NCBI GenBank assembly: GCA_965219025.1 | Contig: OZ244716.1 | Location: forward strand, 1,612,419 to 1,676,418 | Length of the DNA stretch: 64,000 nt | Source of the DNA: Dehalococcoidia bacterium | Lineage (GTDB): Bacteria > Chloroflexota > Dehalococcoidia > Lucifugimonadales > UBA2985 | Direction: 5' to 3' | Part shown: piece by piece, positions 1-64,000 of the stretch | Layout of the letters: each line of letters opens with the position of its first letter | How positions within the stretch are numbered: position 1 is the first letter of the stretch | Notes under the pieces: model-generated | What the model saw: the letters and a program-made list of their open reading frames with translations, nothing else | The model's database searches: none | Told to the model about the DNA's origin: nothing | Made by a program: the position numbers and the translations under genes

Positions 1-60
1 TACAATCGCTCCAGTCCGCCGCGCCAAAGACCCTGCCGCCGCGGAGAAAGGACGTCCCGC

Positions 61-618
61 ATGAAGATAGGCCTCATTTCGGACACGCAGGTCCCTTCGG
101 CAGAGCTTTCGCCAAACGTGAGGAAGGTCTTCGAAGGGGTCGCTCTCATTCTCCACGCCGGTGACATCCTGATTCCGGCCTGCCTGGACTACCTGGAGGA
201 AATCGCCCCGGTGATGGCGGTGGAGACGGGTGCAGAGCGCCAGTTCGCCGGCGACTCCCGGGTGGCGGAGCACCACCGCGTGGTGGAGGCCGAGGGCCAC
301 TCCATAGGCATGGTGCACGAGCTATCCATTCCGCATATCATCGCGCTTGAGGTGCTGCCGGGTGTGATTGAGAATCGCTTCCCGGCGGACGCCTCGCTTC
401 CGGACGCGCTGGCCCAGGTTTTCGGCCAGAAGGTGGACGTGGTGGTGTGCGGCTTCTCGCACATCAGCTTGGTTGAGGAACACCAGGGCATAATGATCAT
501 CAATCCCGGCTCCGCAACGTGGCCCAACCAGCGCGTGATGCCAGGCACGGTGGCAGTCCTAGATCTGACGCCCGACAGCCGGGAGGTCCGGATCATCGAC
601 CTGAACGCGATGGAATAG
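61..618 (+). CDS. metallophosphoesterase (YfcE/MJ0936-type phosphodiesterase family)
   Basis: 185-aa ORF with MKIGLISDTQ and HAGDI motifs and later GFSHI and NPGS blocks. These are typical of calcineurin-like phosphoesterases. Confidence 0.8.
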   Translation: MKIGLISDTQVPSAELSPNVRKVFEGVALILHAGDILIPACLDYLEEIAPVMAVETGAERQFAGDSRVAEHHRVVEAEGHSIGMVHELSIPHIIALEVLPGVIENRFPADASLPDALAQVFGQKVDVVVCGFSHISLVEEHQGIMIINPGSATWPNQRVMPGTVAVLDLTPDSREVRIIDLNAME

Positions 619-639
619 GGGGCGGCCCTCCTCCCCCCG

Positions 640-740
640 AAACCACTCCTGCGGAAGCAGGAGTCCACGTCATCCGCCGCGAATCGAGATGGATACCTGC
701 TTTCGCAGGAAGGACGGGACGAAGGCGGTCGTGACGCGTC
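640..740. repeat. GC-rich intergenic palindromic repeat element (copy 1)
   Basis: Hairpin ACTCCTGC-GGAA-GCAGGAGT at 645-664. It is followed by gtcatccgccgcgaatc and cctgctttcgcagg units that resemble the copies at 32436 and 58850-58910. Confidence 0.5.
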
Positions 741-759
741 TGGAAACCAGACCGCAATC

Positions 760-1653
760 CTATGCGCCGGGTGCCATGGTCCTGATCAGCTCCGGGCGAA
801 TTCGCTCCATGATCTCGGCGATGTGGAAGTGGCGATTCAGCACGTAGAAGTGAATACCGGCCACGTCGTGCTCCAGCAGGTCTGAGGCCTGCTCGGCCGT
901 GTGTGATATGCCCACTTCGTGGACTCGCTCCTCATCATCGCCCGCCTCCTCCAGCCGCCGCATGAGGCCCGCGGGGATGGTTGCGCCGCACATGCCGGTG
1001 ATGCGCTTGATCTGGTCCACGTTCAGTATCGGCATCAGCCCGGCGACAATTGGCTGACGAATGCCGATGGCGCGGCACCTTTCCACGAAGCTGTAGAAGT
1101 CCCGATTGTCGTAGAAGAGCTGGGTGATGATCACATCCGCACCGCTGTCCACCTTGAGCTTGAGGTTGTGCAGATCGGTCTCGGAATCGGGGGCCTCCTG
1201 GTGCGTTTCCGGGTAGCCGGCGACGGCGATTCCGAATCCCCCGTGGCGTTTCACGTGCTCAACCAGCTCGTAGCCGTGGCGGTAACCGTCGGGGCGCGGC
1301 GTGAAGGTGGACTCGCCGCGTGGCGGGTCGCCGCGCAGCGCCACGATGTTCTCGATGTTCTGCGCCTGGATTTCGTCGAGCAACCGGTCGATGTCGTCGC
1401 GGCCTGCGCCAACGCAGGTGAGGTGGTGTGCCGTCTCCATGCCAAGGCCGTTCTTGATCAGGGACGCCACCTCCAGAGTACGCTCGCGGGTGCTGCCCAT
1501 GGCGCCATAGGTGACCGTCAAGAGCGAAGGCCCCAGCCGTAGGAGCCTCGGAATCCGCTCCTCCAGCTCGGCCATTGAGGCCTGAGTGCGTGGCGGGAAC
1601 AGCTCGAAGGAAATTGCCGGCTGGCTGGTCCCGTACACGTCAGGAAACTTCAT
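760..1653 (-). CDS. metF: methylenetetrahydrofolate reductase
   Basis: 297 aa. ISFELFPP, LTVTYGA, HLTC and ALRGDPP blocks are characteristic of MetF. Confidence 0.9.
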   Translation of the reverse strand: MKFPDVYGTSQPAISFELFPPRTQASMAELEERIPRLLRLGPSLLTVTYGAMGSTRERTLEVASLIKNGLGMETAHHLTCVGAGRDDIDRLLDEIQAQNIENIVALRGDPPRGESTFTPRPDGYRHGYELVEHVKRHGGFGIAVAGYPETHQEAPDSETDLHNLKLKVDSGADVIITQLFYDNRDFYSFVERCRAIGIRQPIVAGLMPILNVDQIKRITGMCGATIPAGLMRRLEEAGDDEERVHEVGISHTAEQASDLLEHDVAGIHFYVLNRHFHIAEIMERIRPELIRTMAPGA

Positions 1654-1704
1654 TGCTGCTGCCCTTCGTTGCGTCGCATAGCCTGTGTTGCCGGGAACCG
1701 AACG

Positions 1705-2811
1705 CTACAGGAGCGCTCCCAGGATCACGCCTCCGGCGATGGCAGAGCCGAGCACTCCGGCCACGTTGGGCCCCATCGCGTGCATGATCAACCAGGTGTC
1801 GCTGTCTTCCTCCTGTCCCACCGTGTGGGCTACGCGGGCAGCCATCGGTACGGCCGACACGCCTGCTGCGCCTATCAGTGGGTTGATCTTCCGCCTGGAG
1901 ACCAGGTACATGGCCTTGCCAAGCAATACGCCGGAGACCGTGGCCACTGTGAATGCGAACAGGCCCAGAGCGAATATGCCCAGCGTGTGAGGCTCCAGGA
2001 ATCGGTCGGCCGTCATGGTGGAGCCGACGGTGAGTCCCAGGAATATGGTGGTGACGTTGATGAGCTCGTTCTGGGAGGCGCGGGCCAGCCGGTCCACAAC
2101 TCCGGCCTCTCTCAGTATGTTGCCGAACATGAGCATTCCCACCAGGGGTGCGGCCTTTGGCGCCACCAGGCTGGCCAGGATGATGACGATGATGGGGAAG
2201 AGGATCCGGGCCTTGTAGGAGGCGGTGCGGGAGGGATACGGCATCTTGACCTGGCGCTCGCGTCGGGTTGTGAGCAACCTCATGATGGGGGGCTGGATGA
2301 GCGGCACCAACGCCATGTAGGAATAGGCGGCGACGGCAATGGGGCCCCACAGGTCTGGGTCGGCAAGCTGCGTGGACACGAAGATAGTCGTTGGGCCGTC
2401 AGCTGAGCCAATGATGCCTATGGCGCCTGCATTGTTCAGGTCCCACCCGAGCAGCAGGGCGGCCATTATGGCCGCGAATATGCCGAACTGCGCCGCCGCG
2501 CCCAGGAGCACGGTGGTTGGGTTCTGTATGAGAGGCGTGAAGTCGGTGAGCGCGCCCACGCCCAGGAACATGAGGAGCGGGAACAGCTCGTTGTCCAGCC
2601 CGACCTTCCGCAGGATGCCCAGGAAGCCGTCATCTTCGGCGATGCCGGTCGCGGGAAGGTTGGCGAGAAGCACACCCAGGCCTATGGGCAGCAGTAGTAA
2701 CGGCTCGTACTTGCGGGCCAAGCCCAGGTATACCAGCAGCAGGGCAATGGCCATCATTGCGACCGCGCCCCACGTCAGGTCCGGGATTGCGCCGAGTGCC
2801 TCGCCGAACAT
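1705..2811 (-). CDS. sodium ion-translocating decarboxylase beta subunit (OadB/GcdB/MmdB family)
   Basis: 368-aa polytopic membrane protein. It has the family-typical N-terminus (LLLPIGLGVLLANLP) and a DNELFPLLMFLGVGALTDF block. Confidence 0.9.
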   Translation of the reverse strand: MFGEALGAIPDLTWGAVAMMAIALLLVYLGLARKYEPLLLLPIGLGVLLANLPATGIAEDDGFLGILRKVGLDNELFPLLMFLGVGALTDFTPLIQNPTTVLLGAAAQFGIFAAIMAALLLGWDLNNAGAIGIIGSADGPTTIFVSTQLADPDLWGPIAVAAYSYMALVPLIQPPIMRLLTTRRERQVKMPYPSRTASYKARILFPIIVIILASLVAPKAAPLVGMLMFGNILREAGVVDRLARASQNELINVTTIFLGLTVGSTMTADRFLEPHTLGIFALGLFAFTVATVSGVLLGKAMYLVSRRKINPLIGAAGVSAVPMAARVAHTVGQEEDSDTWLIMHAMGPNVAGVLGSAIAGGVILGALL

Positions 2812-2812
2812 G

Positions 2813-3367
2813 CTACGTCGCCCTCCCTCTGGATGAATGGTATGCGCTGTGAGTCCTGTGTCCGTAGGCAGGTGGTCTCCGCCCTTGGCTGCTCCACAGA
2901 GCGGCCCTGCCCATGTTGCTCCAGTTGCTCGTCAGCTCCGCGGGTTGCGGAGCCGCTTGCGATGCGGAAACCGGGACCTGGCCCGCGCCCGCTCGCTCGA
3001 ATTCCTCCTGCTCCATAGCCAGGTACACGGATACGGCGAGGGCAGCGACCTTTGCTCCGGTCACGCCGTCGCGAGGCGCCGTGACGGTCACAGGCGGTGG
3101 CGCCGGGGCCGGTGCGGGTGCGGGCGGCGGAGATGCCTCGACCTGGGGCGGCGCCTCAATGGGCGCGGGCGGCTCGGCGGCCGGCGCGGCGGCCTCATCC
3201 AGGGCCGCGGTCGACTGCGTCTCCGGCGCCTCGGCCTCTTCCACCTCTTCGCCCGGGAACAGCCTGCCGAGCGCGAAGAGGATTATCATCAGCGCAATCA
3301 GCGTTGAGAACACCAGGGCCATGCCCGCTCCGGCCAGCCTGAGGCCCTCAGCCAGCTCTGCGCTCAT
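2813..3367 (-). CDS. OadG-like decarboxylase gamma subunit with Ala/Pro-rich linker
   Basis: N-terminal single TM helix GMALVFSTLIALMIILFALGRLF typical of OadG. The gene abuts the beta subunit start, and its ATG overlaps the recO stop (ATGA at 3364-3367). Confidence 0.6.
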   Translation of the reverse strand: MSAELAEGLRLAGAGMALVFSTLIALMIILFALGRLFPGEEVEEAEAPETQSTAALDEAAAPAAEPPAPIEAPPQVEASPPPAPAPAPAPPPVTVTAPRDGVTGAKVAALAVSVYLAMEQEEFERAGAGQVPVSASQAAPQPAELTSNWSNMGRAALWSSQGRRPPAYGHRTHSAYHSSRGRAT

Positions 3368-4182
3368 GCGCGCCCTCCTCCGGTTGTGGTCTCGGCCAGC
3401 GCAGGGGCTGTTCCGCTCTTGTTACCCTGCGAAACCTGGCCAAGGAAACGAGTTCCCCTCGGTTCCCGGTCCAGGACGTACTGCAGCAGCGCCTCCATCA
3501 GGCGTCTCATCTCGGTCAGGGTCTCGTCGTCCAGTCGCAGCCTGACCGCGTCCTCGATGCGCTCACACCTCTGCAGGAATCGCAGAGCCTTGAGCGTGTT
3601 CAGTGATAGTGGTAGAACGGACACTCCCGGCGGGTGGCAGCCGTCGCAGATGCAGCCTCCCTGGCCCGGCGCGAAGCGATGGCGGCCCGGTTCCAGGGCC
3701 GTCTCGCACTCCACGCAGCGATGGAGCTCCGGCATGAACCCGCTGTGGCCGAGCAGCCTGAGCTGGAAGTGCGGCAGCAGGGCCGGCCCCGCCGAGTCTG
3801 CCAGCGATCGTAGCGTCTCCAGCAGCAGCCTGTAGACGGGGTAGTTGGCCTGGCCCTCCGGCGTTGAAGCGTCCACCAGCTCCGCCATGTAGATCGCCTG
3901 CGACAGCCTGTCCAGGTCCTCCCGGACGGCGCGGAAACCCTCCAGCACCTCGGCCTGCTGCACGGAGTCCATGCTCTGGCCGCGCGTCATGAGGAGCGAA
4001 GTGCGCATGAGAGGCTCCAGGTGGCCGCCCAAGCGGCTCTTGATCTTCCGCGCGCCCCTTGCGACGGCACGGAGTCTGCCCTGATTGGGCGTGTAGAGAG
4101 TGACAATGTAGTCGGCCTCTCCCAGCGGGAGGTGCCTGAGCACGATGGCCTCGGTCTTGTGAATGCGCGGTTGGGTGGTCAT
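3364..4182 (-). CDS. recO: DNA repair protein RecO
   Basis: 272 aa with an OB-fold N-terminus (EAIVLRHLPLGEADYIVTLYT..GRLRAVARGARK) and a C-terminal Cys cluster (CVEC...C.C..C). Confidence 0.9.
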   Translation of the reverse strand: MTTQPRIHKTEAIVLRHLPLGEADYIVTLYTPNQGRLRAVARGARKIKSRLGGHLEPLMRTSLLMTRGQSMDSVQQAEVLEGFRAVREDLDRLSQAIYMAELVDASTPEGQANYPVYRLLLETLRSLADSAGPALLPHFQLRLLGHSGFMPELHRCVECETALEPGRHRFAPGQGGCICDGCHPPGVSVLPLSLNTLKALRFLQRCERIEDAVRLRLDDETLTEMRRLMEALLQYVLDREPRGTRFLGQVSQGNKSGTAPALAETTTGGGRA

Positions 4183-4198
4183 GGCTATTGAGCAGGCT

Positions 4199-4813
4199 TC
4201 AGATCTCCTGCCGTCCCTCCAGGGCGCGGCTGAGGGTGACGGAGTCGGCGAACTCCAGGTCGCTGCCCACGGGCAGGCCTCGGGCCAGCCGGGTGACGTG
4301 TGCCACCAGCGGGGATAGCAGCCTGTGGACGTACATCGCAGTGCTCTCGCCCTCCAGGCTTGGGTTGGTAGCCAGAATCACCTCCGTGACCTCGCCGCTC
4401 CGGAGTCGCTCCAGCAGCTCGCGGATCCGCAGGTTCTCCGGGCCGATGCCCGTGGCAGGCGAAATCGCTCCGTGGAGCACATGGTACAGACCTCGATAGG
4501 CCTGCGTACGCTCCAGCGACAGCACGTCCAGCGGCTCCTCCACCACGCAGATTCGTGAGCGGTCCCGGCCCGTGTGCGAGCAGAGGTAGCATGGGCTCTC
4601 CTCCGTGATGTTCTGGCACACGCTGCAGAAGACGACCCTCTCCTTGACCGAGATGATGGACTCCGCCAGGGAGGTGGCCTCCTCTTCCGGCATGCGTATG
4701 AGGTAGTAGGCCAGGCGCTGGGCGCTCTTGGGGCCTATGCCGGGCAGCTTGTGGAACTCCTGTATCAGGCGTGCCAGTGGAGCCGCCACGGATGGAAGGA
4801 AATCGTAGGTCAT
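4199..4813 (-). CDS. recR: recombination protein RecR
   Basis: 204 aa with LPGIGPKSAQRLAYYL (helix-hairpin-helix), a C4 zinc finger (CSVC..C..C) and a Toprim region. Confidence 0.95.
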   Translation of the reverse strand: MTYDFLPSVAAPLARLIQEFHKLPGIGPKSAQRLAYYLIRMPEEEATSLAESIISVKERVVFCSVCQNITEESPCYLCSHTGRDRSRICVVEEPLDVLSLERTQAYRGLYHVLHGAISPATGIGPENLRIRELLERLRSGEVTEVILATNPSLEGESTAMYVHRLLSPLVAHVTRLARGLPVGSDLEFADSVTLSRALEGRQEI

Positions 4814-4859
4814 GAGGTTATCCGGGCAGTAGTCTCTTGTCTCCGCGTGTCCTGGATTT

Positions 4860-5165
4860 CTACGTCAGCCCCGGTATCTTGAATCCGCCGGTAATGGCTG
4901 AAATGCTGTTCTGGGCCATGGCTTGGGCCTTTTCGAGCGCCTCGTTGGTGGCAGCCGTCACGAGGTCCTGGAGCATCTCCACGTCCTCGCTGTCCACCAC
5001 CTCCGGCGCTATCTCTATCGAGCGTATCCTGAGGCTGCCGGTGATCACAACCTTGACTGCGCCGCCGCCTGCAGTGGCCTCCACCTCCGCGGTCTCCAGG
5101 TCCTCCTGGGCTTTGGCCAGCCGCGCCTGCATCTGCTGCGCCTGGCGAAGCATATTCCTATTCAT
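4860..5165 (-). CDS. ybaB: YbaB/EbfC family nucleoid-associated protein
   Basis: MNRNMLRQAQQMQARLAKAQEDL... is the family signature. The start is trimmed to the ATG at 5165, preceded by GGAGG. It overlaps the dnaX stop, giving the usual dnaX-ybaB-recR order. Confidence 0.9.
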   Translation of the reverse strand: MNRNMLRQAQQMQARLAKAQEDLETAEVEATAGGGAVKVVITGSLRIRSIEIAPEVVDSEDVEMLQDLVTAATNEALEKAQAMAQNSISAITGGFKIPGLT

Positions 5166-6828
5166 TCTGAGCCTCCTGAGTTCCGACTTCCTGGACAATC
5201 TGGGCGCCCATATTTCGCGCCGCCCGCACAAGGTGGCCCCTTGGTGCGTTTGGGCGTCCCGCGCCCTGGTCTGCAAGGGACAGGCGCAGGTTGTACTGGA
5301 CGCCCGTTACGTTTTTCACCGTATCTTGTATTTGCCTGCGGGCATCCGGGTTGTCTATCTCCTCCTGCAGCCTCTCCATGTTTGGCCGAGTCTTGAACTC
5401 CAGCACCAGTGTATCATCCTCGGTGTAGCGCCTGGAGCAGTCAAGCAGTAGAGCGCGGATGTTGTACTTGTTGGGTTTGAGGACGCGCGTGGCCTTGAGA
5501 AGGGCGTCCCACTGAGCCTCCGGCAGGCTGCCTTCAGCCGGTTCGATGTCCCGGTGAGCCCCGTTGCTTGCCTGTGCCTGGACTGCAGCCGGCCGCGGCC
5601 TGTCCTGCGAGACGTCCGCGTCCGAGGTCGAGCGGGCGTACCCGCCGGCCTGCGCGGGGGGTGCGGCGCGAGCGGGCGTGGCGGCCGGCGGCTGCTGCCG
5701 CGCGCGGGGCTGCGGCGCTGGCGGGGCAGGCTCCGGAGCGAGCGCCTCCGCCGGCGCCGGTTCCAGGCAGCATTCCAGTAGGGCCAGCTCCAGCGATAGG
5801 GTGGACGGCTCGTCCTGGCGTGGCGCAGCCTGCTCGAAGGCGCGGAGCGTTCTGAGGACGCGCTCCGCCGTGGCGCCCTGCGAGATCTCGGTCAGCGTCT
5901 GCGCCGCCTCAGGCGAATGCTCCAGCAGCTCGCGTGCGCCGGCGCTTATCAGCAGCAGGCCTCGCAGGTAGTCCTGTACCTGCCGGTGGAATCGCCGCAG
6001 GTCCAGGCCGCGCTCAGCCACGGAGCTGATGGTCATCAGTCCCTCCCTGGCGTCGCCGCGCAGTACGTGGCCAACGAGGGCCAGCGCAATCTCATCGTCG
6101 CCTATGCCCAGCATCTCCCTGACGTGGGCCAGGCTGACGTCGGAGTCGTGCGAGACCACCAGCTGCTCCAGCAGGTTCTCGGCATCGCGGAGGCTGCCTG
6201 AGGCGCTGCGCGCGAGAGCCTTGAGAGCCTGCGGCTCGGCGCGGATGCCTTCGCCGTCGCAGAGCTCGGCCAGGCGCCCCTCGATGTGCTCCTGGGACAG
6301 GCGGTGGAAGTCGAACCGCTGGCACCTGGAGACCACCGTGGCGGGCACCTTGTGCGCCTCCGTGGTAGCCAGTATAAAGATGGCGTGAGCGGGCGGCTCC
6401 TCCAGCGTCTTGAGCAGAGCGTTGAAGGCAGGCTCAGTCAGCATGTGGACCTCGTCCACGATGTAGACCTTGAACGCGCCCTCGGCGGGGGTGAAGTGCA
6501 CCTTTTCGCGCAGGCTGCGGATGTCGTCGATGCCGCGGTGGCTGGCGGCATCGATCTCGATCAGGTCCATGGACCTGGTCTCGTTGATGGCGGAGCAGGT
6601 GCGGCACTCGTTGCACGGCTCGCCGTCACGCGGCTCCAGGCAGCTGACGGCCTTGGCAAGAATGCGCGCGGTGCTGGTCTTGCCCGTGCCCCTTGGCCCG
6701 CAGAAAAGATACGCGTGCGCCATTCTGCCCTGCACGACGGCCTGCCGCAGCGTGCGGGTCACGTGCTCCTGGCCTTTCACGTCCGCCAACAGGCGGGGAC
6801 GCCACTTGCGATAGAATACCTGGGGCAA
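5158..6828 (-). CDS. dnaX: DNA polymerase III subunit gamma/tau
   Basis: 556 aa with Walker A GPRGTGKTS, a C..C..C zinc module, DEVHML and SRCQRF boxes, and an Ala/Pro-rich linker. Confidence 0.95.
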   Translation of the reverse strand: MPQVFYRKWRPRLLADVKGQEHVTRTLRQAVVQGRMAHAYLFCGPRGTGKTSTARILAKAVSCLEPRDGEPCNECRTCSAINETRSMDLIEIDAASHRGIDDIRSLREKVHFTPAEGAFKVYIVDEVHMLTEPAFNALLKTLEEPPAHAIFILATTEAHKVPATVVSRCQRFDFHRLSQEHIEGRLAELCDGEGIRAEPQALKALARSASGSLRDAENLLEQLVVSHDSDVSLAHVREMLGIGDDEIALALVGHVLRGDAREGLMTISSVAERGLDLRRFHRQVQDYLRGLLLISAGARELLEHSPEAAQTLTEISQGATAERVLRTLRAFEQAAPRQDEPSTLSLELALLECCLEPAPAEALAPEPAPPAPQPRARQQPPAATPARAAPPAQAGGYARSTSDADVSQDRPRPAAVQAQASNGAHRDIEPAEGSLPEAQWDALLKATRVLKPNKYNIRALLLDCSRRYTEDDTLVLEFKTRPNMERLQEEIDNPDARRQIQDTVKNVTGVQYNLRLSLADQGAGRPNAPRGHLVRAARNMGAQIVQEVGTQEAQNE

Positions 6829-6846
6829 CTTCCTGTCCTGCTCCTG

Positions 6847-7353
6847 TTACATGGGCACCCGGGCCAGCACGTCGTCCTGTACGGCCCACATGCGCTGCTT
6901 TTCGCAGTCGTCCGCGTGATCGTAGCCTAGAAGGTGCAGCACGCCGTGGACAACCAGCAGGGCCATCTCCGCCCTAACGAGCTTGCGGGCCTCTTTGGCC
7001 TGCCGCGCCGCCTGTGGGTAGGAGATGACGACCTCGCCCACGGGAGCGCTCGCCTCCGGTGGCAGGCCTTCGAGGCTGCCGTTGCCGCCTGATGCGGCGT
7101 CGTCCTCTTCGTACCGCGACTCCCAGAGCGGGAAGGCCAGCACGTCCGTTGGCTCGTCGAGCCCTCGGAAGTCCCGGTTGAGGCCGTGGACGGTCTCGTC
7201 GTCGGCGACCACCAGGCTGATGCAGAGCGGCGACTCCTCGTCCCGCACGTCCAGAGCAAGCTCCACCACATCCCGCAGCCAGGCCTTGGACAGCCTGCGC
7301 GAATACGGAGGGAACACCTGAACGTCAATGCTCCGGGAGGGGACTTGAGCCAC
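6847..7353 (-). CDS. ybeY: rRNA maturation endoribonuclease YbeY
   Basis: 168 aa with the C-terminal HGVLHLLGYDH zinc-binding motif. Confidence 0.9.
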   Translation of the reverse strand: MAQVPSRSIDVQVFPPYSRRLSKAWLRDVVELALDVRDEESPLCISLVVADDETVHGLNRDFRGLDEPTDVLAFPLWESRYEEDDAASGGNGSLEGLPPEASAPVGEVVISYPQAARQAKEARKLVRAEMALLVVHGVLHLLGYDHADDCEKQRMWAVQDDVLARVPM

Positions 7354-7552
7354 GGGGCTACCTCACAACCTCAGTACAGTATCGACCGCGCCATCATATC
7401 ATAGGCGGTTTGCAAGCTACAAGAAAAGCGCAGCGGCCGTAGAGGCCGCCTCCATCGACTGGCGCGACCGCGCAGGCTAGAATGGAGGTGGACACACCAT
7501 CACAAGCGTCCGAGCGTCCGGACTCGGCGTTCGGCACGCGGAATTCAGGGCG

Positions 7553-9745
7553 TTGATCTCACTGCGAAACCGTCGCACCCCACTGCGAAGCGCCGCTAAG
7601 TGGCTCGCTCTGTCGCTGCTGGCCGCGCTTCCCGCCGTCGCCGGCTGCGAAGCTGCCGCCACGCCGGAGGTCGCAGTCATTGAGAAGGACAAGCCGGACT
7701 GGATAGAGGCCAGGCTGGAGACCATCAAGGTCATCTATAACCTAACGCCCGAGGGCGAGCGCTTCCTGGAGAAGCACGACCTCCGCTGGATGCGTGGCGA
7801 GCCGGGATGGTTCGGCAGCTTCGGCTACGACCGCTGGACGGGCGTTGGGGAGTCCCGCCTGGGGCCGATCATGCACGAGATGGGTCATGCCTACTGGGGC
7901 GCGTTCGAGGTCACGGGCCGCGCCGACCTGAGCTGGGATTACCCGGACGGCCGCCACGAGTCGTCGGCCATCCTGCAGCTCCACGCAGACCTGATCGCCT
8001 TCATGGCGCAGCCTCCGGACCCGTACGAGCCACTGCGCGAGCGGCTGCGCAACCTGCCGGATACACAGCTGGGCGACGAGTCCGGGCTGCTCCATTTCGG
8101 GGAGGCCGACCTCGTGCACACCACGGGCGGCAACGCCCTCCTGCTGCCGCCCATCCTGCGCAAGTACTTCGACGGCTACCTCACAGGCGGCTCGTTCGAC
8201 TCGTGGTACGAGGTACTGGAGTGGTACCAGGGCCTCACGCGAGAGGACGCCCGTGCGGCGGCCGTCTTCTTCGGACTCGACCACCTGGACTTCGATCTGT
8301 ACCGCGACCTGGAGCCAGCCAGGAGCATGTCGCTACCGGAGGGTATCGCCGCGCTGGTGGAGCGCGAGGAGAGGCAGAGGCTCCAGGATTTCGCGATTCA
8401 GTTTGATCTCGTCACGGGCCTGGAGGAGTTGGATGGCAGGCTCATTGCGCTGGAGCTGCGGTTTCTCCGGGGCTACCTGGAGGACAAACTGGCGCTCCAC
8501 AAGCGCTACCCGGACGCCCTGTCCGGCATCGCGGACGCGACGCCCGCGGCGGCCAGCCTGGAGCGAGTGCTGGATGCCTTTGCGGAGCTGGAGGGAATGC
8601 CGACGGACGAACGCGCCGACCTGCTGGCCTCCCGTATGGAGGAGCCGATCTTCTCGGTGTTCTGGCCGTTGGTGCGCGCCTCCACGATGATGGAGCTTCA
8701 CGCCCGCGGCATCCCCCCGCGAGACACCGAACCCGCAGAGCGCACTACGGACGTGGAGATCGAGAGGCTGGCGCGCGTGGCGGACTCTGCCACAACGATC
8801 CTGGGACGCGCCCGCGACGACCTGGACGTCGGTGTGCGGGACCTGGAGGCCCTGCTGCGCGACGTGCTGGAGCGGAACGACCGCGACGCCGGCCTCGTTC
8901 TCGAGCTGGCCCTTGCCGCGGACCGGGAGCTTGCGGAGCGGGTGGTGGTCCTCCTGGACCATGGCCTGTTGCGGGAGCTGCTCGCCGAGGAGCCGGGCAT
9001 TGTGCGGCAGCTCCTGGAGCCGGAGCAACTGCTGCCGCTCCTCGGAATCACCGCGGACGCGGACGCCGACGACCTGGCGAGCGGCATCCGCGAGCTGATG
9101 CAGGCCACGTCCGGCAACTACCGCACGGACCGGCCATACCTATCGACCGTGTACGAGCTGGTTGCGGAACGGGGCATGTCCAGGCCGGACGAGGCGCTTG
9201 AGGTGATGATTGAGTCGGGGCTGTTTATGGAGGTCATGCTCCGGGAGCGCCCCCGCGAGACGGTCGACATCCTGGCCTCCGACCTCGAGCGCGCGGCGGC
9301 GCTCATAGCCGAAACGACGGGCCACGGCCGGACGCCGCAGGGCATGATACACGCCGTCATCTTCGAGGAGCCGCTGCTGGCCGCCCGGCTGGTCGATATC
9401 TTGAAGGACACCCATTCAGAGGCGGCGCGGGAGGCGCTGGTCCAGTTCGCTTACGACTCGCATCGCAAGGCGGCGCTGCCATCGCTCAGAGTATCGCCGG
9501 AGAACGACGGCGTGTTCATATTGGCGCTGGCCGACCTGCAGGGCGACGGCCGCGTGTCGGAGACGATGGCCGGGGCTATCTCGGCCTACGAGGTGCTCGT
9601 GCGTGACGGGACGGCGCCGCAGGACTTCCTGGAGGCGTACGCGGCCACCCTGGAGGAGGCCGCGGCCGCGCAGTCCGCCGCGGAGGACGGCGAGAGGCTG
9701 CGGCAGATCGTGCGGGATGCGTTCGCGCTGGCGGGCGGGGGGTAG
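7553..9745 (+). CDS. hypothetical lipoprotein with a zincin-like HEMGH motif
   Basis: 730-aa ORF with a TTG start. It has a signal peptide plus lipobox (LAALPAVAGC) and a HEMGHAYWG motif about 105 aa in. The long Asp/Glu/Leu-rich helical C-terminal two thirds show no family I can name. Confidence 0.6.
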   Translation: MISLRNRRTPLRSAAKWLALSLLAALPAVAGCEAAATPEVAVIEKDKPDWIEARLETIKVIYNLTPEGERFLEKHDLRWMRGEPGWFGSFGYDRWTGVGESRLGPIMHEMGHAYWGAFEVTGRADLSWDYPDGRHESSAILQLHADLIAFMAQPPDPYEPLRERLRNLPDTQLGDESGLLHFGEADLVHTTGGNALLLPPILRKYFDGYLTGGSFDSWYEVLEWYQGLTREDARAAAVFFGLDHLDFDLYRDLEPARSMSLPEGIAALVEREERQRLQDFAIQFDLVTGLEELDGRLIALELRFLRGYLEDKLALHKRYPDALSGIADATPAAASLERVLDAFAELEGMPTDERADLLASRMEEPIFSVFWPLVRASTMMELHARGIPPRDTEPAERTTDVEIERLARVADSATTILGRARDDLDVGVRDLEALLRDVLERNDRDAGLVLELALAADRELAERVVVLLDHGLLRELLAEEPGIVRQLLEPEQLLPLLGITADADADDLASGIRELMQATSGNYRTDRPYLSTVYELVAERGMSRPDEALEVMIESGLFMEVMLRERPRETVDILASDLERAAALIAETTGHGRTPQGMIHAVIFEEPLLAARLVDILKDTHSEAAREALVQFAYDSHRKAALPSLRVSPENDGVFILALADLQGDGRVSETMAGAISAYEVLVRDGTAPQDFLEAYAATLEEAAAAQSAAEDGERLRQIVRDAFALAGGG

Positions 9746-9778
9746 GCGGTAGGGTGACTGGCTAGCTAGCTCTGAGTT

Positions 9779-10975
9779 CTACTCTGGCAACGGCCTGCCG
9801 CCGGCCGCTATCAGTTCACCGTTCTCGTGCCGTTCGACAAGGACTCGACCGTCTGTGCCATCTGTCTCTATCGTGTAGAGTACAGCGTCGTCACCGCCGA
9901 CCACAGCTATCCTGGAGCCATCCGGAGACCACGCGGTATACTCGTCCGTCCTAGGTAGCTGCCACCCTGCAGAGCCATCTGTTGGGAACACGTGGTCCCC
10001 GAACAGTATCGCGGAGCCGTCAGGAGACCACGATAGTGTGTCAGTCCAACGATGACGCACGATGGAGGACTGAACCATCCTCTCTTGTTGAGAGCCATCT
10101 GGGTGCACGGTGTATAGGTCGTATGGGCCACCTTCGGTGGTAGTCATTGCGAAGGCAATCCTACTGCCGTCGGGAGACCATGTAGGCATGCTGGTATTGT
10201 CCGCGAGTTTCTTGAGGCCCGAGCCGTCTTCTGCGACTACGTAGATGGACCTTGCCTCTTCAGAGTCCTGGGTTAGTATTGCCACGCGGTTTCCGTCAGG
10301 GGACCACGCCGGCCGCCCTCGAACATAGCTATTCTCCAAATCTTCTGGAGTAACCAGCGGCTGCGATGGAGTTCCGTCTGCCGCAATCACGCTGGTTCCA
10401 CGCTGCCAATCAGGCTGCGACGATACAGCATATGCAATTCTTGTCCCGTCGGGCGACCAGACGGGATTCATGTCTAGCGTATCGTTGTTGGTGAGTCTGA
10501 GTTGGTCTGAGCCATCGGGCTTGGCCGTTACTATCTCCCAACTCCCAGACCCGCTATTGGGATCTTCGATGTAAGCGGCATAGGCTATGCGCGAGCCGTC
10601 TGGCGAAATGCTTGGAGTAGTAGCGAGGTCCAGTCCCTCACCACTGCCGTCAACTAGGCCCAAACGTGAGCCTGCAGAGTCGATCACATAGAGCCTGCCG
10701 CTCAGGCTAAACGCAATGTAGCTACCGTCGGGGAACCATATGGGTGCTGACCGCAGCAATGTCCAAGCTTTACTCCGTTCTCTCTCCCATCGCTTCTGCA
10801 TTTGTTCCACAGTGGCTTGATTTGCCGGCGGTGGGGTAGCCGTCGGTTCAGGCGGGCCGTAACCACGAAATGCAAATTGGCTAAAGAGAAACCAGTAGAG
10901 CCCTGTCAGGAGAAAACCCACTCCGAGAATTCCCAACACGCTCAGCAGGATCCGGGACGCCACCCTAGTCAACAT
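9779..10975 (-). CDS. membrane-anchored PD40/TolB-like beta-propeller protein
   Basis: 398 aa with an N-terminal TM helix. There are more than six repeats of the WSPDGSRIA-type PD40 motif. GC is lower than in the neighbours. Confidence 0.8.
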   Translation of the reverse strand: MLTRVASRILLSVLGILGVGFLLTGLYWFLFSQFAFRGYGPPEPTATPPPANQATVEQMQKRWERERSKAWTLLRSAPIWFPDGSYIAFSLSGRLYVIDSAGSRLGLVDGSGEGLDLATTPSISPDGSRIAYAAYIEDPNSGSGSWEIVTAKPDGSDQLRLTNNDTLDMNPVWSPDGTRIAYAVSSQPDWQRGTSVIAADGTPSQPLVTPEDLENSYVRGRPAWSPDGNRVAILTQDSEEARSIYVVAEDGSGLKKLADNTSMPTWSPDGSRIAFAMTTTEGGPYDLYTVHPDGSQQERMVQSSIVRHRWTDTLSWSPDGSAILFGDHVFPTDGSAGWQLPRTDEYTAWSPDGSRIAVVGGDDAVLYTIETDGTDGRVLVERHENGELIAAGGRPLPE

Positions 10976-11014
10976 AGTCCAACTCCGAATCTCACTCCTA
11001 TGGCCCGGCTCAGC

Positions 11015-11221
11015 CTAAATGAATGGCATCACGTACGACGCGTAGTACCAAATCTCCGCCCAGAAGTCCAGATAGAAGTACCAGAAGCGGTCACCGAGTG
11101 CTGCCCTCCTGATCTCCGCAACGATGAAGACCAGGCCGAGGAACGCCAAGATCCCCACTAGGTACTTCTTGACGCTTTTCCCTCCGGTTGGTCTGCCATG
11201 GGGGGAAGTCAACTCGATCAC
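11015..11221 (-). CDS. small hypothetical membrane protein
   Basis: 68-aa ORF with one clear hydrophobic helix (YLVGILAFLGLVFIV), on the same strand as its neighbours. No other support. Confidence 0.3.
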   Translation of the reverse strand: MIELTSPHGRPTGGKSVKKYLVGILAFLGLVFIVAEIRRAALGDRFWYFYLDFWAEIWYYASYVMPFI

Positions 11222-11275
11222 CTCACGGGGCAGTCCGCCGATACAAGGCTTGGGTGCGGACTTCGGAACGCCGCC

Positions 11276-13147
11276 CTACTCCGCCTCTCGTACCGTGAGG
11301 GCGGTGTTGGCCTTGACGTCCTGCAGGAGCGTCACCTTGCCGCTGGGCCACACCACCTCGATCTCGTCCACCTCCGCCATGCTCCCAAGCCCGCAGATGA
11401 TGTCCCGGCCGTTGCCGCCCAGGTAGCCGGAGCCGCCGCGGACCTCCGCGATCTGGCGCCATTTGCTTGTCTTGAAGGTCACGCGTGCGCCGATGCCGTC
11501 GCGGTTGGCCGCCGCGCCTTCCAGATGCAGCTTCACCCAGTTGTTGCGACCGGCCAGCTCGTTGCGGTAGAGGGCGTTGTCGCCGTCGGCGTTGACCACG
11601 TAGAAGTCAACCGAGCCGTCGCCATCGAAATCACCCACGGCGGTGCCACGGCCCACGCCGGGGTTGCCGAAGCCAGCCGCGACGCTAACGTCGGTGAACG
11701 TGCCGTCGCGGTTGTTGCGGTACAGGATGTTGGGCTCCAGGCGCGCCTTGCCGCCTCCGCCGCCCTCCTCCTTGGGCACGCCCACCAGCCCGTTGGTGAC
11801 GTATATGTCCAGGAAGCCGTCGTTGTCGTAGTCGACGAAACCCGTTGCCCAGCCCACGTTGAAGTCCGCCACGCCTGCGTCCTGGCCAATCTCCGTGAAG
11901 GTGCCGTCACCGTTGTTGCGCCACAGGAAGTTCTCGTTGTAGTTGCTCCAGTAGATGTCGAAGTGGCCGTCCTTGTCGTAGTCGCCCGCGTCGATGCCCA
12001 TGCAGCTGCCCAGCACGAACATGCCTGCGTCCTCCGTGATGTCCGTGAATGCGCCGTTGCCGTCGTTGCGATAGAGCGGGCTGACGCCCTGGTCGTTGCA
12101 CTCGACAAAGTCCTGGTCGCCGTCGTTGTCGTAGTCGAACCATATCGACTCGAACGTCATTCCGCTCTTGACGAGCTGGCCGCCGGCCCACCGGTAGCGC
12201 ACGGGACCGTGCTGGCCGCGGACACCCGCCTGCTCTGCCACGTCCGTGAATGTGCCGTCGCCGTTGTTGCGGTAGAGGACGTTGGCGTCGCCCATGCCCG
12301 TGTCCTCCTCGCCGTAGATGCCAAAGTTTGCCACGTACAGGTCCAGGAGGCCGTCCATGTCGTAGTCGACCCAGGTTGCGCCGGAGCCGTGCGCCACGTT
12401 GTCCACGCCGGCGAGGGGAGCGACGTCCGTGAACGTGCCGTCGGCGTTGTTGCGAAAGAGCAGGTTGGGCTCGCTGGCCTTGTGGTCGATGGAGACGCCC
12501 TGGTCCTCGCTGTGGCATACGACGTAGAGGTCCTGGTCGCCGTCGTTGTCGTAGTCGGCCCATGCGACGCCGTAGGAGTTGCACGGGGCGGTGACGCCCG
12601 CTTCCGCCGTCACGTCCGTGAAGGTACCGTCGCCGTTGCTGCGGTACAGCATGTTGGGGCCGTCGGTGGCGACGTACAGGTCCGGGTGGCCGTCGTCGTT
12701 GTAGTCGCCCCACGAGGCGCCCGGCCCGAAGCCGTTCCGGAAGTTCTGCGTACCGCCGCCGGGCACGCCGGCAGCCCCGGTGATCTCGGTGAACCAGGGC
12801 ATGGCCTGCATGACAAAGGCGTTGGGTGCGCTCTTGCGGCTGCCGTCGCTGACGGTCAGGCTCACCTCATACTCGCCGGGCACGTCCGGAGTGAGGCTAG
12901 TGGTCGAAAGGTCAAGGCTGGTGAGCTGCGCCACGCTGTGCTCGGGCGCACGCGCGATCTGCCACGAGTATGTGAGCGCTCCGCCGTCCGGGTGCAGGCT
13001 TGCGTCGCCGCTGAGAGCGACGGCGTGGCCCGCGAGCACGGTGGAGTCGCCCTCCACGCTGGCCTCAGGCGCAGGGCTGCTGCAGCCCGCGAGTGCAACT
13101 GCGATGATGGCCATCGCCGCGGCAACCGGCAGAATGAACTTCCGCAT
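11276..13147 (-). CDS. CRTAC1/ASPIC-UnbV family FG-GAP (VCBS) repeat lipoprotein with N-terminal PKD-like domain
   Basis: Start trimmed to MRKFILPV (RBS GGGGTGG), with lipobox LAGC. There are many DYDNDGxxDLYV FG-GAP/VCBS repeats. The C-terminal UnbV_ASPIC-like block reads GSGYLGGNG...VEVVWPSG. Confidence 0.85.
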   Translation of the reverse strand: MRKFILPVAAAMAIIAVALAGCSSPAPEASVEGDSTVLAGHAVALSGDASLHPDGGALTYSWQIARAPEHSVAQLTSLDLSTTSLTPDVPGEYEVSLTVSDGSRKSAPNAFVMQAMPWFTEITGAAGVPGGGTQNFRNGFGPGASWGDYNDDGHPDLYVATDGPNMLYRSNGDGTFTDVTAEAGVTAPCNSYGVAWADYDNDGDQDLYVVCHSEDQGVSIDHKASEPNLLFRNNADGTFTDVAPLAGVDNVAHGSGATWVDYDMDGLLDLYVANFGIYGEEDTGMGDANVLYRNNGDGTFTDVAEQAGVRGQHGPVRYRWAGGQLVKSGMTFESIWFDYDNDGDQDFVECNDQGVSPLYRNDGNGAFTDITEDAGMFVLGSCMGIDAGDYDKDGHFDIYWSNYNENFLWRNNGDGTFTEIGQDAGVADFNVGWATGFVDYDNDGFLDIYVTNGLVGVPKEEGGGGGKARLEPNILYRNNRDGTFTDVSVAAGFGNPGVGRGTAVGDFDGDGSVDFYVVNADGDNALYRNELAGRNNWVKLHLEGAAANRDGIGARVTFKTSKWRQIAEVRGGSGYLGGNGRDIICGLGSMAEVDEIEVVWPSGKVTLLQDVKANTALTVREAE

Positions 13148-13233
13148 ATCCACCCCGTCATTCACGGTGTCAATATGATACGCTCAGCGGGCCTGTTGCA
13201 CAAGCGCAAGCGACGTGCCGTCAACGCGAACGC

Positions 13234-13261
13234 GGAAGCGCCCCCTTTCGGGGGCGCTTCC
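13234..13261 (-). terminator. perfect GC-rich palindrome downstream of the SBP gene
   Basis: GGAAGCGCCCCC-TTTC-GGGGGCGCTTCC lies 32 nt after the stop at 13293. There is no clear U-tract, so function is uncertain. Confidence 0.4.
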
Positions 13262-13292
13262 ATACAGTCCGATCCAGTCGATCTCTTGCCGG

Positions 13293-15284
13293 CTACTCTA
13301 CCAGCCAGACCCTGTCGGTGAGTCTCTGCTGCGAGTAGGTGCCCAGGTTGTAGTACCGGACTCCCTTTGCCTCCCAGCGGTTCGGCCACGCCACGTTCAT
13401 GATACCCAGCGGCGTGTGCACCGCCGACTCGTAGAGGTACAGCTCCATCTCTCTCACCAGCTCTTCACCGCGAGCCCTGTCCTGTGTCACGTCCAGCTCT
13501 TCGATCACTGCGTCCAGCTCGGCCCACTCAGCGGCCGGTATCGGGCCGTCGTTGGTCCACCCGGGGTTGTCCCGGCAGTCCTCGCGGCCGTGCCACTGGC
13601 TGTGGACCTTCCAAAGGCCGTCAATGGCGTGCTCAATGTAGGACTGCCCGTAGGTGGGACTGGCCTCAGACCGTATGGTGTACAGGCACTCGGTCTGTAT
13701 GTTCCCGTAGCTGTCGACGTACTGCACGTCGAACTCCCAGTTCAGGTGCTTCTTGAAGAAGTCCAGGCCCCACAGGCTGACCTCTCGACGGCTAAGCAGC
13801 TCTCTGACGTACTGGTCCGTCCTGGGCCTGACCCCTGGGCCGAACACCTCGTCCAGAATCCGGTTCGCCTCAGCCAAGTCTGCGTCCTTCGTCGCAGGGT
13901 TCATTCCGGGGAACGTCTGGAACTCCTCCTCCTGGATTCCCCAGCCGGCGTCCGAGTGGAGCACCAGGTAGGGGTCACCCATCTTCACCGCGCCGACCGT
14001 GGTGAACCTCAACCAGTCCTCACGGTCGAGAGCTAGCTGCACCGCGTGCCTAACGTCCCAGTCGTCGAACGGGGGCCGCAGGTGGTTCAGGAGGAAGTGC
14101 TGCTGGTGGTTGTACCGGACTATCTGTAGCTCGATGATGTTCGAGTACTGGTCCTGCACCTGCTGCACCTGGGCCTTGGTTATTCCGCTGCTGCCATGGC
14201 CGGCCTGGTGTATCTTGCCGGTCAGCAGCGCTGCGAACTTCGTGTTGTAGTCCTGGATGGCGAAGTTGTCCATCCCGTCGATGAACGGTGCTCCGGTCAG
14301 CCAGTAGTTGGGGTTCTTCCGGGACTTCATCACTGTCTGCGAGTCGGCAGACAGGGGGATGAACGGACCCGTGCCCATGTTGACCATGTAGCCCTCGGGC
14401 ACCGCCGTGGACTGAATGCCCGGATACTCCGCATCCATCCACTCGCGGTAGTCCCTGTCCCAGATGGCAATGCCGGCCGCGAGCCAGCCCAGCGTTCCGT
14501 TCCTGACCCGGTCGAATTGCATCACCGCCGTCTTGCCATCGGGGCCGTCCGGGCAGCTCACCTCGTCCAGGTGGCCCATGATGAACTCGCCGGTCTTGAT
14601 GTAGCTGGCCCGTGTCTCGGGCGGCGGGTTGGCGAACCACTCGTGGCTGGCCTTGATGTCCTCGCAGGCCAGCTCAGTGCCATAGCCTGGTGCACCCTGC
14701 TCCTTGGCCCAGCCATCCTCGTGGAACTGCACGTTGTCACGCAGCACGAAGGTGTAGGTCAGGCCGTCCGCCGAGATCTCGAAGCTCTCGCACAGGTCGC
14801 AGATTGGTGCATCCGTGATCGCGCCCCACGGGTCCATCATCATCAGGCTGTTGTGCGCAGCGAACTGCCACCGGCTGAACGCGCCGTACCCCAGCGTTGT
14901 CTGGAACCGTGATGCAGGCCTGGGTTCCGCGGTCTTGTAGATCCCGCCGTACTGCGGCTCGCCCCAGTCAGGCTTGTAGCCGCGGTGGTTGAGGAGGAAG
15001 TTCGTCCAGTCGTCACGGTAGTCCGTCGGCAGCATTTCCTCCACCGGGGTTGCCGTGGGCGCCGTTGTGGCCGTCGGCTCACCAGGCGCAGCAGTCGCAT
15101 CCGGCATGGCCGTGGCATCTGGCATGGCCTCTGTCGCCTCTGGCATTGCCGTGGGCGGCGTCGTTGCCGTTGGCGCGGGCGTGCTAGTCGGCTCTTCACC
15201 TCCGCAAGCTAGCGCCACCGCCAAGATGGTAGCGGCAAGCACCGCCAAAAGCGGCCTTACTCTGGGTGCATAACGCAAACGCAT
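13293..15284 (-). CDS. ABC transporter substrate-binding lipoprotein, family 5 (peptide/nickel type), copy 1
   Basis: 663 aa with lipobox VALAC and a Pro/Thr/Ala-rich tether followed by an SBP_bac_5-like body. It is about 85% identical to copy 2 over the N-terminal half by eye. Confidence 0.85.
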   Translation of the reverse strand: MRLRYAPRVRPLLAVLAATILAVALACGGEEPTSTPAPTATTPPTAMPEATEAMPDATAMPDATAAPGEPTATTAPTATPVEEMLPTDYRDDWTNFLLNHRGYKPDWGEPQYGGIYKTAEPRPASRFQTTLGYGAFSRWQFAAHNSLMMMDPWGAITDAPICDLCESFEISADGLTYTFVLRDNVQFHEDGWAKEQGAPGYGTELACEDIKASHEWFANPPPETRASYIKTGEFIMGHLDEVSCPDGPDGKTAVMQFDRVRNGTLGWLAAGIAIWDRDYREWMDAEYPGIQSTAVPEGYMVNMGTGPFIPLSADSQTVMKSRKNPNYWLTGAPFIDGMDNFAIQDYNTKFAALLTGKIHQAGHGSSGITKAQVQQVQDQYSNIIELQIVRYNHQQHFLLNHLRPPFDDWDVRHAVQLALDREDWLRFTTVGAVKMGDPYLVLHSDAGWGIQEEEFQTFPGMNPATKDADLAEANRILDEVFGPGVRPRTDQYVRELLSRREVSLWGLDFFKKHLNWEFDVQYVDSYGNIQTECLYTIRSEASPTYGQSYIEHAIDGLWKVHSQWHGREDCRDNPGWTNDGPIPAAEWAELDAVIEELDVTQDRARGEELVREMELYLYESAVHTPLGIMNVAWPNRWEAKGVRYYNLGTYSQQRLTDRVWLVE

Positions 15285-15507
15285 ATCCCACCTCCCATCG
15301 GAATGCCGCCATTCTATCAGTCACCAAGGAGTGTGTCAATTAACGCACGCCCTAGGCATATCATAACGTGAAGGTGTCCCTTCTAGACAAGTGCCGTATT
15401 TCGTACTTGCCTCCGCCCAACTATACTCTTTCTCGTCATCAGCTCGACGCATTATCGTACGCTCCGGAGCGGCCTATGCGACACGCTTGGGGACAGCCGC
15501 CGTCTGG

Positions 15508-15662
15508 GTGACCTCCGTGAAGCAGGGCATGGCCTGCGTCACAGAGTCGTTAGCGTGCTTTCGCGGTTGCTGTCCCGGACGGTCGGGTGGATCTCGTTCA
15601 CGCCCGGCACGTCCGGCGTGAGGCTCGCGGTTGACAGGTCCAGGCTCGTGAGCTGCGCCTCA
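15508..15662 (-). pseudogene. relic fragment of a second CRTAC1/PKD-domain gene
   Basis: About 155 nt align at roughly 75% identity by eye to 12778-12940, the PKD-like N-terminal part of the CRTAC1 gene. No signal peptide region or downstream body remains. The fragment sits right after the SBP copy 2 stop. Confidence 0.6.
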
Positions 15663-15674
15663 ATCGCTACCCGG

Positions 15675-17885
15675 CTAGTCTACCAGCCACACCCTGTCGT
15701 GGAGCCTCTGCTGTGAGTAGGTGCCCAGGTTGTAGTACCGGACGCCCTTCACCTCAGCCCTGTTGGGCCACGCCACGTTCATGGTGCCCAGCTGGTAGGC
15801 CGTGGCCCTCTCATTGACCATGTACTCTTCCAGCTCCAGCGCTAGCTCGCGGCGCCGGTCCTGGTCCAGGCTGGTGTCCAGCTCGATAATCATCGAGTTG
15901 ATCCTTGCCAGCTCCTCGTCGGGTGATCGACCGTCGCCCTTCCAGCCCGTAACGTCGCACTCAGGGCTGGTGGTCAGTTCGGTGTGCATACCCCAGAAGG
16001 CGTCCGAGGGATCGGAGGTGTACACCTGCCTGTTGGGAGCGGCGTTGGCCTCAGCTCTGATGGTGTAGAGACACTCGGTGCTGATGGGGCCGTAGGTGTC
16101 ACCGTACTGGACGTCGAACTCCCAGCCCAGGTGCCTCTTCATCTGGTCGATGAGCCAGAGGCTGATCTCACGTCGGCTCAGCAGCTGGATGACGTACTGA
16201 TCGGTCCGCGGCCGGTTGCCCGATCCAAACGCATCGTCCAGCAGCCGGTTCGCCTCCGCAATGTCGGCGTCCTTCGTGGCGGGGTTCCAGCCGGGAACCT
16301 GCATGAACTCCGCGGTCGACTTGCCCCAGCCGCTGTCAATGTGCAGGAAGTAGACGGGGCTGGACATCTTGATGTCGCCCACGGTGCTGAACGTATCCCA
16401 GTCGCCCCGGTCAAGGAACAGCTGGACTGCCCAGCGGACTTCCCACTTGTCGAACGGAGGCCTCAGGGGGTTGGCGCGAATCCCGGAGATGTGGTTGTAC
16501 CGGACAATCTGCTGTTCGATGATGTCCGAGTACTGCTCCTGGATCTGCTGCACCTGCGCCTTGGTGATGCCCATGCTCCCATGGCCGGCCTGGTTGATCT
16601 TGCCGGTTACGAGAGCTGCAAACTTCGTGTCGTGGTCCTGGATGGCGAAGTTGTCCATCCCATCAATGAACGGAGCGCCCGTCAGCCAGTAGTTCGGGTT
16701 CTTCCGGGACTTCATCACATTTCCAGAGTCGGCGGACAAAGGGATGAAGGGGCCCGTGCCCATGTTGATCAAGTAGCCCTCGGGCACTGCCGTGGACTGC
16801 ACGCCGGGATACTCGGCATCCATCCACTCGCGGTAGTCCTTGTCCCAGACGGCTATGCCGACCGCCAGCCACTGGAGGGTAGCGTTCCTGAAGCGGTCGA
16901 AGTGCATCACAGCCGTCTTCCCATCGGGGCCGTCTGGGCAGCTCACCTGGTGAAGGTGACCCATGTAGAACTGGCCAGTCCTGATGTAGCTTGCGCGAGT
17001 CTTGGGCGGCGGGTTGGCAAACCACTCGTGGCTGGCCTTGATGTCCTCGCAGGCCAGCTCCGTGCCGAATCCCGGCGCTCCCTGCTCCTTGGCCCAGCCC
17101 TCCTCGTGGAACTGCACGTCCTCACGCAACTTGAATGTGTACGTCAGGCCGTCGGCGGACACCTCGAAGCTCTCGCACAGGTCGCAGACCGGTGCATCCC
17201 GGATGGTACCCCACGGGTCCTGCATCAGCAAGCTATTGTGCGCAGCAAACTGCCACCGGCTGAGCGGACCGTATCCAAGAGTTGTCTGGAACCTCAACGC
17301 GCGCCTCGGGTCTGCAGTCTTGTAGATCCCGCCGTACTGAGGCTCGCCCCACTCGGGCTTGTAGCCCGGATGGTTCAGCAGGTAGTTCACCCAGTCCTCC
17401 TGCGGGACCTCTGTGGCCGTGGGCAGGGGCACTGCCGTGGGTGTGGGCGTTGCCGTGGGCGTGGCAGGAGCAATGGGCCCATCAGGCGACTCCTCCAGCT
17501 TCGAGACCTCTGTCGGCGTGAGCGCAAACGAGGCGGTTGCAGGAGCCATCGTCGCGTCAGGTGTCCCCTCCGTCGTGGGCTCTGTCCGCGTGGGCACTAC
17601 CAAGGGGGTGGCAGGAGCCATCGTCCCGTCAGGCGTCTCCTTCGTCATGGTCTCCGTCGGCGTAGGCGCTGCCGAGGCGGTGGCGGGAGCCACCGTACCG
17701 TCAGGCGTCTTCTCCGGTGTCGCGGCCTCCGTTTGCGTGGCCGCCGCTGTGGCTCTCGGAGCCGTGGAAGTTGTCGGCGCTCGCACGGCAGTAGGTGGGA
17801 TGTCACACGCCAACAGCGCCAGTATCGTGGCGCCGGCCAACACCACTATGGCAGGCCTTGCTTTCAATGCGTAGCTCAGCCGCAT
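15675..17885 (-). CDS. ABC transporter substrate-binding lipoprotein, family 5, copy 2 (expanded tether)
   Basis: 736 aa with lipobox LLAC and a roughly 130-aa Pro/Thr/Ala tether containing four tandem repeats. The body is paralogous to 13293-15284. Confidence 0.85.
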   Translation of the reverse strand: MRLSYALKARPAIVVLAGATILALLACDIPPTAVRAPTTSTAPRATAAATQTEAATPEKTPDGTVAPATASAAPTPTETMTKETPDGTMAPATPLVVPTRTEPTTEGTPDATMAPATASFALTPTEVSKLEESPDGPIAPATPTATPTPTAVPLPTATEVPQEDWVNYLLNHPGYKPEWGEPQYGGIYKTADPRRALRFQTTLGYGPLSRWQFAAHNSLLMQDPWGTIRDAPVCDLCESFEVSADGLTYTFKLREDVQFHEEGWAKEQGAPGFGTELACEDIKASHEWFANPPPKTRASYIRTGQFYMGHLHQVSCPDGPDGKTAVMHFDRFRNATLQWLAVGIAVWDKDYREWMDAEYPGVQSTAVPEGYLINMGTGPFIPLSADSGNVMKSRKNPNYWLTGAPFIDGMDNFAIQDHDTKFAALVTGKINQAGHGSMGITKAQVQQIQEQYSDIIEQQIVRYNHISGIRANPLRPPFDKWEVRWAVQLFLDRGDWDTFSTVGDIKMSSPVYFLHIDSGWGKSTAEFMQVPGWNPATKDADIAEANRLLDDAFGSGNRPRTDQYVIQLLSRREISLWLIDQMKRHLGWEFDVQYGDTYGPISTECLYTIRAEANAAPNRQVYTSDPSDAFWGMHTELTTSPECDVTGWKGDGRSPDEELARINSMIIELDTSLDQDRRRELALELEEYMVNERATAYQLGTMNVAWPNRAEVKGVRYYNLGTYSQQRLHDRVWLVD
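17436..17717 (-). repeat. in-frame tandem repeats encoding the SBP tether
   Basis: Four copies of a roughly 23-26-aa unit (T)PDGT(V/M)APAT..(A/L)..PT.TE, read in the translation at aa 57-150. Confidence 0.6.
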
Positions 17886-18069
17886 GTGCTACCTCACATC
17901 GTAATGCGGCAAATATATAGGGCGTAAAGATATCTGTCCATCAACCCGCTTCCCTGGAGCTTTTGCAGATTGCGCTGTTACCGTCAAACCTTGGGCGCAT
18001 TTCGTACTCGCCACTGCCGGGGCAAACTCCTTCTCACCGTCAAGCCGGCGCGTTGTCACACGCCCCGGA

Positions 18070-18130
18070 GCGGCCCGCCCCGCTCAGGCCCTTCGACATG
18101 CTCAGGATGAGCGGAGGCAAGGGAGGGCTG
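18070..18130. repeat. GC-rich intergenic repeat element (copy 2)
   Basis: gcccgccccgctcaggcccttcgacatgctcaggatgagcgg resembles the ttcgacaNgctc units at 22811-22925 and 58761-58830. Confidence 0.45.
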
Positions 18131-18150
18131 CCGTCCGGCCAGCCGGCAGG

Positions 18151-18179
18151 TGGATTTGGCCACTTCAACGCGCTATACT
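18151..18179 (+). promoter_or_regulatory. candidate sigma70-type promoter of trpS
   Basis: TGGATT-17 nt-TATACT lies about 55 nt upstream of the trpS ATG. The -35 is weak. Confidence 0.35.
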
Positions 18180-18234
18180 TCTCGTCCGAGGCGCAATCGG
18201 AGATTCGCGCACACAACGGGAGGAGTCGCGGGCC

Positions 18235-19245
18235 ATGACATCCAGCGGACACAGGGTATTCTCGGGTATGCGGCCGTCTGGACGGCTGCACGTGGGCAAC
18301 TACGTGGGAGCCCTGCAGAACTGGGTTGCCATGCAGGACGAGTTCGAGTGCATCTACTGCGCCGTGGACGTCCACGCCCTCACCGACATGCAGGGCGAGG
18401 ACACCAGGGAGATTCGCCCCAACGTGCACGAGATGGTGCTCGACTGGCTGGCCGCGGGCATCGACCCGGACAGGAGCCTTGTGTTCGCGCAGTCGCAGGT
18501 GCCGGAGGTGATGGTGCTCCACACGCTGCTGAGCATGGTCACGCCCCTCGGCTGGCTCATGCGCGTGCCCACCTTCAAGGACAAGGTGCGGCAGATGCAG
18601 GAGACGGAGGAGTCGGTGAGCTACGGCCTCGTGGGCTATCCCGTGCTCATGACGGCGGACATCATCCTCTACAAGGCGGACACCGTTCCGGTGGGCGAGG
18701 ACCAGCTGCCGCACCTGGAGCTGGCGCGGGAGATTGCCCGCAGGTTCAACCACCTGTACGGCCCGACGTTCCCGGAGCCGCAGGCCCGGCTGACGGAGGC
18801 GCCGCTGGTCGTCGGCTTGGACGGCGCCCACAAGATGAGCAAGAGCCTGGACAACCACATCGAGCTGGCCGCCACGCCGGAGGAGACCGGCGCCAGGATC
18901 GCAACGGCCTTCACGGACCCTGAGCGGCTTCGCCGGTCCGACCCCGGGCGCCCGTGGGTGTGCAACGTCTACTCTCTTCACCGGCTGTTCAACCCAGACA
19001 AGCTCGACGAGGTGTACCAGGGGTGCGTGTCCGCCCAGCTGGGATGCGTGGAGGACAAGCGCCTGCTGGCGGACGGCGTCAACGAGAGCCTGGCCGCCTT
19101 CCGCGAGCGGCGCAACGAGCTGGCGTCGAGGCCGGGCTACGTGGAGGATGCCCTGCGAGAGGGCGCCCGCCGCGCCCAGGCCATCGCACGGGAGACCCTG
19201 GCCGAGGTGCAGGAGCGGCTTGGCCTGGTGGGAGTCGCCCTGTGA
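18235..19245 (+). CDS. trpS: tryptophan--tRNA ligase
   Basis: 336 aa with a HVGN (HIGH-type) motif, a KMSKS motif and class I TrpRS-like blocks. Confidence 0.95.
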   Translation: MTSSGHRVFSGMRPSGRLHVGNYVGALQNWVAMQDEFECIYCAVDVHALTDMQGEDTREIRPNVHEMVLDWLAAGIDPDRSLVFAQSQVPEVMVLHTLLSMVTPLGWLMRVPTFKDKVRQMQETEESVSYGLVGYPVLMTADIILYKADTVPVGEDQLPHLELAREIARRFNHLYGPTFPEPQARLTEAPLVVGLDGAHKMSKSLDNHIELAATPEETGARIATAFTDPERLRRSDPGRPWVCNVYSLHRLFNPDKLDEVYQGCVSAQLGCVEDKRLLADGVNESLAAFRERRNELASRPGYVEDALREGARRAQAIARETLAEVQERLGLVGVAL

Positions 19246-20063
19246 GCGGCGGAGCCGCGGCCACGCGCCTGTCGCGAAGCGGCCGCACCGCGCTTGAGGT
19301 GGCGCTGGACGTTTCGCGCGAGGCTGGCGAGACGCTGCTGGCCAGACTTCACACCGACAAGGAGGTCTCCTACAAGGGCCGCGCCGACCTGGTGAGCGAC
19401 GTGGACAGGCTGGTGGAGGCTCGCGTCATCGAACGGCTGCGGTCGGAGTTCCCGGAGGACGGCTTCCTGGCCGAGGAGTCGGAGGGCGTGGAGACGTCGT
19501 CGGGCTACACGTGGATCATCGACCCACTGGACGGCACTCGCAACTACATCTTGGGAATACCCTTCTTCTGCACGGTGCTCGCAATGGCCGAGGGCCAGGA
19601 CGTCACGTTGGGCCTCACCTTCGACCCGGTGCGCGGCGAGATGTTCCGGGCCGTGCGCGGGGGCGGCGCATTCCTCAACGACAGCCCCATCGTGGTATCC
19701 GGCAAGACCGAGCTCGAGGAGGCCCTGCTCAGCTACGACCTGGGCTACGTCGACGAGAAGGCGTCCACGGCCATCGAGATGGTGCTTCACCTGTGGCCAA
19801 ACATACAGGCCACGCGCATCATGGGATCGGCGGCGCTGGGGCTTGCCTACGCAGCCTGCGGCAGGACGGACATGTACTTCCATCACCACCTCTCGCCGTG
19901 GGACCTGGCAGCGGCCCTGGTCCTGGTGCCCGAAGCGGGCGGCGTCGTCACCGACAAGTACGAGAACCCCGGCTCGCTCTGCTCCGAGAGCATTATCGCC
20001 GCGGGAAGAGACCTGCACGCGAAGTTCCTTCGTGCCACCGAGGGTCTCGCGTGGAGGCGGTAA
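19242..20063 (+). CDS. inositol monophosphatase family protein
   Basis: WIIDPLDGTRNY and LAEES motifs. The start is trimmed to the GTG at 19242, which overlaps the trpS stop (GTGA). The upstream part of the 369-aa ORF lies inside trpS. Confidence 0.85.
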   Translation: MSGGAAATRLSRSGRTALEVALDVSREAGETLLARLHTDKEVSYKGRADLVSDVDRLVEARVIERLRSEFPEDGFLAEESEGVETSSGYTWIIDPLDGTRNYILGIPFFCTVLAMAEGQDVTLGLTFDPVRGEMFRAVRGGGAFLNDSPIVVSGKTELEEALLSYDLGYVDEKASTAIEMVLHLWPNIQATRIMGSAALGLAYAACGRTDMYFHHHLSPWDLAAALVLVPEAGGVVTDKYENPGSLCSESIIAAGRDLHAKFLRATEGLAWRR

Positions 20064-20185
20064 GCCCTCGGCGTACTTCCTTACGACCGCTTCTCTGAGT
20101 GCCGCGCCGGACGCTGAGGATGACACCGGCCCGACCTGGTGGTACACTCAATGGCGTCCACTTCTTACCCGCACGGAGGTGCAAA

Positions 20186-20596
20186 GTGCCCAAACTCATT
20201 CCCGTCCCCGACGAGCTCAGCAAACCCTTCTGGGACGCTGTTAACGAAAACAGGCTGATCGTCCAGCATTGCATCGGCTGCAATACGTTGCAGTATCCAC
20301 CTCGGCCGGCATGCCAGGACTGCGGCTCCGGCGAGCTGGAGTGGAGGAATACGAGCGGGCGCGGCCACATCATGGCGAACATGGTTGTGGCGGACGGCAG
20401 GCTTGGGAGGACCAGGCCGGATCAGCCGTTCAACCTCGCTGTCATCTCGCTGGACGATGACCCCACGATCAACTTCTTCTCCAACCTGCCCGGCGTGCCC
20501 GCCTACCAGGTGCCAATCGGCGCCGCCGTTGAGGTTACGTTCGAGGAGGTTGAGCCGGGCCAGCTCATCCACGAGTGGCGGTTGGTAGAAGAGTAG
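20186..20596 (+). CDS. Zn-ribbon/OB-fold protein (DUF35 family)
   Basis: CIGC...C.DC zinc ribbon followed by an OB-like region. The GTG start has GGAGG 7 nt upstream. This is the usual partner of SCP-x-type thiolases. Confidence 0.8.
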   Translation: MPKLIPVPDELSKPFWDAVNENRLIVQHCIGCNTLQYPPRPACQDCGSGELEWRNTSGRGHIMANMVVADGRLGRTRPDQPFNLAVISLDDDPTINFFSNLPGVPAYQVPIGAAVEVTFEEVEPGQLIHEWRLVEE

Positions 20597-20638
20597 GCGA
20601 GCCATCGCAGCACGAAATCCGCGCTTGGAGATGTAACC

Positions 20639-22000
20639 ATGACTCAACAGAATACTGGAGGCGCCGACTGGCGGCGAAACAGGTCGGGGCTGGGCGTCTG
20701 GCCCCACCAGGGTAAGGTGGCAATTGCGGGCTGGAGCCAGTCTCCCGTGGACCGCCGGTGGGACGGCGTGAACATGGACAGGACACTGGGAGCGTACGCC
20801 ATCCTGGCCGTAAAGCGAGCTCTCGAGGACGCGGGAATCAAGCCGGAGGATGTCGACGGCCTGCTCTGCTGTCCCGAGAACATGGCCGGCAACCCTGGCC
20901 CCGCCGGCTCGTGGGGGCCGTACCGGCCCTACTTCCCGCCTCCATACGACTCCGAGGACGGGCTGACCGTGGTCAGCAACAACTGGCTGCGAGGCCAGAT
21001 GCCGGAGCTGACCAACATCCAGTACGCGCCCGACCACGTGCCCGCCATCGGAGATGGCATGGGGTTTGCCGCTCAGGCCTGCGCCGACGGGATGTACAAG
21101 GTGGGCGTGTATGTATATACAGCCAACAACCTGGAGGGGAGATACCGCCAGGGCGGCGAATTCGACAATGCCCATGTCAGCGGAAACCGCCAGTGGGCAC
21201 AGCCTTGGGGCGACTACCAGGGCCTGATGACCTCGACCAACGTGCCGATCCAGCAATACTGCGAAAGGTATGGGGTAACCTGGGACGAGCTCCTGAGCCA
21301 CTTCGTGATCAACCAGCACCGCAACGGTCTGCTGAAGAACCCGGACGAAAACGAGGGGTGGAGCTACTACTACCAGTACGGCCCGTCCCAGCTGACCACC
21401 GAGGACTACGTCAACTCAAGGCACATCTACTACCCTCTCAAGATCTGGGACTGCGATCGCCCGGTCAACTCTGTGGGGGCCTTCGTGTTTGCCACGGCGG
21501 AGCGTGCGATGGACATGAGGCAGAAGCCGGTCTACGTGGCCAACCACAGCCAGGGCAGCGGTGGAAGAGCCCGGAGCAGCCAGGAGACCCTGGACGATAC
21601 GGAGAAGGCCAAGGAGTGGGTGGCTAGCCTGGTATACGAGGGGTCGGGCTGGTCGCCGAGTGACGTGGACATCTTCAACCCGTACGACGGGTTCTCCACC
21701 TTCATGCCTACCTCGCTGGAGGCATTCCAGTGGCACGGCGTGCAGAAGGGAGACGCGGCCGACTTCCTGAGGGGCGACATCAGGGTGGAAGGCCCGCATC
21801 CGTTCTGCTCCGGCGGCGGCAACCTGGGCAACGGGCGCACCCGCACCGCCATGTACATTGACAGCATCCAGCAGCTCAGGGGCACGGCCGGACCCAGGCA
21901 GGTGAGCATCAAGGGCGGCCGGCCTCAGACTGCGATCTGCGCGTTTGCTCCCGGCAACAGCGCCGCCTACCTCTGCCTCACCAACGAGCCCTCGGGATAA
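20639..22000 (+). CDS. thiolase-like (SCP-x/lipid-transfer type) protein
   Basis: 453 aa with a thiolase-fold N-terminus (AILAVKRALEDAGIKPEDVDGLLC). It is paired with a DUF35 gene immediately upstream. Confidence 0.75.
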   Translation: MTQQNTGGADWRRNRSGLGVWPHQGKVAIAGWSQSPVDRRWDGVNMDRTLGAYAILAVKRALEDAGIKPEDVDGLLCCPENMAGNPGPAGSWGPYRPYFPPPYDSEDGLTVVSNNWLRGQMPELTNIQYAPDHVPAIGDGMGFAAQACADGMYKVGVYVYTANNLEGRYRQGGEFDNAHVSGNRQWAQPWGDYQGLMTSTNVPIQQYCERYGVTWDELLSHFVINQHRNGLLKNPDENEGWSYYYQYGPSQLTTEDYVNSRHIYYPLKIWDCDRPVNSVGAFVFATAERAMDMRQKPVYVANHSQGSGGRARSSQETLDDTEKAKEWVASLVYEGSGWSPSDVDIFNPYDGFSTFMPTSLEAFQWHGVQKGDAADFLRGDIRVEGPHPFCSGGGNLGNGRTRTAMYIDSIQQLRGTAGPRQVSIKGGRPQTAICAFAPGNSAAYLCLTNEPSG

Positions 22001-22008
22001 GCGCGGAA

Positions 22009-22812
22009 GTGCCCTACGCCGAGTCGAACGGCCTGAGCCTCTTCTACCGCGTGGGCGGGCCGGAGGATGCTCCTCCTGTGCTGCTCATCACCGGCCTGAG
22101 CGGCGACCACCGACTGTGGGGCGAGCTGGGTTCCGCGCTCGCAGCATCCTTCCGCGTGATTGCGTTCGACAACCGCGACAGCGGCCAGAGCAGCCGCGCC
22201 GACGCGCCGTACGCCATTCTGGACATGGCGCGCGACGCCGCGGGCCTGCTGGAGTCGCTGGGAGTGACCCGCGCACACGTGGTGGGACACTCGATGGGCG
22301 GCGCCATTGCGCAGGAACTGGCCATCTCGTTCCCGTCCGTCGTTGACCGGCTGGCGCTGCTGGGCACATACGACGCGCCCGACCCCCGCGGCTCAGCCCT
22401 GCTCAGCGGGTTCGCGTCCCTCAGGCGCGAGCTGCCCAGGGACGAGTACCTGCGCCTAACGCTGCCGTGGTCCTACACGTACCAGGAGTACGAGCAGCCC
22501 GGCTTCATCGACCGGCTGGTGCAGGACGTGATGGACGACCCGCTCTACCAGGAGGCGGACGCCTACGACCGGCAGATGGAGGCCACCATTGCGTTCGACT
22601 CGCGGGAACGGGTGCACAACATCTCGTGCCCGACGATTCTCGTGTTCGGAGAGGACGACGTGCTTACGCCCATGCGCTTTGCACACGAGATGGTGCAGGG
22701 CATCAGTGGGTCGCGGCTGGTGACGCTCGAGGGAACGGGCCACGGCTTCATCCGCACAAGAGGCCGGGAGATTGCAGACGCGGTGCACGGCTTCCTGCGT
22801 GAGGGTGGCTAG
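22009..22812 (+). CDS. alpha/beta hydrolase
   Basis: 267 aa with a GHSMGG nucleophile elbow and a late GHGF His. Confidence 0.85.
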   Translation: MPYAESNGLSLFYRVGGPEDAPPVLLITGLSGDHRLWGELGSALAASFRVIAFDNRDSGQSSRADAPYAILDMARDAAGLLESLGVTRAHVVGHSMGGAIAQELAISFPSVVDRLALLGTYDAPDPRGSALLSGFASLRRELPRDEYLRLTLPWSYTYQEYEQPGFIDRLVQDVMDDPLYQEADAYDRQMEATIAFDSRERVHNISCPTILVFGEDDVLTPMRFAHEMVQGISGSRLVTLEGTGHGFIRTRGREIADAVHGFLREGG

Positions 22813-22925
22813 CCCGCTCACGCTCTTCGACAAGCTCAGGGTGAGCGTGCCGAATGGTGAGCGGGAGACCGACAGGTAGGTTCATCTGCTCATGGTTCGA
22901 CAGGCTCACCACGAGCGGGCCGAGT
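22811..22925. repeat. GC-rich intergenic repeat element (copy 3, two units)
   Basis: cccgctcacgctcttcgacaagctcagggtgagcg and ggtaggttcatctgctcatggttcgacaggctcaccacgagcggg are present. The second unit closely parallels 58761-58800. Confidence 0.55.
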
Positions 22926-22932
22926 GCCCCGC

Positions 22933-23622
22933 CTACGTGTTCTCTAGGAGCCAGCTCTTGAGCACGGGGTGAAGCTCGTCGCGGCACTCGCGCAGGTTGT
23001 GGCCCGCGCCTGGATAGAGAATCAGTCGCTTCGGCTCACGCGCCCACTCGTTGATGAGGATGGAGCAGCGCGCGCTCAGGCGGTCGTCGTCCTCGCCGTG
23101 CACGAGCAGCAGAGGCCTTGGGCTGACCAGGTGCGCGTACCTCGCGCCGTGCGTCTGGCTCGCCAGTCCCGCGACCGACCACACGGCGTCGCTGAGCGGC
23201 GCGGCGGCGATGACCACGGCTCCGCCGAACGAGTGACCCACGAGCGCAACGCGTTCGCAGCCCTGTGACCGCAGGAAGTCAACGCCGGCCAGCACGTCCA
23301 TGATGGAGTGGTGGAGGACGTTGGGATGCCGGTAGTCCAGGCGCAGCGAGGATATGCCGTCCGCGATCAACTCGTCGGAGAGGATGGAGTAGAGGCCGCC
23401 TCCGCCGCTGAACCCGCCGTACGCGCCGGAAACCCAGACCACTCCTCGTTCGGCTGACGGGGACTCATGGTATAGACACCGGATGGGGCCGAGGTTGGTC
23501 AGGACTTCGATGCCGGTCCCGCCCCGTTCATCTTGGGGCTGCCATGGGCGGGAGCCCTCGTATCGGATGTCTACGGGCGCTTGCCCGAGGACAAGGCTCT
23601 CCCAAGCCCTGTCAAAGACCAC
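22933..23622 (-). CDS. alpha/beta hydrolase (dienelactone-hydrolase-like)
   Basis: 229 aa with a GHSFGG elbow and C-terminal HGEDD and GAGH blocks. Confidence 0.7.
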   Translation of the reverse strand: MVFDRAWESLVLGQAPVDIRYEGSRPWQPQDERGGTGIEVLTNLGPIRCLYHESPSAERGVVWVSGAYGGFSGGGGLYSILSDELIADGISSLRLDYRHPNVLHHSIMDVLAGVDFLRSQGCERVALVGHSFGGAVVIAAAPLSDAVWSVAGLASQTHGARYAHLVSPRPLLLVHGEDDDRLSARCSILINEWAREPKRLILYPGAGHNLRECRDELHPVLKSWLLENT

Positions 23623-24817
23623 GCTTCACTTTCCCAACGAAGCGCCCGATGCGGTCCAGCGCCTCTTCGATCTCCTCCGTGGCCACGGCATAGCAGCAGC
23701 GCACGTGTCCCTCGCCGCTGGGGCCGAACGCCGAGCCCGGCACGAGCGCTACGTGCTCCTCCATCAGCAGCCGCTCAGCGAACTCCACAGACGTCATGTC
23801 CAGGCTCTTGATGGAGGGGAAGGTGTAGAATGCGCCCTGCGGCTCAAGGCAGGCGAGACCCATGCGGTTCAGCCCGCTCAGCATCAGGTGGCGTCGGCGG
23901 TTGTACTCCTCGCGCGCTTCCTCCACGGAGCCGTCGCCGGAGCGCAGCGCCTCTATGGCTGCCATCTGGCCCTGTATGGGCGCGCACATCATTGTATACT
24001 GGTGCACCTTCATCATGGCCTCGATGATCTCCGGGTGGCTGCACGCGTAGCCCACGCGCCAGCCCGTCATTGCGTACGACTTCGAGAAGCCGCTCAGGTG
24101 CACCGTGCGCTCCGCCATGCCCGGCAGAGAGGCGAAGCAGGTGTGCTCTGTGCCGTACACCAGCCGTTCGTAGATCTCGTCCGAGACCACGAACAGGTCG
24201 TGCCTCTTTGCGATGTCTGCGATGTCTTCGAGCTCCCTGCGTGGCATCACGGCGCCCGTGGGGTTGTTCGGGTAGCCCATGAGTATGGCCTTGGTCCGGG
24301 GCGTCACCCGGTCCTCGATGTCCTGCGGACGGACGCGGAATCCGTTCTCCATGTGCGTGGGCACCGTCACGGCCACGCCGCCCGCCAGGGTGACGCAGGG
24401 CACGTAGGAGACGTAGGTCGGCTCGGGGACGATGACCTCGTCGCCGGGGTCGAGCAGGGAGCGCATGGACAGGTCGAGCGCCTGGCTCACGCCCACCGTC
24501 ACCAGCACCTGGTTCGCGGGGTTGTACTCCAGTCCGGCGCGCCGGCTCATGTATCCGCTGATCTCCTGGCGAAGCTCCATCAGTCCGAAGTTGGAGGTGT
24601 ACATCGTGTACCCCTTCTCGATGGAGTATATGGCCGCCTCGCGGATGCGCCACGGGGTGACGAAGTCCGGCTCGCCCACGCCCAGCGAGATCACGTCGTC
24701 CATGGTGTACAGGAGCTCGAAGAATTTCCGGATGCCGGAAGGTGAGAGCGCCTTCACGCGCTGCGAAATGTGTGGTGAGCCTGTGGTGGTCTGAGATTCG
24801 TTCTGCAAGGGTTTCAC
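23612..24817 (-). CDS. pyridoxal-phosphate-dependent aminotransferase, class I/II
   Basis: 401 aa with an SGFSKSYAMTGWRVGY PLP-lysine block and a NPTG motif. It follows an Lrp/AsnC regulator gene, an arrangement common for AlaT/AspC-like genes. Confidence 0.9.
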   Translation of the reverse strand: MKPLQNESQTTTGSPHISQRVKALSPSGIRKFFELLYTMDDVISLGVGEPDFVTPWRIREAAIYSIEKGYTMYTSNFGLMELRQEISGYMSRRAGLEYNPANQVLVTVGVSQALDLSMRSLLDPGDEVIVPEPTYVSYVPCVTLAGGVAVTVPTHMENGFRVRPQDIEDRVTPRTKAILMGYPNNPTGAVMPRRELEDIADIAKRHDLFVVSDEIYERLVYGTEHTCFASLPGMAERTVHLSGFSKSYAMTGWRVGYACSHPEIIEAMMKVHQYTMMCAPIQGQMAAIEALRSGDGSVEEAREEYNRRRHLMLSGLNRMGLACLEPQGAFYTFPSIKSLDMTSVEFAERLLMEEHVALVPGSAFGPSGEGHVRCCYAVATEEIEEALDRIGRFVGKVKRGL

Positions 24818-25330
24818 CTACGGGGTCATGGGTAGACGCCTGGCCGTTTCTTCACCGTCCAGGACCACGCCGTCCTCCTTGAAGCGCTTGAGAAGGAAGT
24901 GGGTTGTGGTGCCATGCACCTCCTCCAGCGCAGCAAGCTTCATGGCGACAAAGCTGGCTATGTCCTGCATGGTGCGGCCGGCGAGGAGCACTGACAGGTC
25001 GTAGTCACCGGACATGAGGTGCAGCGACCGCACCTCCGGGAATCGGGCTATGCGCCTGGCAACGCCGTCGAAGCCCACGTCGCGCTGAGGCGTCACGCGC
25101 AGCTCCACGAGCGCGAGCACCTCCTGCTCGCCCACGCGGTCCCAGTTGACCACGGCCTTGTACTTGACGATCGCGCGGTCGCGCTCCGCCTGGGCGATGA
25201 CCTCACGCACCTCTTGCTGAGAGCGCCCCGTCATCTCCGAGATCTCCTCAGGAGTGGCCATGGCGTTCTGCTCAAGGATGGTGAGTATGCTCTTGGTCTC
25301 TTCAGTCGTCACTTGCTTCCGCCTCTGCAA
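24818..25330 (-). CDS. Lrp/AsnC family transcriptional regulator
   Basis: 170 aa with an N-terminal HTH (ILTILEQNAMATPEEISEMTGRSQQEV) and an AsnC-type ligand domain. The start is uncertain (TTG at 25330 or GTG at 25312). Confidence 0.85.
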   Translation of the reverse strand: MQRRKQVTTEETKSILTILEQNAMATPEEISEMTGRSQQEVREVIAQAERDRAIVKYKAVVNWDRVGEQEVLALVELRVTPQRDVGFDGVARRIARFPEVRSLHLMSGDYDLSVLLAGRTMQDIASFVAMKLAALEEVHGTTTHFLLKRFKEDGVVLDGEETARRLPMTP

Positions 25331-26330
25331 TAATCAGCAACTCGTGGGAACGCTTCACGTTTGTGATTGTGCCGCGATCCACGCGGTTCTTGCCAATCCT
25401 CGTCTCTCCCTGTCCCAGCGTGTACTGCCACTCCACCTCGAACACCCGGCAGTCCGAGTACATCTGCCGGACGGCGGAGCAGTCATTATAGGATAGCACA
25501 AATCCGCCCCGGTGCTCAGCAAGCAGGTCTCGCAGAAGCCCGTGGTCGAAGCCCCTGTGATGGACGGGGAAGTTTCGCTGCGGGTAGATCCCGCGGAACA
25601 TCCTGCTGTCGCCGTCCAGGTAGTAGGGCGGGTCGCAGTAGAGGAAGTCGTCGCGATGGCGCGGCAGCACGTCCGCGAAGTCGCCCTGTGCCACGCTCAT
25701 TCCGGGGCACCGGAAGGTCCGCACCTTGTCCAGCAGCCGTTCGTACCGTGCCGGCTCCTCGTAGATGCGGGACATCCAGCCGAGGAAGCCGGGGCCGTAG
25801 CTCAGGTTGTGGTTGAACCAGTAGTGCGCCGCAAGCTCCAGCGGGTCCTCGATGGGCTCCGTGCGGTCCCAGTGTGCCTTCAGTCGCTGTTTCACCGAGG
25901 CGTAGGTCTCCTTGGTCGGCTGCCAGCGGCCGATGCGCTCGGCAAGCTCCTCGGGCGCGTCCAGTTGCACCTGCCAGTAGCCCGTGAGAATGTCGAACAC
26001 GTCGTAGGCGGTCACCTCCATGCCCAGCTCGTTCGCGCAGGCGATCTCCACCGACGCGCCTCCCACGAAGGGCGACACCAGCCGGGTCAGGCCCGCGGGC
26101 AGCTGCTCGATGACGTGGCCCACCGCCAGGCTCTTGCCGCCGCCGTATCTCAAGGGCAGGCCGCCGTACCGGCCGTAACGATACGTACTCTTGCCCTTCA
26201 GGCGCGCCAGCAGCCTCTCGCGCGGCGACTCCTCGGGGCAGGACTCGTCGTGCGGGTCGCGCGCAGGATGCGAGACGCCGTCGCGCGCGTCGCGCGTTGC
26301 CGTCACAGGTCCGGCCTCATCGTGTGCCAC
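25302..26330 (-). CDS. DNA adenine methyltransferase, D12 class (Dam-like), orphan
   Basis: 342 aa with GGGKS..., [10 protein letters not shown] (FxGxG-type AdoMet site) and CDPPYY catalytic motifs in alpha-group order. The ORF overlaps the gatA 3' end and the lrp 5' end. GC is host-like (about 68% on a sampled line). Confidence 0.8.
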
Positions 26331-27763
26331 TCCGTCGCCTGCTCGTAGGCGTGGGCCGTGCGCAGGATCGTCTCCTCGCCCAGCGGGCGGCCGATGATCT
26401 GCATGCCCACCGGCAGGCCGTCCACGAATCCCGCGGGCAGCGACATCGCCGGCACGCCCGCGATGTTGATCGGTATGGTGCAGACGTCGCTGAGGTACAT
26501 CTGCACGGGGTCCTCAACCTTGTCGCCCAGCTTGAACGCAACCGTGGGCGAGGTGGGCGTTACCAGCACGTCGTATCGCTGGAATGCGTCGCGAAACTCG
26601 CGGCCTATCAGCGTCCGCACCTTCTGCGCCTTGAGGTAGTAGGCGTCGTAGTAGCCCGCCGAGAGTGCGTAGGTGCCGAGCATGATTCGCCGCTTGACCT
26701 CCGGCCCAAAGCCGCGCTGCTTGGTGGTCTCCATGGCCTCCCACATGCCGCCCGCGTCCTGCGCCGAGTAGCCGTACTTCACGCCGTCGTAGCGGGCCAG
26801 GTTTGCCGACGCCTCCGACGGCGCCAGGATGTAGTAGACCGCCAGCGCGTAGGCGGTGTGCGGCAGCGACGTCTCCTCCACGACTGCGCCCAGGCTCTCC
26901 AGCTTGGCCAGCGCGGCGCGCAGGGTGTCCGCTACCGCGGGATCGATGCCCTCCGCGTAGTACTCGCGCGGCACGCCAACCCGCAGGCCGCGCACGTCGC
27001 CGGTGAGGGCCGCGGTGTAGTCGGGCGGCTCCATCGGGATCGACGTGGAGTCGCGGGGGTCGCCGCCGGCTATCGCGCTGAGCACGATGGCGCTGTCGGT
27101 CACGTCCTTCGTCAGTGGGCCGATCTGGTCGAGCGAGCTTGCGAAGGCCACCAGGCCGTAGCGGCTGACCAGCCCGTACGTCGGCTTCATGCCGACGATG
27201 CCGCACAGCGACGCGGGCTGCCGGATGCTGCCGCCCGTGTCCGAGCCGAGGGAGTAGACGCTCTCGCCGGCGGCGACCGCCGCGGCCGGCCCGCCGCTGC
27301 TGCCCCCGGGAACGCGCCCGGTGTCCCACGGGTTGCGAGTGGGGAAGAAGGCCGAGTTCTCGGTGGAGGAGCCCATCGCGAACTCGTCCATGTTGCCCTT
27401 GCCGACCATCACCGCCAGCCGGTCGCGCAGCCGCTCGACGACCGTCGCATCGTAGGGCGGCACGAAGCGCTCCAGCATCCGCGACGAGCAGGTGGTGGCG
27501 ATGCCGCGGGTGCACATGTTGTCCTTGATCTGCATCGGGATGCCGGCCAGTGGGCCAGCCTCGCCGCGTGCGATGGCGGCGTCGGCCAGGTCGGCTTGCT
27601 GCAGCGCCTCTTCCGCGGTCACGCAGACGAATGCGCCCACGCGCGAGTCAAGCTCGCCTATGCGGTCCAGGTGGGCTTGCGTGAGCTCTCGGGCGGAAAC
27701 CTCACGGCGGTCTAGGAGGCTGCGCGCCTCGCTGATGGTGAGGTTGTGGAGGGTGGACGGCAT
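26303..27763 (-). CDS. gatA: Asp/Glu-tRNA amidotransferase subunit A
   Basis: 486 aa with the amidase signature [14 protein letters not shown] and [10 protein letters not shown]. Confidence 0.95.
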
Positions 27764-28059
27764 CAGTCCAGCACCGCCTTCACGCGGAAGAAGTCGTCCT
27801 CACGCAGGGGGGCGTTGGCCAGCGTGTCCTCAGTAGGCATCGGCGACGAGGCTTCGTCGTCGCGCATCACGTTCTGCAGCTCCACGGAGTGGCCCGTGGG
27901 TGGCACGTCGGTGGTGTCGACCTCCTGGAGCACGCGGAAGTTCGCCAGGATATCGGAGAGCTGGTTGCGGAGGCGTTCGACCTCCTGCTCGTCCAACCCC
28001 ATGCGGTACAGCAGTGCGATGTGTTTGACTTCTTCGGGGGTCAGCCCTGGGGACTCCAT
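27763..28059 (-). CDS. gatC: Asp/Glu-tRNA amidotransferase subunit C
   Basis: 98-aa GatC-like protein ([20 protein letters not shown]...) that overlaps the gatA start. Confidence 0.9.
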
Positions 28060-28232
28060 GCGCGCCTCCCGAGGTTAATGGCGCAAGTGTAGCAAAGAGG
28101 GCAAGGCGCTTCAAGGCGGAGGGGGCGGAACACTATGACCGGAAATTGCTCAGGGCTGCCTCTTGGGTCTTGCGCACCAAATCTTATAGGGTGTACAGGT
28201 ATTCGCTGGAACGCTAAACAGGGGTGTCCGGC

Positions 28233-29867
28233 ATGCCGTCACTGGAGTTCAAGGGCAAGTATCACGTCTACGCCCACCACCTCACCGTACCACATCGTCC
28301 ACTGGCTCCCGATCTTGAGCGGTCGGAGAATGGTGTCGGAGTCGATGACAATCTCATCATCCACGGGGATAACCTGCACGCGCTAAAGGCTCTGCTACCC
28401 CGCTACTCAGGCCGGGTCAAGTGTATCTATATAGATCCGCCCTACAACACTGGGAATGAGGGATGGGTCTACAACGACAACGTGAACAGCCCCTTGATGA
28501 AGGAGTGGCTGAAAGCCAACAGCCCTATTGACGGTGAAGACCTGGAGCGGCACGACAAGTGGCTCTGCATGATGTGGCCCCGCCTACAGTTGCTCAAGGA
28601 GTTGCTTGCAGACGACGGAGCGATATTCGTGTCCATCGACGATAACGAGCAGCACCACCTTCGTATGCTAATGGACGAAGTATTCGGGGAAGAGAATTTC
28701 CTTGCGGCTATTTCTTGGGAAAAGCGATTCACGCGGAGCAATAATGCAAGAATGTTCACGTCTGTGGTAGACAAACTGATGGTCTACCGCCGAACGGGCC
28801 TTCTAGACCTTCTTCGCGAGCCGCGAACCGAAAAGTCTGATGCAGGGTATAGTAATCCAGACAGAGATCCTAAAGGGCCATGGATTAGCGTCTCGTATGT
28901 GAATCCAGCCAGTCGCTCCCAGCGCCCCAATCTAGTCTACGGCGTTATAAATCCGTTTACACATGAAGAGATTAGGCATCCTACAAATGCCTGGAAGTAT
29001 GAGCAAGCGGAGTACGATAGGCACACAGTTGAAGGACGGCTCTGGTGGGGAAACAGGGGTCAGCTCAAGTATCCGCGGCTCAAGACCTACTTGTCTGAAG
29101 TGTCTGGAGGTCTAGTACCTATCGATCTCTGGAGGCAAGGTGATACTGGTACTACCGATGAAGGTAGTAGGGAGCTGGAACAGATCCTTGGCAGAGCCGC
29201 GTTTGACAATCCAAAACCAATCAGGCTGGTGCAGAGAATAACTAGACTTGCTGCTGGCACCGATGGCATTGTCTTGGATTCCTTCGCCGGCAGTGGGACA
29301 ACCGCCCACGCCGTGCTCGCGATAAACAAAGAAGATGGCGGCAACCGCAAGTTCATATTGGTGGAGTGTGAAGACTACGCGGATACAGTTACAGCTGAGC
29401 GTGTTCGGAGGGTGATCAAGGGCGTGCCTACGGCGCGAGACAAGTCCTTGCAAGAAGGGCTAGGCGGCTCCTTCACGTACTGCACGTTGGGAGACCCAAT
29501 TGGCGTTGAGGGTATGTTGACCGGGGAATCCCTGCCTGAGTACTCGCAGTTCGCAGCCTACCTGTTGCACACCGCGTCGGGCGCATCGGTCGGCGCGGAG
29601 GCGCTGAAGCGCCAGAACGAGGACGGTTTGTTCTACACCGACGGCGCGACAGACTACTACCTTCTGTATGAGCCGGACGTTGCGTGGCTCACCAGTAATG
29701 AGGGCATGCTGAACGAGGAGCGCGCTCGTCGAATAAGCGACCGGAGCCGGGGAAGTGGCAGGAAGACCGTTATATTCGGTCCCGGCAAGTACATGGGTCA
29801 GCGGGACCTCACGTCAATGGGAATCACGTTCTGCCAGTTGCCCTACGAGATGCACCGCACTGGGTGA
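28233..29867 (+). CDS. mod: Type III restriction-modification DNA methyltransferase (Mod)
   Basis: The DPPYNTGNEGWVYND catalytic motif comes early and FAGSGTTAHA (AdoMet site) comes late, which is beta-group order. An ATG at 28233 and a GTG at 28224 are both possible starts. GC is about 53% on a sampled line. Confidence 0.9.
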   Translation: MPSLEFKGKYHVYAHHLTVPHRPLAPDLERSENGVGVDDNLIIHGDNLHALKALLPRYSGRVKCIYIDPPYNTGNEGWVYNDNVNSPLMKEWLKANSPIDGEDLERHDKWLCMMWPRLQLLKELLADDGAIFVSIDDNEQHHLRMLMDEVFGEENFLAAISWEKRFTRSNNARMFTSVVDKLMVYRRTGLLDLLREPRTEKSDAGYSNPDRDPKGPWISVSYVNPASRSQRPNLVYGVINPFTHEEIRHPTNAWKYEQAEYDRHTVEGRLWWGNRGQLKYPRLKTYLSEVSGGLVPIDLWRQGDTGTTDEGSRELEQILGRAAFDNPKPIRLVQRITRLAAGTDGIVLDSFAGSGTTAHAVLAINKEDGGNRKFILVECEDYADTVTAERVRRVIKGVPTARDKSLQEGLGGSFTYCTLGDPIGVEGMLTGESLPEYSQFAAYLLHTASGASVGAEALKRQNEDGLFYTDGATDYYLLYEPDVAWLTSNEGMLNEERARRISDRSRGSGRKTVIFGPGKYMGQRDLTSMGITFCQLPYEMHRTG

Positions 29868-29870
29868 GCA

Positions 29871-32420
29871 ATGGAACTCAAGAGCTATCAGATTGCCGCC
29901 CTGGACGCCTTTGTTCGTTGGCGTGAAGCCTTGGCCGACGCCCAAGCCAGGTCGGAAGCCGCTATTGCGGCGATTGAGAGCGCGGGCGCGGCGGTTCCCG
30001 AAGAGATTCGCAACTTCCCAAGGAGCGCCTGGGAAAGCCTGAAGAAGGCCGGTGGCGTTGCCGATAGTGCCGGTGTCTACACCAGCCGCACAGACGATGC
30101 GGGTAGGCCAATACCGCACGTATGCTTTAAGGTGCCCACCGGCGGCGGCAAGACGTTGCTGGCTGCCGCCGCATTGGAGAAGCTGAATCGTCGTACCGGT
30201 CTGACGTTGTGGATTACCCCCACGCGGGCCATCTACGAGCAGACCAAGGCCGCTCTCAGAGACAAGGAACATCCCTACCGCCAGATGCTTGATCGGGCCT
30301 GCGCCGGAAGTGTCAAGCTGCTGGAAAAGGACGATCAGTTTACTCGAGCCGATGTCGCCAACTACCTCTGCGTCATGTTGCTAATGCTACCCGCCGCAAA
30401 CAGACGGAAGGGAAGGGAGTTCCTGCGGATGTTCCGGGACTCAGGGCGCTACCCGACTCTGTTTCCCGACAGCGATGATGCTTTTGGGGACGCCAAACTC
30501 TTGAACGAGTTTCCGGATTTAGAGAGAACGTCGGATAACGGCCCCGTCAAGCACAGCCTGTTCAACGTGTTCAAGATGCTGCGCCCCGTTGTGGTGCTAG
30601 ACGAGGCGCACAAAGCCTACGGCGCAGCCAAGACCGAGGATAACGAGGAGTTTGTGCGCTCGGTGAACCGCTTGGATCCCGGCATGGTCATTGAATTGTC
30701 CGCCACTCCGAACCGTGGCATAAGCAACCTGCTCGTGGACGTTACCGGTATTGAACTAAAGCAGGAGGAGATGATCAAGCTGCCAGTCCAGGTGAAGTCG
30801 TCCACAAACGCCGACTGGCACTACACCCTGGCGGAGGCGCACACGGAACTGGAAGGATTAGACGCCCAGGCGGTGTCCCTACAAATGAACGAGGGGTGCT
30901 ACATCCGGCCCATCGCGGTTGTGAGAGTTGAGCGAACTGGCAAGGATCAACGTATAGAAGGCAAAGTTCACGCGGAAGACGTGCGAGAGTACCTGGTTCA
31001 GAACCTTGGCGTCCCGGCAGAGGCTGTTGCCGTGAAATCGTCTGAGTTGGACGAGCTGCGAGGAACGAACCTGCTTGCGGAGTTCTCACCGATACGTTGG
31101 ATAATCACCAAGGCCGCATTGATGGAGGGCTGGGACTGCCCCTTTGCCTACGTGCTGGTGATGCTGGACAACACACAGGCGCAGCGGGCTCTAACTCAGC
31201 TGGTGGGTCGGGTGATGCGTCAGCCCCACGCGCAGCGAACCCATAAAGAAGCCCTTGATCAATGCTACGTCTATTGCTGCAATACTGACGTAGGAGTTGC
31301 GGTAGCGCAGGTGAAGAATGGACTGGAGCAAGAAGGCCTGACGGGACTGGGAGATGAGGTGAGGTCCGCCTCGGGAGAGTTCCAGAACATACAGTTCGTG
31401 CGCCGCGAGCGCTTTAGGGACAAGGACATATTCCTGCCGTTGGTTCTCCACAGAGACGGCGCCAATTGGATGGAATTGGATTACCAGCGTCACATCCTGC
31501 CGGGGGTCAATTGGGACTCTATTGAAGCGCCTGACCCACAGAGTAGTATGCCGGAAGCTGCCAGATGGCAGTGGGCAACAGTTGACGTAGGAGAGTCGTT
31601 GCCGGTTTTCCACGCTGACCAAGAGTTGGAAATCGACAAGTCCGTGAGCATATCATGGTACGCCCGTCGCCTGTCCGATGTGGTGCCGAATCCGTGGCAG
31701 GCAAGCCGCATATCCCAGCAACTAGTGAAGAGGCTTCAAGAGGCAGGGGAAACGGAAGACTCCATACACGCTCAGCGAACGAATCTAGCGTCTGCTTTGC
31801 GAGGGCATGTGGCAAGCGAAGTGGAGAAGCAGGCCGAAGCTGTTTTCGGACGCAAGCTTCGAGACGGGGACATTAGATTTGACCTAGCAGCAGGCAGCCC
31901 GAGTTTTCGTATAGTTGACACCTACGAGATCTCCGCAATCGGTGATCTCGGGGGGCTATTGGCTCGGAGAGACCACCAACCCATGCAGCTCAGTCTATTC
32001 GAGCCGGTTTACGAGCGCCAATTTGACACCGAGTTGGAGCGCAACTTTGCTCGCTATCTGGATGAACAGAAAGCCCTGGAGTGGTGGCACAGAGTCGCCG
32101 TTCGTCAGGGCGGAGAATACTACCTGCGAGGCTGGCGCCAGGAGCGTGTCTGGCCAGACTTCGTGGCCATGGGCGGGCAGGTTGAGGGCAAACCCAGTGT
32201 GTTGGTCTTCGAAACTAAGGGCCAGCACCTGGAGGGAAACCACGACACGGAATACAAGAAGAGGCTCTTTGAGGCACTTGAAGGGGCCTTCAATGCTGGC
32301 AAGATGACAATTCGTGACGGACCGGCCAAGGGTGCGTTCCGTTTGGTGTTCGACCGCGCAGGCTTTCCTGACGCTGAGGAAGCCATAAGCAGCTTGGCGC
32401 AGGCGTACAAGGCACCGTAG
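29871..32420 (+). CDS. res: Type III restriction enzyme Res subunit (SF2 helicase plus PD-ExK nuclease)
   Basis: 849 aa with Walker A VPTGGGKT and VVLDEAHK (DEAH box). The C-terminal WPDF...VFETKG matches a PD..ExK nuclease core. The gene starts 4 nt after the mod stop. Confidence 0.9.
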   Translation: MELKSYQIAALDAFVRWREALADAQARSEAAIAAIESAGAAVPEEIRNFPRSAWESLKKAGGVADSAGVYTSRTDDAGRPIPHVCFKVPTGGGKTLLAAAALEKLNRRTGLTLWITPTRAIYEQTKAALRDKEHPYRQMLDRACAGSVKLLEKDDQFTRADVANYLCVMLLMLPAANRRKGREFLRMFRDSGRYPTLFPDSDDAFGDAKLLNEFPDLERTSDNGPVKHSLFNVFKMLRPVVVLDEAHKAYGAAKTEDNEEFVRSVNRLDPGMVIELSATPNRGISNLLVDVTGIELKQEEMIKLPVQVKSSTNADWHYTLAEAHTELEGLDAQAVSLQMNEGCYIRPIAVVRVERTGKDQRIEGKVHAEDVREYLVQNLGVPAEAVAVKSSELDELRGTNLLAEFSPIRWIITKAALMEGWDCPFAYVLVMLDNTQAQRALTQLVGRVMRQPHAQRTHKEALDQCYVYCCNTDVGVAVAQVKNGLEQEGLTGLGDEVRSASGEFQNIQFVRRERFRDKDIFLPLVLHRDGANWMELDYQRHILPGVNWDSIEAPDPQSSMPEAARWQWATVDVGESLPVFHADQELEIDKSVSISWYARRLSDVVPNPWQASRISQQLVKRLQEAGETEDSIHAQRTNLASALRGHVASEVEKQAEAVFGRKLRDGDIRFDLAAGSPSFRIVDTYEISAIGDLGGLLARRDHQPMQLSLFEPVYERQFDTELERNFARYLDEQKALEWWHRVAVRQGGEYYLRGWRQERVWPDFVAMGGQVEGKPSVLVFETKGQHLEGNHDTEYKKRLFEALEGAFNAGKMTIRDGPAKGAFRLVFDRAGFPDAEEAISSLAQAYKAP

Positions 32421-32435
32421 CTCCCCTCCCCTGAC

Positions 32436-32480
32436 CCCTTGGATTCCCGCGTCCGCGAGAATGACGGAAGCCCCCGCGCC
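32436..32480. repeat. GC-rich intergenic repeat element (copy 4)
   Basis: ggattcccgcgtccgcgagaatgacgg is the reverse complement of ccgtcattctcgcggacgcgggaatcc at 58848-58874. Confidence 0.6.
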
Positions 32481-32536
32481 CGCGGGTGTATACTGGATGC
32501 GACCCGTTGCGGGACTCTCTCACAAGGATGGCTTGT

Positions 32537-33925
32537 ATGGCGGACTTTGACTTTGACGTGGCGGTAATCGGCGGCGGTCCCGGGGGCTACGTGGCGGCCA
32601 TACGCGCCGGCCAGCTCGGCCTGCGGACGGCGCTGGTCGAGCAGGACGAGCTCGGAGGCATCTGCCTCAACTGGGGCTGCATTCCCAGCAAGGCGCTTCT
32701 CAAGAACGCGGAGGTCCTCAGCCTGTTCCAAAGGTCGGAGGAGTTCGGCATCACCGTCGACAACCTGCAGTACGACTTCGGCAAGGCGATTGATCGCAGC
32801 CGCGGCGTGGTCAGGCGCCTCACCGCGGGCGTTGGGATGCTGCTCAGGAAGAACAATGTGGAGCACGTGAACGGTCGCGGACGCCTGACGGACGCGCACA
32901 CGGTCGACGTCGACGACGGCGCGCGCAGCCTCACTGCCGCAAACGTGATCGTCGCCACCGGCGCGAGGCCGCGCCCGGTGCCCGGCCTGGAGGTGGACGG
33001 CGACACGATCATCGGCAGCCGCGAGGCGCTGGAGCTTCGCGACGTACCCTCGCCGGTGGGCATCGTGGGCGGCGGCGCCACGGGCGTCGAGTTCGCGTAC
33101 CTGTACCGGGCATACGGCGCCGAGGTCACCATCGTCGAGATGATGCCGCGCCTCATCCCAAGCGAGGACGAGGAGATGGGGCAGCAGCTGGAGCGTGCCT
33201 TCTCCGGCCAGGGCATCAAGACGCTCACCGGCTCCCGCGTGACCTCCGTCGAGAAGCGGCCGGAGGGCGCAGTCCTGAGCGTGGAGACGCCGGATGGCGC
33301 TCGAGAGCTTGAGGTGCAGAAGGTGCTCGTGGCCGTGGGCGTTCAGGGCAACGTGGAGGGACTGGGCTTGGAGGAGCTTGGCGCTCGCATCGAGAGGGGC
33401 TTCGTGCAGGTGGACGACAGGATGAGCACGGGCGTGCCGGGCGTGTACGCCATCGGCGACGTGACGGGCAAGCTGCTGCTGGCCCACGTGGCGCAGGCGC
33501 AGGGCGTGCTGGCGGTGGAGACGATCGCCGGCATGGACAGCCAGACGCTGGACTATCGCATGATGCCGAGAGCGGTCTACTGCCAGCCGCAGGTGACGGG
33601 CTTCGGCTACTCGGAGAGCGAGGCCTCGGAAGCGGGCTTCTCGGTGAAGGTCGGGCGGTTTCCGTTCCGGGCCAACGGCAAGTCGCTGGCGGCCGGCGAC
33701 TCGGAGGGCATGGTGAAGGTTGTGGCGGACGGCGACACCGGCGAGATACTGGGCGCGCACATGATCGGCGCGGAAGTGACGGAGATGCTGGCGGAGCTTG
33801 CCATGACCAACCTGCTGGAGGGCAGCGTGAACGAGCTGGGCTGGCTGGTGCATTCGCATCCCACGCTGTCGGAGGCGATCAAGGAGGCAGCGCTGGACGT
33901 GGAGAGAGCAGCGATCCACATCTGA
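32537..33925 (+). CDS. lpdA: dihydrolipoyl dehydrogenase (E3)
   Basis: DVAVIGGGPGGY FAD site, redox-active GGICLNWGCIPSK and a C-terminal HAHPTLSE-like block. Start trimmed to the ATG at 32537 (AAGGA RBS). Confidence 0.95.
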   Translation: MADFDFDVAVIGGGPGGYVAAIRAGQLGLRTALVEQDELGGICLNWGCIPSKALLKNAEVLSLFQRSEEFGITVDNLQYDFGKAIDRSRGVVRRLTAGVGMLLRKNNVEHVNGRGRLTDAHTVDVDDGARSLTAANVIVATGARPRPVPGLEVDGDTIIGSREALELRDVPSPVGIVGGGATGVEFAYLYRAYGAEVTIVEMMPRLIPSEDEEMGQQLERAFSGQGIKTLTGSRVTSVEKRPEGAVLSVETPDGARELEVQKVLVAVGVQGNVEGLGLEELGARIERGFVQVDDRMSTGVPGVYAIGDVTGKLLLAHVAQAQGVLAVETIAGMDSQTLDYRMMPRAVYCQPQVTGFGYSESEASEAGFSVKVGRFPFRANGKSLAAGDSEGMVKVVADGDTGEILGAHMIGAEVTEMLAELAMTNLLEGSVNELGWLVHSHPTLSEAIKEAALDVERAAIHI

Positions 33926-34007
33926 TCGCCGTGCGCCGGTGGTAAGATGACCAAAATTCGGGCGATTGGCGTTCCACCGTCATTCCAACTTCCGCTATAA
34001 TGTGGGC

Positions 34008-34988
34008 ATGGCTCCTGGAGACAAGCCTGACGGCGCGCAACTGATTGACTTCTACCGCCGTATGCTCCTCATAAGGACCTTTGAGGAGAGATCGGCAGAG
34101 CAGTACACGCTCGGTCGAATACGAGGCTTCCTGCACCTGTACAACGGCGAGGAGGCCATCGCGGTGGGCTCCATCTCCGCGCTGCAGCCGCAGGACTACG
34201 TCGCAACCCACTACCGCGACCACGGCCATGCCCTCGCCAAGGGTATGGACCCCAACGCTGCGATGGCGGAGCTGTTCGGAAAGGCCACGGGGTGCAGCAA
34301 GGGCAAGGGCGGCTCCATGCACTTGTTCGATGTCGAGAAGCGGTTCATGGGCGGCTACGCCATCGTGGGCGGGCAGCTGCCCCTGGCAACCGGGTTTGCG
34401 CTGGCCAGCAAGTACAGCGGCGAGGACAGCCTGACGCTCTGCTTCCTGGGCGACGGCGCCATCAACGAGGGCGAGTTCCACGAGTCGCTCAACCTGGCCG
34501 CCCTGTGGAAGCTGCCCGTGATCTTCTTAGTCGAGAACAACCTGTACGGCATGGGCGCCACAGTTGACCAGATGCTGGCGTTTCACGATGAGATATACAA
34601 GTTCGCAAACGGCTACAAGATTCCGTCCGTTCGCGTGGACGGCATGGACGTGTTGAAGGTGCTGGATGCCACCAGCGAGGCGGTGGCCTACGTGCGAGGC
34701 GGCGGTGGCCCCTACTTGATCGAAGCGATGGCCTACCGGTTCAGGGGACACTCCATGGCCGACCCATCGGAGTACCGGGCCAGGTCGGAGGAGGAGCGAT
34801 GGCGGACTCGCGACCCCATCGTCACATTCGGCAGGCAGCTTGTGGACGGAGGCACGGCGACTCAGGAGGAGCTAGACCGCATCCGCAGCGGGGTTGAAGA
34901 GATTATCGACGCGGCCGTCCAATTCGCCGAGGACAGCCCCTTCCCAGAGCCGGACGCACTCTACGACGACGTGTACGGAGGCATGTGA
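34008..34988 (+). CDS. pdhA: 2-oxoacid (pyruvate/acetoin-type) dehydrogenase E1 alpha subunit
   Basis: TPP motif region GDGAINEGEFHESLNLA, GFLHLYNGEEA and the YRFRGHSMADP phospho-loop-type block. Confidence 0.9.
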   Translation: MAPGDKPDGAQLIDFYRRMLLIRTFEERSAEQYTLGRIRGFLHLYNGEEAIAVGSISALQPQDYVATHYRDHGHALAKGMDPNAAMAELFGKATGCSKGKGGSMHLFDVEKRFMGGYAIVGGQLPLATGFALASKYSGEDSLTLCFLGDGAINEGEFHESLNLAALWKLPVIFLVENNLYGMGATVDQMLAFHDEIYKFANGYKIPSVRVDGMDVLKVLDATSEAVAYVRGGGGPYLIEAMAYRFRGHSMADPSEYRARSEEERWRTRDPIVTFGRQLVDGGTATQEELDRIRSGVEEIIDAAVQFAEDSPFPEPDALYDDVYGGM

Positions 34989-34990
34989 GC

Positions 34991-35965
34991 ATGGCGGTCA
35001 TCACCTATAGGGAAGCCGTTGGCCGTGCGCTCAGGGAGGCGCTTCAGGACGAGCGGGTCTTCATGATGGGCGAGGACATCGGGCGTTACGGTGGAGCGTA
35101 TGCCGTGACCAGGGGCCTGCTCGACGAGTTCGGGCCTGAGCGCATCCGCGAGACGCCCATCGCCGAATCGGTGTTCACCGGAGCCGGCGCCGGCGCCGCC
35201 ATGGCGGGCCTCAGGCCTATCGTGGAGCTGATGACCATCAACTTCAGCCTGCTGGCCATGGACCAGATAATCAACCACGCCGCCAAGGTGCGGTACATGT
35301 CCGGCGGGCAGCTCTCGTGTCCGCTTGTCGTGCGCACCGTCACCGGCGGCGGCGCTTCCGTGGGAGCCACCCACTCGCAGAGCCTGGAGGGCTGGTTCGC
35401 CTCCGTGCCGGGCATTCGCGTGGCGGTTCCATCCACGCCCCACGACGTGCTCGGCCTCTTCCGTGCGGCGATGCTGCAGGAGGACCCCGTGATGTTCGTG
35501 GAGCACACGCTGCTCTACAGCACGCGCGGGGAGGTGGAGGACGAGCCGTACGTGATACCCCTCGGCAGGGCGGACATCAAGCGCGCGGGCACGGACATCA
35601 CGATCGCGGCCTACTCGCGCATGGTCAATGTGGCGCTCCGCGCCGCTGAGCAGCTGGAGTCCAGGGGCATAAGCGCGGAGGTCGTTGACCTGCGCACGCT
35701 CAGCCCACTGGACGGCGAGACCGTGGTGGAGTCGGTACGCAAGACGGGCCATGCAGTGGTGGTTGAGGAGACGTGGTACACGGGCGGGTTCGGCGCTACC
35801 GTAGTGGGACTGATCCAGGAGCGCGCCTTCGACTACCTGAACGCGCCCGTGGCCCGTGTGGCCGGCGTGGAGGTCCCCATGCCCTACTCTCGATACCTTG
35901 AGCAGGCGTCCATACCGGACGATGCCCGCGTAATCCGGGCGGTGGAAGCCACCCTCGGTCGCTGA
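34991..35965 (+). CDS. pdhB: 2-oxoacid dehydrogenase E1 beta subunit
   Basis: MGEDIGRYGGAYAVTRGL and the transketolase C-terminal region. The ATG lies 3 nt after the alpha stop. Confidence 0.9.
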   Translation: MAVITYREAVGRALREALQDERVFMMGEDIGRYGGAYAVTRGLLDEFGPERIRETPIAESVFTGAGAGAAMAGLRPIVELMTINFSLLAMDQIINHAAKVRYMSGGQLSCPLVVRTVTGGGASVGATHSQSLEGWFASVPGIRVAVPSTPHDVLGLFRAAMLQEDPVMFVEHTLLYSTRGEVEDEPYVIPLGRADIKRAGTDITIAAYSRMVNVALRAAEQLESRGISAEVVDLRTLSPLDGETVVESVRKTGHAVVVEETWYTGGFGATVVGLIQERAFDYLNAPVARVAGVEVPMPYSRYLEQASIPDDARVIRAVEATLGR

Positions 35966-35989
35966 CACAAACGGCAGGAGGCACGGGAA

Positions 35990-37210
35990 ATGGCTACATC
36001 GGTTGTAATGCCTCAGATGGGCTACGATATGCAGGAGGGCACCCTCGTGCGCTGGCTGAAGCAGGAGGGGGAGGAGATCGCGAGAGGCGATGCCATAGCC
36101 GAGATCGAGACCGACAAGGCCGTGATCGAGATGGAGGCCTACGCCTCCGGCGTGGTGCTGAAGACCGTGGTAACGGAGGGAAGCACGGTGCCGGTGGGGG
36201 ACACCATCGCGTTCATCGGCAGCCCCGGTGAGCCGGTGCCCGATGTGGCAGCCACGTCCGCTCCCGTAGCCGAGCCCGCTCCCGAGCCGGAGCAGGCAGC
36301 AGAGGCTCCAGAGCCTGCCGCAGCCGCGGAGTCCGGCGCGGTGAGGGCGTCACCGGTTGCACGCCGGCTGGCGCAGGAGAAGGGAATCGATCTGGCTCAG
36401 GTCACGGGCACGGGACCGAACGGGCGCATCACGCGCGACGACGTGGCTGCCCATGAAAGCTCGGCGGCCGCTCCTGCACCCGCGGCGGAAGCTCCCGCTG
36501 CGGTCGAGCCGGCCGTTCGCGGTCAGCAGGGTGAGCTCGTGCCGCTGACGCGGATGAGGCAGGCAATCGCACGGCGCACGGCGCAGAGCAAGCGAGAAGT
36601 ACCCCACTTCTACGTGTCGGCGGGCGTGGACATGACGGCCGCGATGGCGTTGCGCCAGCAGATCAACGAAGCGCTCGCGGGCGCGGCGCGCGTCTCCGTG
36701 AACGACCTGATCGTGAAGGCGTGTGCGCTGACGCTTGCCAAGTACCCGGCCTTCAACGCCTCCTTCGAGGGCAACAACCTGCGCATGAACCCGGCCATCA
36801 ACGTGAGCATCGCCATTGCCGTGGAGTATGGCCTGCTCGTGGTGTCGCTTGGAGACTGCCGTGGCAGGTCGCTCGTGGACATTTCGCAGGCGGCACGGGG
36901 CGCGGTGGAGAGGGCGCAGAGCGGAGTGCTGCGCGAGGAAGACTACACCGGCGGCACCTTCAGCATCAGCAACATGGGCATGTTCGACGTGGACAGCTTC
37001 TCGGCGATCATCTACCCGCCACAGTCGGCGGTAATTGCCGTGGGCACGGTGCGGCAGCAGCCGGTGGTGCGCGACGGCGAGATAAAGATCGCGCAGATGA
37101 TGCAGGCGACGCTTTCCACCGACCATCGGGTTGCGGACGGCGCGCAGGCTGCGCAGTTCCTGGTAGAGGTGAAGCGGATCCTGGAGAACCCCGTAAGCCT
37201 GGTGGTGTGA
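35990..37210 (+). CDS. dihydrolipoamide acyltransferase (E2)
   Basis: Lipoyl domain (IETDKAV), subunit-binding domain (SPVARRLAQEKGIDL) and catalytic DHRVADG. Confidence 0.9.
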   Translation: MATSVVMPQMGYDMQEGTLVRWLKQEGEEIARGDAIAEIETDKAVIEMEAYASGVVLKTVVTEGSTVPVGDTIAFIGSPGEPVPDVAATSAPVAEPAPEPEQAAEAPEPAAAAESGAVRASPVARRLAQEKGIDLAQVTGTGPNGRITRDDVAAHESSAAAPAPAAEAPAAVEPAVRGQQGELVPLTRMRQAIARRTAQSKREVPHFYVSAGVDMTAAMALRQQINEALAGAARVSVNDLIVKACALTLAKYPAFNASFEGNNLRMNPAINVSIAIAVEYGLLVVSLGDCRGRSLVDISQAARGAVERAQSGVLREEDYTGGTFSISNMGMFDVDSFSAIIYPPQSAVIAVGTVRQQPVVRDGEIKIAQMMQATLSTDHRVADGAQAAQFLVEVKRILENPVSLVV

Positions 37211-37324
37211 GTCCAATAGGACTCCACCGAACATTCGCTCTGGCGAGACCGGTAAGTATGTTCGCCGCCTTCTGCGTATGACGCAGGTGGCGTGCAGGCT
37301 CTCGTAGCCCCCCGCAAACGCAGG

Positions 37325-37660
37325 CTAAAGTGGCATCCGCATGGCTTGGTAGACCTCGATCTCACAGCCCTCTCCCCAGCCAAGGTGCGGGTGGTCCGCA
37401 ACCAGCGCTGCCGCGGTCTCCATGTCGTCCGCTTGGAGAACGGAGTATCCGATCACGTCCCCCTTGCCTGGCGAGCTGCCGGTCTGCGTCAGCCTGAGTC
37501 CGGCCATGAGCGCCGAGCCGGGGTATGTGAGTGCATCGCCGCACCGGTCGGCCCACACCTTCCACGCGTCCATGCCCGCCTGCATGTCCTCCGGCGAAAT
37601 GTGCTGCATCTGCTCTATGACGGACGGCGATGCGAAGTAGATCGCGACAAAGTCTCCCAT
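37325..37660 (-). CDS. small YCII/DGPF-like protein (tentative)
   Basis: 111 aa. The C-terminal pattern GYSVLQADDMETAAALVADHP...CEIEVYQAM resembles YCII-related dimeric alpha/beta-barrel proteins. The assignment is from memory only. Confidence 0.45.
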   Translation of the reverse strand: MGDFVAIYFASPSVIEQMQHISPEDMQAGMDAWKVWADRCGDALTYPGSALMAGLRLTQTGSSPGKGDVIGYSVLQADDMETAAALVADHPHLGWGEGCEIEVYQAMRMPL

Positions 37661-37770
37661 CGTTCATTCTCCTGTCTTTCGGCTTTATGGCCTGCGCACT
37701 GTAACACCATCGGATGAGGTGGGCAATCGCCTCACTGGTGGGTCTGTAGCGTGCCTGCCGATGCGTTTGC

Positions 37771-37799
37771 TTGACATTCAACCCTGCCTACATTAAGAT
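37771..37799 (+). promoter_or_regulatory. candidate sigma70-type promoter of the sulfite/nitrite reductase gene
   Basis: TTGACA-17 nt-TAAGAT lies about 170 nt upstream of the ATG. Confidence 0.5.
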
Positions 37800-37887
37800 T
37801 TCCGCAAATGGACGCTCAGGTTCGCTCTTTCTGCTGCTGTTGTAGGCCCTGAACCGGGGGCTTGCGCGTCTTCAAAGGCTTCTAGTC

Positions 37888-37924
37888 TCGCCCCCTCAGT
37901 TGCGCCCTGAGGGGCGATTTGTTT
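37888..37924 (+). terminator. terminator-like hairpin plus T-tract inside the reductase leader (possible attenuator)
   Basis: TCGCCCCCTCAG-ttgcgcc-CTGAGGGGCGA is followed by TTTGTTT. It lies between the candidate promoter and the AAGGAGG RBS. Confidence 0.45.
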
Positions 37925-37967
37925 CAGCCGCAAACCCGCGCCGGAGGCGGACTCCCAAGGAGGCATC

Positions 37968-39764
37968 ATGAGCCAGGCAAGAATAAACGAAAAGGGCATC
38001 CTGCCCGTTCTGCAGGAGGAGCTGGACAACTTCGAGTCGGTGGTGGGCGAGTTCATCCAGGGCGACTGGGACCCCACGGCATTCCAGGCATTCCGCCTGC
38101 GGATGGGCGTCTACGGCCAGCGCCAGCCGGATGTCCACATGCTCAGGGTGAAGCTGCCGGTGGGTGAGGTCTTCGCCGAGCAACTGGAGACGCTGGGCAC
38201 CATCGCGCGCGAGTTTGCACCCATGCAGAAGGGACACGTGACCACGCGCGAAAACATGCAGTTTCATTTTGTGCCCATTGCGGAGGTGCACCAGGCGCTG
38301 AACGTGCTCGGGCAGACGGGCCTCTCGACCCGCGAGGCCTGCGGCAACACCGTGCGCAACGTCGCCGGGTGCCCTCTGTCCGGCGTCTGCAACGACGAGC
38401 CATTCGACGTCACGCCCTACGCCGGCGCCTACGCCCGCTACTTCCTGCGCCATCCCGTCACGCAGTCCATGCCCCGCAAGATCAAATCGGCCTTCTCCGG
38501 GTGCGAGAAGGACTGCGCCATCACCAGCATCCACGACGTCGGCTTCATTCCGCGAGTGCGCGAGGTGGACGGACAAGAGGAGCGAGGCTTCAAGATGGTG
38601 GTGGGCGGAGGCCTTTCGATCATGGCCCGCATTGCGCCCACACTGTACGAGTTCGTGCCCGTGAGCGACTTCCTGCGCGTTAGCGAGGCGGTTCTGCGTG
38701 TCTTCGACGCCTCGGACGAGCTGCGCAAGAACAGGATGAAGGCGCGCATCAAGTTCCTAGTCGACCGCGTGGGCATCGACGAGTTCCGCGTGATGGTTGA
38801 GCGCGAGCTGGAGATGCCGTGGGCACAGCAGCCCAACGATCCCACGCCGCTGCTGTACCTGGACGACGAGGCGTCGGACGCGCCGGAAGCAGAGGCTGCG
38901 GCGCCGGAGACGCGCCAGTCGCCCAACGGCGACGCCGGTGAGTTCGACCTGTGGGCGGCAACCAACGTGGAGCCCCAGAAGCAGGACGGCTTCTTCGTAG
39001 CGCTCATAAAATTGCCCCAGGGAGACATCCAGGAGGACCAGTTCCCGCTGCTGGCAGAGATCACTCGAAAGTACTCCAGCGGTCGTGCCCGCTTAACGCA
39101 GCAGCAGAACATGGCGCTCAGGTGGGTGAGCCGGGAGTTGCTGTACCCTCTGTGGCGAGACCTGAAGGAGGCCGGTTTGGCCGAGCCGGAAGTCAACACG
39201 ATCACCGACGTGACGTCCTGCCCGGGAACCGATAGCTGCAAGCTGGGCATCACGTCATCGATGGGCTTGGGGAAGGCGATTCGCGAGGAGCTTGAGGTGA
39301 TGGACGTGTCCGACCCGCTGGTGAAGGGACTGCACATCAAGATGAGCGGTTGCCCCAACTCTTGCGGGCAGCACCACATAGCTAACATCGGGTTCCACGG
39401 GGCGTCCATGAAGGGCGAACGCGGCAACCAGGTGCCCGCATACGAGATGTTCGTTGGCGGAAGCTACCAGGACCTGCGCGGGCAGGAGGAATCGCGCATT
39501 GGGATGCGGCCCAAGGGCAAGATTCCGGCCAAGCGCGTTCCGGAGGTGATTCGCACGGTCCTGGAGTACTACCAGGGCAACCGCGAAGAGTCGGAGACGT
39601 TCAACACCTTCGTGGACAGGGTAGGCATGGCTCCGTTCGAGGCCATTGCCGCCGAGTACCAGGATCTGGGCCCCCTGAACCGGGACAACATCGACACGTA
39701 CATGGACTGGAACAAGACGGTGCTCTACAAGGTGGAGCGGGGCGAAGGTGAGTGCGCGATCTAG
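37968..39764 (+). CDS. ferredoxin-dependent sulfite/nitrite reductase (siroheme/4Fe-4S, NirA/Sir family)
   Basis: 598 aa with duplicated NIR_SIR halves and cluster-binding Cys motifs TSCPGTDSCKLG and SGCPNSCGQHH. Confidence 0.9.
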   Translation: MSQARINEKGILPVLQEELDNFESVVGEFIQGDWDPTAFQAFRLRMGVYGQRQPDVHMLRVKLPVGEVFAEQLETLGTIAREFAPMQKGHVTTRENMQFHFVPIAEVHQALNVLGQTGLSTREACGNTVRNVAGCPLSGVCNDEPFDVTPYAGAYARYFLRHPVTQSMPRKIKSAFSGCEKDCAITSIHDVGFIPRVREVDGQEERGFKMVVGGGLSIMARIAPTLYEFVPVSDFLRVSEAVLRVFDASDELRKNRMKARIKFLVDRVGIDEFRVMVERELEMPWAQQPNDPTPLLYLDDEASDAPEAEAAAPETRQSPNGDAGEFDLWAATNVEPQKQDGFFVALIKLPQGDIQEDQFPLLAEITRKYSSGRARLTQQQNMALRWVSRELLYPLWRDLKEAGLAEPEVNTITDVTSCPGTDSCKLGITSSMGLGKAIREELEVMDVSDPLVKGLHIKMSGCPNSCGQHHIANIGFHGASMKGERGNQVPAYEMFVGGSYQDLRGQEESRIGMRPKGKIPAKRVPEVIRTVLEYYQGNREESETFNTFVDRVGMAPFEAIAAEYQDLGPLNRDNIDTYMDWNKTVLYKVERGEGECAI

Positions 39765-39798
39765 GGACGGCGGCTGCCGGCCGTACGCGATTTGCGAT

Positions 39799-39826
39799 GT
39801 AGGGGTGCTTCGCGAAGCGCCCCTAC
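39799..39826. terminator. 28-nt near-perfect palindrome between convergent genes
   Basis: GTAGGGGTGCTTCG|CGAAGCGCCCCTAC pairs at 13 of 14 positions plus one G-T. It lies between the reductase stop (39764) and the HEPN-like gene stop (39869). Confidence 0.55.
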
Positions 39827-39868
39827 TGATTTCCTGGCTGGAATCTAGCGCTCGGGCGGCCGTTCAGT

Positions 39869-40309
39869 TCACCGGGTCACATAGGCATGTGGGCATCTGC
39901 ATCCGTCCTCGGCTTCCCCGGGCGAGTATTCCTCTAGCGCGTCTAAGAGTTGGTGTGCAGTTGCTACCGCTAGGCTAAGGAACTGTCGAGGGGCCAGCGT
40001 ACGGCCCCTGAATCTGATTGGAGGGACAAGCTCATAATCTGCTTCGGTCCGCAACGCCATCATGTCGTTCAAGAGATTGCCCACTGTCCGAGCCCTTGGA
40101 TCATCACGGGCGTTGAATCGATCTCGGAGTTCGGTATGTCTGCGATTGGTGGCAAGAGGCGCCGACACAGTATTGGTTCTGAAGTACCTGCAGCAGGCCT
40201 CATGGTGAAGCCCGTAGTATAGCCGACTTACAACAGTCCGCTGTTCAGCTTCAGCTCCAGCGGTCTGTGCGAGGGAAACGCCAAGCTTGTAGAACTCAAG
40301 CGGCCTCAT
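39869..40309 (-). CDS. HEPN-like domain protein (third gene of cassette)
   Basis: Start trimmed to MRPLEF at 40309, whose ATG overlaps the upstream stop (ATGA). The layout SRLYYGLHHEACCRYF ... NRRHTELRDRF ... LRTEADYE matches the classic HEPN helix pattern. Low GC. Confidence 0.6.
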   Translation of the reverse strand: MRPLEFYKLGVSLAQTAGAEAEQRTVVSRLYYGLHHEACCRYFRTNTVSAPLATNRRHTELRDRFNARDDPRARTVGNLLNDMMALRTEADYELVPPIRFRGRTLAPRQFLSLAVATAHQLLDALEEYSPGEAEDGCRCPHAYVTR

Positions 40310-40737
40310 AGGCTGGAAGGAATCAGGCTGAAGTAAATCCTCCGCCCGTAGTCTAGTTGTTCGTCCTCCGACCACTCACTTGACCACTCGCCGACCTTGA
40401 CCAGAATGTCGGAACGCAGCTTTCTGATGAATTCCCACTCGGCGTTTACAGTCATCGTCAGGTCCAGGGTAAGTGAGTCCTCCTCGCCGGGCTGGCTCGA
40501 AACCGAGACTGCCGCGAACTCTAGGCGGCCGCCGGACAGATCCAATGCGGTCCTATAGATGTAGTTAAGCACCTTGTTGCGGAAGGGCGTCCGCATTCCC
40601 CTCAAGTAGTAAGGAAAGTAAAGACCCTGGTGGACAAGGAGGCGCTGTTCGCGCCGAAGTGCTTTCCGCCTCTCATTAAGCCTCTTGAATCTTCTTTCAC
40701 TCAGGACAAGCGCCGGGCTTGCCATTGTACCCTCCAT
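40306..40737 (-). CDS. hypothetical protein (second gene of cassette)
   Basis: 143 aa, or 139 aa from the ATG at 40725, which has GGAGGG 5 nt upstream. It has a basic N-terminal helix RRFKRLNERRKALRREQR. I recognise no family. Confidence 0.6.
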   Translation of the reverse strand: MEGTMASPALVLSERRFKRLNERRKALRREQRLLVHQGLYFPYYLRGMRTPFRNKVLNYIYRTALDLSGGRLEFAAVSVSSQPGEEDSLTLDLTMTVNAEWEFIRKLRSDILVKVGEWSSEWSEDEQLDYGRRIYFSLIPSSL

Positions 40738-40740
40738 GTT

Positions 40741-41217
40741 TCATGTCTTGGAAACCACTTGTATCAGTAACCTCGCAAACTCTAGAAGGTGCTCTTCTTC
40801 CTCTTCCGTCTTTGCCACCCAGTGTAGTCCAACGTCTTCCTCTCCTACTCGGTTGGCAAGGACTACCAGGGACGAGTCACGCGAAGATTCTAGGTTTGTG
40901 AGAGGGCCTCTGTGAATTGAGACCTCACTGAAAGATTTCAACGGCTGAGCAATCAGATTGCCCGAGTTGTCATTGTCGTCACCCTCGACGTCTACCAGCA
41001 GACCATCACCGACTATTGCCACGTTACAATAGTCACCCAGCTTCCGGCCGAAGTCTCCAACACGCACTTCGGTTCTGAGGTAAAACGCCTCTACAGTAGT
41101 AACTTGGCAGGTGGACTCGTACATCTCCCAATAAGCCTCAAACTCCTCAAGGTGCAATTCCTCGATAGCATCTTCAACAAGCTTGGTAAGTTGCGCGGAG
41201 CGGTTGCGGGTACTCAT
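40741..41217 (-). CDS. hypothetical acidic protein (first gene of cassette)
   Basis: 158 aa with RBS GAGGAG. It is rich in Asp/Glu with a KTEEEEEH tract. I recognise no family. The stop lies 3 nt before the next start. Confidence 0.6.
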   Translation of the reverse strand: MSTRNRSAQLTKLVEDAIEELHLEEFEAYWEMYESTCQVTTVEAFYLRTEVRVGDFGRKLGDYCNVAIVGDGLLVDVEGDDNDNSGNLIAQPLKSFSEVSIHRGPLTNLESSRDSSLVVLANRVGEEDVGLHWVAKTEEEEEHLLEFARLLIQVVSKT

Positions 41218-41301
41218 TTCGTTAATCTCCTCGTCTTGTGGGAGCCGTTATGCGCGAAGAGCCACGGACAAGTCTGCGGCGTCTCGCAGCGCCGCCCCCG
41301 C

Positions 41302-41697
41302 CTAACGCTTGAGCCAGCGCTGGAATCGCGTCCACGCGCCGTCCTCATTGGGCGACTGCTCGATCGTCCGTCCTCGCCAGCGCCTCTCAGGACTGCCGCC
41401 GGGCCGCGCGAAGTAGAGCGCGTAGATCAATATGAACAGGATGAGCCCAAGCCACACGAACGGCCCAAGGAAGCCGGGCAGGATCACGCTGACCAGTATG
41501 GCCAGCAGCAACAGCACGGCGCCGATAACCAGCAGGCGGCTTGAACTGCGGTAAACCAGGCCTGCCACACCCCTGCCGATGCCCCCGAACACGGACGAAG
41601 GCGATCTCTTGCGGGGCATTTCGGGCTCTTTGGTGGGAGTGTGCTCCCCCGCCTGCCGGAGGATCTCCTCGATTTCTCTCTGATACCGCTCGGACAT
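41302..41697 (-). CDS. hypothetical membrane protein
   Basis: 131 aa with a charged N-terminus followed by two hydrophobic helices (LLVIGAVLLLLAILVSVILPGFLGPFVWLGLILFILIYALYF). GC is host-like. Confidence 0.6.
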   Translation of the reverse strand: MSERYQREIEEILRQAGEHTPTKEPEMPRKRSPSSVFGGIGRGVAGLVYRSSSRLLVIGAVLLLLAILVSVILPGFLGPFVWLGLILFILIYALYFARPGGSPERRWRGRTIEQSPNEDGAWTRFQRWLKR

Positions 41698-41891
41698 GGC
41701 TCCCCCCCGGAGCGCCTATCATTATTCCTGATTATAGTCGAATATTCAGACCGGGGAAACCCCCGGCGCGCAATGCAGGATTCGTCGGCCCTTCAATTGG
41801 TCACGACGCAATCGTATGTTCCTTCAGGGATTGCGTACCCCTTGACACAGGGTTTACAATCTGTCTCCACTCACACCGTGGAGCGGCGCAA

Positions 41892-42740
41892 ATGATTCTG
41901 GATAGCGAAAGCAAGGCGCGCAAGAAGAGGGACAAGGCGAAGGAGGCAATTGCGCTTGCCCTTTCCAGCCGTTGGCAGGAAGCTGTCGAGCTCAACCGCG
42001 AGATAATCGACGAGTTTCCGCGGGACGTGGAGGCGCACAACCGGATGGGCAAGGCGCTCTCTGAGCTCGGGCTCTACAGGGAGGCCAAGGTCGCATTTGG
42101 CCGTACCCTGGAGATCTCGCCCGCAAACAGTATCGCCCGCAAGAACCTCCGAAGGCTGGACCAGCTCAGCGAGGACACGCCGGTGCCCCGGCAGGGCTCC
42201 AAGGCGACCCTCCAGCTATTCATCGAGGAGCGCGGCAAGTCCGGCTCAATTTCGCTGACGCGGCTGTCTCCGGGCGGCGCCCACCTCCACGTGGCGCCCG
42301 GTGACGCCGTGCAGCTGCGGGTGACCGGCGGAGGCCTCACCGTGGAGAGCCCGGAGGGACTGTACCTGGGAGAGGTGGAGCTGAGACAGGGACAGCGCCT
42401 GGCGCGTCTCATGGAGGGCGGTAACCGCTATGAGGCCGCGGTGACCTCCGTGCAAGAGGACAGCCTGGTCATCATGATCAGAGAGACTTACCAGCACAGC
42501 AGCCAACAGGGCATCATGTCGTTCCCGTACAAGCAGCCGATGGGAGGCGTCTACTCCTACCTGGGCAACCCGCCATTGCCGGCCGAGATCGACCTGGAGG
42601 CTGAGGAGATCGAGCTGGACCGGCCGCCCATCATCGACTGGGACGAAGAGGGCGAGATGACCATCGCCGCGCCGCCCTCGGATGAAGAAGAGCCCGTGCC
42701 ATCCTCCGCCGACGACCTGGAGGAGCAGCCCGGCTTCTAG
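41892..42740 (+). CDS. TPR repeat-containing protein
   Basis: Start trimmed to MILDSE. It has TPR-like helices (WQEAVELNREIIDEFPRDVEAHNRMGKALSELGLYREAKVAFGRTLEISP) and an acidic C-terminus. Confidence 0.7.
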   Translation: MILDSESKARKKRDKAKEAIALALSSRWQEAVELNREIIDEFPRDVEAHNRMGKALSELGLYREAKVAFGRTLEISPANSIARKNLRRLDQLSEDTPVPRQGSKATLQLFIEERGKSGSISLTRLSPGGAHLHVAPGDAVQLRVTGGGLTVESPEGLYLGEVELRQGQRLARLMEGGNRYEAAVTSVQEDSLVIMIRETYQHSSQQGIMSFPYKQPMGGVYSYLGNPPLPAEIDLEAEEIELDRPPIIDWDEEGEMTIAAPPSDEEEPVPSSADDLEEQPGF

Positions 42741-42839
42741 CACGTCAGCCCCTTCGCGCCCGGACCGGCCAAAGCGCTCTCATTCGGCAACGTCTGCTTC
42801 CACGCGCGTGCGTCCTGGTGTATCATCACGCGCGCGAAC

Positions 42840-44264
42840 ATGGAGCTCTCTCGGCGCATATATCCCCTCGGCTTGCGCAAGCTGACAGAAGAGCAGCTCG
42901 CAAACCCGCGCGAGCTGACGGAAGAGCAGCTTGCAGTCGTGTTCGCCATGACGTCACGCAACCCCCAGCCCTTCGACGAGATCGCGCGGCTGGTGACCGA
43001 GGAGCGGGCCGCCGACTTCCACGAGCGTTGGGTGCTCAACTACGGCCACGCCTCCGTGGCAGAGCACGCCGTATTGCACATGGCCGTGGAGAATATCTCC
43101 CGCCTGGCCTGCGACACCCTGGAGGACAATCGGCTGGCTTCCTATACGGAGAAGTCCTCCCGCTACCAGGTGCTGGAACGGGGACACTACCACGTCCCCA
43201 GCGAGCTGGACGAAGACGTTACCCTGCGCGAGGTCTACGTCGGCGCCTGCGATGCGCTGTTCGCGGCCTATGAGGCGTCGGTCGACGGGCTGCTGACCCA
43301 CCTGCGTGACGTCACACCGCGCAACGAGGGCGAGCGAGAGGCGGGCTACAACCTCCGGCTCAGGCGCGTTGCCACGGACGCGGCCCGCTTCCTGCTACCC
43401 GCAGCTACCCTGACAAACGTGGGCGTCACGCTGAACGCCCGCTCCATGGAACACGCGGTCCGCAAGTTGTTGTCGTCGCAGCTTGCTGAGGAGAGGGAGA
43501 TTGGCGAGGAGTTGAAGGAGCAGGGCAGGGAAATCACGCCCACGCTCATCAAGTACGCCGACCGCAACGAGTACATCGCGCTAACGCGCAAGGCTCAGGA
43601 GGCGCTGGCCCTGCCCGGCGACGACTCCGGAGCCATGTACGACTGCCGCGCCGAGCTGGTCCACTACGACTCGCAGGCGGAACAGAAGCTGGCCGCCGCG
43701 TTGCTGTACCGCTTCTCGCCCATGTCGTATGCGGGGGTGTGGGAGCGTGTGCAACGCATGGACGGGTCGCAGCTGGAGGCTTTGGTCCACGAGGCGCTCG
43801 ACCGGCTGGGCCCGCACGACATACCGCTGAGGGAGCTGGAGGTGGTGGACTACACCTTCGACCTGGTGATGGACTACGGCGCCTACCGCGAGTTCAAACG
43901 ACACCGAATGCAGACGTACCTGGCGCAGCCGGCCACCGTTGACCTCGGATACATCGTCCCGGACATCGTGCTGGAGGCCGGGCTTGAGAACCAGTTCAGG
44001 GATGCGATGGACGCGGCGGCGGAGGGCTACCATCGCGTCGCCGGGGCTTCGCCCGACGTGGCGGCGTACCTGGTGACTCACGCTCACCTGAGGCGCGTGC
44101 TCTCCAAGCTGAACCTGCGCGAGTGCTACCACCTGTTCAAGCTGCGCACAAGCCCGCAGGCGCACTTCACCTTGCGGAGGGTGATGCATCAGGCTCTTGA
44201 CCTCGCAAGGGAACGCCACCCGCTCCTGTTCAGGTATCTGAGCCTGCGTGGAGAGCGGTCTTAG
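42840..44264 (+). CDS. ThyX-family (FAD-dependent thymidylate synthase-like) protein, tandem double-domain form
   Basis: 474 aa. The first half has GHASVAEH, ASYTEKSSRY and ARFLLP...NARS blocks. The second half has EFKRHRMQT and LRTSPQAHFTLRR blocks. Confidence 0.75.
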   Translation: MELSRRIYPLGLRKLTEEQLANPRELTEEQLAVVFAMTSRNPQPFDEIARLVTEERAADFHERWVLNYGHASVAEHAVLHMAVENISRLACDTLEDNRLASYTEKSSRYQVLERGHYHVPSELDEDVTLREVYVGACDALFAAYEASVDGLLTHLRDVTPRNEGEREAGYNLRLRRVATDAARFLLPAATLTNVGVTLNARSMEHAVRKLLSSQLAEEREIGEELKEQGREITPTLIKYADRNEYIALTRKAQEALALPGDDSGAMYDCRAELVHYDSQAEQKLAAALLYRFSPMSYAGVWERVQRMDGSQLEALVHEALDRLGPHDIPLRELEVVDYTFDLVMDYGAYREFKRHRMQTYLAQPATVDLGYIVPDIVLEAGLENQFRDAMDAAAEGYHRVAGASPDVAAYLVTHAHLRRVLSKLNLRECYHLFKLRTSPQAHFTLRRVMHQALDLARERHPLLFRYLSLRGERS

Positions 44265-44270
44265 CGCCGC

Positions 44271-46727
44271 CTACTTGGAAGGCCCTCCGCCGACGTTCAT
44301 GCTGGTTGCCGTGACCACGTAGTCGTCATCGTCGGGCTTCATGATCTTCACGCCCTGCGTAATGCGGCCGAGCGAGCGAATCTCCGCCAGCGGCGTGCGC
44401 ATCATGACGCCCTTCGCCGATATGATGATCACCTCCGTGGCGGCGTCCTGTACAAGGTGCGCCGTGGCCACGGGCCCGGTCTTGTCCGTGATCCTCAGGG
44501 TGGTCACGCCCATTACGCCGCGGCCGGTGGTCTTGTAGGACGTGATGGCCGTGAGCTTGCCGTGGCCGTTTCGGCTCACCACAAGCAGCCTTGCGCCAGG
44601 AATCACCACGTCCATGGACACGACCCTGTCACCGAGACCCAGGCGCATACCGCGCACTCCGCCCGACTGGCGCTGCCTGACAGGCACCTTATCGATGGCA
44701 AACCTGGCCGCTTTGCCCATCTCGGACACCATCACCACCTCGTCGTCGTCCGCGGCCTGCCATGCCGAGATCACCTCGTCGCCGTCCTCGATGTCCATCG
44801 CAATCAATCCGTTGCTCCGAATGCTCGCAAGCGCCTCGAACTTCATGCGCTTGATCTCGCCCATGCGGGTTGCCAGGAGGATGTTCCCACCCGTGTCGAT
44901 GCCGGTCTGCACCACCACGGCGTTGATGCGCTCTCCTTCGGACAGCGAGAGCAGGTTGACGGCGGGAGTGCCGCGGGTGTTGCGCGAGCTGTCCTGTGGA
45001 ATCTCGTAGCACCGCATGGAGTAGGCCTTGCCGCGGTTGGTGAAGAAGAGGAGCGTGTCATGCGTGTCGCCCACAAGGAGGTGCTGCAGCGCGTCCGTCT
45101 CCCTTGTGGACATGCCCACGACGCCCCTTCCCCCCCTGTGCTGGGCGCGGTACGTGCTGGTGGGCATGCACTTTACGTAACCGCGCTGCGTGATGGTGAT
45201 GACCACGTCCTGATGGGGCACCAGGTCCGCCCGCGTGGGTGCGTCCGGCTCCCGGTCCAGGACCTCGGTGCGGCGGTCGTCGCCGAAGTCCTTGCGGATT
45301 TGCCGTGTCTCCTTCTTGACCTCCGCCAGGATCTTCTGCGGGTCGGCGAGCAGCGTCTCCAGCTGGCCGATCGTCTTCTGCAGCTGCTGGTACTCCTGTT
45401 CGATGCGCTCACGCTCCAGCGCGGCGATGCGCCGTAGCTGCATGTCCAGGATGGCCTGGGCCTGCACCTGCGTCAGCGCAAACCACTCCATCAGGCCCTG
45501 CCGGGCGGTTTCCGCATCGGCGGCCTGGCGTATGATGACAATGACTTGGTCCAAATTGAGCAGTGCCGCTCTGAGCCCCTCTACGATGTGAATGCGCTCC
45601 TGCGCCCTCCGGAGGTCGTGCTGGGCGCGGCGAGTGACGACCAGTCTGCGGAAGTCGATGTAGTGGCGCAGCATACGCTTGAGAGGAAGCACCTGCGGCT
45701 GGCCGTCCACCAAGGCAAGCGTGTTGACGAAGAAGGCGGTCTGCATGGCCGTCTGCTTGTACAGGTTGTTCAGCACTATCTCCGGCTGGGCCTCCCTGCG
45801 CAGCTCCACCACCACGCGCAGGCCGTGACGGTCCGACTCGTCCCGCACCTCGCTGATGCCGTCTATCTTCTTGTCCTTGGCAAGCTGAGCTATCTTCTCC
45901 ACCAGCGACGCCTTGTTGACCTGGAACGGAATCTCCGTCACCACGATCTGCGGGCGCTCAGAGCGTCTTTCGCTCTCCTCAATCGCGGCCTTGGCCCTGA
46001 CCAGGATGCGTCCCCGGCCGGTGGAGTAAGCGTTGAGGATGGAGTCCTGTCCCATGATGATTCCGCCGGTGGGGAAGTCCGGGCCCTTGATGAACTTGAC
46101 CAGGTCCTCCACCGTGGCGTCGGGGCGGTCTATGAGGTGGATGACGGCGTCGCACACCTCCCGCAGGTTGTGCGGCGGGATGCTCGTTGCCATGCCGACC
46201 GCGATGCCGGAGGCGCCATTGAGCAGCAGGTTGGGCAGCAGGGCCGGCAGCACCTGGGGCTCGCGGAGGGACTCGTCGAAGTTGGCGGCAAAGTCCACAG
46301 TCTCCCGGTCTATGTCCGCGAGCAGCTGCTGCGCCATGACCGAGAGGCGGGCCTCCGTGTAACGCATGGCGGCGGGCGGGTCGTCGTCAATGCTGCCGAA
46401 GTTGCCCTGCCCGTCGACCAGGGGATAGCGCATGGAAAAGTCCTGCGCCATTCGCACCATCGAGTCGTAGACGGGGCTGTCTCCGTGGGGGTGGTACTTT
46501 CCCAGTACCTCTCCGACCAGGCGGGCGCTCTTCTTGTATGGGGTATTGGCTCTCATCCCCAGCTCGTCCATGGCGTAGAGGATGCGCCTCTGCACCGGCT
46601 TCAGGCCGTCCCGCACGTCCGGCAGGGCGCGTGAGACTATTACGCTCATGGCGTAATCCAGGTAAGAGCTGCGCATCTCGTCTTCGATGCGAACGGGGCG
46701 TATGTTCTCGGCTGAAGGAGTTACCAT
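44271..46727 (-). CDS. gyrA: DNA gyrase subunit A
   Basis: 818 aa with [23 protein letters not shown], the active-site region AAMRYTE and C-terminal beta-pinwheel repeats. Confidence 0.97.
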
Positions 46728-46749
46728 TGATCCATCCTCTTTTCTGAGG

Positions 46750-47478
46750 TTATCTCGAGGCCGCTCCGTGGGCTGGCAGGGCGGCCCTCATCTGCGAGTA
46801 CGTCTCTCCCCTGTCTGCCAGCGCGAGGAAGAGATTGCCGAAGTTACGTGGAAGCTCGTCCAGGTTCTCGTTGTGCCACTGTACGCCTATGACCCAGTCG
46901 TGGTGCGGGCTCTCCAGCGCCTCTATGAGGCCGTCCTCAAGTGAGTAGGCGGAGGCCATCAAGGAATGGGCCTTCAGTGGTTCGCTCACTCCCTGGTGGT
47001 GCCGGCTGTTGACCCTCACGAATCCGCCGGCGCCCATTATGGCGGCCAGCTTGCTTCCGGGAGATATGTACACTCTGTGGTATGCCGAGCCGGGGATGCC
47101 ATCCTCCCTTCGATGGCCGGGCAGGTGCTGAATGAGCTGCCCGCCGCACATCACGTTGAGGAGCTGCATCCCGCGGCAAATGCCCAGAACGGGCATGTCG
47201 CGCTCCATTGCTGCGTGCAGCAAAGCGATTTCCCACTCATCCTGAGCGTGGGCAGGATCGTCCAGGCCTGCGCTGGGGTCCGGATCGCGGTTGTATCGAG
47301 GGGGATGGATGTCCGCGCCTCCCGTGATCAACAGGCCGTCGATGGAGTCCAGGGTGGCCGGGACGTGCTCCGGTGAGTCCGGCAGAAGGAGGAGCGTTTC
47401 GACGCCGCCCCACTCGGCGGCCTCCACGTAGGTGCGCGCCCAGTCTGCGTCCGAGGCTGCCACGCCAATCAGCGGCAT
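46750..47478 (-). CDS. class I glutamine amidotransferase / peptidase C26 (gamma-glutamyl hydrolase-like)
   Basis: 242 aa with a [11 protein letters not shown] nucleophile elbow and a late HH pair. Confidence 0.85.
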
Positions 47479-47604
47479 AGCGCGGCCTCCTCATCGGTGC
47501 GTAGCACCGGCACTTCGTGCGCGCAGAGAACGCATGCCACACGCGCGATGCGAGTCACTGCCAGGGATTCTGGATTGGGGAAGGACGCCACTGGGTTCTC
47601 CTGC

Positions 47605-49890
47605 CTAGCCTGGCTCTGAAATCCCCAGTGACGAGAGTGTCTCAAGGCAGTCGGGGGGTATCTGCAACCCCTCCTGCACGCCCTGCTGGCACTTCTTTGT
47701 GAGGGCCTTCAGTATGCGCTCCGCCGGGCGCTGTCCTTCGCCGGAATGCGCCGCCAGGTCCGAGAGTGAGCCGCAGGCCTGCTGCACGTGCCAGTAGAAC
47801 GACAGCAGCCACGCAAGCTCGCGCTCGTTGGAGGGTGGCGGAATCTCGTCCAGATCGAAGATTGCGTCGTTGACCCTGGTATAGCGCAGGATGCCGGCCT
47901 TGTCCTTCTCGTTGTCGCCGTAGAAGCGCTTGCGCTTCAGTTCCCGCACGCGCTTGCGGTACTCGTCCTCGCCGTATATCTCGCGGGGCAGCCACTCGCT
48001 GCGAAGGTCCTGCACCTCGCGGCCATCGCGGTCCACGATGGCAACCGCCACCTCCACGCCGAGCACGGGGTCGTGCTCGAACTTTACGGCGTTCCTGAGC
48101 ACCGCCTCCTGCAGCATGAGCGTGATATCCCGAGTGATCTTGCGATACAGCGGCCCGCTGGCTTCCTCGTTGCGCTCAGCGCCAAGCCCGCCTGTGTTGA
48201 ACATGTAGAACTCCTGGGCCAGGCCGCCTTCCGAGATACTGTTCAGGATGGAGTACATGTGGTTGGCGTTCTCGTCCTCCAGGCCGATGATGAACGGATC
48301 CGAGAAGTACTCTACGTACGGCCTCCCGATTGCCCCGGTGGCCGCGCCGGTCTGGACGGCCTCTCCATACATGAGAGCGCGGACGTATGTCTCGGCGGTG
48401 AGTTTCACCAGCGGAGGAACCACGGTGTTCTGGCGCATGACGCCCTGCCATAGCAGCCTGTCCGTGACCTCCATTGGCACGTGCACCGAGTCGCTCAGCC
48501 GGCCGTCCGTGAAGGCCTGGGCCAAGTGTGCCACGCCCTTGCGGGCCAGCAGCCTGGACCGGGACAGGATCATGCGCATATTGCGGACCGGGTTGTGGAG
48601 GAAGTCCGGGACGCCTTCGTCGTGCTTGAACGGCACGTTCTCCAGGGTCTCCTGAGGGTTGGGCTCCTCGCTTGAGCCTTTCAGCACGTCGTAGGTGATG
48701 GGGTCTTCTTCCCTGGTCAGCCCGAACGGGACCGCGTAGAGGTTGTTCTCCGTGCCGTCTATGCCGTAGGATACGGTCACCTGCCGGCCTCCCCGCTCCA
48801 CCTCTATCGGGTCACTGAGGGGCTGCAGCAGGATGATGTCGTCGTTCATTGGGTATATGCCCTCTTCAGAGTCCGGCGCCAGGTCCAGCAGGGAGGCGAG
48901 CCGGCTTTCGTGCAGCTCGATCATGATGGTGAGAGTGCTCTTGCCGTGGAGAGAGGGGCCGGTGGTGACGAGGGCCGAGTTGGTGATTTCGCCTTGGAGG
49001 GTTCGGACGCGGGCCATGCTGAGGGCTGCCTGGAGGGCCAGACCGTTGGCCTGCTTCACCTTGAACATAGCGATGGATAGCGGACCCATCTTGTGCTCGC
49101 CCATGTAGTCAAAGCCCAGGTGGAGCGAGAGTCCCCTGGTTGGCGCCTTGAAGATGAGCTGGGTGAGCTCGGCCTCCTCCACGCGGCGCTTTAGGTCGCG
49201 CGGCAGGCCCAGGTGTTCCAGCCACTTGGGTATGGAGACCTCCATTATGTGAGGCTCTTCCTGGAGACCGGCGTCCGGCAGGTCGAAGGTGAGCTGGCGC
49301 CACATGTAGGGCAGCTGCGGGTAGTCGGTTCCGAACAGGAGCTGCCTGGCGTGGAAGGAGCGTCCGGGCGCGTCGCCTATCTGCCGGTCGGTCTGGACGA
49401 TGGTGTCGCCGGAGTCGAAGCACTCCTTCATGCGCGCCGTAATGTACGGTAGGATCTCGGCAAAGAGGGCCTGGTTTTCCTGGCTGAAGGCCAGGGCGTC
49501 GCGGTTCCTGTGAAAGCCGTCGATGAAGTACTGGGTGAGGTCCGGCCGCCTTGCCACGCCCAGCTGGCTGAAGAAGCCCACACCTCCGCTGTCGAGACGT
49601 ACGACCGTGTCCGGCCACGCTCGGATTCCCGCCTTGCCCTCACCATTGAGCCAGGCGCACTCCTGCGCTACCTGATCGGCCTCCAGGATGAGCTGCTCCT
49701 TTTGCTGAGCAGGAAGATCCTGAAAGATGCGCATGTGGCTTTTGAGCCACTCGCTGTCTGGATTGAAGAACTGGCTGTCTCTGGAGTGGCCCTTCCTGGC
49801 TGTAGCTACCAGGTCGTCAAGGGCCTTTGAGAATTCGGGGTGCACTGGGGGGCCTTGGAGAGCCGTCCCTATCCCCTGGGTAATTGCCAT
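47605..49890 (-). CDS. divergent phosphoenolpyruvate carboxykinase (ATP)-like protein
   Basis: 761 aa. YMGEHKMG (compare YAGEMKKG), GPSLHGKSTLT (compare GLSGTGKTTLS P-loop), MNDDI and MFNTGGLG (compare LVNTGWTG) occur in PckA order. The protein has long N- and C-terminal extensions. Confidence 0.6.
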   Translation of the reverse strand: MAITQGIGTALQGPPVHPEFSKALDDLVATARKGHSRDSQFFNPDSEWLKSHMRIFQDLPAQQKEQLILEADQVAQECAWLNGEGKAGIRAWPDTVVRLDSGGVGFFSQLGVARRPDLTQYFIDGFHRNRDALAFSQENQALFAEILPYITARMKECFDSGDTIVQTDRQIGDAPGRSFHARQLLFGTDYPQLPYMWRQLTFDLPDAGLQEEPHIMEVSIPKWLEHLGLPRDLKRRVEEAELTQLIFKAPTRGLSLHLGFDYMGEHKMGPLSIAMFKVKQANGLALQAALSMARVRTLQGEITNSALVTTGPSLHGKSTLTIMIELHESRLASLLDLAPDSEEGIYPMNDDIILLQPLSDPIEVERGGRQVTVSYGIDGTENNLYAVPFGLTREEDPITYDVLKGSSEEPNPQETLENVPFKHDEGVPDFLHNPVRNMRMILSRSRLLARKGVAHLAQAFTDGRLSDSVHVPMEVTDRLLWQGVMRQNTVVPPLVKLTAETYVRALMYGEAVQTGAATGAIGRPYVEYFSDPFIIGLEDENANHMYSILNSISEGGLAQEFYMFNTGGLGAERNEEASGPLYRKITRDITLMLQEAVLRNAVKFEHDPVLGVEVAVAIVDRDGREVQDLRSEWLPREIYGEDEYRKRVRELKRKRFYGDNEKDKAGILRYTRVNDAIFDLDEIPPPSNERELAWLLSFYWHVQQACGSLSDLAAHSGEGQRPAERILKALTKKCQQGVQEGLQIPPDCLETLSSLGISEPG

Positions 49891-50139
49891 GTTGCCAATC
49901 TCTCCTGATCCAAGTGTGGTCCCATCAAGGGAGGGTATTCCTGGTCCTCAAGGAGGGGCTATCCACGATTGAACCGTGGCAAGGGGCGCGACACAGCCAT
50001 TCTACACGTAGCGGGGCCGTTTGGCAACCCAAATGTCACCGCAGCGGCTGTCGGAGAGGGCGTCCGGCTGCACACTCCGGCGGTGCGCGGCGGGGTACGC
50101 GAGTCCTGGGGCCCACGCCTGCGAAACGAGAACAAAATT

Positions 50140-50168
50140 TTGACAATCACGCCTAGATTTGGTATGAT
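50140..50168 (+). promoter_or_regulatory. candidate sigma70-type promoter of gyrB
   Basis: TTGACA-17 nt-TATGAT lies in an AT-rich patch about 240 nt upstream of the gyrB ATG. Confidence 0.55.
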
Positions 50169-50233
50169 TGAACACGCAATATTCCAAGGCCTGCGTCGTT
50201 TCGGACACCGCATTAAACCAGCTCTTGATTTGA

Positions 50234-52342
<2,109 letters not shown>

Positions 52343-52360
52343 CCGAGTTTGGCAGGTCGG

Positions 52361-53152
52361 CTAGCCCCGCACGCCGACAAGCTTCGCCGTGACCATGAGC
52401 CGGTGGTCGTACACGTAGGCGGGCACGCATGCCACCATGGTGATGATGGCCTCCGGTGACTCCGTGACGGCGAAGTCTTCCTGGTGCACCACCGAGGTCT
52501 GCGTAACCCGGTAAAGGAACTCTCTGTCCTCCTCGTTTCGCAGCACCACGTACACCTTCTCTCCCTTGCGGAGAAGGTCCGGCACTCTTGCCAGGTTGCG
52601 AAACACGGAGCCTTCGTCTCGCACGGGGCTCTGGAGGTGGCCGAAGAGAAACACGTTGCCCATCGTGCCCGGATTGGGCGTCGTTGGTATGTGGCCCACA
52701 ATGTCCTTGGGCGTCTCCCAGGCGCTGGCGTCGCCGTAGTTGACGACCCGCAACTCCTTGACCGTGGATGCCAGTCCAATCGATGGGATCTGGATCAGTA
52801 CCGGCGGGCTGAGTTCGTCGGGCTGCGCGGGGAGTCCGCTGCCGGCCGGCGAGGTGAACCCCTCAAGCACCGAAGCGTACCCTTCGTAGTCCACGTCCGC
52901 CCACCGCGGGTCCGTCCATGCCAGCGCAGGGACGAAGTTGCCCGGGAATATCGACGAGTACTGCCCTGAGCGGTCCGGGTCGTCCCCGCCCGCGTAGTAG
53001 TTGAGATTGTCCAGCTGGGACCGCGCCACCTGCGAGTACACGAAGTACCCGGCTACGATGGCCAGAATCGCCGCACCCAGAGCTAACAGGGCCGTGGGGA
53101 CCCATCGGCGCCTGGCCGCGACGCGGGGCGTCAGTGATGCTGCGTCATCCAC
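52361..53152 (-). CDS. sortase family transpeptidase (class E-like)
   Basis: 263 aa with an N-terminal TM anchor, LFGH (catalytic His region), ITMVACVP (TLxTC-type Cys) and a late Arg. Confidence 0.7.
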   Translation of the reverse strand: MDDAASLTPRVAARRRWVPTALLALGAAILAIVAGYFVYSQVARSQLDNLNYYAGGDDPDRSGQYSSIFPGNFVPALAWTDPRWADVDYEGYASVLEGFTSPAGSGLPAQPDELSPPVLIQIPSIGLASTVKELRVVNYGDASAWETPKDIVGHIPTTPNPGTMGNVFLFGHLQSPVRDEGSVFRNLARVPDLLRKGEKVYVVLRNEEDREFLYRVTQTSVVHQEDFAVTESPEAIITMVACVPAYVYDHRLMVTAKLVGVRG

Positions 53153-53180
53153 GGTTCGTGCTCCCTACCCAGCCTTGCCC

Positions 53181-54638
53181 CTAACCGCCACGCTCCGCCT
53201 CCTCGATCGAGCGTAGCGACGACCGTGCCTTGTGCAGCGTTTCCTCGTACTCGCTAGCCGGCACGCTGTCCGCCACGACTCCGCCGCCCGCCTGTATATA
53301 CGCCACGCCATCCTTTATCACCATCGTGCGAATGGTAATGGCCGTGTCCATGTTTCCGTTGAAGCTGAAGTAGCCCACCGCTCCACCGTACGGGCCACGC
53401 CGCTCGCCCTCCTGCTCCGATATGATCTCCATCGCGCGTATCTTGGGCGCGCCCGAGAGCGTCCCGGCGGGCAGGCAGGAGCGCAGCGCGTCGTAGATGG
53501 TTCGGTCGTCGCGCAGCCTGCCGCGCACCTCCGATTCGAGGTGCATCACATGCGAGTAGCGCACCACGCGCATCAAGTCCGTCACCTCGACCGTGCCAGG
53601 TTGCGACACGCGCCCAACGTCGTTGCGCCCTAGGTCCACGAGCATGATGTGCTCGGCGCGCTCCTTTTCGTCGACGCGCAGCTCCGCCGCCAGCGCCTCG
53701 TCCTGCTCGGCAGTGGCGCCGCGAGGACGCGTGCCGGCCAGTGGGAAGTTGTAGACCAGCCCGTCCTCGACGCGAACCAGCAGCTCCGGCGAGGCACCGA
53801 CGATGGAGAAGTCTTCCAGCGAGAGGTAGTACATGTACGGCGAAGGGTTGAGTGCCCGCAGCGCCCTGTACACGTCCAGCGGCGCCGCCTGAGTGGGCCT
53901 GGCCAGGCGCTGGGATGGCACAGCCTGTATGATGTCGCCTGCGTAGATGAACTCCTTGATTTGCTCCACCATCGCTTCGTATCGCTCGCGCGTCATGTTG
54001 GACGAGTACGATGGCGAGTCACCAGCGTCGGCGTCCAGTCGGGCGCGCCGCTCCACCGTGAGGGGCCTGTCGAGCATGGCGGCGAGTTGCTCGATGCGTT
54101 CGACCGCTTCCGCGTATGCCGTCTCCACGCTGCCGCCGTCGAGACGCACGTGGCTGACCACCTTGATCTTGTGGCGCACGTGGTCGAACACCAGCAGGGT
54201 GTCGACGAACATGAACACGGACTCAGGCAGGCCCAGTGGGTCGCTCGCAGGAGGAGGCACCGGCTCGTAGTAGCGGACTGCGTCGTACGCGACGTAACCT
54301 ACGGCTCCGCCGTGGAAGCGCGGCAGGCCCGGAATCGAGACGAGCGTATGCCGCCCGAGCTCCTCCTCGACGATCCTGAGAGGGTCCACCTCGCCGTGAG
54401 TCCGGCCCGGCCCAGTCGTCACAATCCTGTAGGGGCTCGCGCCGATGAAGCTGTATCGCGCAAGCTGCTCTCCGCCCTCGACGCTCTCCAGGAGGAATGC
54501 GTAGGGGCCCTGCGCGATCTTGAGGTACGCCGACACCGGCGTCTCCAGGTCCGCGTTAATCTCGCGGTACACGGGGATCAGGTTGCCGTGCTTCGATAGC
54601 TCCCTGACCTCTTCCAACGTTGGATAGCAATTGCTCAT
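53181..54638 (-). CDS. trpE: anthranilate synthase component I
   Basis: LLESVEGGE, GGAVGYVAYD and GAPKIRAMEII...RGPYGGAVGY blocks. The ATG at 54638 is preferred over the in-frame GTG at 54647. Confidence 0.95.
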   Translation of the reverse strand: MSNCYPTLEEVRELSKHGNLIPVYREINADLETPVSAYLKIAQGPYAFLLESVEGGEQLARYSFIGASPYRIVTTGPGRTHGEVDPLRIVEEELGRHTLVSIPGLPRFHGGAVGYVAYDAVRYYEPVPPPASDPLGLPESVFMFVDTLLVFDHVRHKIKVVSHVRLDGGSVETAYAEAVERIEQLAAMLDRPLTVERRARLDADAGDSPSYSSNMTRERYEAMVEQIKEFIYAGDIIQAVPSQRLARPTQAAPLDVYRALRALNPSPYMYYLSLEDFSIVGASPELLVRVEDGLVYNFPLAGTRPRGATAEQDEALAAELRVDEKERAEHIMLVDLGRNDVGRVSQPGTVEVTDLMRVVRYSHVMHLESEVRGRLRDDRTIYDALRSCLPAGTLSGAPKIRAMEIISEQEGERRGPYGGAVGYFSFNGNMDTAITIRTMVIKDGVAYIQAGGGVVADSVPASEYEETLHKARSSLRSIEEAERGG

Positions 54639-54680
54639 GCTCTGCACACTCCGGCGGACTCTTGCGCCCGCTCTCCTCCA

Positions 54681-54717
54681 GAATAACAGAAAGCCCCGCC
54701 CTTCAAGGGGCGGGGCT
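54681..54717 (-). terminator. intrinsic terminator of the T-box leader
   Basis: On the minus strand, AGCCCCGCCC-CTTGAA-GGGCGGGGCT is followed by TTCTGTTATTCT. It lies immediately 3' of the T-box sequence. Confidence 0.8.
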
Positions 54718-54980
54718 GGTCCGCGGTGCCACCCTTATTGCGAGAGCGGGGCATCCAATGCCCGTGCCTCTCGTATCTCGTCCGAGCCGTTCGAAGTCGG
54801 CTCGTGAGCCTGTAACGGGACTCTCCCGGCTCGGCCTACGACCCCTGCGATGGGGCCTTCGGCGTGCGGCTCCCGGGCCCATTCGACCTCTGCGCAGGCG
54901 CCGGCTCGCACCTTCCCCAGCTCTCTGAGCCCCGCTTGAGGCGTACTATCCCCGTTCGCAGCCTTTGGCTATGCGAAATG
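54681..54980 (-). promoter_or_regulatory. T-box riboswitch leader, Trp (UGG) specifier, controlling trpE
   Basis: On the minus strand the elements occur in canonical order. They are AGUA (K-turn region), CAGAGAG (AG bulge), CUGGGGAAGGUGCGA (distal loop), GAA-UGG-G specifier loop (UGG at 54879-54881), the T-box AAUAAGGGUGGCACCGCGG (54719-54739) and the terminator. Confidence 0.85.
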
Positions 54981-54987
54981 TCCACGG

Positions 54988-55017
54988 AGTATAGTCGCGG
55001 CTGCGGCGGAGTGTCAA
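54988..55017 (-). promoter_or_regulatory. candidate sigma70-type promoter of the trpE T-box leader
   Basis: On the minus strand, TTGACA (55017-55012), an 18-nt spacer and TATACT (54993-54988). Confidence 0.6.
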
Positions 55018-55045
55018 GGCTACCGTGGTAGTTCTGGGATTATGA

Positions 55046-56475
55046 CATCTGTAACGGTTCAGTGAAAATGTCACCCTATGAAAGGTGCAACAGTGACACT
55101 GACCGAGAGGGAGCAACAGCGAGGCATGGTACTGAATCAGGTGGAACGGGACGGACTCACAGGGCAGCAGGCAGCAAGGCTGATGGGCTTGTCGGTTCGG
55201 CAGGTGCAGAGGCTTAGGGCTGCCTACAGGAAGGATGGTGTGGCTGCCCTGGCCCATGGCAATCGAGGACGATCACCGGTTCACCGCATTACCGACGAGA
55301 CCCGAAGGCAGGTGGTGGAGTTGGCCCATGGAACCTACCGGGGGTTCAATCACCATCATCTACAGGAGGAGCTGGCAGAGCAGGAGGGGGTGAAGCTGAG
55401 CCGCTCATCCCTGTGGCGCATCCTCACCAGGGCTGGTGTACCCAGCATCAGGAAGCGTCGCCGACCCCTGCATCGCCACCAGAGGCAGCGCTACCCCCAA
55501 GAGGGGATGCTGCTACAGATCGACGGCAGCCACCACCTGTGGCTGGAGGGCCGGGGACCCTCTCTCAGCCTGGTGGCTTTCATCGACGATGCCACCGGCA
55601 CCATCCCGGCAGCACTGTTCAGGGAACAGGAGGATGCCCACGGCTACTTCCTCGTGCTGCGGGAGACCATCACCACCAAAGGCCTACCCCTTGCCCTCTA
55701 CAGCGACCAGCACAGCATCTTCCAGGTGAACCCCAAGAAACAGGAGACCTTGGAGGAGCAACTGGCCGGGGAAAGGCAGCCCACCCAGTTTGGACGGGCA
55801 CTGCGGGAGCTGGGTATCCAGTCCATCGTGGCCCACTCACCCCAAGCCAAAGGCCGGGTGGAGCGGTTGTTCGGCACCCTCCAAGACCGCTTGGTCGGCC
55901 AACTGAGGCTGCGGGGAGCTTCCACCCTGGAGGAAGCCAACCAGGTCCTGGGAGACTACCTGCCCAAGTTCAACCGGGCCTTTGCTGTGCCTCCAGCCCA
56001 GGAGGGCACAGCCTACCGCGAAGCATCTGCCGGCCAGTTGGACCAGACCTTGTGCTTCAAGTACCCCCGCACCGTAGCCAGCGACAACACTGTCCGCTGG
56101 TACGCCACCACCCTGCAACTCCTCCCCGATGCCCACCGCACCAGCTACGCCCGGGCTAAGGTGGAGGTCCAAGAGCGTTTGGATGGCAGCCTGGCGGTCG
56201 TCTATCAGGGAAGCGTCATCAGCACAAGGGAGGCACCGCCTCAAGCCTCTGCCCTGCGAGCCCGCAAAGCTCCAAGGGCTGACATACCCAAAGAAGAAGG
56301 TACGACGGGTACGCCCGCCGTTCTTTCTTCCCCCTACCACCCCTCCCTACCACAGCCGCCCTCGAAGCACACCTCACATCCCAAACCCGGACCTAACCAT
56401 CCCTGGAGAAAGATACCCTCGGCGACAAAATCACTGAACCATTAGGCGGACATATTGACTGAACTACGACAGCTA
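55046..56475 (+). mobile_element. IS element, ISNCY-like (single DDE/rve transposase); ends approximate
   Basis: Imperfect inverted repeats: left ..CTGTAACGGTTCAGTGAAAATGTCACC (55049-55075) against the reverse complement of the right GGCGGACATATTGACTGAACTACGACAG (56445-56472). A second GGTTCAGTGA match lies at 56431-56440. No clear target-site duplication was seen. Confidence 0.6.
55078..56445 (+). CDS. ISNCY-family-like transposase (HTH plus integrase-core/rve DDE domain)
   Basis: 455 aa. The N-terminus LTEREQQRGMVLNQVERDGLTGQQAARLMGLSVRQVQRL..HGNRGR and the core LLQIDGSHH..FIDDATG..YSDQHSIF match the pattern I recall for ISNCY-type transposases. Confidence 0.85.
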   Translation: MKGATVTLTEREQQRGMVLNQVERDGLTGQQAARLMGLSVRQVQRLRAAYRKDGVAALAHGNRGRSPVHRITDETRRQVVELAHGTYRGFNHHHLQEELAEQEGVKLSRSSLWRILTRAGVPSIRKRRRPLHRHQRQRYPQEGMLLQIDGSHHLWLEGRGPSLSLVAFIDDATGTIPAALFREQEDAHGYFLVLRETITTKGLPLALYSDQHSIFQVNPKKQETLEEQLAGERQPTQFGRALRELGIQSIVAHSPQAKGRVERLFGTLQDRLVGQLRLRGASTLEEANQVLGDYLPKFNRAFAVPPAQEGTAYREASAGQLDQTLCFKYPRTVASDNTVRWYATTLQLLPDAHRTSYARAKVEVQERLDGSLAVVYQGSVISTREAPPQASALRARKAPRADIPKEEGTTGTPAVLSSPYHPSLPQPPSKHTSHPKPGPNHPWRKIPSATKSLNH

Positions 56476-56541
56476 AGCGGGGGTGACGATTGACTACACT
56501 TGGCCCTTGTGCTAGCTTGAACATCCTATGGAGGCAGTGAA

Positions 56542-57363
56542 ATGACTGAGAGTGGCGATGACTTCGCTTCCTCTGAACTTGCCTTTGTGATTCATCCGGC
56601 GGCCGAGTACGTGTCTGTCGACGTCCTACTCAATGCTCTTGACCATATTCGTCGCCTGCTCCGAGACGTTGACTACGCGATTCACGGCGGAAAATACCGG
56701 TCTCGGTGGGACGTGCGTAGGCTCCAGTCGAGCTCGCCCACTATTGCCGTTAGGCCAAGCGCAGCGAACGGGAATCGGCCCAGTGCCGTCCATGAGATAG
56801 GCGTTGGCTTACGCTTGGTGACTTCCGGTGTTGACTACCCACCGCCGTATTTTACCGAGCAGTCGCTTCTCAACCTCAAGGCGATGCGCCGGGTGTTTCG
56901 CGGAAGGGATTGCGCAAGATCAATTGCGGTGCAGGAAGACGGCGGGCAGGTGGCTTCAATAGGGAGTGACATCTCAGCCAAGGCGGAGCGTATACTCGGC
57001 GCAGGCTACCATAACCTCGGCGCACTGGAGGGAACTCTGGAGGCCATCAACGTTCACAGATCTCCAATCATAACCGTTTGGGACAGGGTCTACGGGTCGC
57101 CCGTACGTTGTTCCATACCACAAGAAGATGAGTGGATTTCCCGCGTCAAGGCGCTTCTAGGTAAACGGGTCCTAGTGTCCGGCGTGATTCACCACTTTGT
57201 GAACGGCACTCCGCGCTCCATTCGAAACATATCCAAGATTGAGGATGTCACGCCTGAGCAGCGTCTGCCTGAGGCGGAGTTCGGGTCAATTCCTGATGCC
57301 AAGGCCGCGGACAATCCGGCTGCATTCCTCCAGGCCGTAAGGGAGCCCTCCCGGGAGTACTGA
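56542..57363 (+). CDS. hypothetical 273-aa protein, upstream partner of the PIN gene
   Basis: GGAGG RBS 7 nt upstream, and the stop overlaps the PIN ATG (TGATG). No HTH/RHH/AbrB-type motif recognised. GC about 55% on a sampled line. Confidence 0.65.
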   Translation: MTESGDDFASSELAFVIHPAAEYVSVDVLLNALDHIRRLLRDVDYAIHGGKYRSRWDVRRLQSSSPTIAVRPSAANGNRPSAVHEIGVGLRLVTSGVDYPPPYFTEQSLLNLKAMRRVFRGRDCARSIAVQEDGGQVASIGSDISAKAERILGAGYHNLGALEGTLEAINVHRSPIITVWDRVYGSPVRCSIPQEDEWISRVKALLGKRVLVSGVIHHFVNGTPRSIRNISKIEDVTPEQRLPEAEFGSIPDAKAADNPAAFLQAVREPSREY

Positions 57364-57833
57364 TGCCCGCCGCCAGACGACTATGGGACTCATCAGTTAT
57401 CCTCGGCTACCTTGCCGGCTATGCCGGACTGAGAGACGACTGTCAGGCAATCCTTGCACAGGCTGAGCGCGGTGAGATCGAAATAGTAGTGTCTGCGATG
57501 GCGGCTGTCGAAGTGGCATATTTGCACGGCGCCAACGACCAGGATGCAGAGAACCGGATACGTGAGTTTCTCGGACGCCGATTCGTCATCCCTGTGGCGA
57601 TAGACGTGCGCCTGGCTGCTGTGGCAAGGGAGCTTGTGAGGCGGTATCGGAACACTCCAACCCTGAGACCTGCCGACGCGATCCACCTTGCCACTGCGAT
57701 CCAGCTTGGAATTCCCATCATGGAGACGACGGATGAGGGTCTACTGAGATTCGACGGGCGAGAAGGGACGCCTCCCGTGAGAATTCGCCGCCCGCTCTAT
57801 GAGGGAACGCCTCCATTGCCCGGCTTTTTGTAG
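57363..57833 (+). CDS. PIN-domain ribonuclease (VapC-like toxin)
   Basis: 156 aa. The conserved acidic positions sit in WDSSVILGYL, AVEVAY, PADAIHLATA and METTD contexts. Confidence 0.85.
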   Translation: MPAARRLWDSSVILGYLAGYAGLRDDCQAILAQAERGEIEIVVSAMAAVEVAYLHGANDQDAENRIREFLGRRFVIPVAIDVRLAAVARELVRRYRNTPTLRPADAIHLATAIQLGIPIMETTDEGLLRFDGREGTPPVRIRRPLYEGTPPLPGFL

Positions 57834-57932
57834 TATCCGCCCGGCGCGCCTGGTGCCCTGCTCCACCCCTACCCCGTGCGCGGGCGCCCTGATATAATGA
57901 GGCCAATCAGCCGGGCGGTTCGCTCGGCCGGC

Positions 57933-58007
57933 GCGGGAGTAGCTCAGCGGTAGAGCTCCGCCCTTCCAAGGCGGACGTCGTGGGTTCGAATCCCATCTCC
58001 CGCTCCA
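57933..58007 (+). tRNA. tRNA-Gly (anticodon TCC)
   Basis: Cloverleaf folded by hand: acceptor GCGGGAG/CTCCCGC, D stem GCTC/GAGC, anticodon stem CCGCC/GGCGG with loop CTTCCAA, T arm GTGGG-TTCGAAT-CCCAT, and an encoded CCA. Confidence 0.9.
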
Positions 58008-58043
58008 CTCCCGACTGACTCCCCCACCCGCGCAAGGAGCCTC

Positions 58044-58757
58044 ATGACGTCCCCCAAGCGAGCCAAACGCGCCGCGTCTCACAAGAGCGACGCAGATCAC
58101 ACACCATCCATCACCTCCCGCGATGCGCTCCTGATGCTGGAGGCCGAGCAAGGCCCCGTCGAGTGGGAGCCGCGGTTCGATGCGGTGTCCGAGCTGGTGT
58201 TCACCATCCTCTCGCAGCACAACTCGGACGTGAACGCGCTGCGGGCCTACGACAGCCTCAGCGACGCGTTCGGCTCCTGGGAGACTGTGGCCGACGCCGA
58301 CCCGGACGACATTGCACGCATCATCTGGAACGGAGGCCTGTCCAGGATCAAGGCGCCCAGGATCAAGGCCGTGCTGCAGGACATCCTTGAGCGCCGCGGG
58401 TCGCTGGACCTGGACTTCCTGGGCGAGCTGCCTCTGGAGGACGCCAAGCAGTGGCTGCGAGAGCTCCCCGGAGTCGGTCCCAAGACAGCGGCCATCGTGC
58501 TGTCGTTTGCGCTGGGGATGCCGGCGATGCCCGTGGACACGCACATCCACCGCGTGAGCCGCCGCCTCGGCCTGATCGGACCCAAGGTGACGGCCGATCA
58601 GGCCCACGACATCCTGGAGTCGTCCGTTTCACCGGAGCAGGTGTTTGCGTTCCACGTGCACCTGATTGCCCACGGCCGTCAGGTGTGCCGGGCGCGCCGG
58701 CCGCTGTGCGACAGGTGCGTGCTGCAGGATAGCTGTCCGTCTGCGTTTCGCGCGTGA
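58044..58757 (+). CDS. nth: endonuclease III / HhH-GPD DNA glycosylase
   Basis: HhH motif LPGVGPKTAAIVL, catalytic VDTHIHRV and a C-terminal 4Fe-4S cluster C..RRPLCDRCVLQDSC. Confidence 0.85.
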   Translation: MTSPKRAKRAASHKSDADHTPSITSRDALLMLEAEQGPVEWEPRFDAVSELVFTILSQHNSDVNALRAYDSLSDAFGSWETVADADPDDIARIIWNGGLSRIKAPRIKAVLQDILERRGSLDLDFLGELPLEDAKQWLRELPGVGPKTAAIVLSFALGMPAMPVDTHIHRVSRRLGLIGPKVTADQAHDILESSVSPEQVFAFHVHLIAHGRQVCRARRPLCDRCVLQDSCPSAFRA

Positions 58758-58760
58758 ATC

Positions 58761-58935
58761 GGTAGGTTCCCGCCCGCTCACTTGGTTCGACAAGCTCGCC
58801 CCGCGTGGGCGTGCAGGGAGCGGGAAAGTGGCGGCCTCCTCAGCTCCCGTCATTCTCGCGGACGCGGGAATCCATCGGGGTGTAGGGGATGGGCCCCCGC
58901 TTTCGCGAGGGCGACGAGGCGGGAGGCCGCTCGGC
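58761..58935. repeat. GC-rich intergenic repeat element (copy 5, composite of three unit types)
   Basis: Three units are present: ggtaggttcccgcccgctcacttggttcgacaagctcgcc (as at 22870-22915), ccgtcattctcgcggacgcgggaatcc (reverse complement at 32441-32467) and cccccgctttcgcgagggcgacg (compare 688-712). Confidence 0.6.
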
Positions 58936-58966
58936 AATCGCAACATGGCATACAAGTCGAGTCGGC

Positions 58967-58996
58967 TTGCCCCCAAGTCGCACAAGGCCTTATACT
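58967..58996 (+). promoter_or_regulatory. candidate promoter of argC
   Basis: TTGCCC-18 nt-TATACT lies about 28 nt upstream of the argC ATG. Confidence 0.4.
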
Positions 58997-59023
58997 GTAC
59001 CTCTGCGACCGAACGGAGGAGAC

Positions 59024-60061
59024 ATGAAGAAAGCTGCAATCATCAACGTAACGGGCTACTCCGGCATAGAACTGGCCCGCATTCTGCACCGCCACCCGGA
59101 GGTGGAGCTTACGCAGGTGACGGGCCGGAGCGCCGTGGGCCAGAAGCTCGGCGAGGCCTTTCCGCACCTGTCGGACATCGACCTTGAGATAGAGCCGGAG
59201 GTCAGCGAGAGCGTTGACGTTGTGTTCTCAGCCCTGCCGCAGACGGCCAGCGCGGAGGCGCTCATACCGCTGGTGGAGCAGGGCGTGAAGTCGATCGACA
59301 TCAGCGCCGACTTCCGCCTGAAGGACGCCTCCGAGTACGAGGAGTGGTACGGCGTGGCCCACGCCCGGCCGCAGCTCCTCGAGGAGTCCGTGTACGGCCT
59401 GACGGAGCTCAACCGCAGCGACGTTCGCTCGGCCACGCTTGTGGCCAATCCCGGCTGCTATCCCACCGGCGCGATCCTAGCACTCGCGCCCGCCGTTCGC
59501 GAGGGTCTCATACACGAGGACATCATCATCGACGCCAAGTCTGGAGTGTCGGGAGCGGGCCGCGGCCTGAGCCTCACCACCCACTTCTCCGAGGTGAACG
59601 AGAACGTCTCCGCCTACGCGGTGAGCGGGCATCGGCACATGCCGGAGATCACGCAGGAGCTGCGACGCTACGGCGGAGGCTTCGAGCCCAGGATCACATT
59701 CCTGCCGCACCTGATTCCCATGACACGCGGCATCCTGGACTCCTGCTACGCAACTCTGAAGGACGGCGCCATCGCACCCGGGCTGGAGGGCGTCAAAGAG
59801 TTGAGAGCCCTCTACGAGAGCTTCTACCGCGACGAGCCGTTCGTTCAGGTGGTCGGGTCGTCGCCCATGACCAAGCACACGCTGGGCAACAACAACTGCG
59901 TGATCTATCCTACCGTGGACATCCGCACGAACCGGCTCATGGTGATCAGCTGCCTGGACAACTTGGTGAAGGGAGCCGCCGGGCAGGCCATCCAGAACAT
60001 GAACCTGATGCTGGGGCTGAAGGAAACCGAGGGGCTGGCGCAGCTGGCGCTCTATCCCTAG
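59024..60061 (+). CDS. argC: N-acetyl-gamma-glutamyl-phosphate reductase
   Basis: Start trimmed to MKKAAIINVTGYSGIEL (GGAGGAG RBS). The active site is LVANPGCYPT and a NLVKGAAGQA block is present. Confidence 0.95.
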   Translation: MKKAAIINVTGYSGIELARILHRHPEVELTQVTGRSAVGQKLGEAFPHLSDIDLEIEPEVSESVDVVFSALPQTASAEALIPLVEQGVKSIDISADFRLKDASEYEEWYGVAHARPQLLEESVYGLTELNRSDVRSATLVANPGCYPTGAILALAPAVREGLIHEDIIIDAKSGVSGAGRGLSLTTHFSEVNENVSAYAVSGHRHMPEITQELRRYGGGFEPRITFLPHLIPMTRGILDSCYATLKDGAIAPGLEGVKELRALYESFYRDEPFVQVVGSSPMTKHTLGNNNCVIYPTVDIRTNRLMVISCLDNLVKGAAGQAIQNMNLMLGLKETEGLAQLALYP

Positions 60062-60122
60062 CCTCACATTGCGGCCGCCGCCGCGCACTGGCCCAGCGGG
60101 CAGCCGAGTCGAAGCCTACCGT

Positions 60123-60198
60123 GCCCTCATCGTCTAGCCCGGCCTAGGACGCCACCCTTTCAAGGTGGAGATCAGGGGTTCGAATCCCCTTGAGGGCA
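60123..60198 (+). tRNA. tRNA-Glu (anticodon TTC)
   Basis: Acceptor GCCCTCA/TGAGGGC, a GTCTAG..GGAC D arm typical of tRNA-Glu, anticodon stem CCACC/GGTGG with loop CTTTCAA, and T arm AGGGG-TTCGAAT-CCCCT. CCA is not encoded. Confidence 0.9.
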
Positions 60199-60223
60199 CT
60201 TTCAATCAACGCATTGGCCCCGT

Positions 60224-61201
60224 CTAGTCGTCCGGCGGGACCAGGGACTCCGGCTCCTCACCGCTCGCCACCCTGGACGTGTTGTACACGGCGAAAGCCC
60301 GGCTCCGCTCGTTCGACTCTATTGCGAAGGCGGCCAGGTGCGGAGTGATGAGCACGTTGTCGAACTGGAACAGCGGATTGTCCGGCGGCGTGGGCTCCTC
60401 CTCAGTGACGTCCAGCGCGGCAACGGCGATCTTCTTGTCGCGGATTGCGCGGAACAACGCCTCCTCGTCCACCACGGGGCCGCGGCAGGCGTTGACGAGC
60501 AGCGCGGTCGGCTTCATCATGTCGAACTCACGGTCGCTGATCATGTGGCGCGTGTTGCGGTTTAGGGGAACGTGCAGGGAGACGATGTCCGAGGTGGCGA
60601 GCAGGTCGTCCAGTGAGATGCGCGTGAGATGAAGCTCCTCCTCCAGCGCGGGGTCGATCTCGATGATGTCGCTGTAGACAAGCTCGACCTCCCAACCCTG
60701 CAGGCGCCTCGCGAGCCGTGCGCCGATCCGGCCGAGTCCCACGATGCCCACGGTCTTGCCGGCTATCTCGTACGCCTGCGACATCCAGTTGGCGCGGACG
60801 TCGCCGGCCCACCTGCCCTCCTTCGCGGAGTTGAACTGGAGCTGGAACTTTCGGAAGGCGCTTACCATGAGGGCTATGGTGTGCTCCGCCACGGCGATGG
60901 CGTTGCCGCCGCCGTTGTTGGCGACCCGAATGCCCAGCTCGCCCAAAGCCACCTTGTCGATCATGTTGGTGCCGGCGCTGACGGTCTGGACAAGTCGGAC
61001 GGAGGGGGTCAGCTGCGCAAGCTCGACGGGGTAGCGCGATGGCGTGGGTATCACGGCGACAATGCCGCGAAGGTCCTCGGCCTGCTTCTCCACGGGTTGG
61101 CTGGAGTCGACCCACACGATCTCCTCTCCACCGGCGCTCAATCTTTCGAAGTGCTCCATCTGGTCCTGATTGGGAGCGAGATATGCGATCCTGGCGGTCA
61201 T
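60224..61201 (-). CDS. D-isomer-specific 2-hydroxyacid dehydrogenase family protein
   Basis: Start trimmed to MTARIAYL (GGAGGTGGAC upstream). NAD site GIVGLGRIGARLARRL and a late catalytic His region (TPHLAAF). Confidence 0.85.
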   Translation of the reverse strand: MTARIAYLAPNQDQMEHFERLSAGGEEIVWVDSSQPVEKQAEDLRGIVAVIPTPSRYPVELAQLTPSVRLVQTVSAGTNMIDKVALGELGIRVANNGGGNAIAVAEHTIALMVSAFRKFQLQFNSAKEGRWAGDVRANWMSQAYEIAGKTVGIVGLGRIGARLARRLQGWEVELVYSDIIEIDPALEEELHLTRISLDDLLATSDIVSLHVPLNRNTRHMISDREFDMMKPTALLVNACRGPVVDEEALFRAIRDKKIAVAALDVTEEEPTPPDNPLFQFDNVLITPHLAAFAIESNERSRAFAVYNTSRVASGEEPESLVPPDD

Positions 61202-61389
61202 GTCCACCTCCTTGAGTCGATGCGGTGTGCTGCTGGGATCGGGCAGCATGATTATATGTTGCGAGCGTGGGTTGGGGCAAGGAATGGGGGAGGAAGCGTT
61301 TGGGCCGATGAATTCCGCACTCGACAGGAGTATACTGGCGCGAAGGCCGCCCACGGCTTGATGGCCGGGCCGGTCTGAATCGATTCCAC

Positions 61390-62739
61390 TTGGAGGGCGT
61401 CATCAGCGCCGACGGAGACCAGACTGCGGTTGACGCGAGCCGCTCTTCACCACGCTTGGGACCTCTGCGCGCCTTCTCTTATCCTCAGTTCCGCATCTTC
61501 TGGGCCGCCTCCCTGGTCTCCATCACGTCCTTCTTCATGACCATGATCGCCCGCGGGTGGCTCATACTGGACCTGACCGACTCCTCGTTCATGGTGACGG
61601 CCGTCAACGCTATCGGAATGGCGCCCATGCTGGCGTTCTCGGTTTTCGGCGGGGCCATCGCCGACCGTGCGAACCGCAAGCTGGTGCTGATAGTCAGCGA
61701 CATCTTCAACTTCGTCATGGTGTTGGCCCTGGCCGTCCTCATACTGGCGGACGTTGTCCAGGTGTGGCACGTGTTCGCTCTCACTGCGCTGCACGGCGTC
61801 GGATTCTCGCTTGGGATGCCGGCGAGAGCGGCGTCGGTCGGCAACCTTGTGGAGCGGAAGGATCTGGCGAGCGGCGTGGCCCTCTTCACCACGATATTCA
61901 GCGCCGCACAGCTGGTTGGACCGGCGCTGGCCGGCTACCTGCTGGCCGAGTTCAGCATGGGGTTCCCGTTTGCGGTGGCCTGCGTGGTGCTGATCCCCGC
62001 GCTGGTGTTGCTCCTGATGCTCAGGATGCCAGGGCTGCCGAGAGTGGAGGGCGCCCCACCGCAGCGTGTTTCCGTGCTTGGGAGCATTGGCCAGGGGCTG
62101 GGCTACGTGAGGAACAGCAAGGTTCTCATGGGGCTGATGTTGATGGGAACGGTTACGACTGTGTTCGCAATGCCGTACCAGACCCTTCTGCCCGTGTTTG
62201 CCAGGGACATCCTGGAGGCGGGCGAGAGCGGCCTGGGCTGGCTCGGCGCGATGGGAGGCGTGGGAGCCATCGCGGGGTCCTTCTCCGTTGCGGCGTTCAG
62301 CAGCCCCAGGCAGATGAAGCTGCTGATGCTCGTGGGAGGTGTGGGGCTGGGCGTATTCCTGGCCCTGTTCGCGATGTCCAAGGTATTTCTGCTTTCGCTG
62401 GTGCTGGTGCTGGTTGTTGGCTACCTCTTCCAGATCTTCATGACCAGCAACTTCACTCTGGTGCAGATTATCTCGCCCGACTACATAAGAGGCCGCGTGC
62501 TGAGCATACGGATGATAGCCGTGGGGATCGGCCCCGCAGGGATGGTGATGCTGGGGGCGGCCGCCGAGAGGTGGGGCGCCGACAAGGCTACCGCTGCGAT
62601 GGGCCTGGCCTCGACGGTGCTGCTGGTGATAGTCCTGTTGTCGATTTCGTCGGTGCGGCGCGTGGAACGGGAGTTGGGGGTTGAGCCGGCGGCCACGGCA
62701 CAGGCGCAGGCGGGGATCGCCGCGGAGGCCGCGGAGTGA
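61390..62739 (+). CDS. MFS transporter
   Basis: 449 aa with about 12 hydrophobic helices and a GGAIADRANRK loop motif between TM2 and TM3. TTG start. Confidence 0.85.
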   Translation: MEGVISADGDQTAVDASRSSPRLGPLRAFSYPQFRIFWAASLVSITSFFMTMIARGWLILDLTDSSFMVTAVNAIGMAPMLAFSVFGGAIADRANRKLVLIVSDIFNFVMVLALAVLILADVVQVWHVFALTALHGVGFSLGMPARAASVGNLVERKDLASGVALFTTIFSAAQLVGPALAGYLLAEFSMGFPFAVACVVLIPALVLLLMLRMPGLPRVEGAPPQRVSVLGSIGQGLGYVRNSKVLMGLMLMGTVTTVFAMPYQTLLPVFARDILEAGESGLGWLGAMGGVGAIAGSFSVAAFSSPRQMKLLMLVGGVGLGVFLALFAMSKVFLLSLVLVLVVGYLFQIFMTSNFTLVQIISPDYIRGRVLSIRMIAVGIGPAGMVMLGAAAERWGADKATAAMGLASTVLLVIVLLSISSVRRVERELGVEPAATAQAQAGIAAEAAE

Positions 62740-62773
62740 CGCCTGTGCGGCGTCCGCGTCCTGAGGCGCGGCG

Positions 62774-63757
62774 CTAGCCCGCAAACGTCTTGCGGTAGAG
62801 CGGATCGTAGAAGACCCCCTCGAAGCCGCAGGACTGGTACAGGCCCATTGCCGGCACGTTGAGCGGATGGGTGCTCACCACCGCTGCCTCGGCGCCAAGT
62901 GACCTCAAACGCCGCATCCCCTCGAGCATGGCCGCGCGAGTGAGACCACGCTGTCGAAAGTCCGGGTGGCAGCCCACCGGCTCGAACTCGCCCACGCGGT
63001 TCTCCGAGTCCAGCCAGCAGGTGCAACACGCTGCGAGGTCGCCGTTCGCCGCCTCCACCACGATGTCAAGCTCGCGGCGGTATCCCGGCAGCCTCATTAT
63101 GTTCCTGTAGATCCGCGTCCGCCGCTCGATTTCGGCGGTTTCTGCAGCCGGCGCCCTGCGGCCCGCCGGCCGGCCCGGCGTGTCGAAGTCCAGGTTCGCG
63201 AACGCCTCGCGTTGCACCATCGTGCGGGCTGTGGCCTCGTGCTCACCGGCCACCTCGCGCGCCACGAAGCCCTCCGGCGAAGCGCTCGGCTCCAGCGCGT
63301 CGAGCGACCGCCAGAAGAGCGGCACGCCTTTTACGCTGTCGTCGTGCCGGAATCCCCTCGCCTCCAGAAGCGCCTGCCAGTGCGGGTTTTCGTAGCTGCC
63401 GGTCTCCAGCGTGGACACGCCTCCCTCAGGAGCGGCCTGTAGCCGGTGCGTCTCCTCGAGCCACACCAGCATCTCTTCCTCGATGCCCCGGCGGCGGTGG
63501 TCGGCGTGAACGAGCACGTCGCCGGAGTCCGGGCCGTCCAGCCACGCGAACCCCACTACCGTGCCGTCGTCGCCAGTCCACAGCCGGATCGAGGGGTGCG
63601 GTATGTCCGGCGTCTCCTCGCGGCCGAGGCCCACGAACCACCACACGTCGCCGACGTGGAAGCGGTTGCGAGGCCAGTCGTGCTTCCAGGAAGTGGAGAC
63701 CAAGCTAAGCATGGAATCCAGGTCCGAGAGGCCCGAGTATTCGTGAGATGTGTACAT
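62774..63757 (-). CDS. GNAT family N-acetyltransferase (two-domain)
   Basis: 327 aa with acetyl-CoA-binding-type blocks HADHRRRGIEEEM and HPDFRQRGLTRAAM in two successive GNAT-like halves. Confidence 0.75.
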   Translation of the reverse strand: MYTSHEYSGLSDLDSMLSLVSTSWKHDWPRNRFHVGDVWWFVGLGREETPDIPHPSIRLWTGDDGTVVGFAWLDGPDSGDVLVHADHRRRGIEEEMLVWLEETHRLQAAPEGGVSTLETGSYENPHWQALLEARGFRHDDSVKGVPLFWRSLDALEPSASPEGFVAREVAGEHEATARTMVQREAFANLDFDTPGRPAGRRAPAAETAEIERRTRIYRNIMRLPGYRRELDIVVEAANGDLAACCTCWLDSENRVGEFEPVGCHPDFRQRGLTRAAMLEGMRRLRSLGAEAAVVSTHPLNVPAMGLYQSCGFEGVFYDPLYRKTFAG

Positions 63758-63774
63758 GAATTGTGCCAGCCTCG

Positions 63775-64000
63775 CTAGTTGTAGTGGTTCATTGCCCGCT
63801 CCAGGCCGTGGGAGATGACGTCAAGCGCAGCGTCCTCGGCCGCGGACAGGGCGTCCCGGACCGCGGTTCGCTCATCCTTAGTGAAGTCGCCGAGCACGTG
63901 CTCCACGCCGCCTTCGTCCGGCGATGGGCGGCCGATTCCGATCCGCATCCGCGGCACCTCCTGGCTGCCAAGCGTATCGATTATCGACTGCATTCCGCGA
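63775..64000 (-). CDS. pth: peptidyl-tRNA hydrolase (C-terminal part; gene runs off the window)
   Basis: PRMRIGIGRP...VLGDFTKDE is the conserved C-terminal Pth region. The ORF is open to the window end. Confidence 0.8.
   Translation of the reverse strand, partial: RGMQSIIDTLGSQEVPRMRIGIGRPSPDEGGVEHVLGDFTKDERTAVRDALSAAEDAALDVISHGLERAMNHYN

Follow-up and report, generated by a model that had tools for sequence, protein, structure and literature searches.

The 64,000-nucleotide stretch of Dehalococcoidia DNA analysed here (the window) carries a two-gene cassette in which a 273-aa protein of an unnamed family, referred to as A, is encoded directly upstream of a 156-aa VapC-type PIN-domain protein. 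More than a hundred genomes or loci carry the pair, often on transposable elements and prophages, and it looks like an undescribed kind of toxin–antidote or anti-virus module. VapC/PIN proteins are the most abundant toxins of toxin–antitoxin (TA) systems, and those characterized have, almost without exception, a small DNA-binding antitoxin as their partner. Comparison of sequences and models leads us to favour, with moderate confidence, a non-canonical VapC toxin–neutralizer or defence module, with A as the putative neutralizer or sensor of the PIN toxin. This agrees with the original prediction of a non-canonical type II TA system or two-gene defence module, which withstood three attempts at refutation: a search for known antitoxin or regulator families matching A, a survey of gene linkage in other genomes and an alignment of the catalytic residues of the PIN.

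Gene A was read from the sequence as an ORF with an ATG start at 56542–57363 on the forward strand, and the PIN ORF follows at 57363–57833 on the same strand. The two overlap in a TGATG (57361–57365) formed by the stop of A (TGA, 57361–57363) and the start of the PIN gene (ATG, 57363–57365), an arrangement suggestive of translational coupling. A Shine–Dalgarno sequence GGAGG (56530–56534, forward strand) stands 7 nt before the ATG of A, and relatives have a GGAGG/GAGG-type purine run at the same position. Both the overlap and the ribosome-binding site lie exactly where they were originally placed. The candidate promoter proposed for the pair, TTGACT and TAGCTT separated by 17 nt, was borne out in part. 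A −35-like TTGACT (56490–56495) and, at that spacing, TAGCTT (56513–56518) are present on the forward strand, the latter within an extended −10-like element TGc-TAGCTT (56510–56518) that contains the palindrome GCTAGC. In an alignment of seven loci (the window and relatives L001–L006), TTGAC[TC]-N-TGnTAGC[TG]T, which includes the TG of an extended −10, is invariant while the intergenic DNA around it has diverged. A consensus promoter scan did not call it, because the −10 agrees with TATAAT at only three of six positions. The element is thus a putative promoter or operator; in the seven-locus alignment it occurs upstream of A only, with none for the PIN gene itself. A search for an intrinsic terminator downstream of the PIN gene found none.

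The 156-aa ORF matched Pfam PF01850 (E=1.3e-14, 55 bits against a cutoff of 23.6 bits). Its acidic tetrad comprises D9 (WDSSV, codon 57387–57389), E50 (AVEVAY, 57510–57512), D105 (PADAIHLATA, 57675–57677) and D124 (METTD, 57732–57734), so that the residues first recognized from their contexts are also the catalytic ones on proper alignment. Among 34 aligned partner PINs, E50 and D105 were invariant, D124 was 97 % conserved and D9 was usual, being replaced in four loci by E (L015 and L017), N (L016) or C (L030). L017 is apparently a recent transposition, and nuclease activity may therefore be dispensable in some copies. A profile of the partner PINs matched the VapC structure 7BY2, their sole sequence relative in the PDB, (E=1e-4), in an alignment that superposes D, E and D, and an NCBIfam search matched the PIN to no VapC model. 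The Pseudomonas copy of the PIN (XMP31956.1 in the prophage copy) is currently annotated as ‘repressor protein’, a label that is wrong. The A protein of that prophage pair is XMP31955.1.

Protein A belongs to a family of approximately 2000 clusters at 50 % identity that have no annotation (84 close clusters; 1991 representative clusters at E≤1e-3), with members of about 260–280 aa. Searches were made with the window protein, 10 distant members and 55 members. Sequence and profile searches against Pfam, NCBIfam, PADLOC, PHROGs and the PDB all remained at the level of noise, so that assignment to a known family, including any known antitoxin or regulator family, was rejected. No DNA-binding antitoxin domain was found with Pfam or NCBIfam in A, the 10 distant members or the 55 members. 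The best match below the noise threshold was to DUF4431 (E=0.004), over a 24-residue stretch in 10 of the 55 members, and some members gave sub-threshold matches to Pfam tRNA_anti (E=0.035–0.19). In PADLOC, nothing matched the window A and PIN at E≤1, nor their Pseudomonas and Xanthomonas counterparts at E≤0.1. Neither the window protein nor the Pseudomonas protein found a homologue among PLSDB plasmids. When the subfamily alignment A6 was used as query, 76 metagenome loci were found, and the viral contig collection yielded no match.

The structure of A was predicted with AlphaFold2, and models including the N-terminal region had pLDDT values of 85.6 and 87.6. Residues 13–153 (56578–57000, forward strand) were modelled as an alpha/beta region with the order beta-alpha-beta-beta-alpha-alpha followed by beta-beta-alpha. 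Taken alone, this region had a best Foldseek match in the PDB of E=0.1, to generic ferredoxin-like folds, and the idea of a disguised DNA-binding domain at the N-terminus was considered and dropped. The original description of a partner with no recognizable HTH/RHH/AbrB/PHD-like N-terminus thus stands at the level of both family and fold. The beta-rich module noticed in the C-terminal third is, in the model, an OB fold at residues 156–235 (57007–57246, forward strand; pLDDT >90) with the topology beta1-beta2-beta3-alpha-beta4-beta5 (DSSP: E156–170, E176–181, E187–191, H196–204, E209–218, E224–235). It has the five-stranded barrel and the helix between beta3 and beta4 of that fold, and structural matches in the PDB (Foldseek E 5e-4 to 7e-3) include the LysRS and AspRS domains that bind the tRNA anticodon, which are the best matches, the RecG wedge, OBody and Teb1. 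The globular part of A, made up of the alpha/beta region and the OB fold, probably binds nucleic acid.

The remaining residues, 236–273 (57247–57360, forward strand), form a tail with the motif LP-x-A-x-FGSIPD and a short helix ending in R267. The tail is disordered in the monomer model (pLDDT 44–65), yet it is among the most conserved segments of the protein. The close family shows no variation at A245, F247, G248, S249 and I250 and at least 90 % conservation at P251 and D252, and the pattern LP...G.xPD...Y/F-L/V-xxxR is kept in distant branches and in Pseudomonas. This points to the tail as a putative PIN-binding segment. The P0340/P0200 branch of A has no terminal helix or Arg, and an Arg in the active site is therefore not a universal detail.

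The full-length model also resembles phage proteins, namely a DUF6575 protein (Foldseek E=5e-9, over most of the length of A) and two others. The TM-scores are 0.39–0.43 at an rmsd of 10–14 Å (0.39 and 13.6 Å for the DUF6575 protein). DUF6575 occurs in an experimentally selected Escherichia coli defence system (Vassallo et al. 2022, PMC9519451), but the low TM-score, the match of 0 of 55 family members to Pfam DUF6575 and the absence of a PADLOC match make this model-based resemblance a lead and not a relationship.

To follow the association of the two genes, the regions downstream of A were compared. In 33 of 34 genome loci, A was followed directly by a PIN gene, which was its sole conserved neighbour. 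A downstream ORF started −37 to +39 nt from the stop of A in 32 of the 34, the larger gaps being 192 in L032 and 51 in L033. All metagenome loci with more than approximately 100 nt past A also had the PIN downstream, except L082 and L103. Linkage is kept in distant branches of A at 25–40 % identity, reaching subfamilies down to approximately 25 %, and spans Dehalococcoidia, Gaiellaceae, Pseudomonas (a phage and prophages) and Xanthomonas, that is, at least three phyla (Chloroflexota, Actinomycetota and, within the Gammaproteobacteria, the latter two genera). A conserved linkage in other genomes, on which the original prediction depended, is thus found at essentially every locus with enough sequence.

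Across the 111 non-redundant loci of our census, the PIN gene immediately following A was again the sole neighbour to be conserved, and both genes were intact in 78. The distance matrices of A and PIN are correlated (r=0.93, Mantel p=0.001, 80 pairs), so the two proteins have co-diverged. Five of the six pairs of loci with measurable dS had dN/dS values of 0.06–0.19 for A and 0.06–0.12 for the PIN, indicating from sequence divergence that both genes are under purifying selection. The outlier was the little-diverged pair L010–L014 (0.39 for A, 0.83 for the PIN), and the pair of the window and L002 was left out because dS was saturated. Where decay was seen, it mostly affected the PIN gene first. 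An intact A was accompanied by a PIN truncated, interrupted or absent within the contig in L009, L019, L023, L027, L029 and L036, and by the same pattern near contig ends in L078 and L079, while the reverse was seen only in L065, with a single frameshift in A. This asymmetry, which concerns fewer than 10 loci, some of them in metagenome assemblies, had a binomial p of 0.002 allowing for gene length, or approximately 0.01 by hand calculation when the borderline L078 and L079 are left aside.

The genomic contexts of the pair were then used to identify its carriers. Of the 73 loci with enough upstream sequence, 15, about a fifth, have an IS1595-family transposase no more than 600 bp before A. Relatives with such a transposase next to the pair include L017, L031, L035, L039, L044 and L094–L100. 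Transposase, A and PIN are enclosed by terminal inverted repeats (TIRs) and perfect 8-bp target-site duplications (TSDs) in L017 (CTTGAGTC), L031 (TCTTAGGT) and L100 (TAAGAGAA), and the duplications match at 7 of 8 positions in L035 and L044. The gap between transposase and A is only 4–20 bp in L035, L039 and L044. These elements measure 2.4–3.0 kb (2436 bp for the L017 type), occur in Chloroflexota and Actinomycetota, and involve very divergent subfamilies of A. Transposase, A and PIN therefore move as a unit, the pair being cargo. A simple insertion sequence (IS) with fresh 8-bp duplications and its own putative addiction or defence module within one pair of repeats bears on the persistence of such elements and on the spread of defence genes. 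This mobile-cassette nature, on IS1595-family elements and prophages, was not part of the original prediction.

Other copies are not IS-borne, among them those of Pseudomonas and Xanthomonas. In Pseudomonas the pair is located in the immunity regions of lambdoid prophages, after the CI repressor, and it directly follows a CI-like S24 repressor in three prophage backgrounds. With its prophage and phage copies, Pseudomonas aeruginosa offers a tractable host in which the family can be tested directly. One copy lies inside a type I restriction–modification (R-M) locus with ApeA-HEPN, others adjoin R-M, MazE and HicB genes, and most Dehalococcoidia copies stand among housekeeping genes.

In the reading that we favour, the PIN would be a VapC-like ribonuclease acting as the toxic effector and A the cognate partner that keeps it inactive. 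The most likely mechanism is that the tail of A (LPxAxFGSIPD and the Arg-bearing helix) folds onto the active-site face of the PIN, while the globular part, the alpha/beta region with the OB fold, would take the place of the small DNA-binding domain of VapB. On mobile elements the cassette may act as an addiction, stabilization or abortive anti-phage module. The locations in R-M and defence islands and prophage immunity regions, the carriage by IS elements and the toxin-first decay support a TA or defence role. A neutralizing function for A would widen the known ways of controlling PIN nucleases. Several observations pull in the other direction. A lacks any recognizable DNA-binding domain through which it could autoregulate, as type II TA systems typically do. 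Linkage and co-divergence would be expected of a non-toxic two-subunit enzyme as well, a few PINs have D9 substitutions, and the P0340/P0200 branch of A has neither the terminal helix nor the Arg.

Relative to VapBC modules, the pair shares the downstream VapC-type PIN with its acidic tetrad (from PF01850, the 34-PIN alignment and 7BY2), the directly upstream partner gene overlapping the toxin start in TGATG, carriage on mobile elements with foreign GC, decay of the toxin before its partner, and a conserved C-terminal tail that is disordered alone, as are VapB C-termini. It differs in the size of the partner (about 260–280 aa as opposed to 70–100 aa for VapB), which has an unmatched alpha/beta region and an OB fold in place of an RHH, AbrB, Phd/YefM, HTH or MerR domain and is absent from Pfam, NCBIfam, PADLOC and PHROGs, and in a PIN that fits no NCBIfam VapC model. 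Besides being unannotated, the family is built differently, from a novel domain, an OB fold and a conserved tail, and its linkage to a divergent clade of VapC is faithful. No paper on a PIN with an OB-fold antitoxin was found in a literature search.

The closest functional parallel is VapKSC, composed of the GHKL kinase VapK, the STAS-domain antitoxin VapS and VapC (EMBO J 2026, PMC13373217). VapS is globular, does not bind DNA and holds VapC with a C-terminal helix that reaches the active site, and the system has an anti-phage role coupled to ssDNA sensing (PMC13373217). Both systems combine a VapC-family nuclease with a globular partner lacking a DNA-binding domain, the role of the tail being a proposal in the present case. 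Unlike VapKSC, the pair has two genes and not three, no GHKL kinase gene, no STAS match in A and a partner fold of OB plus novel domain, with no sequence relationship detected.

Carriage of TA genes by transposons has been described for the Tn3 family, in which type II pairs, PIN toxins included, lie beside the transposition genes, with a proposed role in stabilizing the transposon or the replicon that bears it (Lima-Mendez et al. 2020, PMC7157771). Their antitoxins all belong to small known families (RHH_6, Phd/YefM, AbrB, ParD, HTH_37 and MNT; PMC7157771), and the carrier here is instead a 2.4–3.0 kb IS1595-family DDE element with 8-bp TSDs. Carriage of passenger genes is attributed to IS1595-family ‘transporter IS’ (tIS) in the accounts of Siguier, Gagnevin & Chandler (2009) given in PMC4611040 and PMC7986276. 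The loci of the relatives resemble these tIS in having a Zn-ribbon and DDE_Tnp_IS1595 transposase, TIRs, 8-bp duplications and passengers inside the repeats; the window copy differs in having neither transposase nor repeats. A literature search found no report of A–PIN cargo on IS1595-family elements.

An alternative of lower probability, although a possible one, is that A acts as a sensor of nucleic acid, its OB fold recognizing ssDNA or RNA that arises from a phage or from DNA damage and so releasing or activating the PIN to cause abortive infection. This overlaps the favoured reading and differs on the role of the globular part of A and on the trigger of the nuclease. It is consistent with the resemblance of the OB fold to ssDNA- and RNA-binding OB domains, a size approximately three times that of a canonical VapB with a globular part conserved across phyla, the defence-type placement (prophage immunity region, R-M island and ApeA-HEPN neighbour), the likeness of the full-length model to phage proteins including the DUF6575 protein, and the VapKSC precedent of a VapC wired to ssDNA sensing (PMC13373217). 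Against this, neither A nor PIN is matched in PADLOC, OB folds are generic and nucleic-acid binding by A is a prediction, most Dehalococcoidia copies stand among housekeeping genes, and the likeness to DUF6575 (TM 0.39, rmsd 13.6 Å) is confined to structure, with no sequence support.

The two roles could be combined in a fused sensor-antitoxin, which we advance tentatively and at a fairly low probability. The OB fold and N-terminal domain would bind a nucleic-acid signal and thereby pull the tail off the PIN active site, the signal being ssDNA or RNA from phage replication, DNA damage, or the transposition or excision of the element itself. If true, release of VapC would be triggered by a ligand and need no protease, and the pair would serve IS elements and prophages as a self-contained immunity or anti-loss cargo. 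A would then be a one-protein counterpart of VapK and VapS, which act as sensor and antitoxin, and the cassette would be the first TA or defence cargo to be defined for a simple IS family. Sensing by the OB fold would also offer a compact model of trigger-coupled toxin release.

It is unlikely that the pair is a non-toxic RNA-processing enzyme, in which A would be an RNA-binding specificity subunit recruiting the PIN to a tRNA or rRNA precursor with no toxin–antidote relation, analogous to fused PIN+TRAM or PIN+OB/S1 proteins. The best matches of the OB fold, to the LysRS and AspRS anticodon-binding domains, fit such a role, as do the tight coupling, co-divergence and purifying selection of the two genes and the position of the window copy beside tRNA-Gly and a T-box/trpE locus. 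However, the pair occurs patchily and in mobile settings (IS cargo, prophages and islands), lacks conserved flanks and is foreign in composition, and preferential loss of the PIN with A persisting is unexpected if A only serves the PIN. The tRNA-Gly adjacency is limited to the window and L001, on which ground tRNA-Gly was also rejected as a general integration site.

A service of A and PIN to the IS1595-family element itself, for instance through regulation of transposase mRNA or processing of transposition intermediates, with stand-alone copies such as that of the window as decaying relics, would suit the shared TIRs and TSDs, the 4–20 bp gaps of L035, L039 and L044 and the recurrence in very divergent subfamilies of A, but is very improbable given that, where enough upstream sequence is available, approximately 80 % of loci lack a transposase and yet retain intact ORFs with dN/dS of approximately 0.1, that the pair and its own conserved promoter-like element persist together in seven syntenic Dehalococcoidia genomes, that no IS carries the Pseudomonas and Xanthomonas copies, and that most IS1595-family elements are not known to need such genes.

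For the window copy, the favoured toxin–neutralizer or defence module would be a stranded cassette, having no IS1595 transposase or repeats and expressed from its own conserved candidate promoter. An HMM of the associated transposases found no match in the window, and hence no remnant of an IS1595 transposase, and scans for the inverted-repeat end GGTAATTATCCCTTGACA (up to three mismatches) and a degenerate motif gave no match. The copy has either lost the transposase and repeats or never had them. Its neighbours include an upstream ISNCY transposase (NF033594), which was rejected as the mobilizing agent since its 24-nt inverted repeats (55052–55075 and 56421–56444) close before the module. 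The copy is vertically inherited next to trpE in one Dehalococcoidia clade. Its GC content is 57.5 % in A and 59.0 % in the PIN gene compared to 63.9 % for the window, in line with the lower value expected from the first inspection, and its GC3 is 0.62 and 0.61, respectively, compared to 0.84–0.86 for trpE and nth. By these measures, the pair is foreign in composition.

The pair consists of a VapC-type nuclease gene and, in translational coupling with it, a gene for an OB-fold protein of 260–280 aa; the two are co-inherited and diverge together. The ORF listing and raw sequence bore out every coordinate of the original prediction, all on the forward strand. Gene A (273 aa, 56542–57363) and the 156-aa PIN gene (57363–57833) have one base in common at a TGATG stop/start overlap (57361–57365), and A is preceded by GGAGG (56530–56534) and by the hexamers TTGACT (56490–56495) and TAGCTT (56513–56518), separated by a 17-nt spacer. 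The lower GC first noted for the pair was also seen here, at 57.5% for A and 59.0% for PIN vs 63.9% for the window, and GC3 was 0.62 and 0.61 respectively, below the 0.84–0.86 of trpE and nth; the pair is therefore compositionally foreign. The promoter proposed upstream of A was upheld in part. The hexamer positions stood, and the element TTGAC[TC]-N-TGnTAGC[TG]T was invariant in syntenic Dehalococcoidia genomes, its TGnTAGC[TG]T portion including an extended −10 TG and the remaining spacer having diverged, but a consensus promoter scan made no call there because the −10 is weak. The conserved element may double as an operator, as suggested by the palindrome GCTAGC that it holds.

The window pair is placed between trpE (53181–54647, reverse strand) with its upstream T-box leader (54703–54968, reverse strand; Rfam RF00230) and a tRNA-Gly with anticodon UCC (57933–58007), located 100 bp past the PIN stop and followed by nth (58044–58757). 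The leader scored 63 bits, under the 93-bit gathering score, with a full-length model match at E=1.3e-12; the conserved block upstream of A in the homologous loci L002–L006 is explained by the start of this leader together with the trpE promoter. Synteny on the trpE side was shared by seven Dehalococcoidia genomes with A proteins 60–85% identical, and the cassette is therefore resident and vertically inherited in this clade. A general attachment site at the tRNA-Gly was rejected, as a tRNA adjoins the module in the window and in the close relative L001 only. The adjacent transposase was likewise rejected as part of the cassette. It belongs to a complete-looking ISNCY-family IS (55052–56444) with its own imperfect 24-nt inverted repeats (55052–55075 and 56421–56444) and transposase gene (55078–56445; NF033594, E=1e-121), an insertion that separates the divergent promoters of trpE/T-box and of A, and the same trpE–A gap in L001 holds a different, IS256/Mutator-family transposase (L001 3729–4925). 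The spacer is therefore apparently an insertion hotspot.

A was predicted to lack a recognisable DNA-binding N-terminus, and no HTH, RHH, AbrB or Phd-like element was found in it. Nor did it match a known antitoxin or regulator family: searches of Pfam, NCBIfam, PADLOC and PHROGs, and of the PDB with both the sequence and a family profile, returned nothing significant, and the same result was obtained with 10 distant and 55 diverse members of the A family. An AlphaFold2 model with 35 homologues as input (pLDDT 85.6, pTM 0.78) comprised an alpha/beta region (residues 13–153), an OB-fold topology of beta1-3/alpha/beta4-5 (156–235), a disordered segment (236–252) and a low-confidence helix (253–267). 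The OB part was the only portion with Foldseek matches in the PDB (E 5e-4 to 7e-3), resembling the anticodon-binding domains of LysRS and AspRS, the RecG wedge, and the OBody and Teb1 OB domains. The N-terminal 156 residues folded separately with a pLDDT of 87.6 and found nothing in the PDB better than E=0.1, among generic ferredoxin-like folds. The disordered tail ranked among the most conserved segments, with A245, F247, G248, S249 and I250 invariant and R267 nearly so; the pattern LP...G-x-x-P-D...[YF][LV]xxxR was kept in branches of about 25% identity and in Pseudomonas, and the terminal helix was missing from the P0340/P0200 branch of the family.

A word-indexed search gave 84 clusters of A homologues, all about 260 aa and all unnamed, and when 1.84 billion representatives were searched exhaustively with a profile, 1991 matched at E<=1e-3 and 831 at E<=1e-10; these too were about 260 aa long. 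One 354-aa member from the representative search (P0208) carries the OB fold and tail in tandem duplicate, with an apparently truncated N-terminus. The source name of a JGI member (P0319), 'fructose 1,6-bisphosphatase', is probably an annotation error, since all other named members are 'hypothetical protein'.

The downstream ORF matched PF01850 (E=1.3e-14), and the acidic residues attributed to it were present on alignment of the 34 PINs adjoining A homologues. E50 and D105 were invariant, D124 was 97% conserved and D9 was usual, with Glu, Asn or Cys at this first catalytic Asp in four loci (L015, L016, L017 and L030). The variant PIN of L017 (5780–6241) lies inside an IS with a perfect target duplication. 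A profile of the partner PINs found one relative in the PDB, VapC 7BY2 (E=1e-4), to which it aligned at the D, E and D positions. No NCBIfam model matched the window PIN, which is therefore a member of a divergent VapC clade.

Linkage of the two genes was kept in other genomes. A scan of one genome per species gave 34 loci, all in Dehalococcoidia MAGs, and a PIN homologue lay immediately 3' of A in 33 of them, and in 32/34 loci a downstream ORF started −37 to +39 nt from the A stop. When every flanking ORF was clustered, no genes other than A and PIN were common to these loci. The linkage extended to distant branches, PF01850 lying directly 3' of A members of 25–40% identity in a Gaiellaceae (Actinomycetota) MAG and several unassigned contigs. 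Among 76 further metagenome loci, PIN followed A in all those with more than about 100 nt downstream except L082 and L103. Both genes were intact in 78 of 111 non-redundant loci, and A–A and PIN–PIN distances were correlated (r=0.93, Mantel p=0.001, 80 pairs). dN/dS was 0.06–0.19 for both genes in 5/6 comparisons with measurable dS; the little-diverged L010–L014 pair had values of 0.39 (A) and 0.83 (PIN). The association of A with PIN is an ancient one, conserved and under selection.

The A–PIN unit is mobile, travelling on ISs and prophages. A Zn-ribbon and DDE_Tnp_IS1595 transposase ended 4–20 bp before A in L035, L039/L040 and L044, and transposases were sought near other loci by tblastn and an HMM built from the IS1595-type ones. 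The transposase–A–PIN order or its remnants were found in the Dehalococcoidia loci L017, L031, L030 and L022, the phage-like L036 and a dozen metagenome loci; an IS1595-type transposase was present in 15/73 loci with at least 1.1 kb upstream, and in 5 more at contig edges. Terminal inverted repeats with the common outer end GGTAATTAT-CC bracket transposase, A and PIN, and the repeat-bounded elements have 8-bp direct duplications at their flanks. These were perfect for L017 (3866–6301, 2436 bp; CTTGAGTC), L031 (3909–6392, 2484 bp; TCTTAGGT) and L100 (2732–5736, 3005 bp; TAAGAGAA), and matched at 7/8 positions for L035 and L044. IS1595-family elements reportedly duplicate 8 bp of target, and the shared repeats and typical duplications therefore identify these as transporter ISs with A and PIN as passengers. 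In the window, no IS1595 transposase remnant or inverted-repeat motif was found.

Other copies had surroundings that point to defence or TA islands. In four Dehalococcoidia genomes (L009, L010, L014 and L020, at about 1600–9600 in each) the pair was inside a type I R-M locus, preceded by hsdS and an ApeA-NTD/HEPN gene and followed by hsdR; the L009 PIN is cut to about 50 codons. It adjoined a type IIG R-M enzyme and a MazE gene in L037, and HicB in L045. A tblastn search of annotated phages with a distant A member gave a match in Pseudomonas phage vB_PaeS_AV001 (L123, PQ349086.1, 2009–3368). Its 278-aa 'hypothetical protein' could be aligned to 243 columns of the A profile, the tail motif among them (hhalign 98.8%, E=6e-17), and the overlapping 177-aa gene is a PIN (PF01850, E=2e-8), for which the GenBank label 'repressor protein' looks like a misannotation. 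Proteins related to the phage A protein, every one annotated as hypothetical, occurred in P. aeruginosa, other Pseudomonas, Xanthomonas rydalmerensis and Dyella. In three Pseudomonas prophage backgrounds the pair was downstream of a CI-like S24 repressor with one short unannotated ORF (78–157 aa) between, and in Xanthomonas it was in a chromosomal islet near an H-NS gene. Loci L123, L124, L128 and L129 represent the gammaproteobacterial branch in lambdoid Pseudomonas phages and prophages. Both phage-branch proteins were absent from PADLOC and had no PHROGs annotation, and PLSDB plasmids contained no homologue.

The nuclease is the gene lost first. A was intact and PIN truncated, interrupted or absent inside the contig in L009, L019, L023, L027, L029 and L036, with possible further cases close to contig ends in L078 and L079. 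The reverse was seen only in L065, as a single frameshift in A on a metagenome contig, and both genes were degraded in L032 and L033. A is 1.75x the length of PIN, so random damage would be expected to favour A as its target; the decay polarity was 8/9 (p=0.002 with length corrected for), and a conservative 6/7 gave p ~0.01 by hand calculation. The numbers are small. A bias of this kind would be predicted were PIN harmful in the absence of A.

At the level computation allows, these results support the non-canonical TA or defence module originally proposed. PIN would be a toxic RNase that A most plausibly keeps inactive, its conserved disordered tail and terminal helix folding over the active site. 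R267 may take a Mg2+-displacing role, as Arg does in several VapB proteins (summarised in PMC13373217), and the OB fold and N-terminal region would replace the VapB DNA-binding domain and bind nucleic acid, either operator or trigger. The P0340/P0200 branch and the four PINs with a non-Asp residue at position 9 count against this detailed model. In the recently described VapKSC system, a globular partner that does not bind DNA, and whose C-terminal helix lies close to the active site, restrains VapC, which ssDNA sensing can release (PMC13373217); the A–PIN family has neither its STAS domain nor its kinase and is therefore an analogue, not a member. A sensor–effector defence system, differing from neutralisation by A mainly in that the OB fold would bind a trigger, is compatible with everything observed. 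The mobile, patchy distribution, foreign composition and toxin-first decay tell against a non-toxic RNA-processing heterodimer. A role for both genes as transposition accessories is also disfavoured, as purifying selection maintains both genes in the roughly 80% of loci that have no transposase, and the Pseudomonas and Xanthomonas copies are not IS-borne.

The PIN toxin itself and the logic of a TA or defence module are already known. The partner family, its architecture and its carriage as IS1595 cargo seem not to have been described before, and a literature search found no description of A–PIN cargo in IS1595-family elements. The P. aeruginosa prophage copies provide an immediate experimental route. 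An intact A homologue (P0307) also occurs without PIN in L036 (3756–4768), a phage-like contig with NinG and DUF551 genes, where just the last 65–70 or so codons of an IS1595 transposase remain ahead of it; this orphan in a virus may represent either an insertion that has decayed or an anti-toxin decoy.
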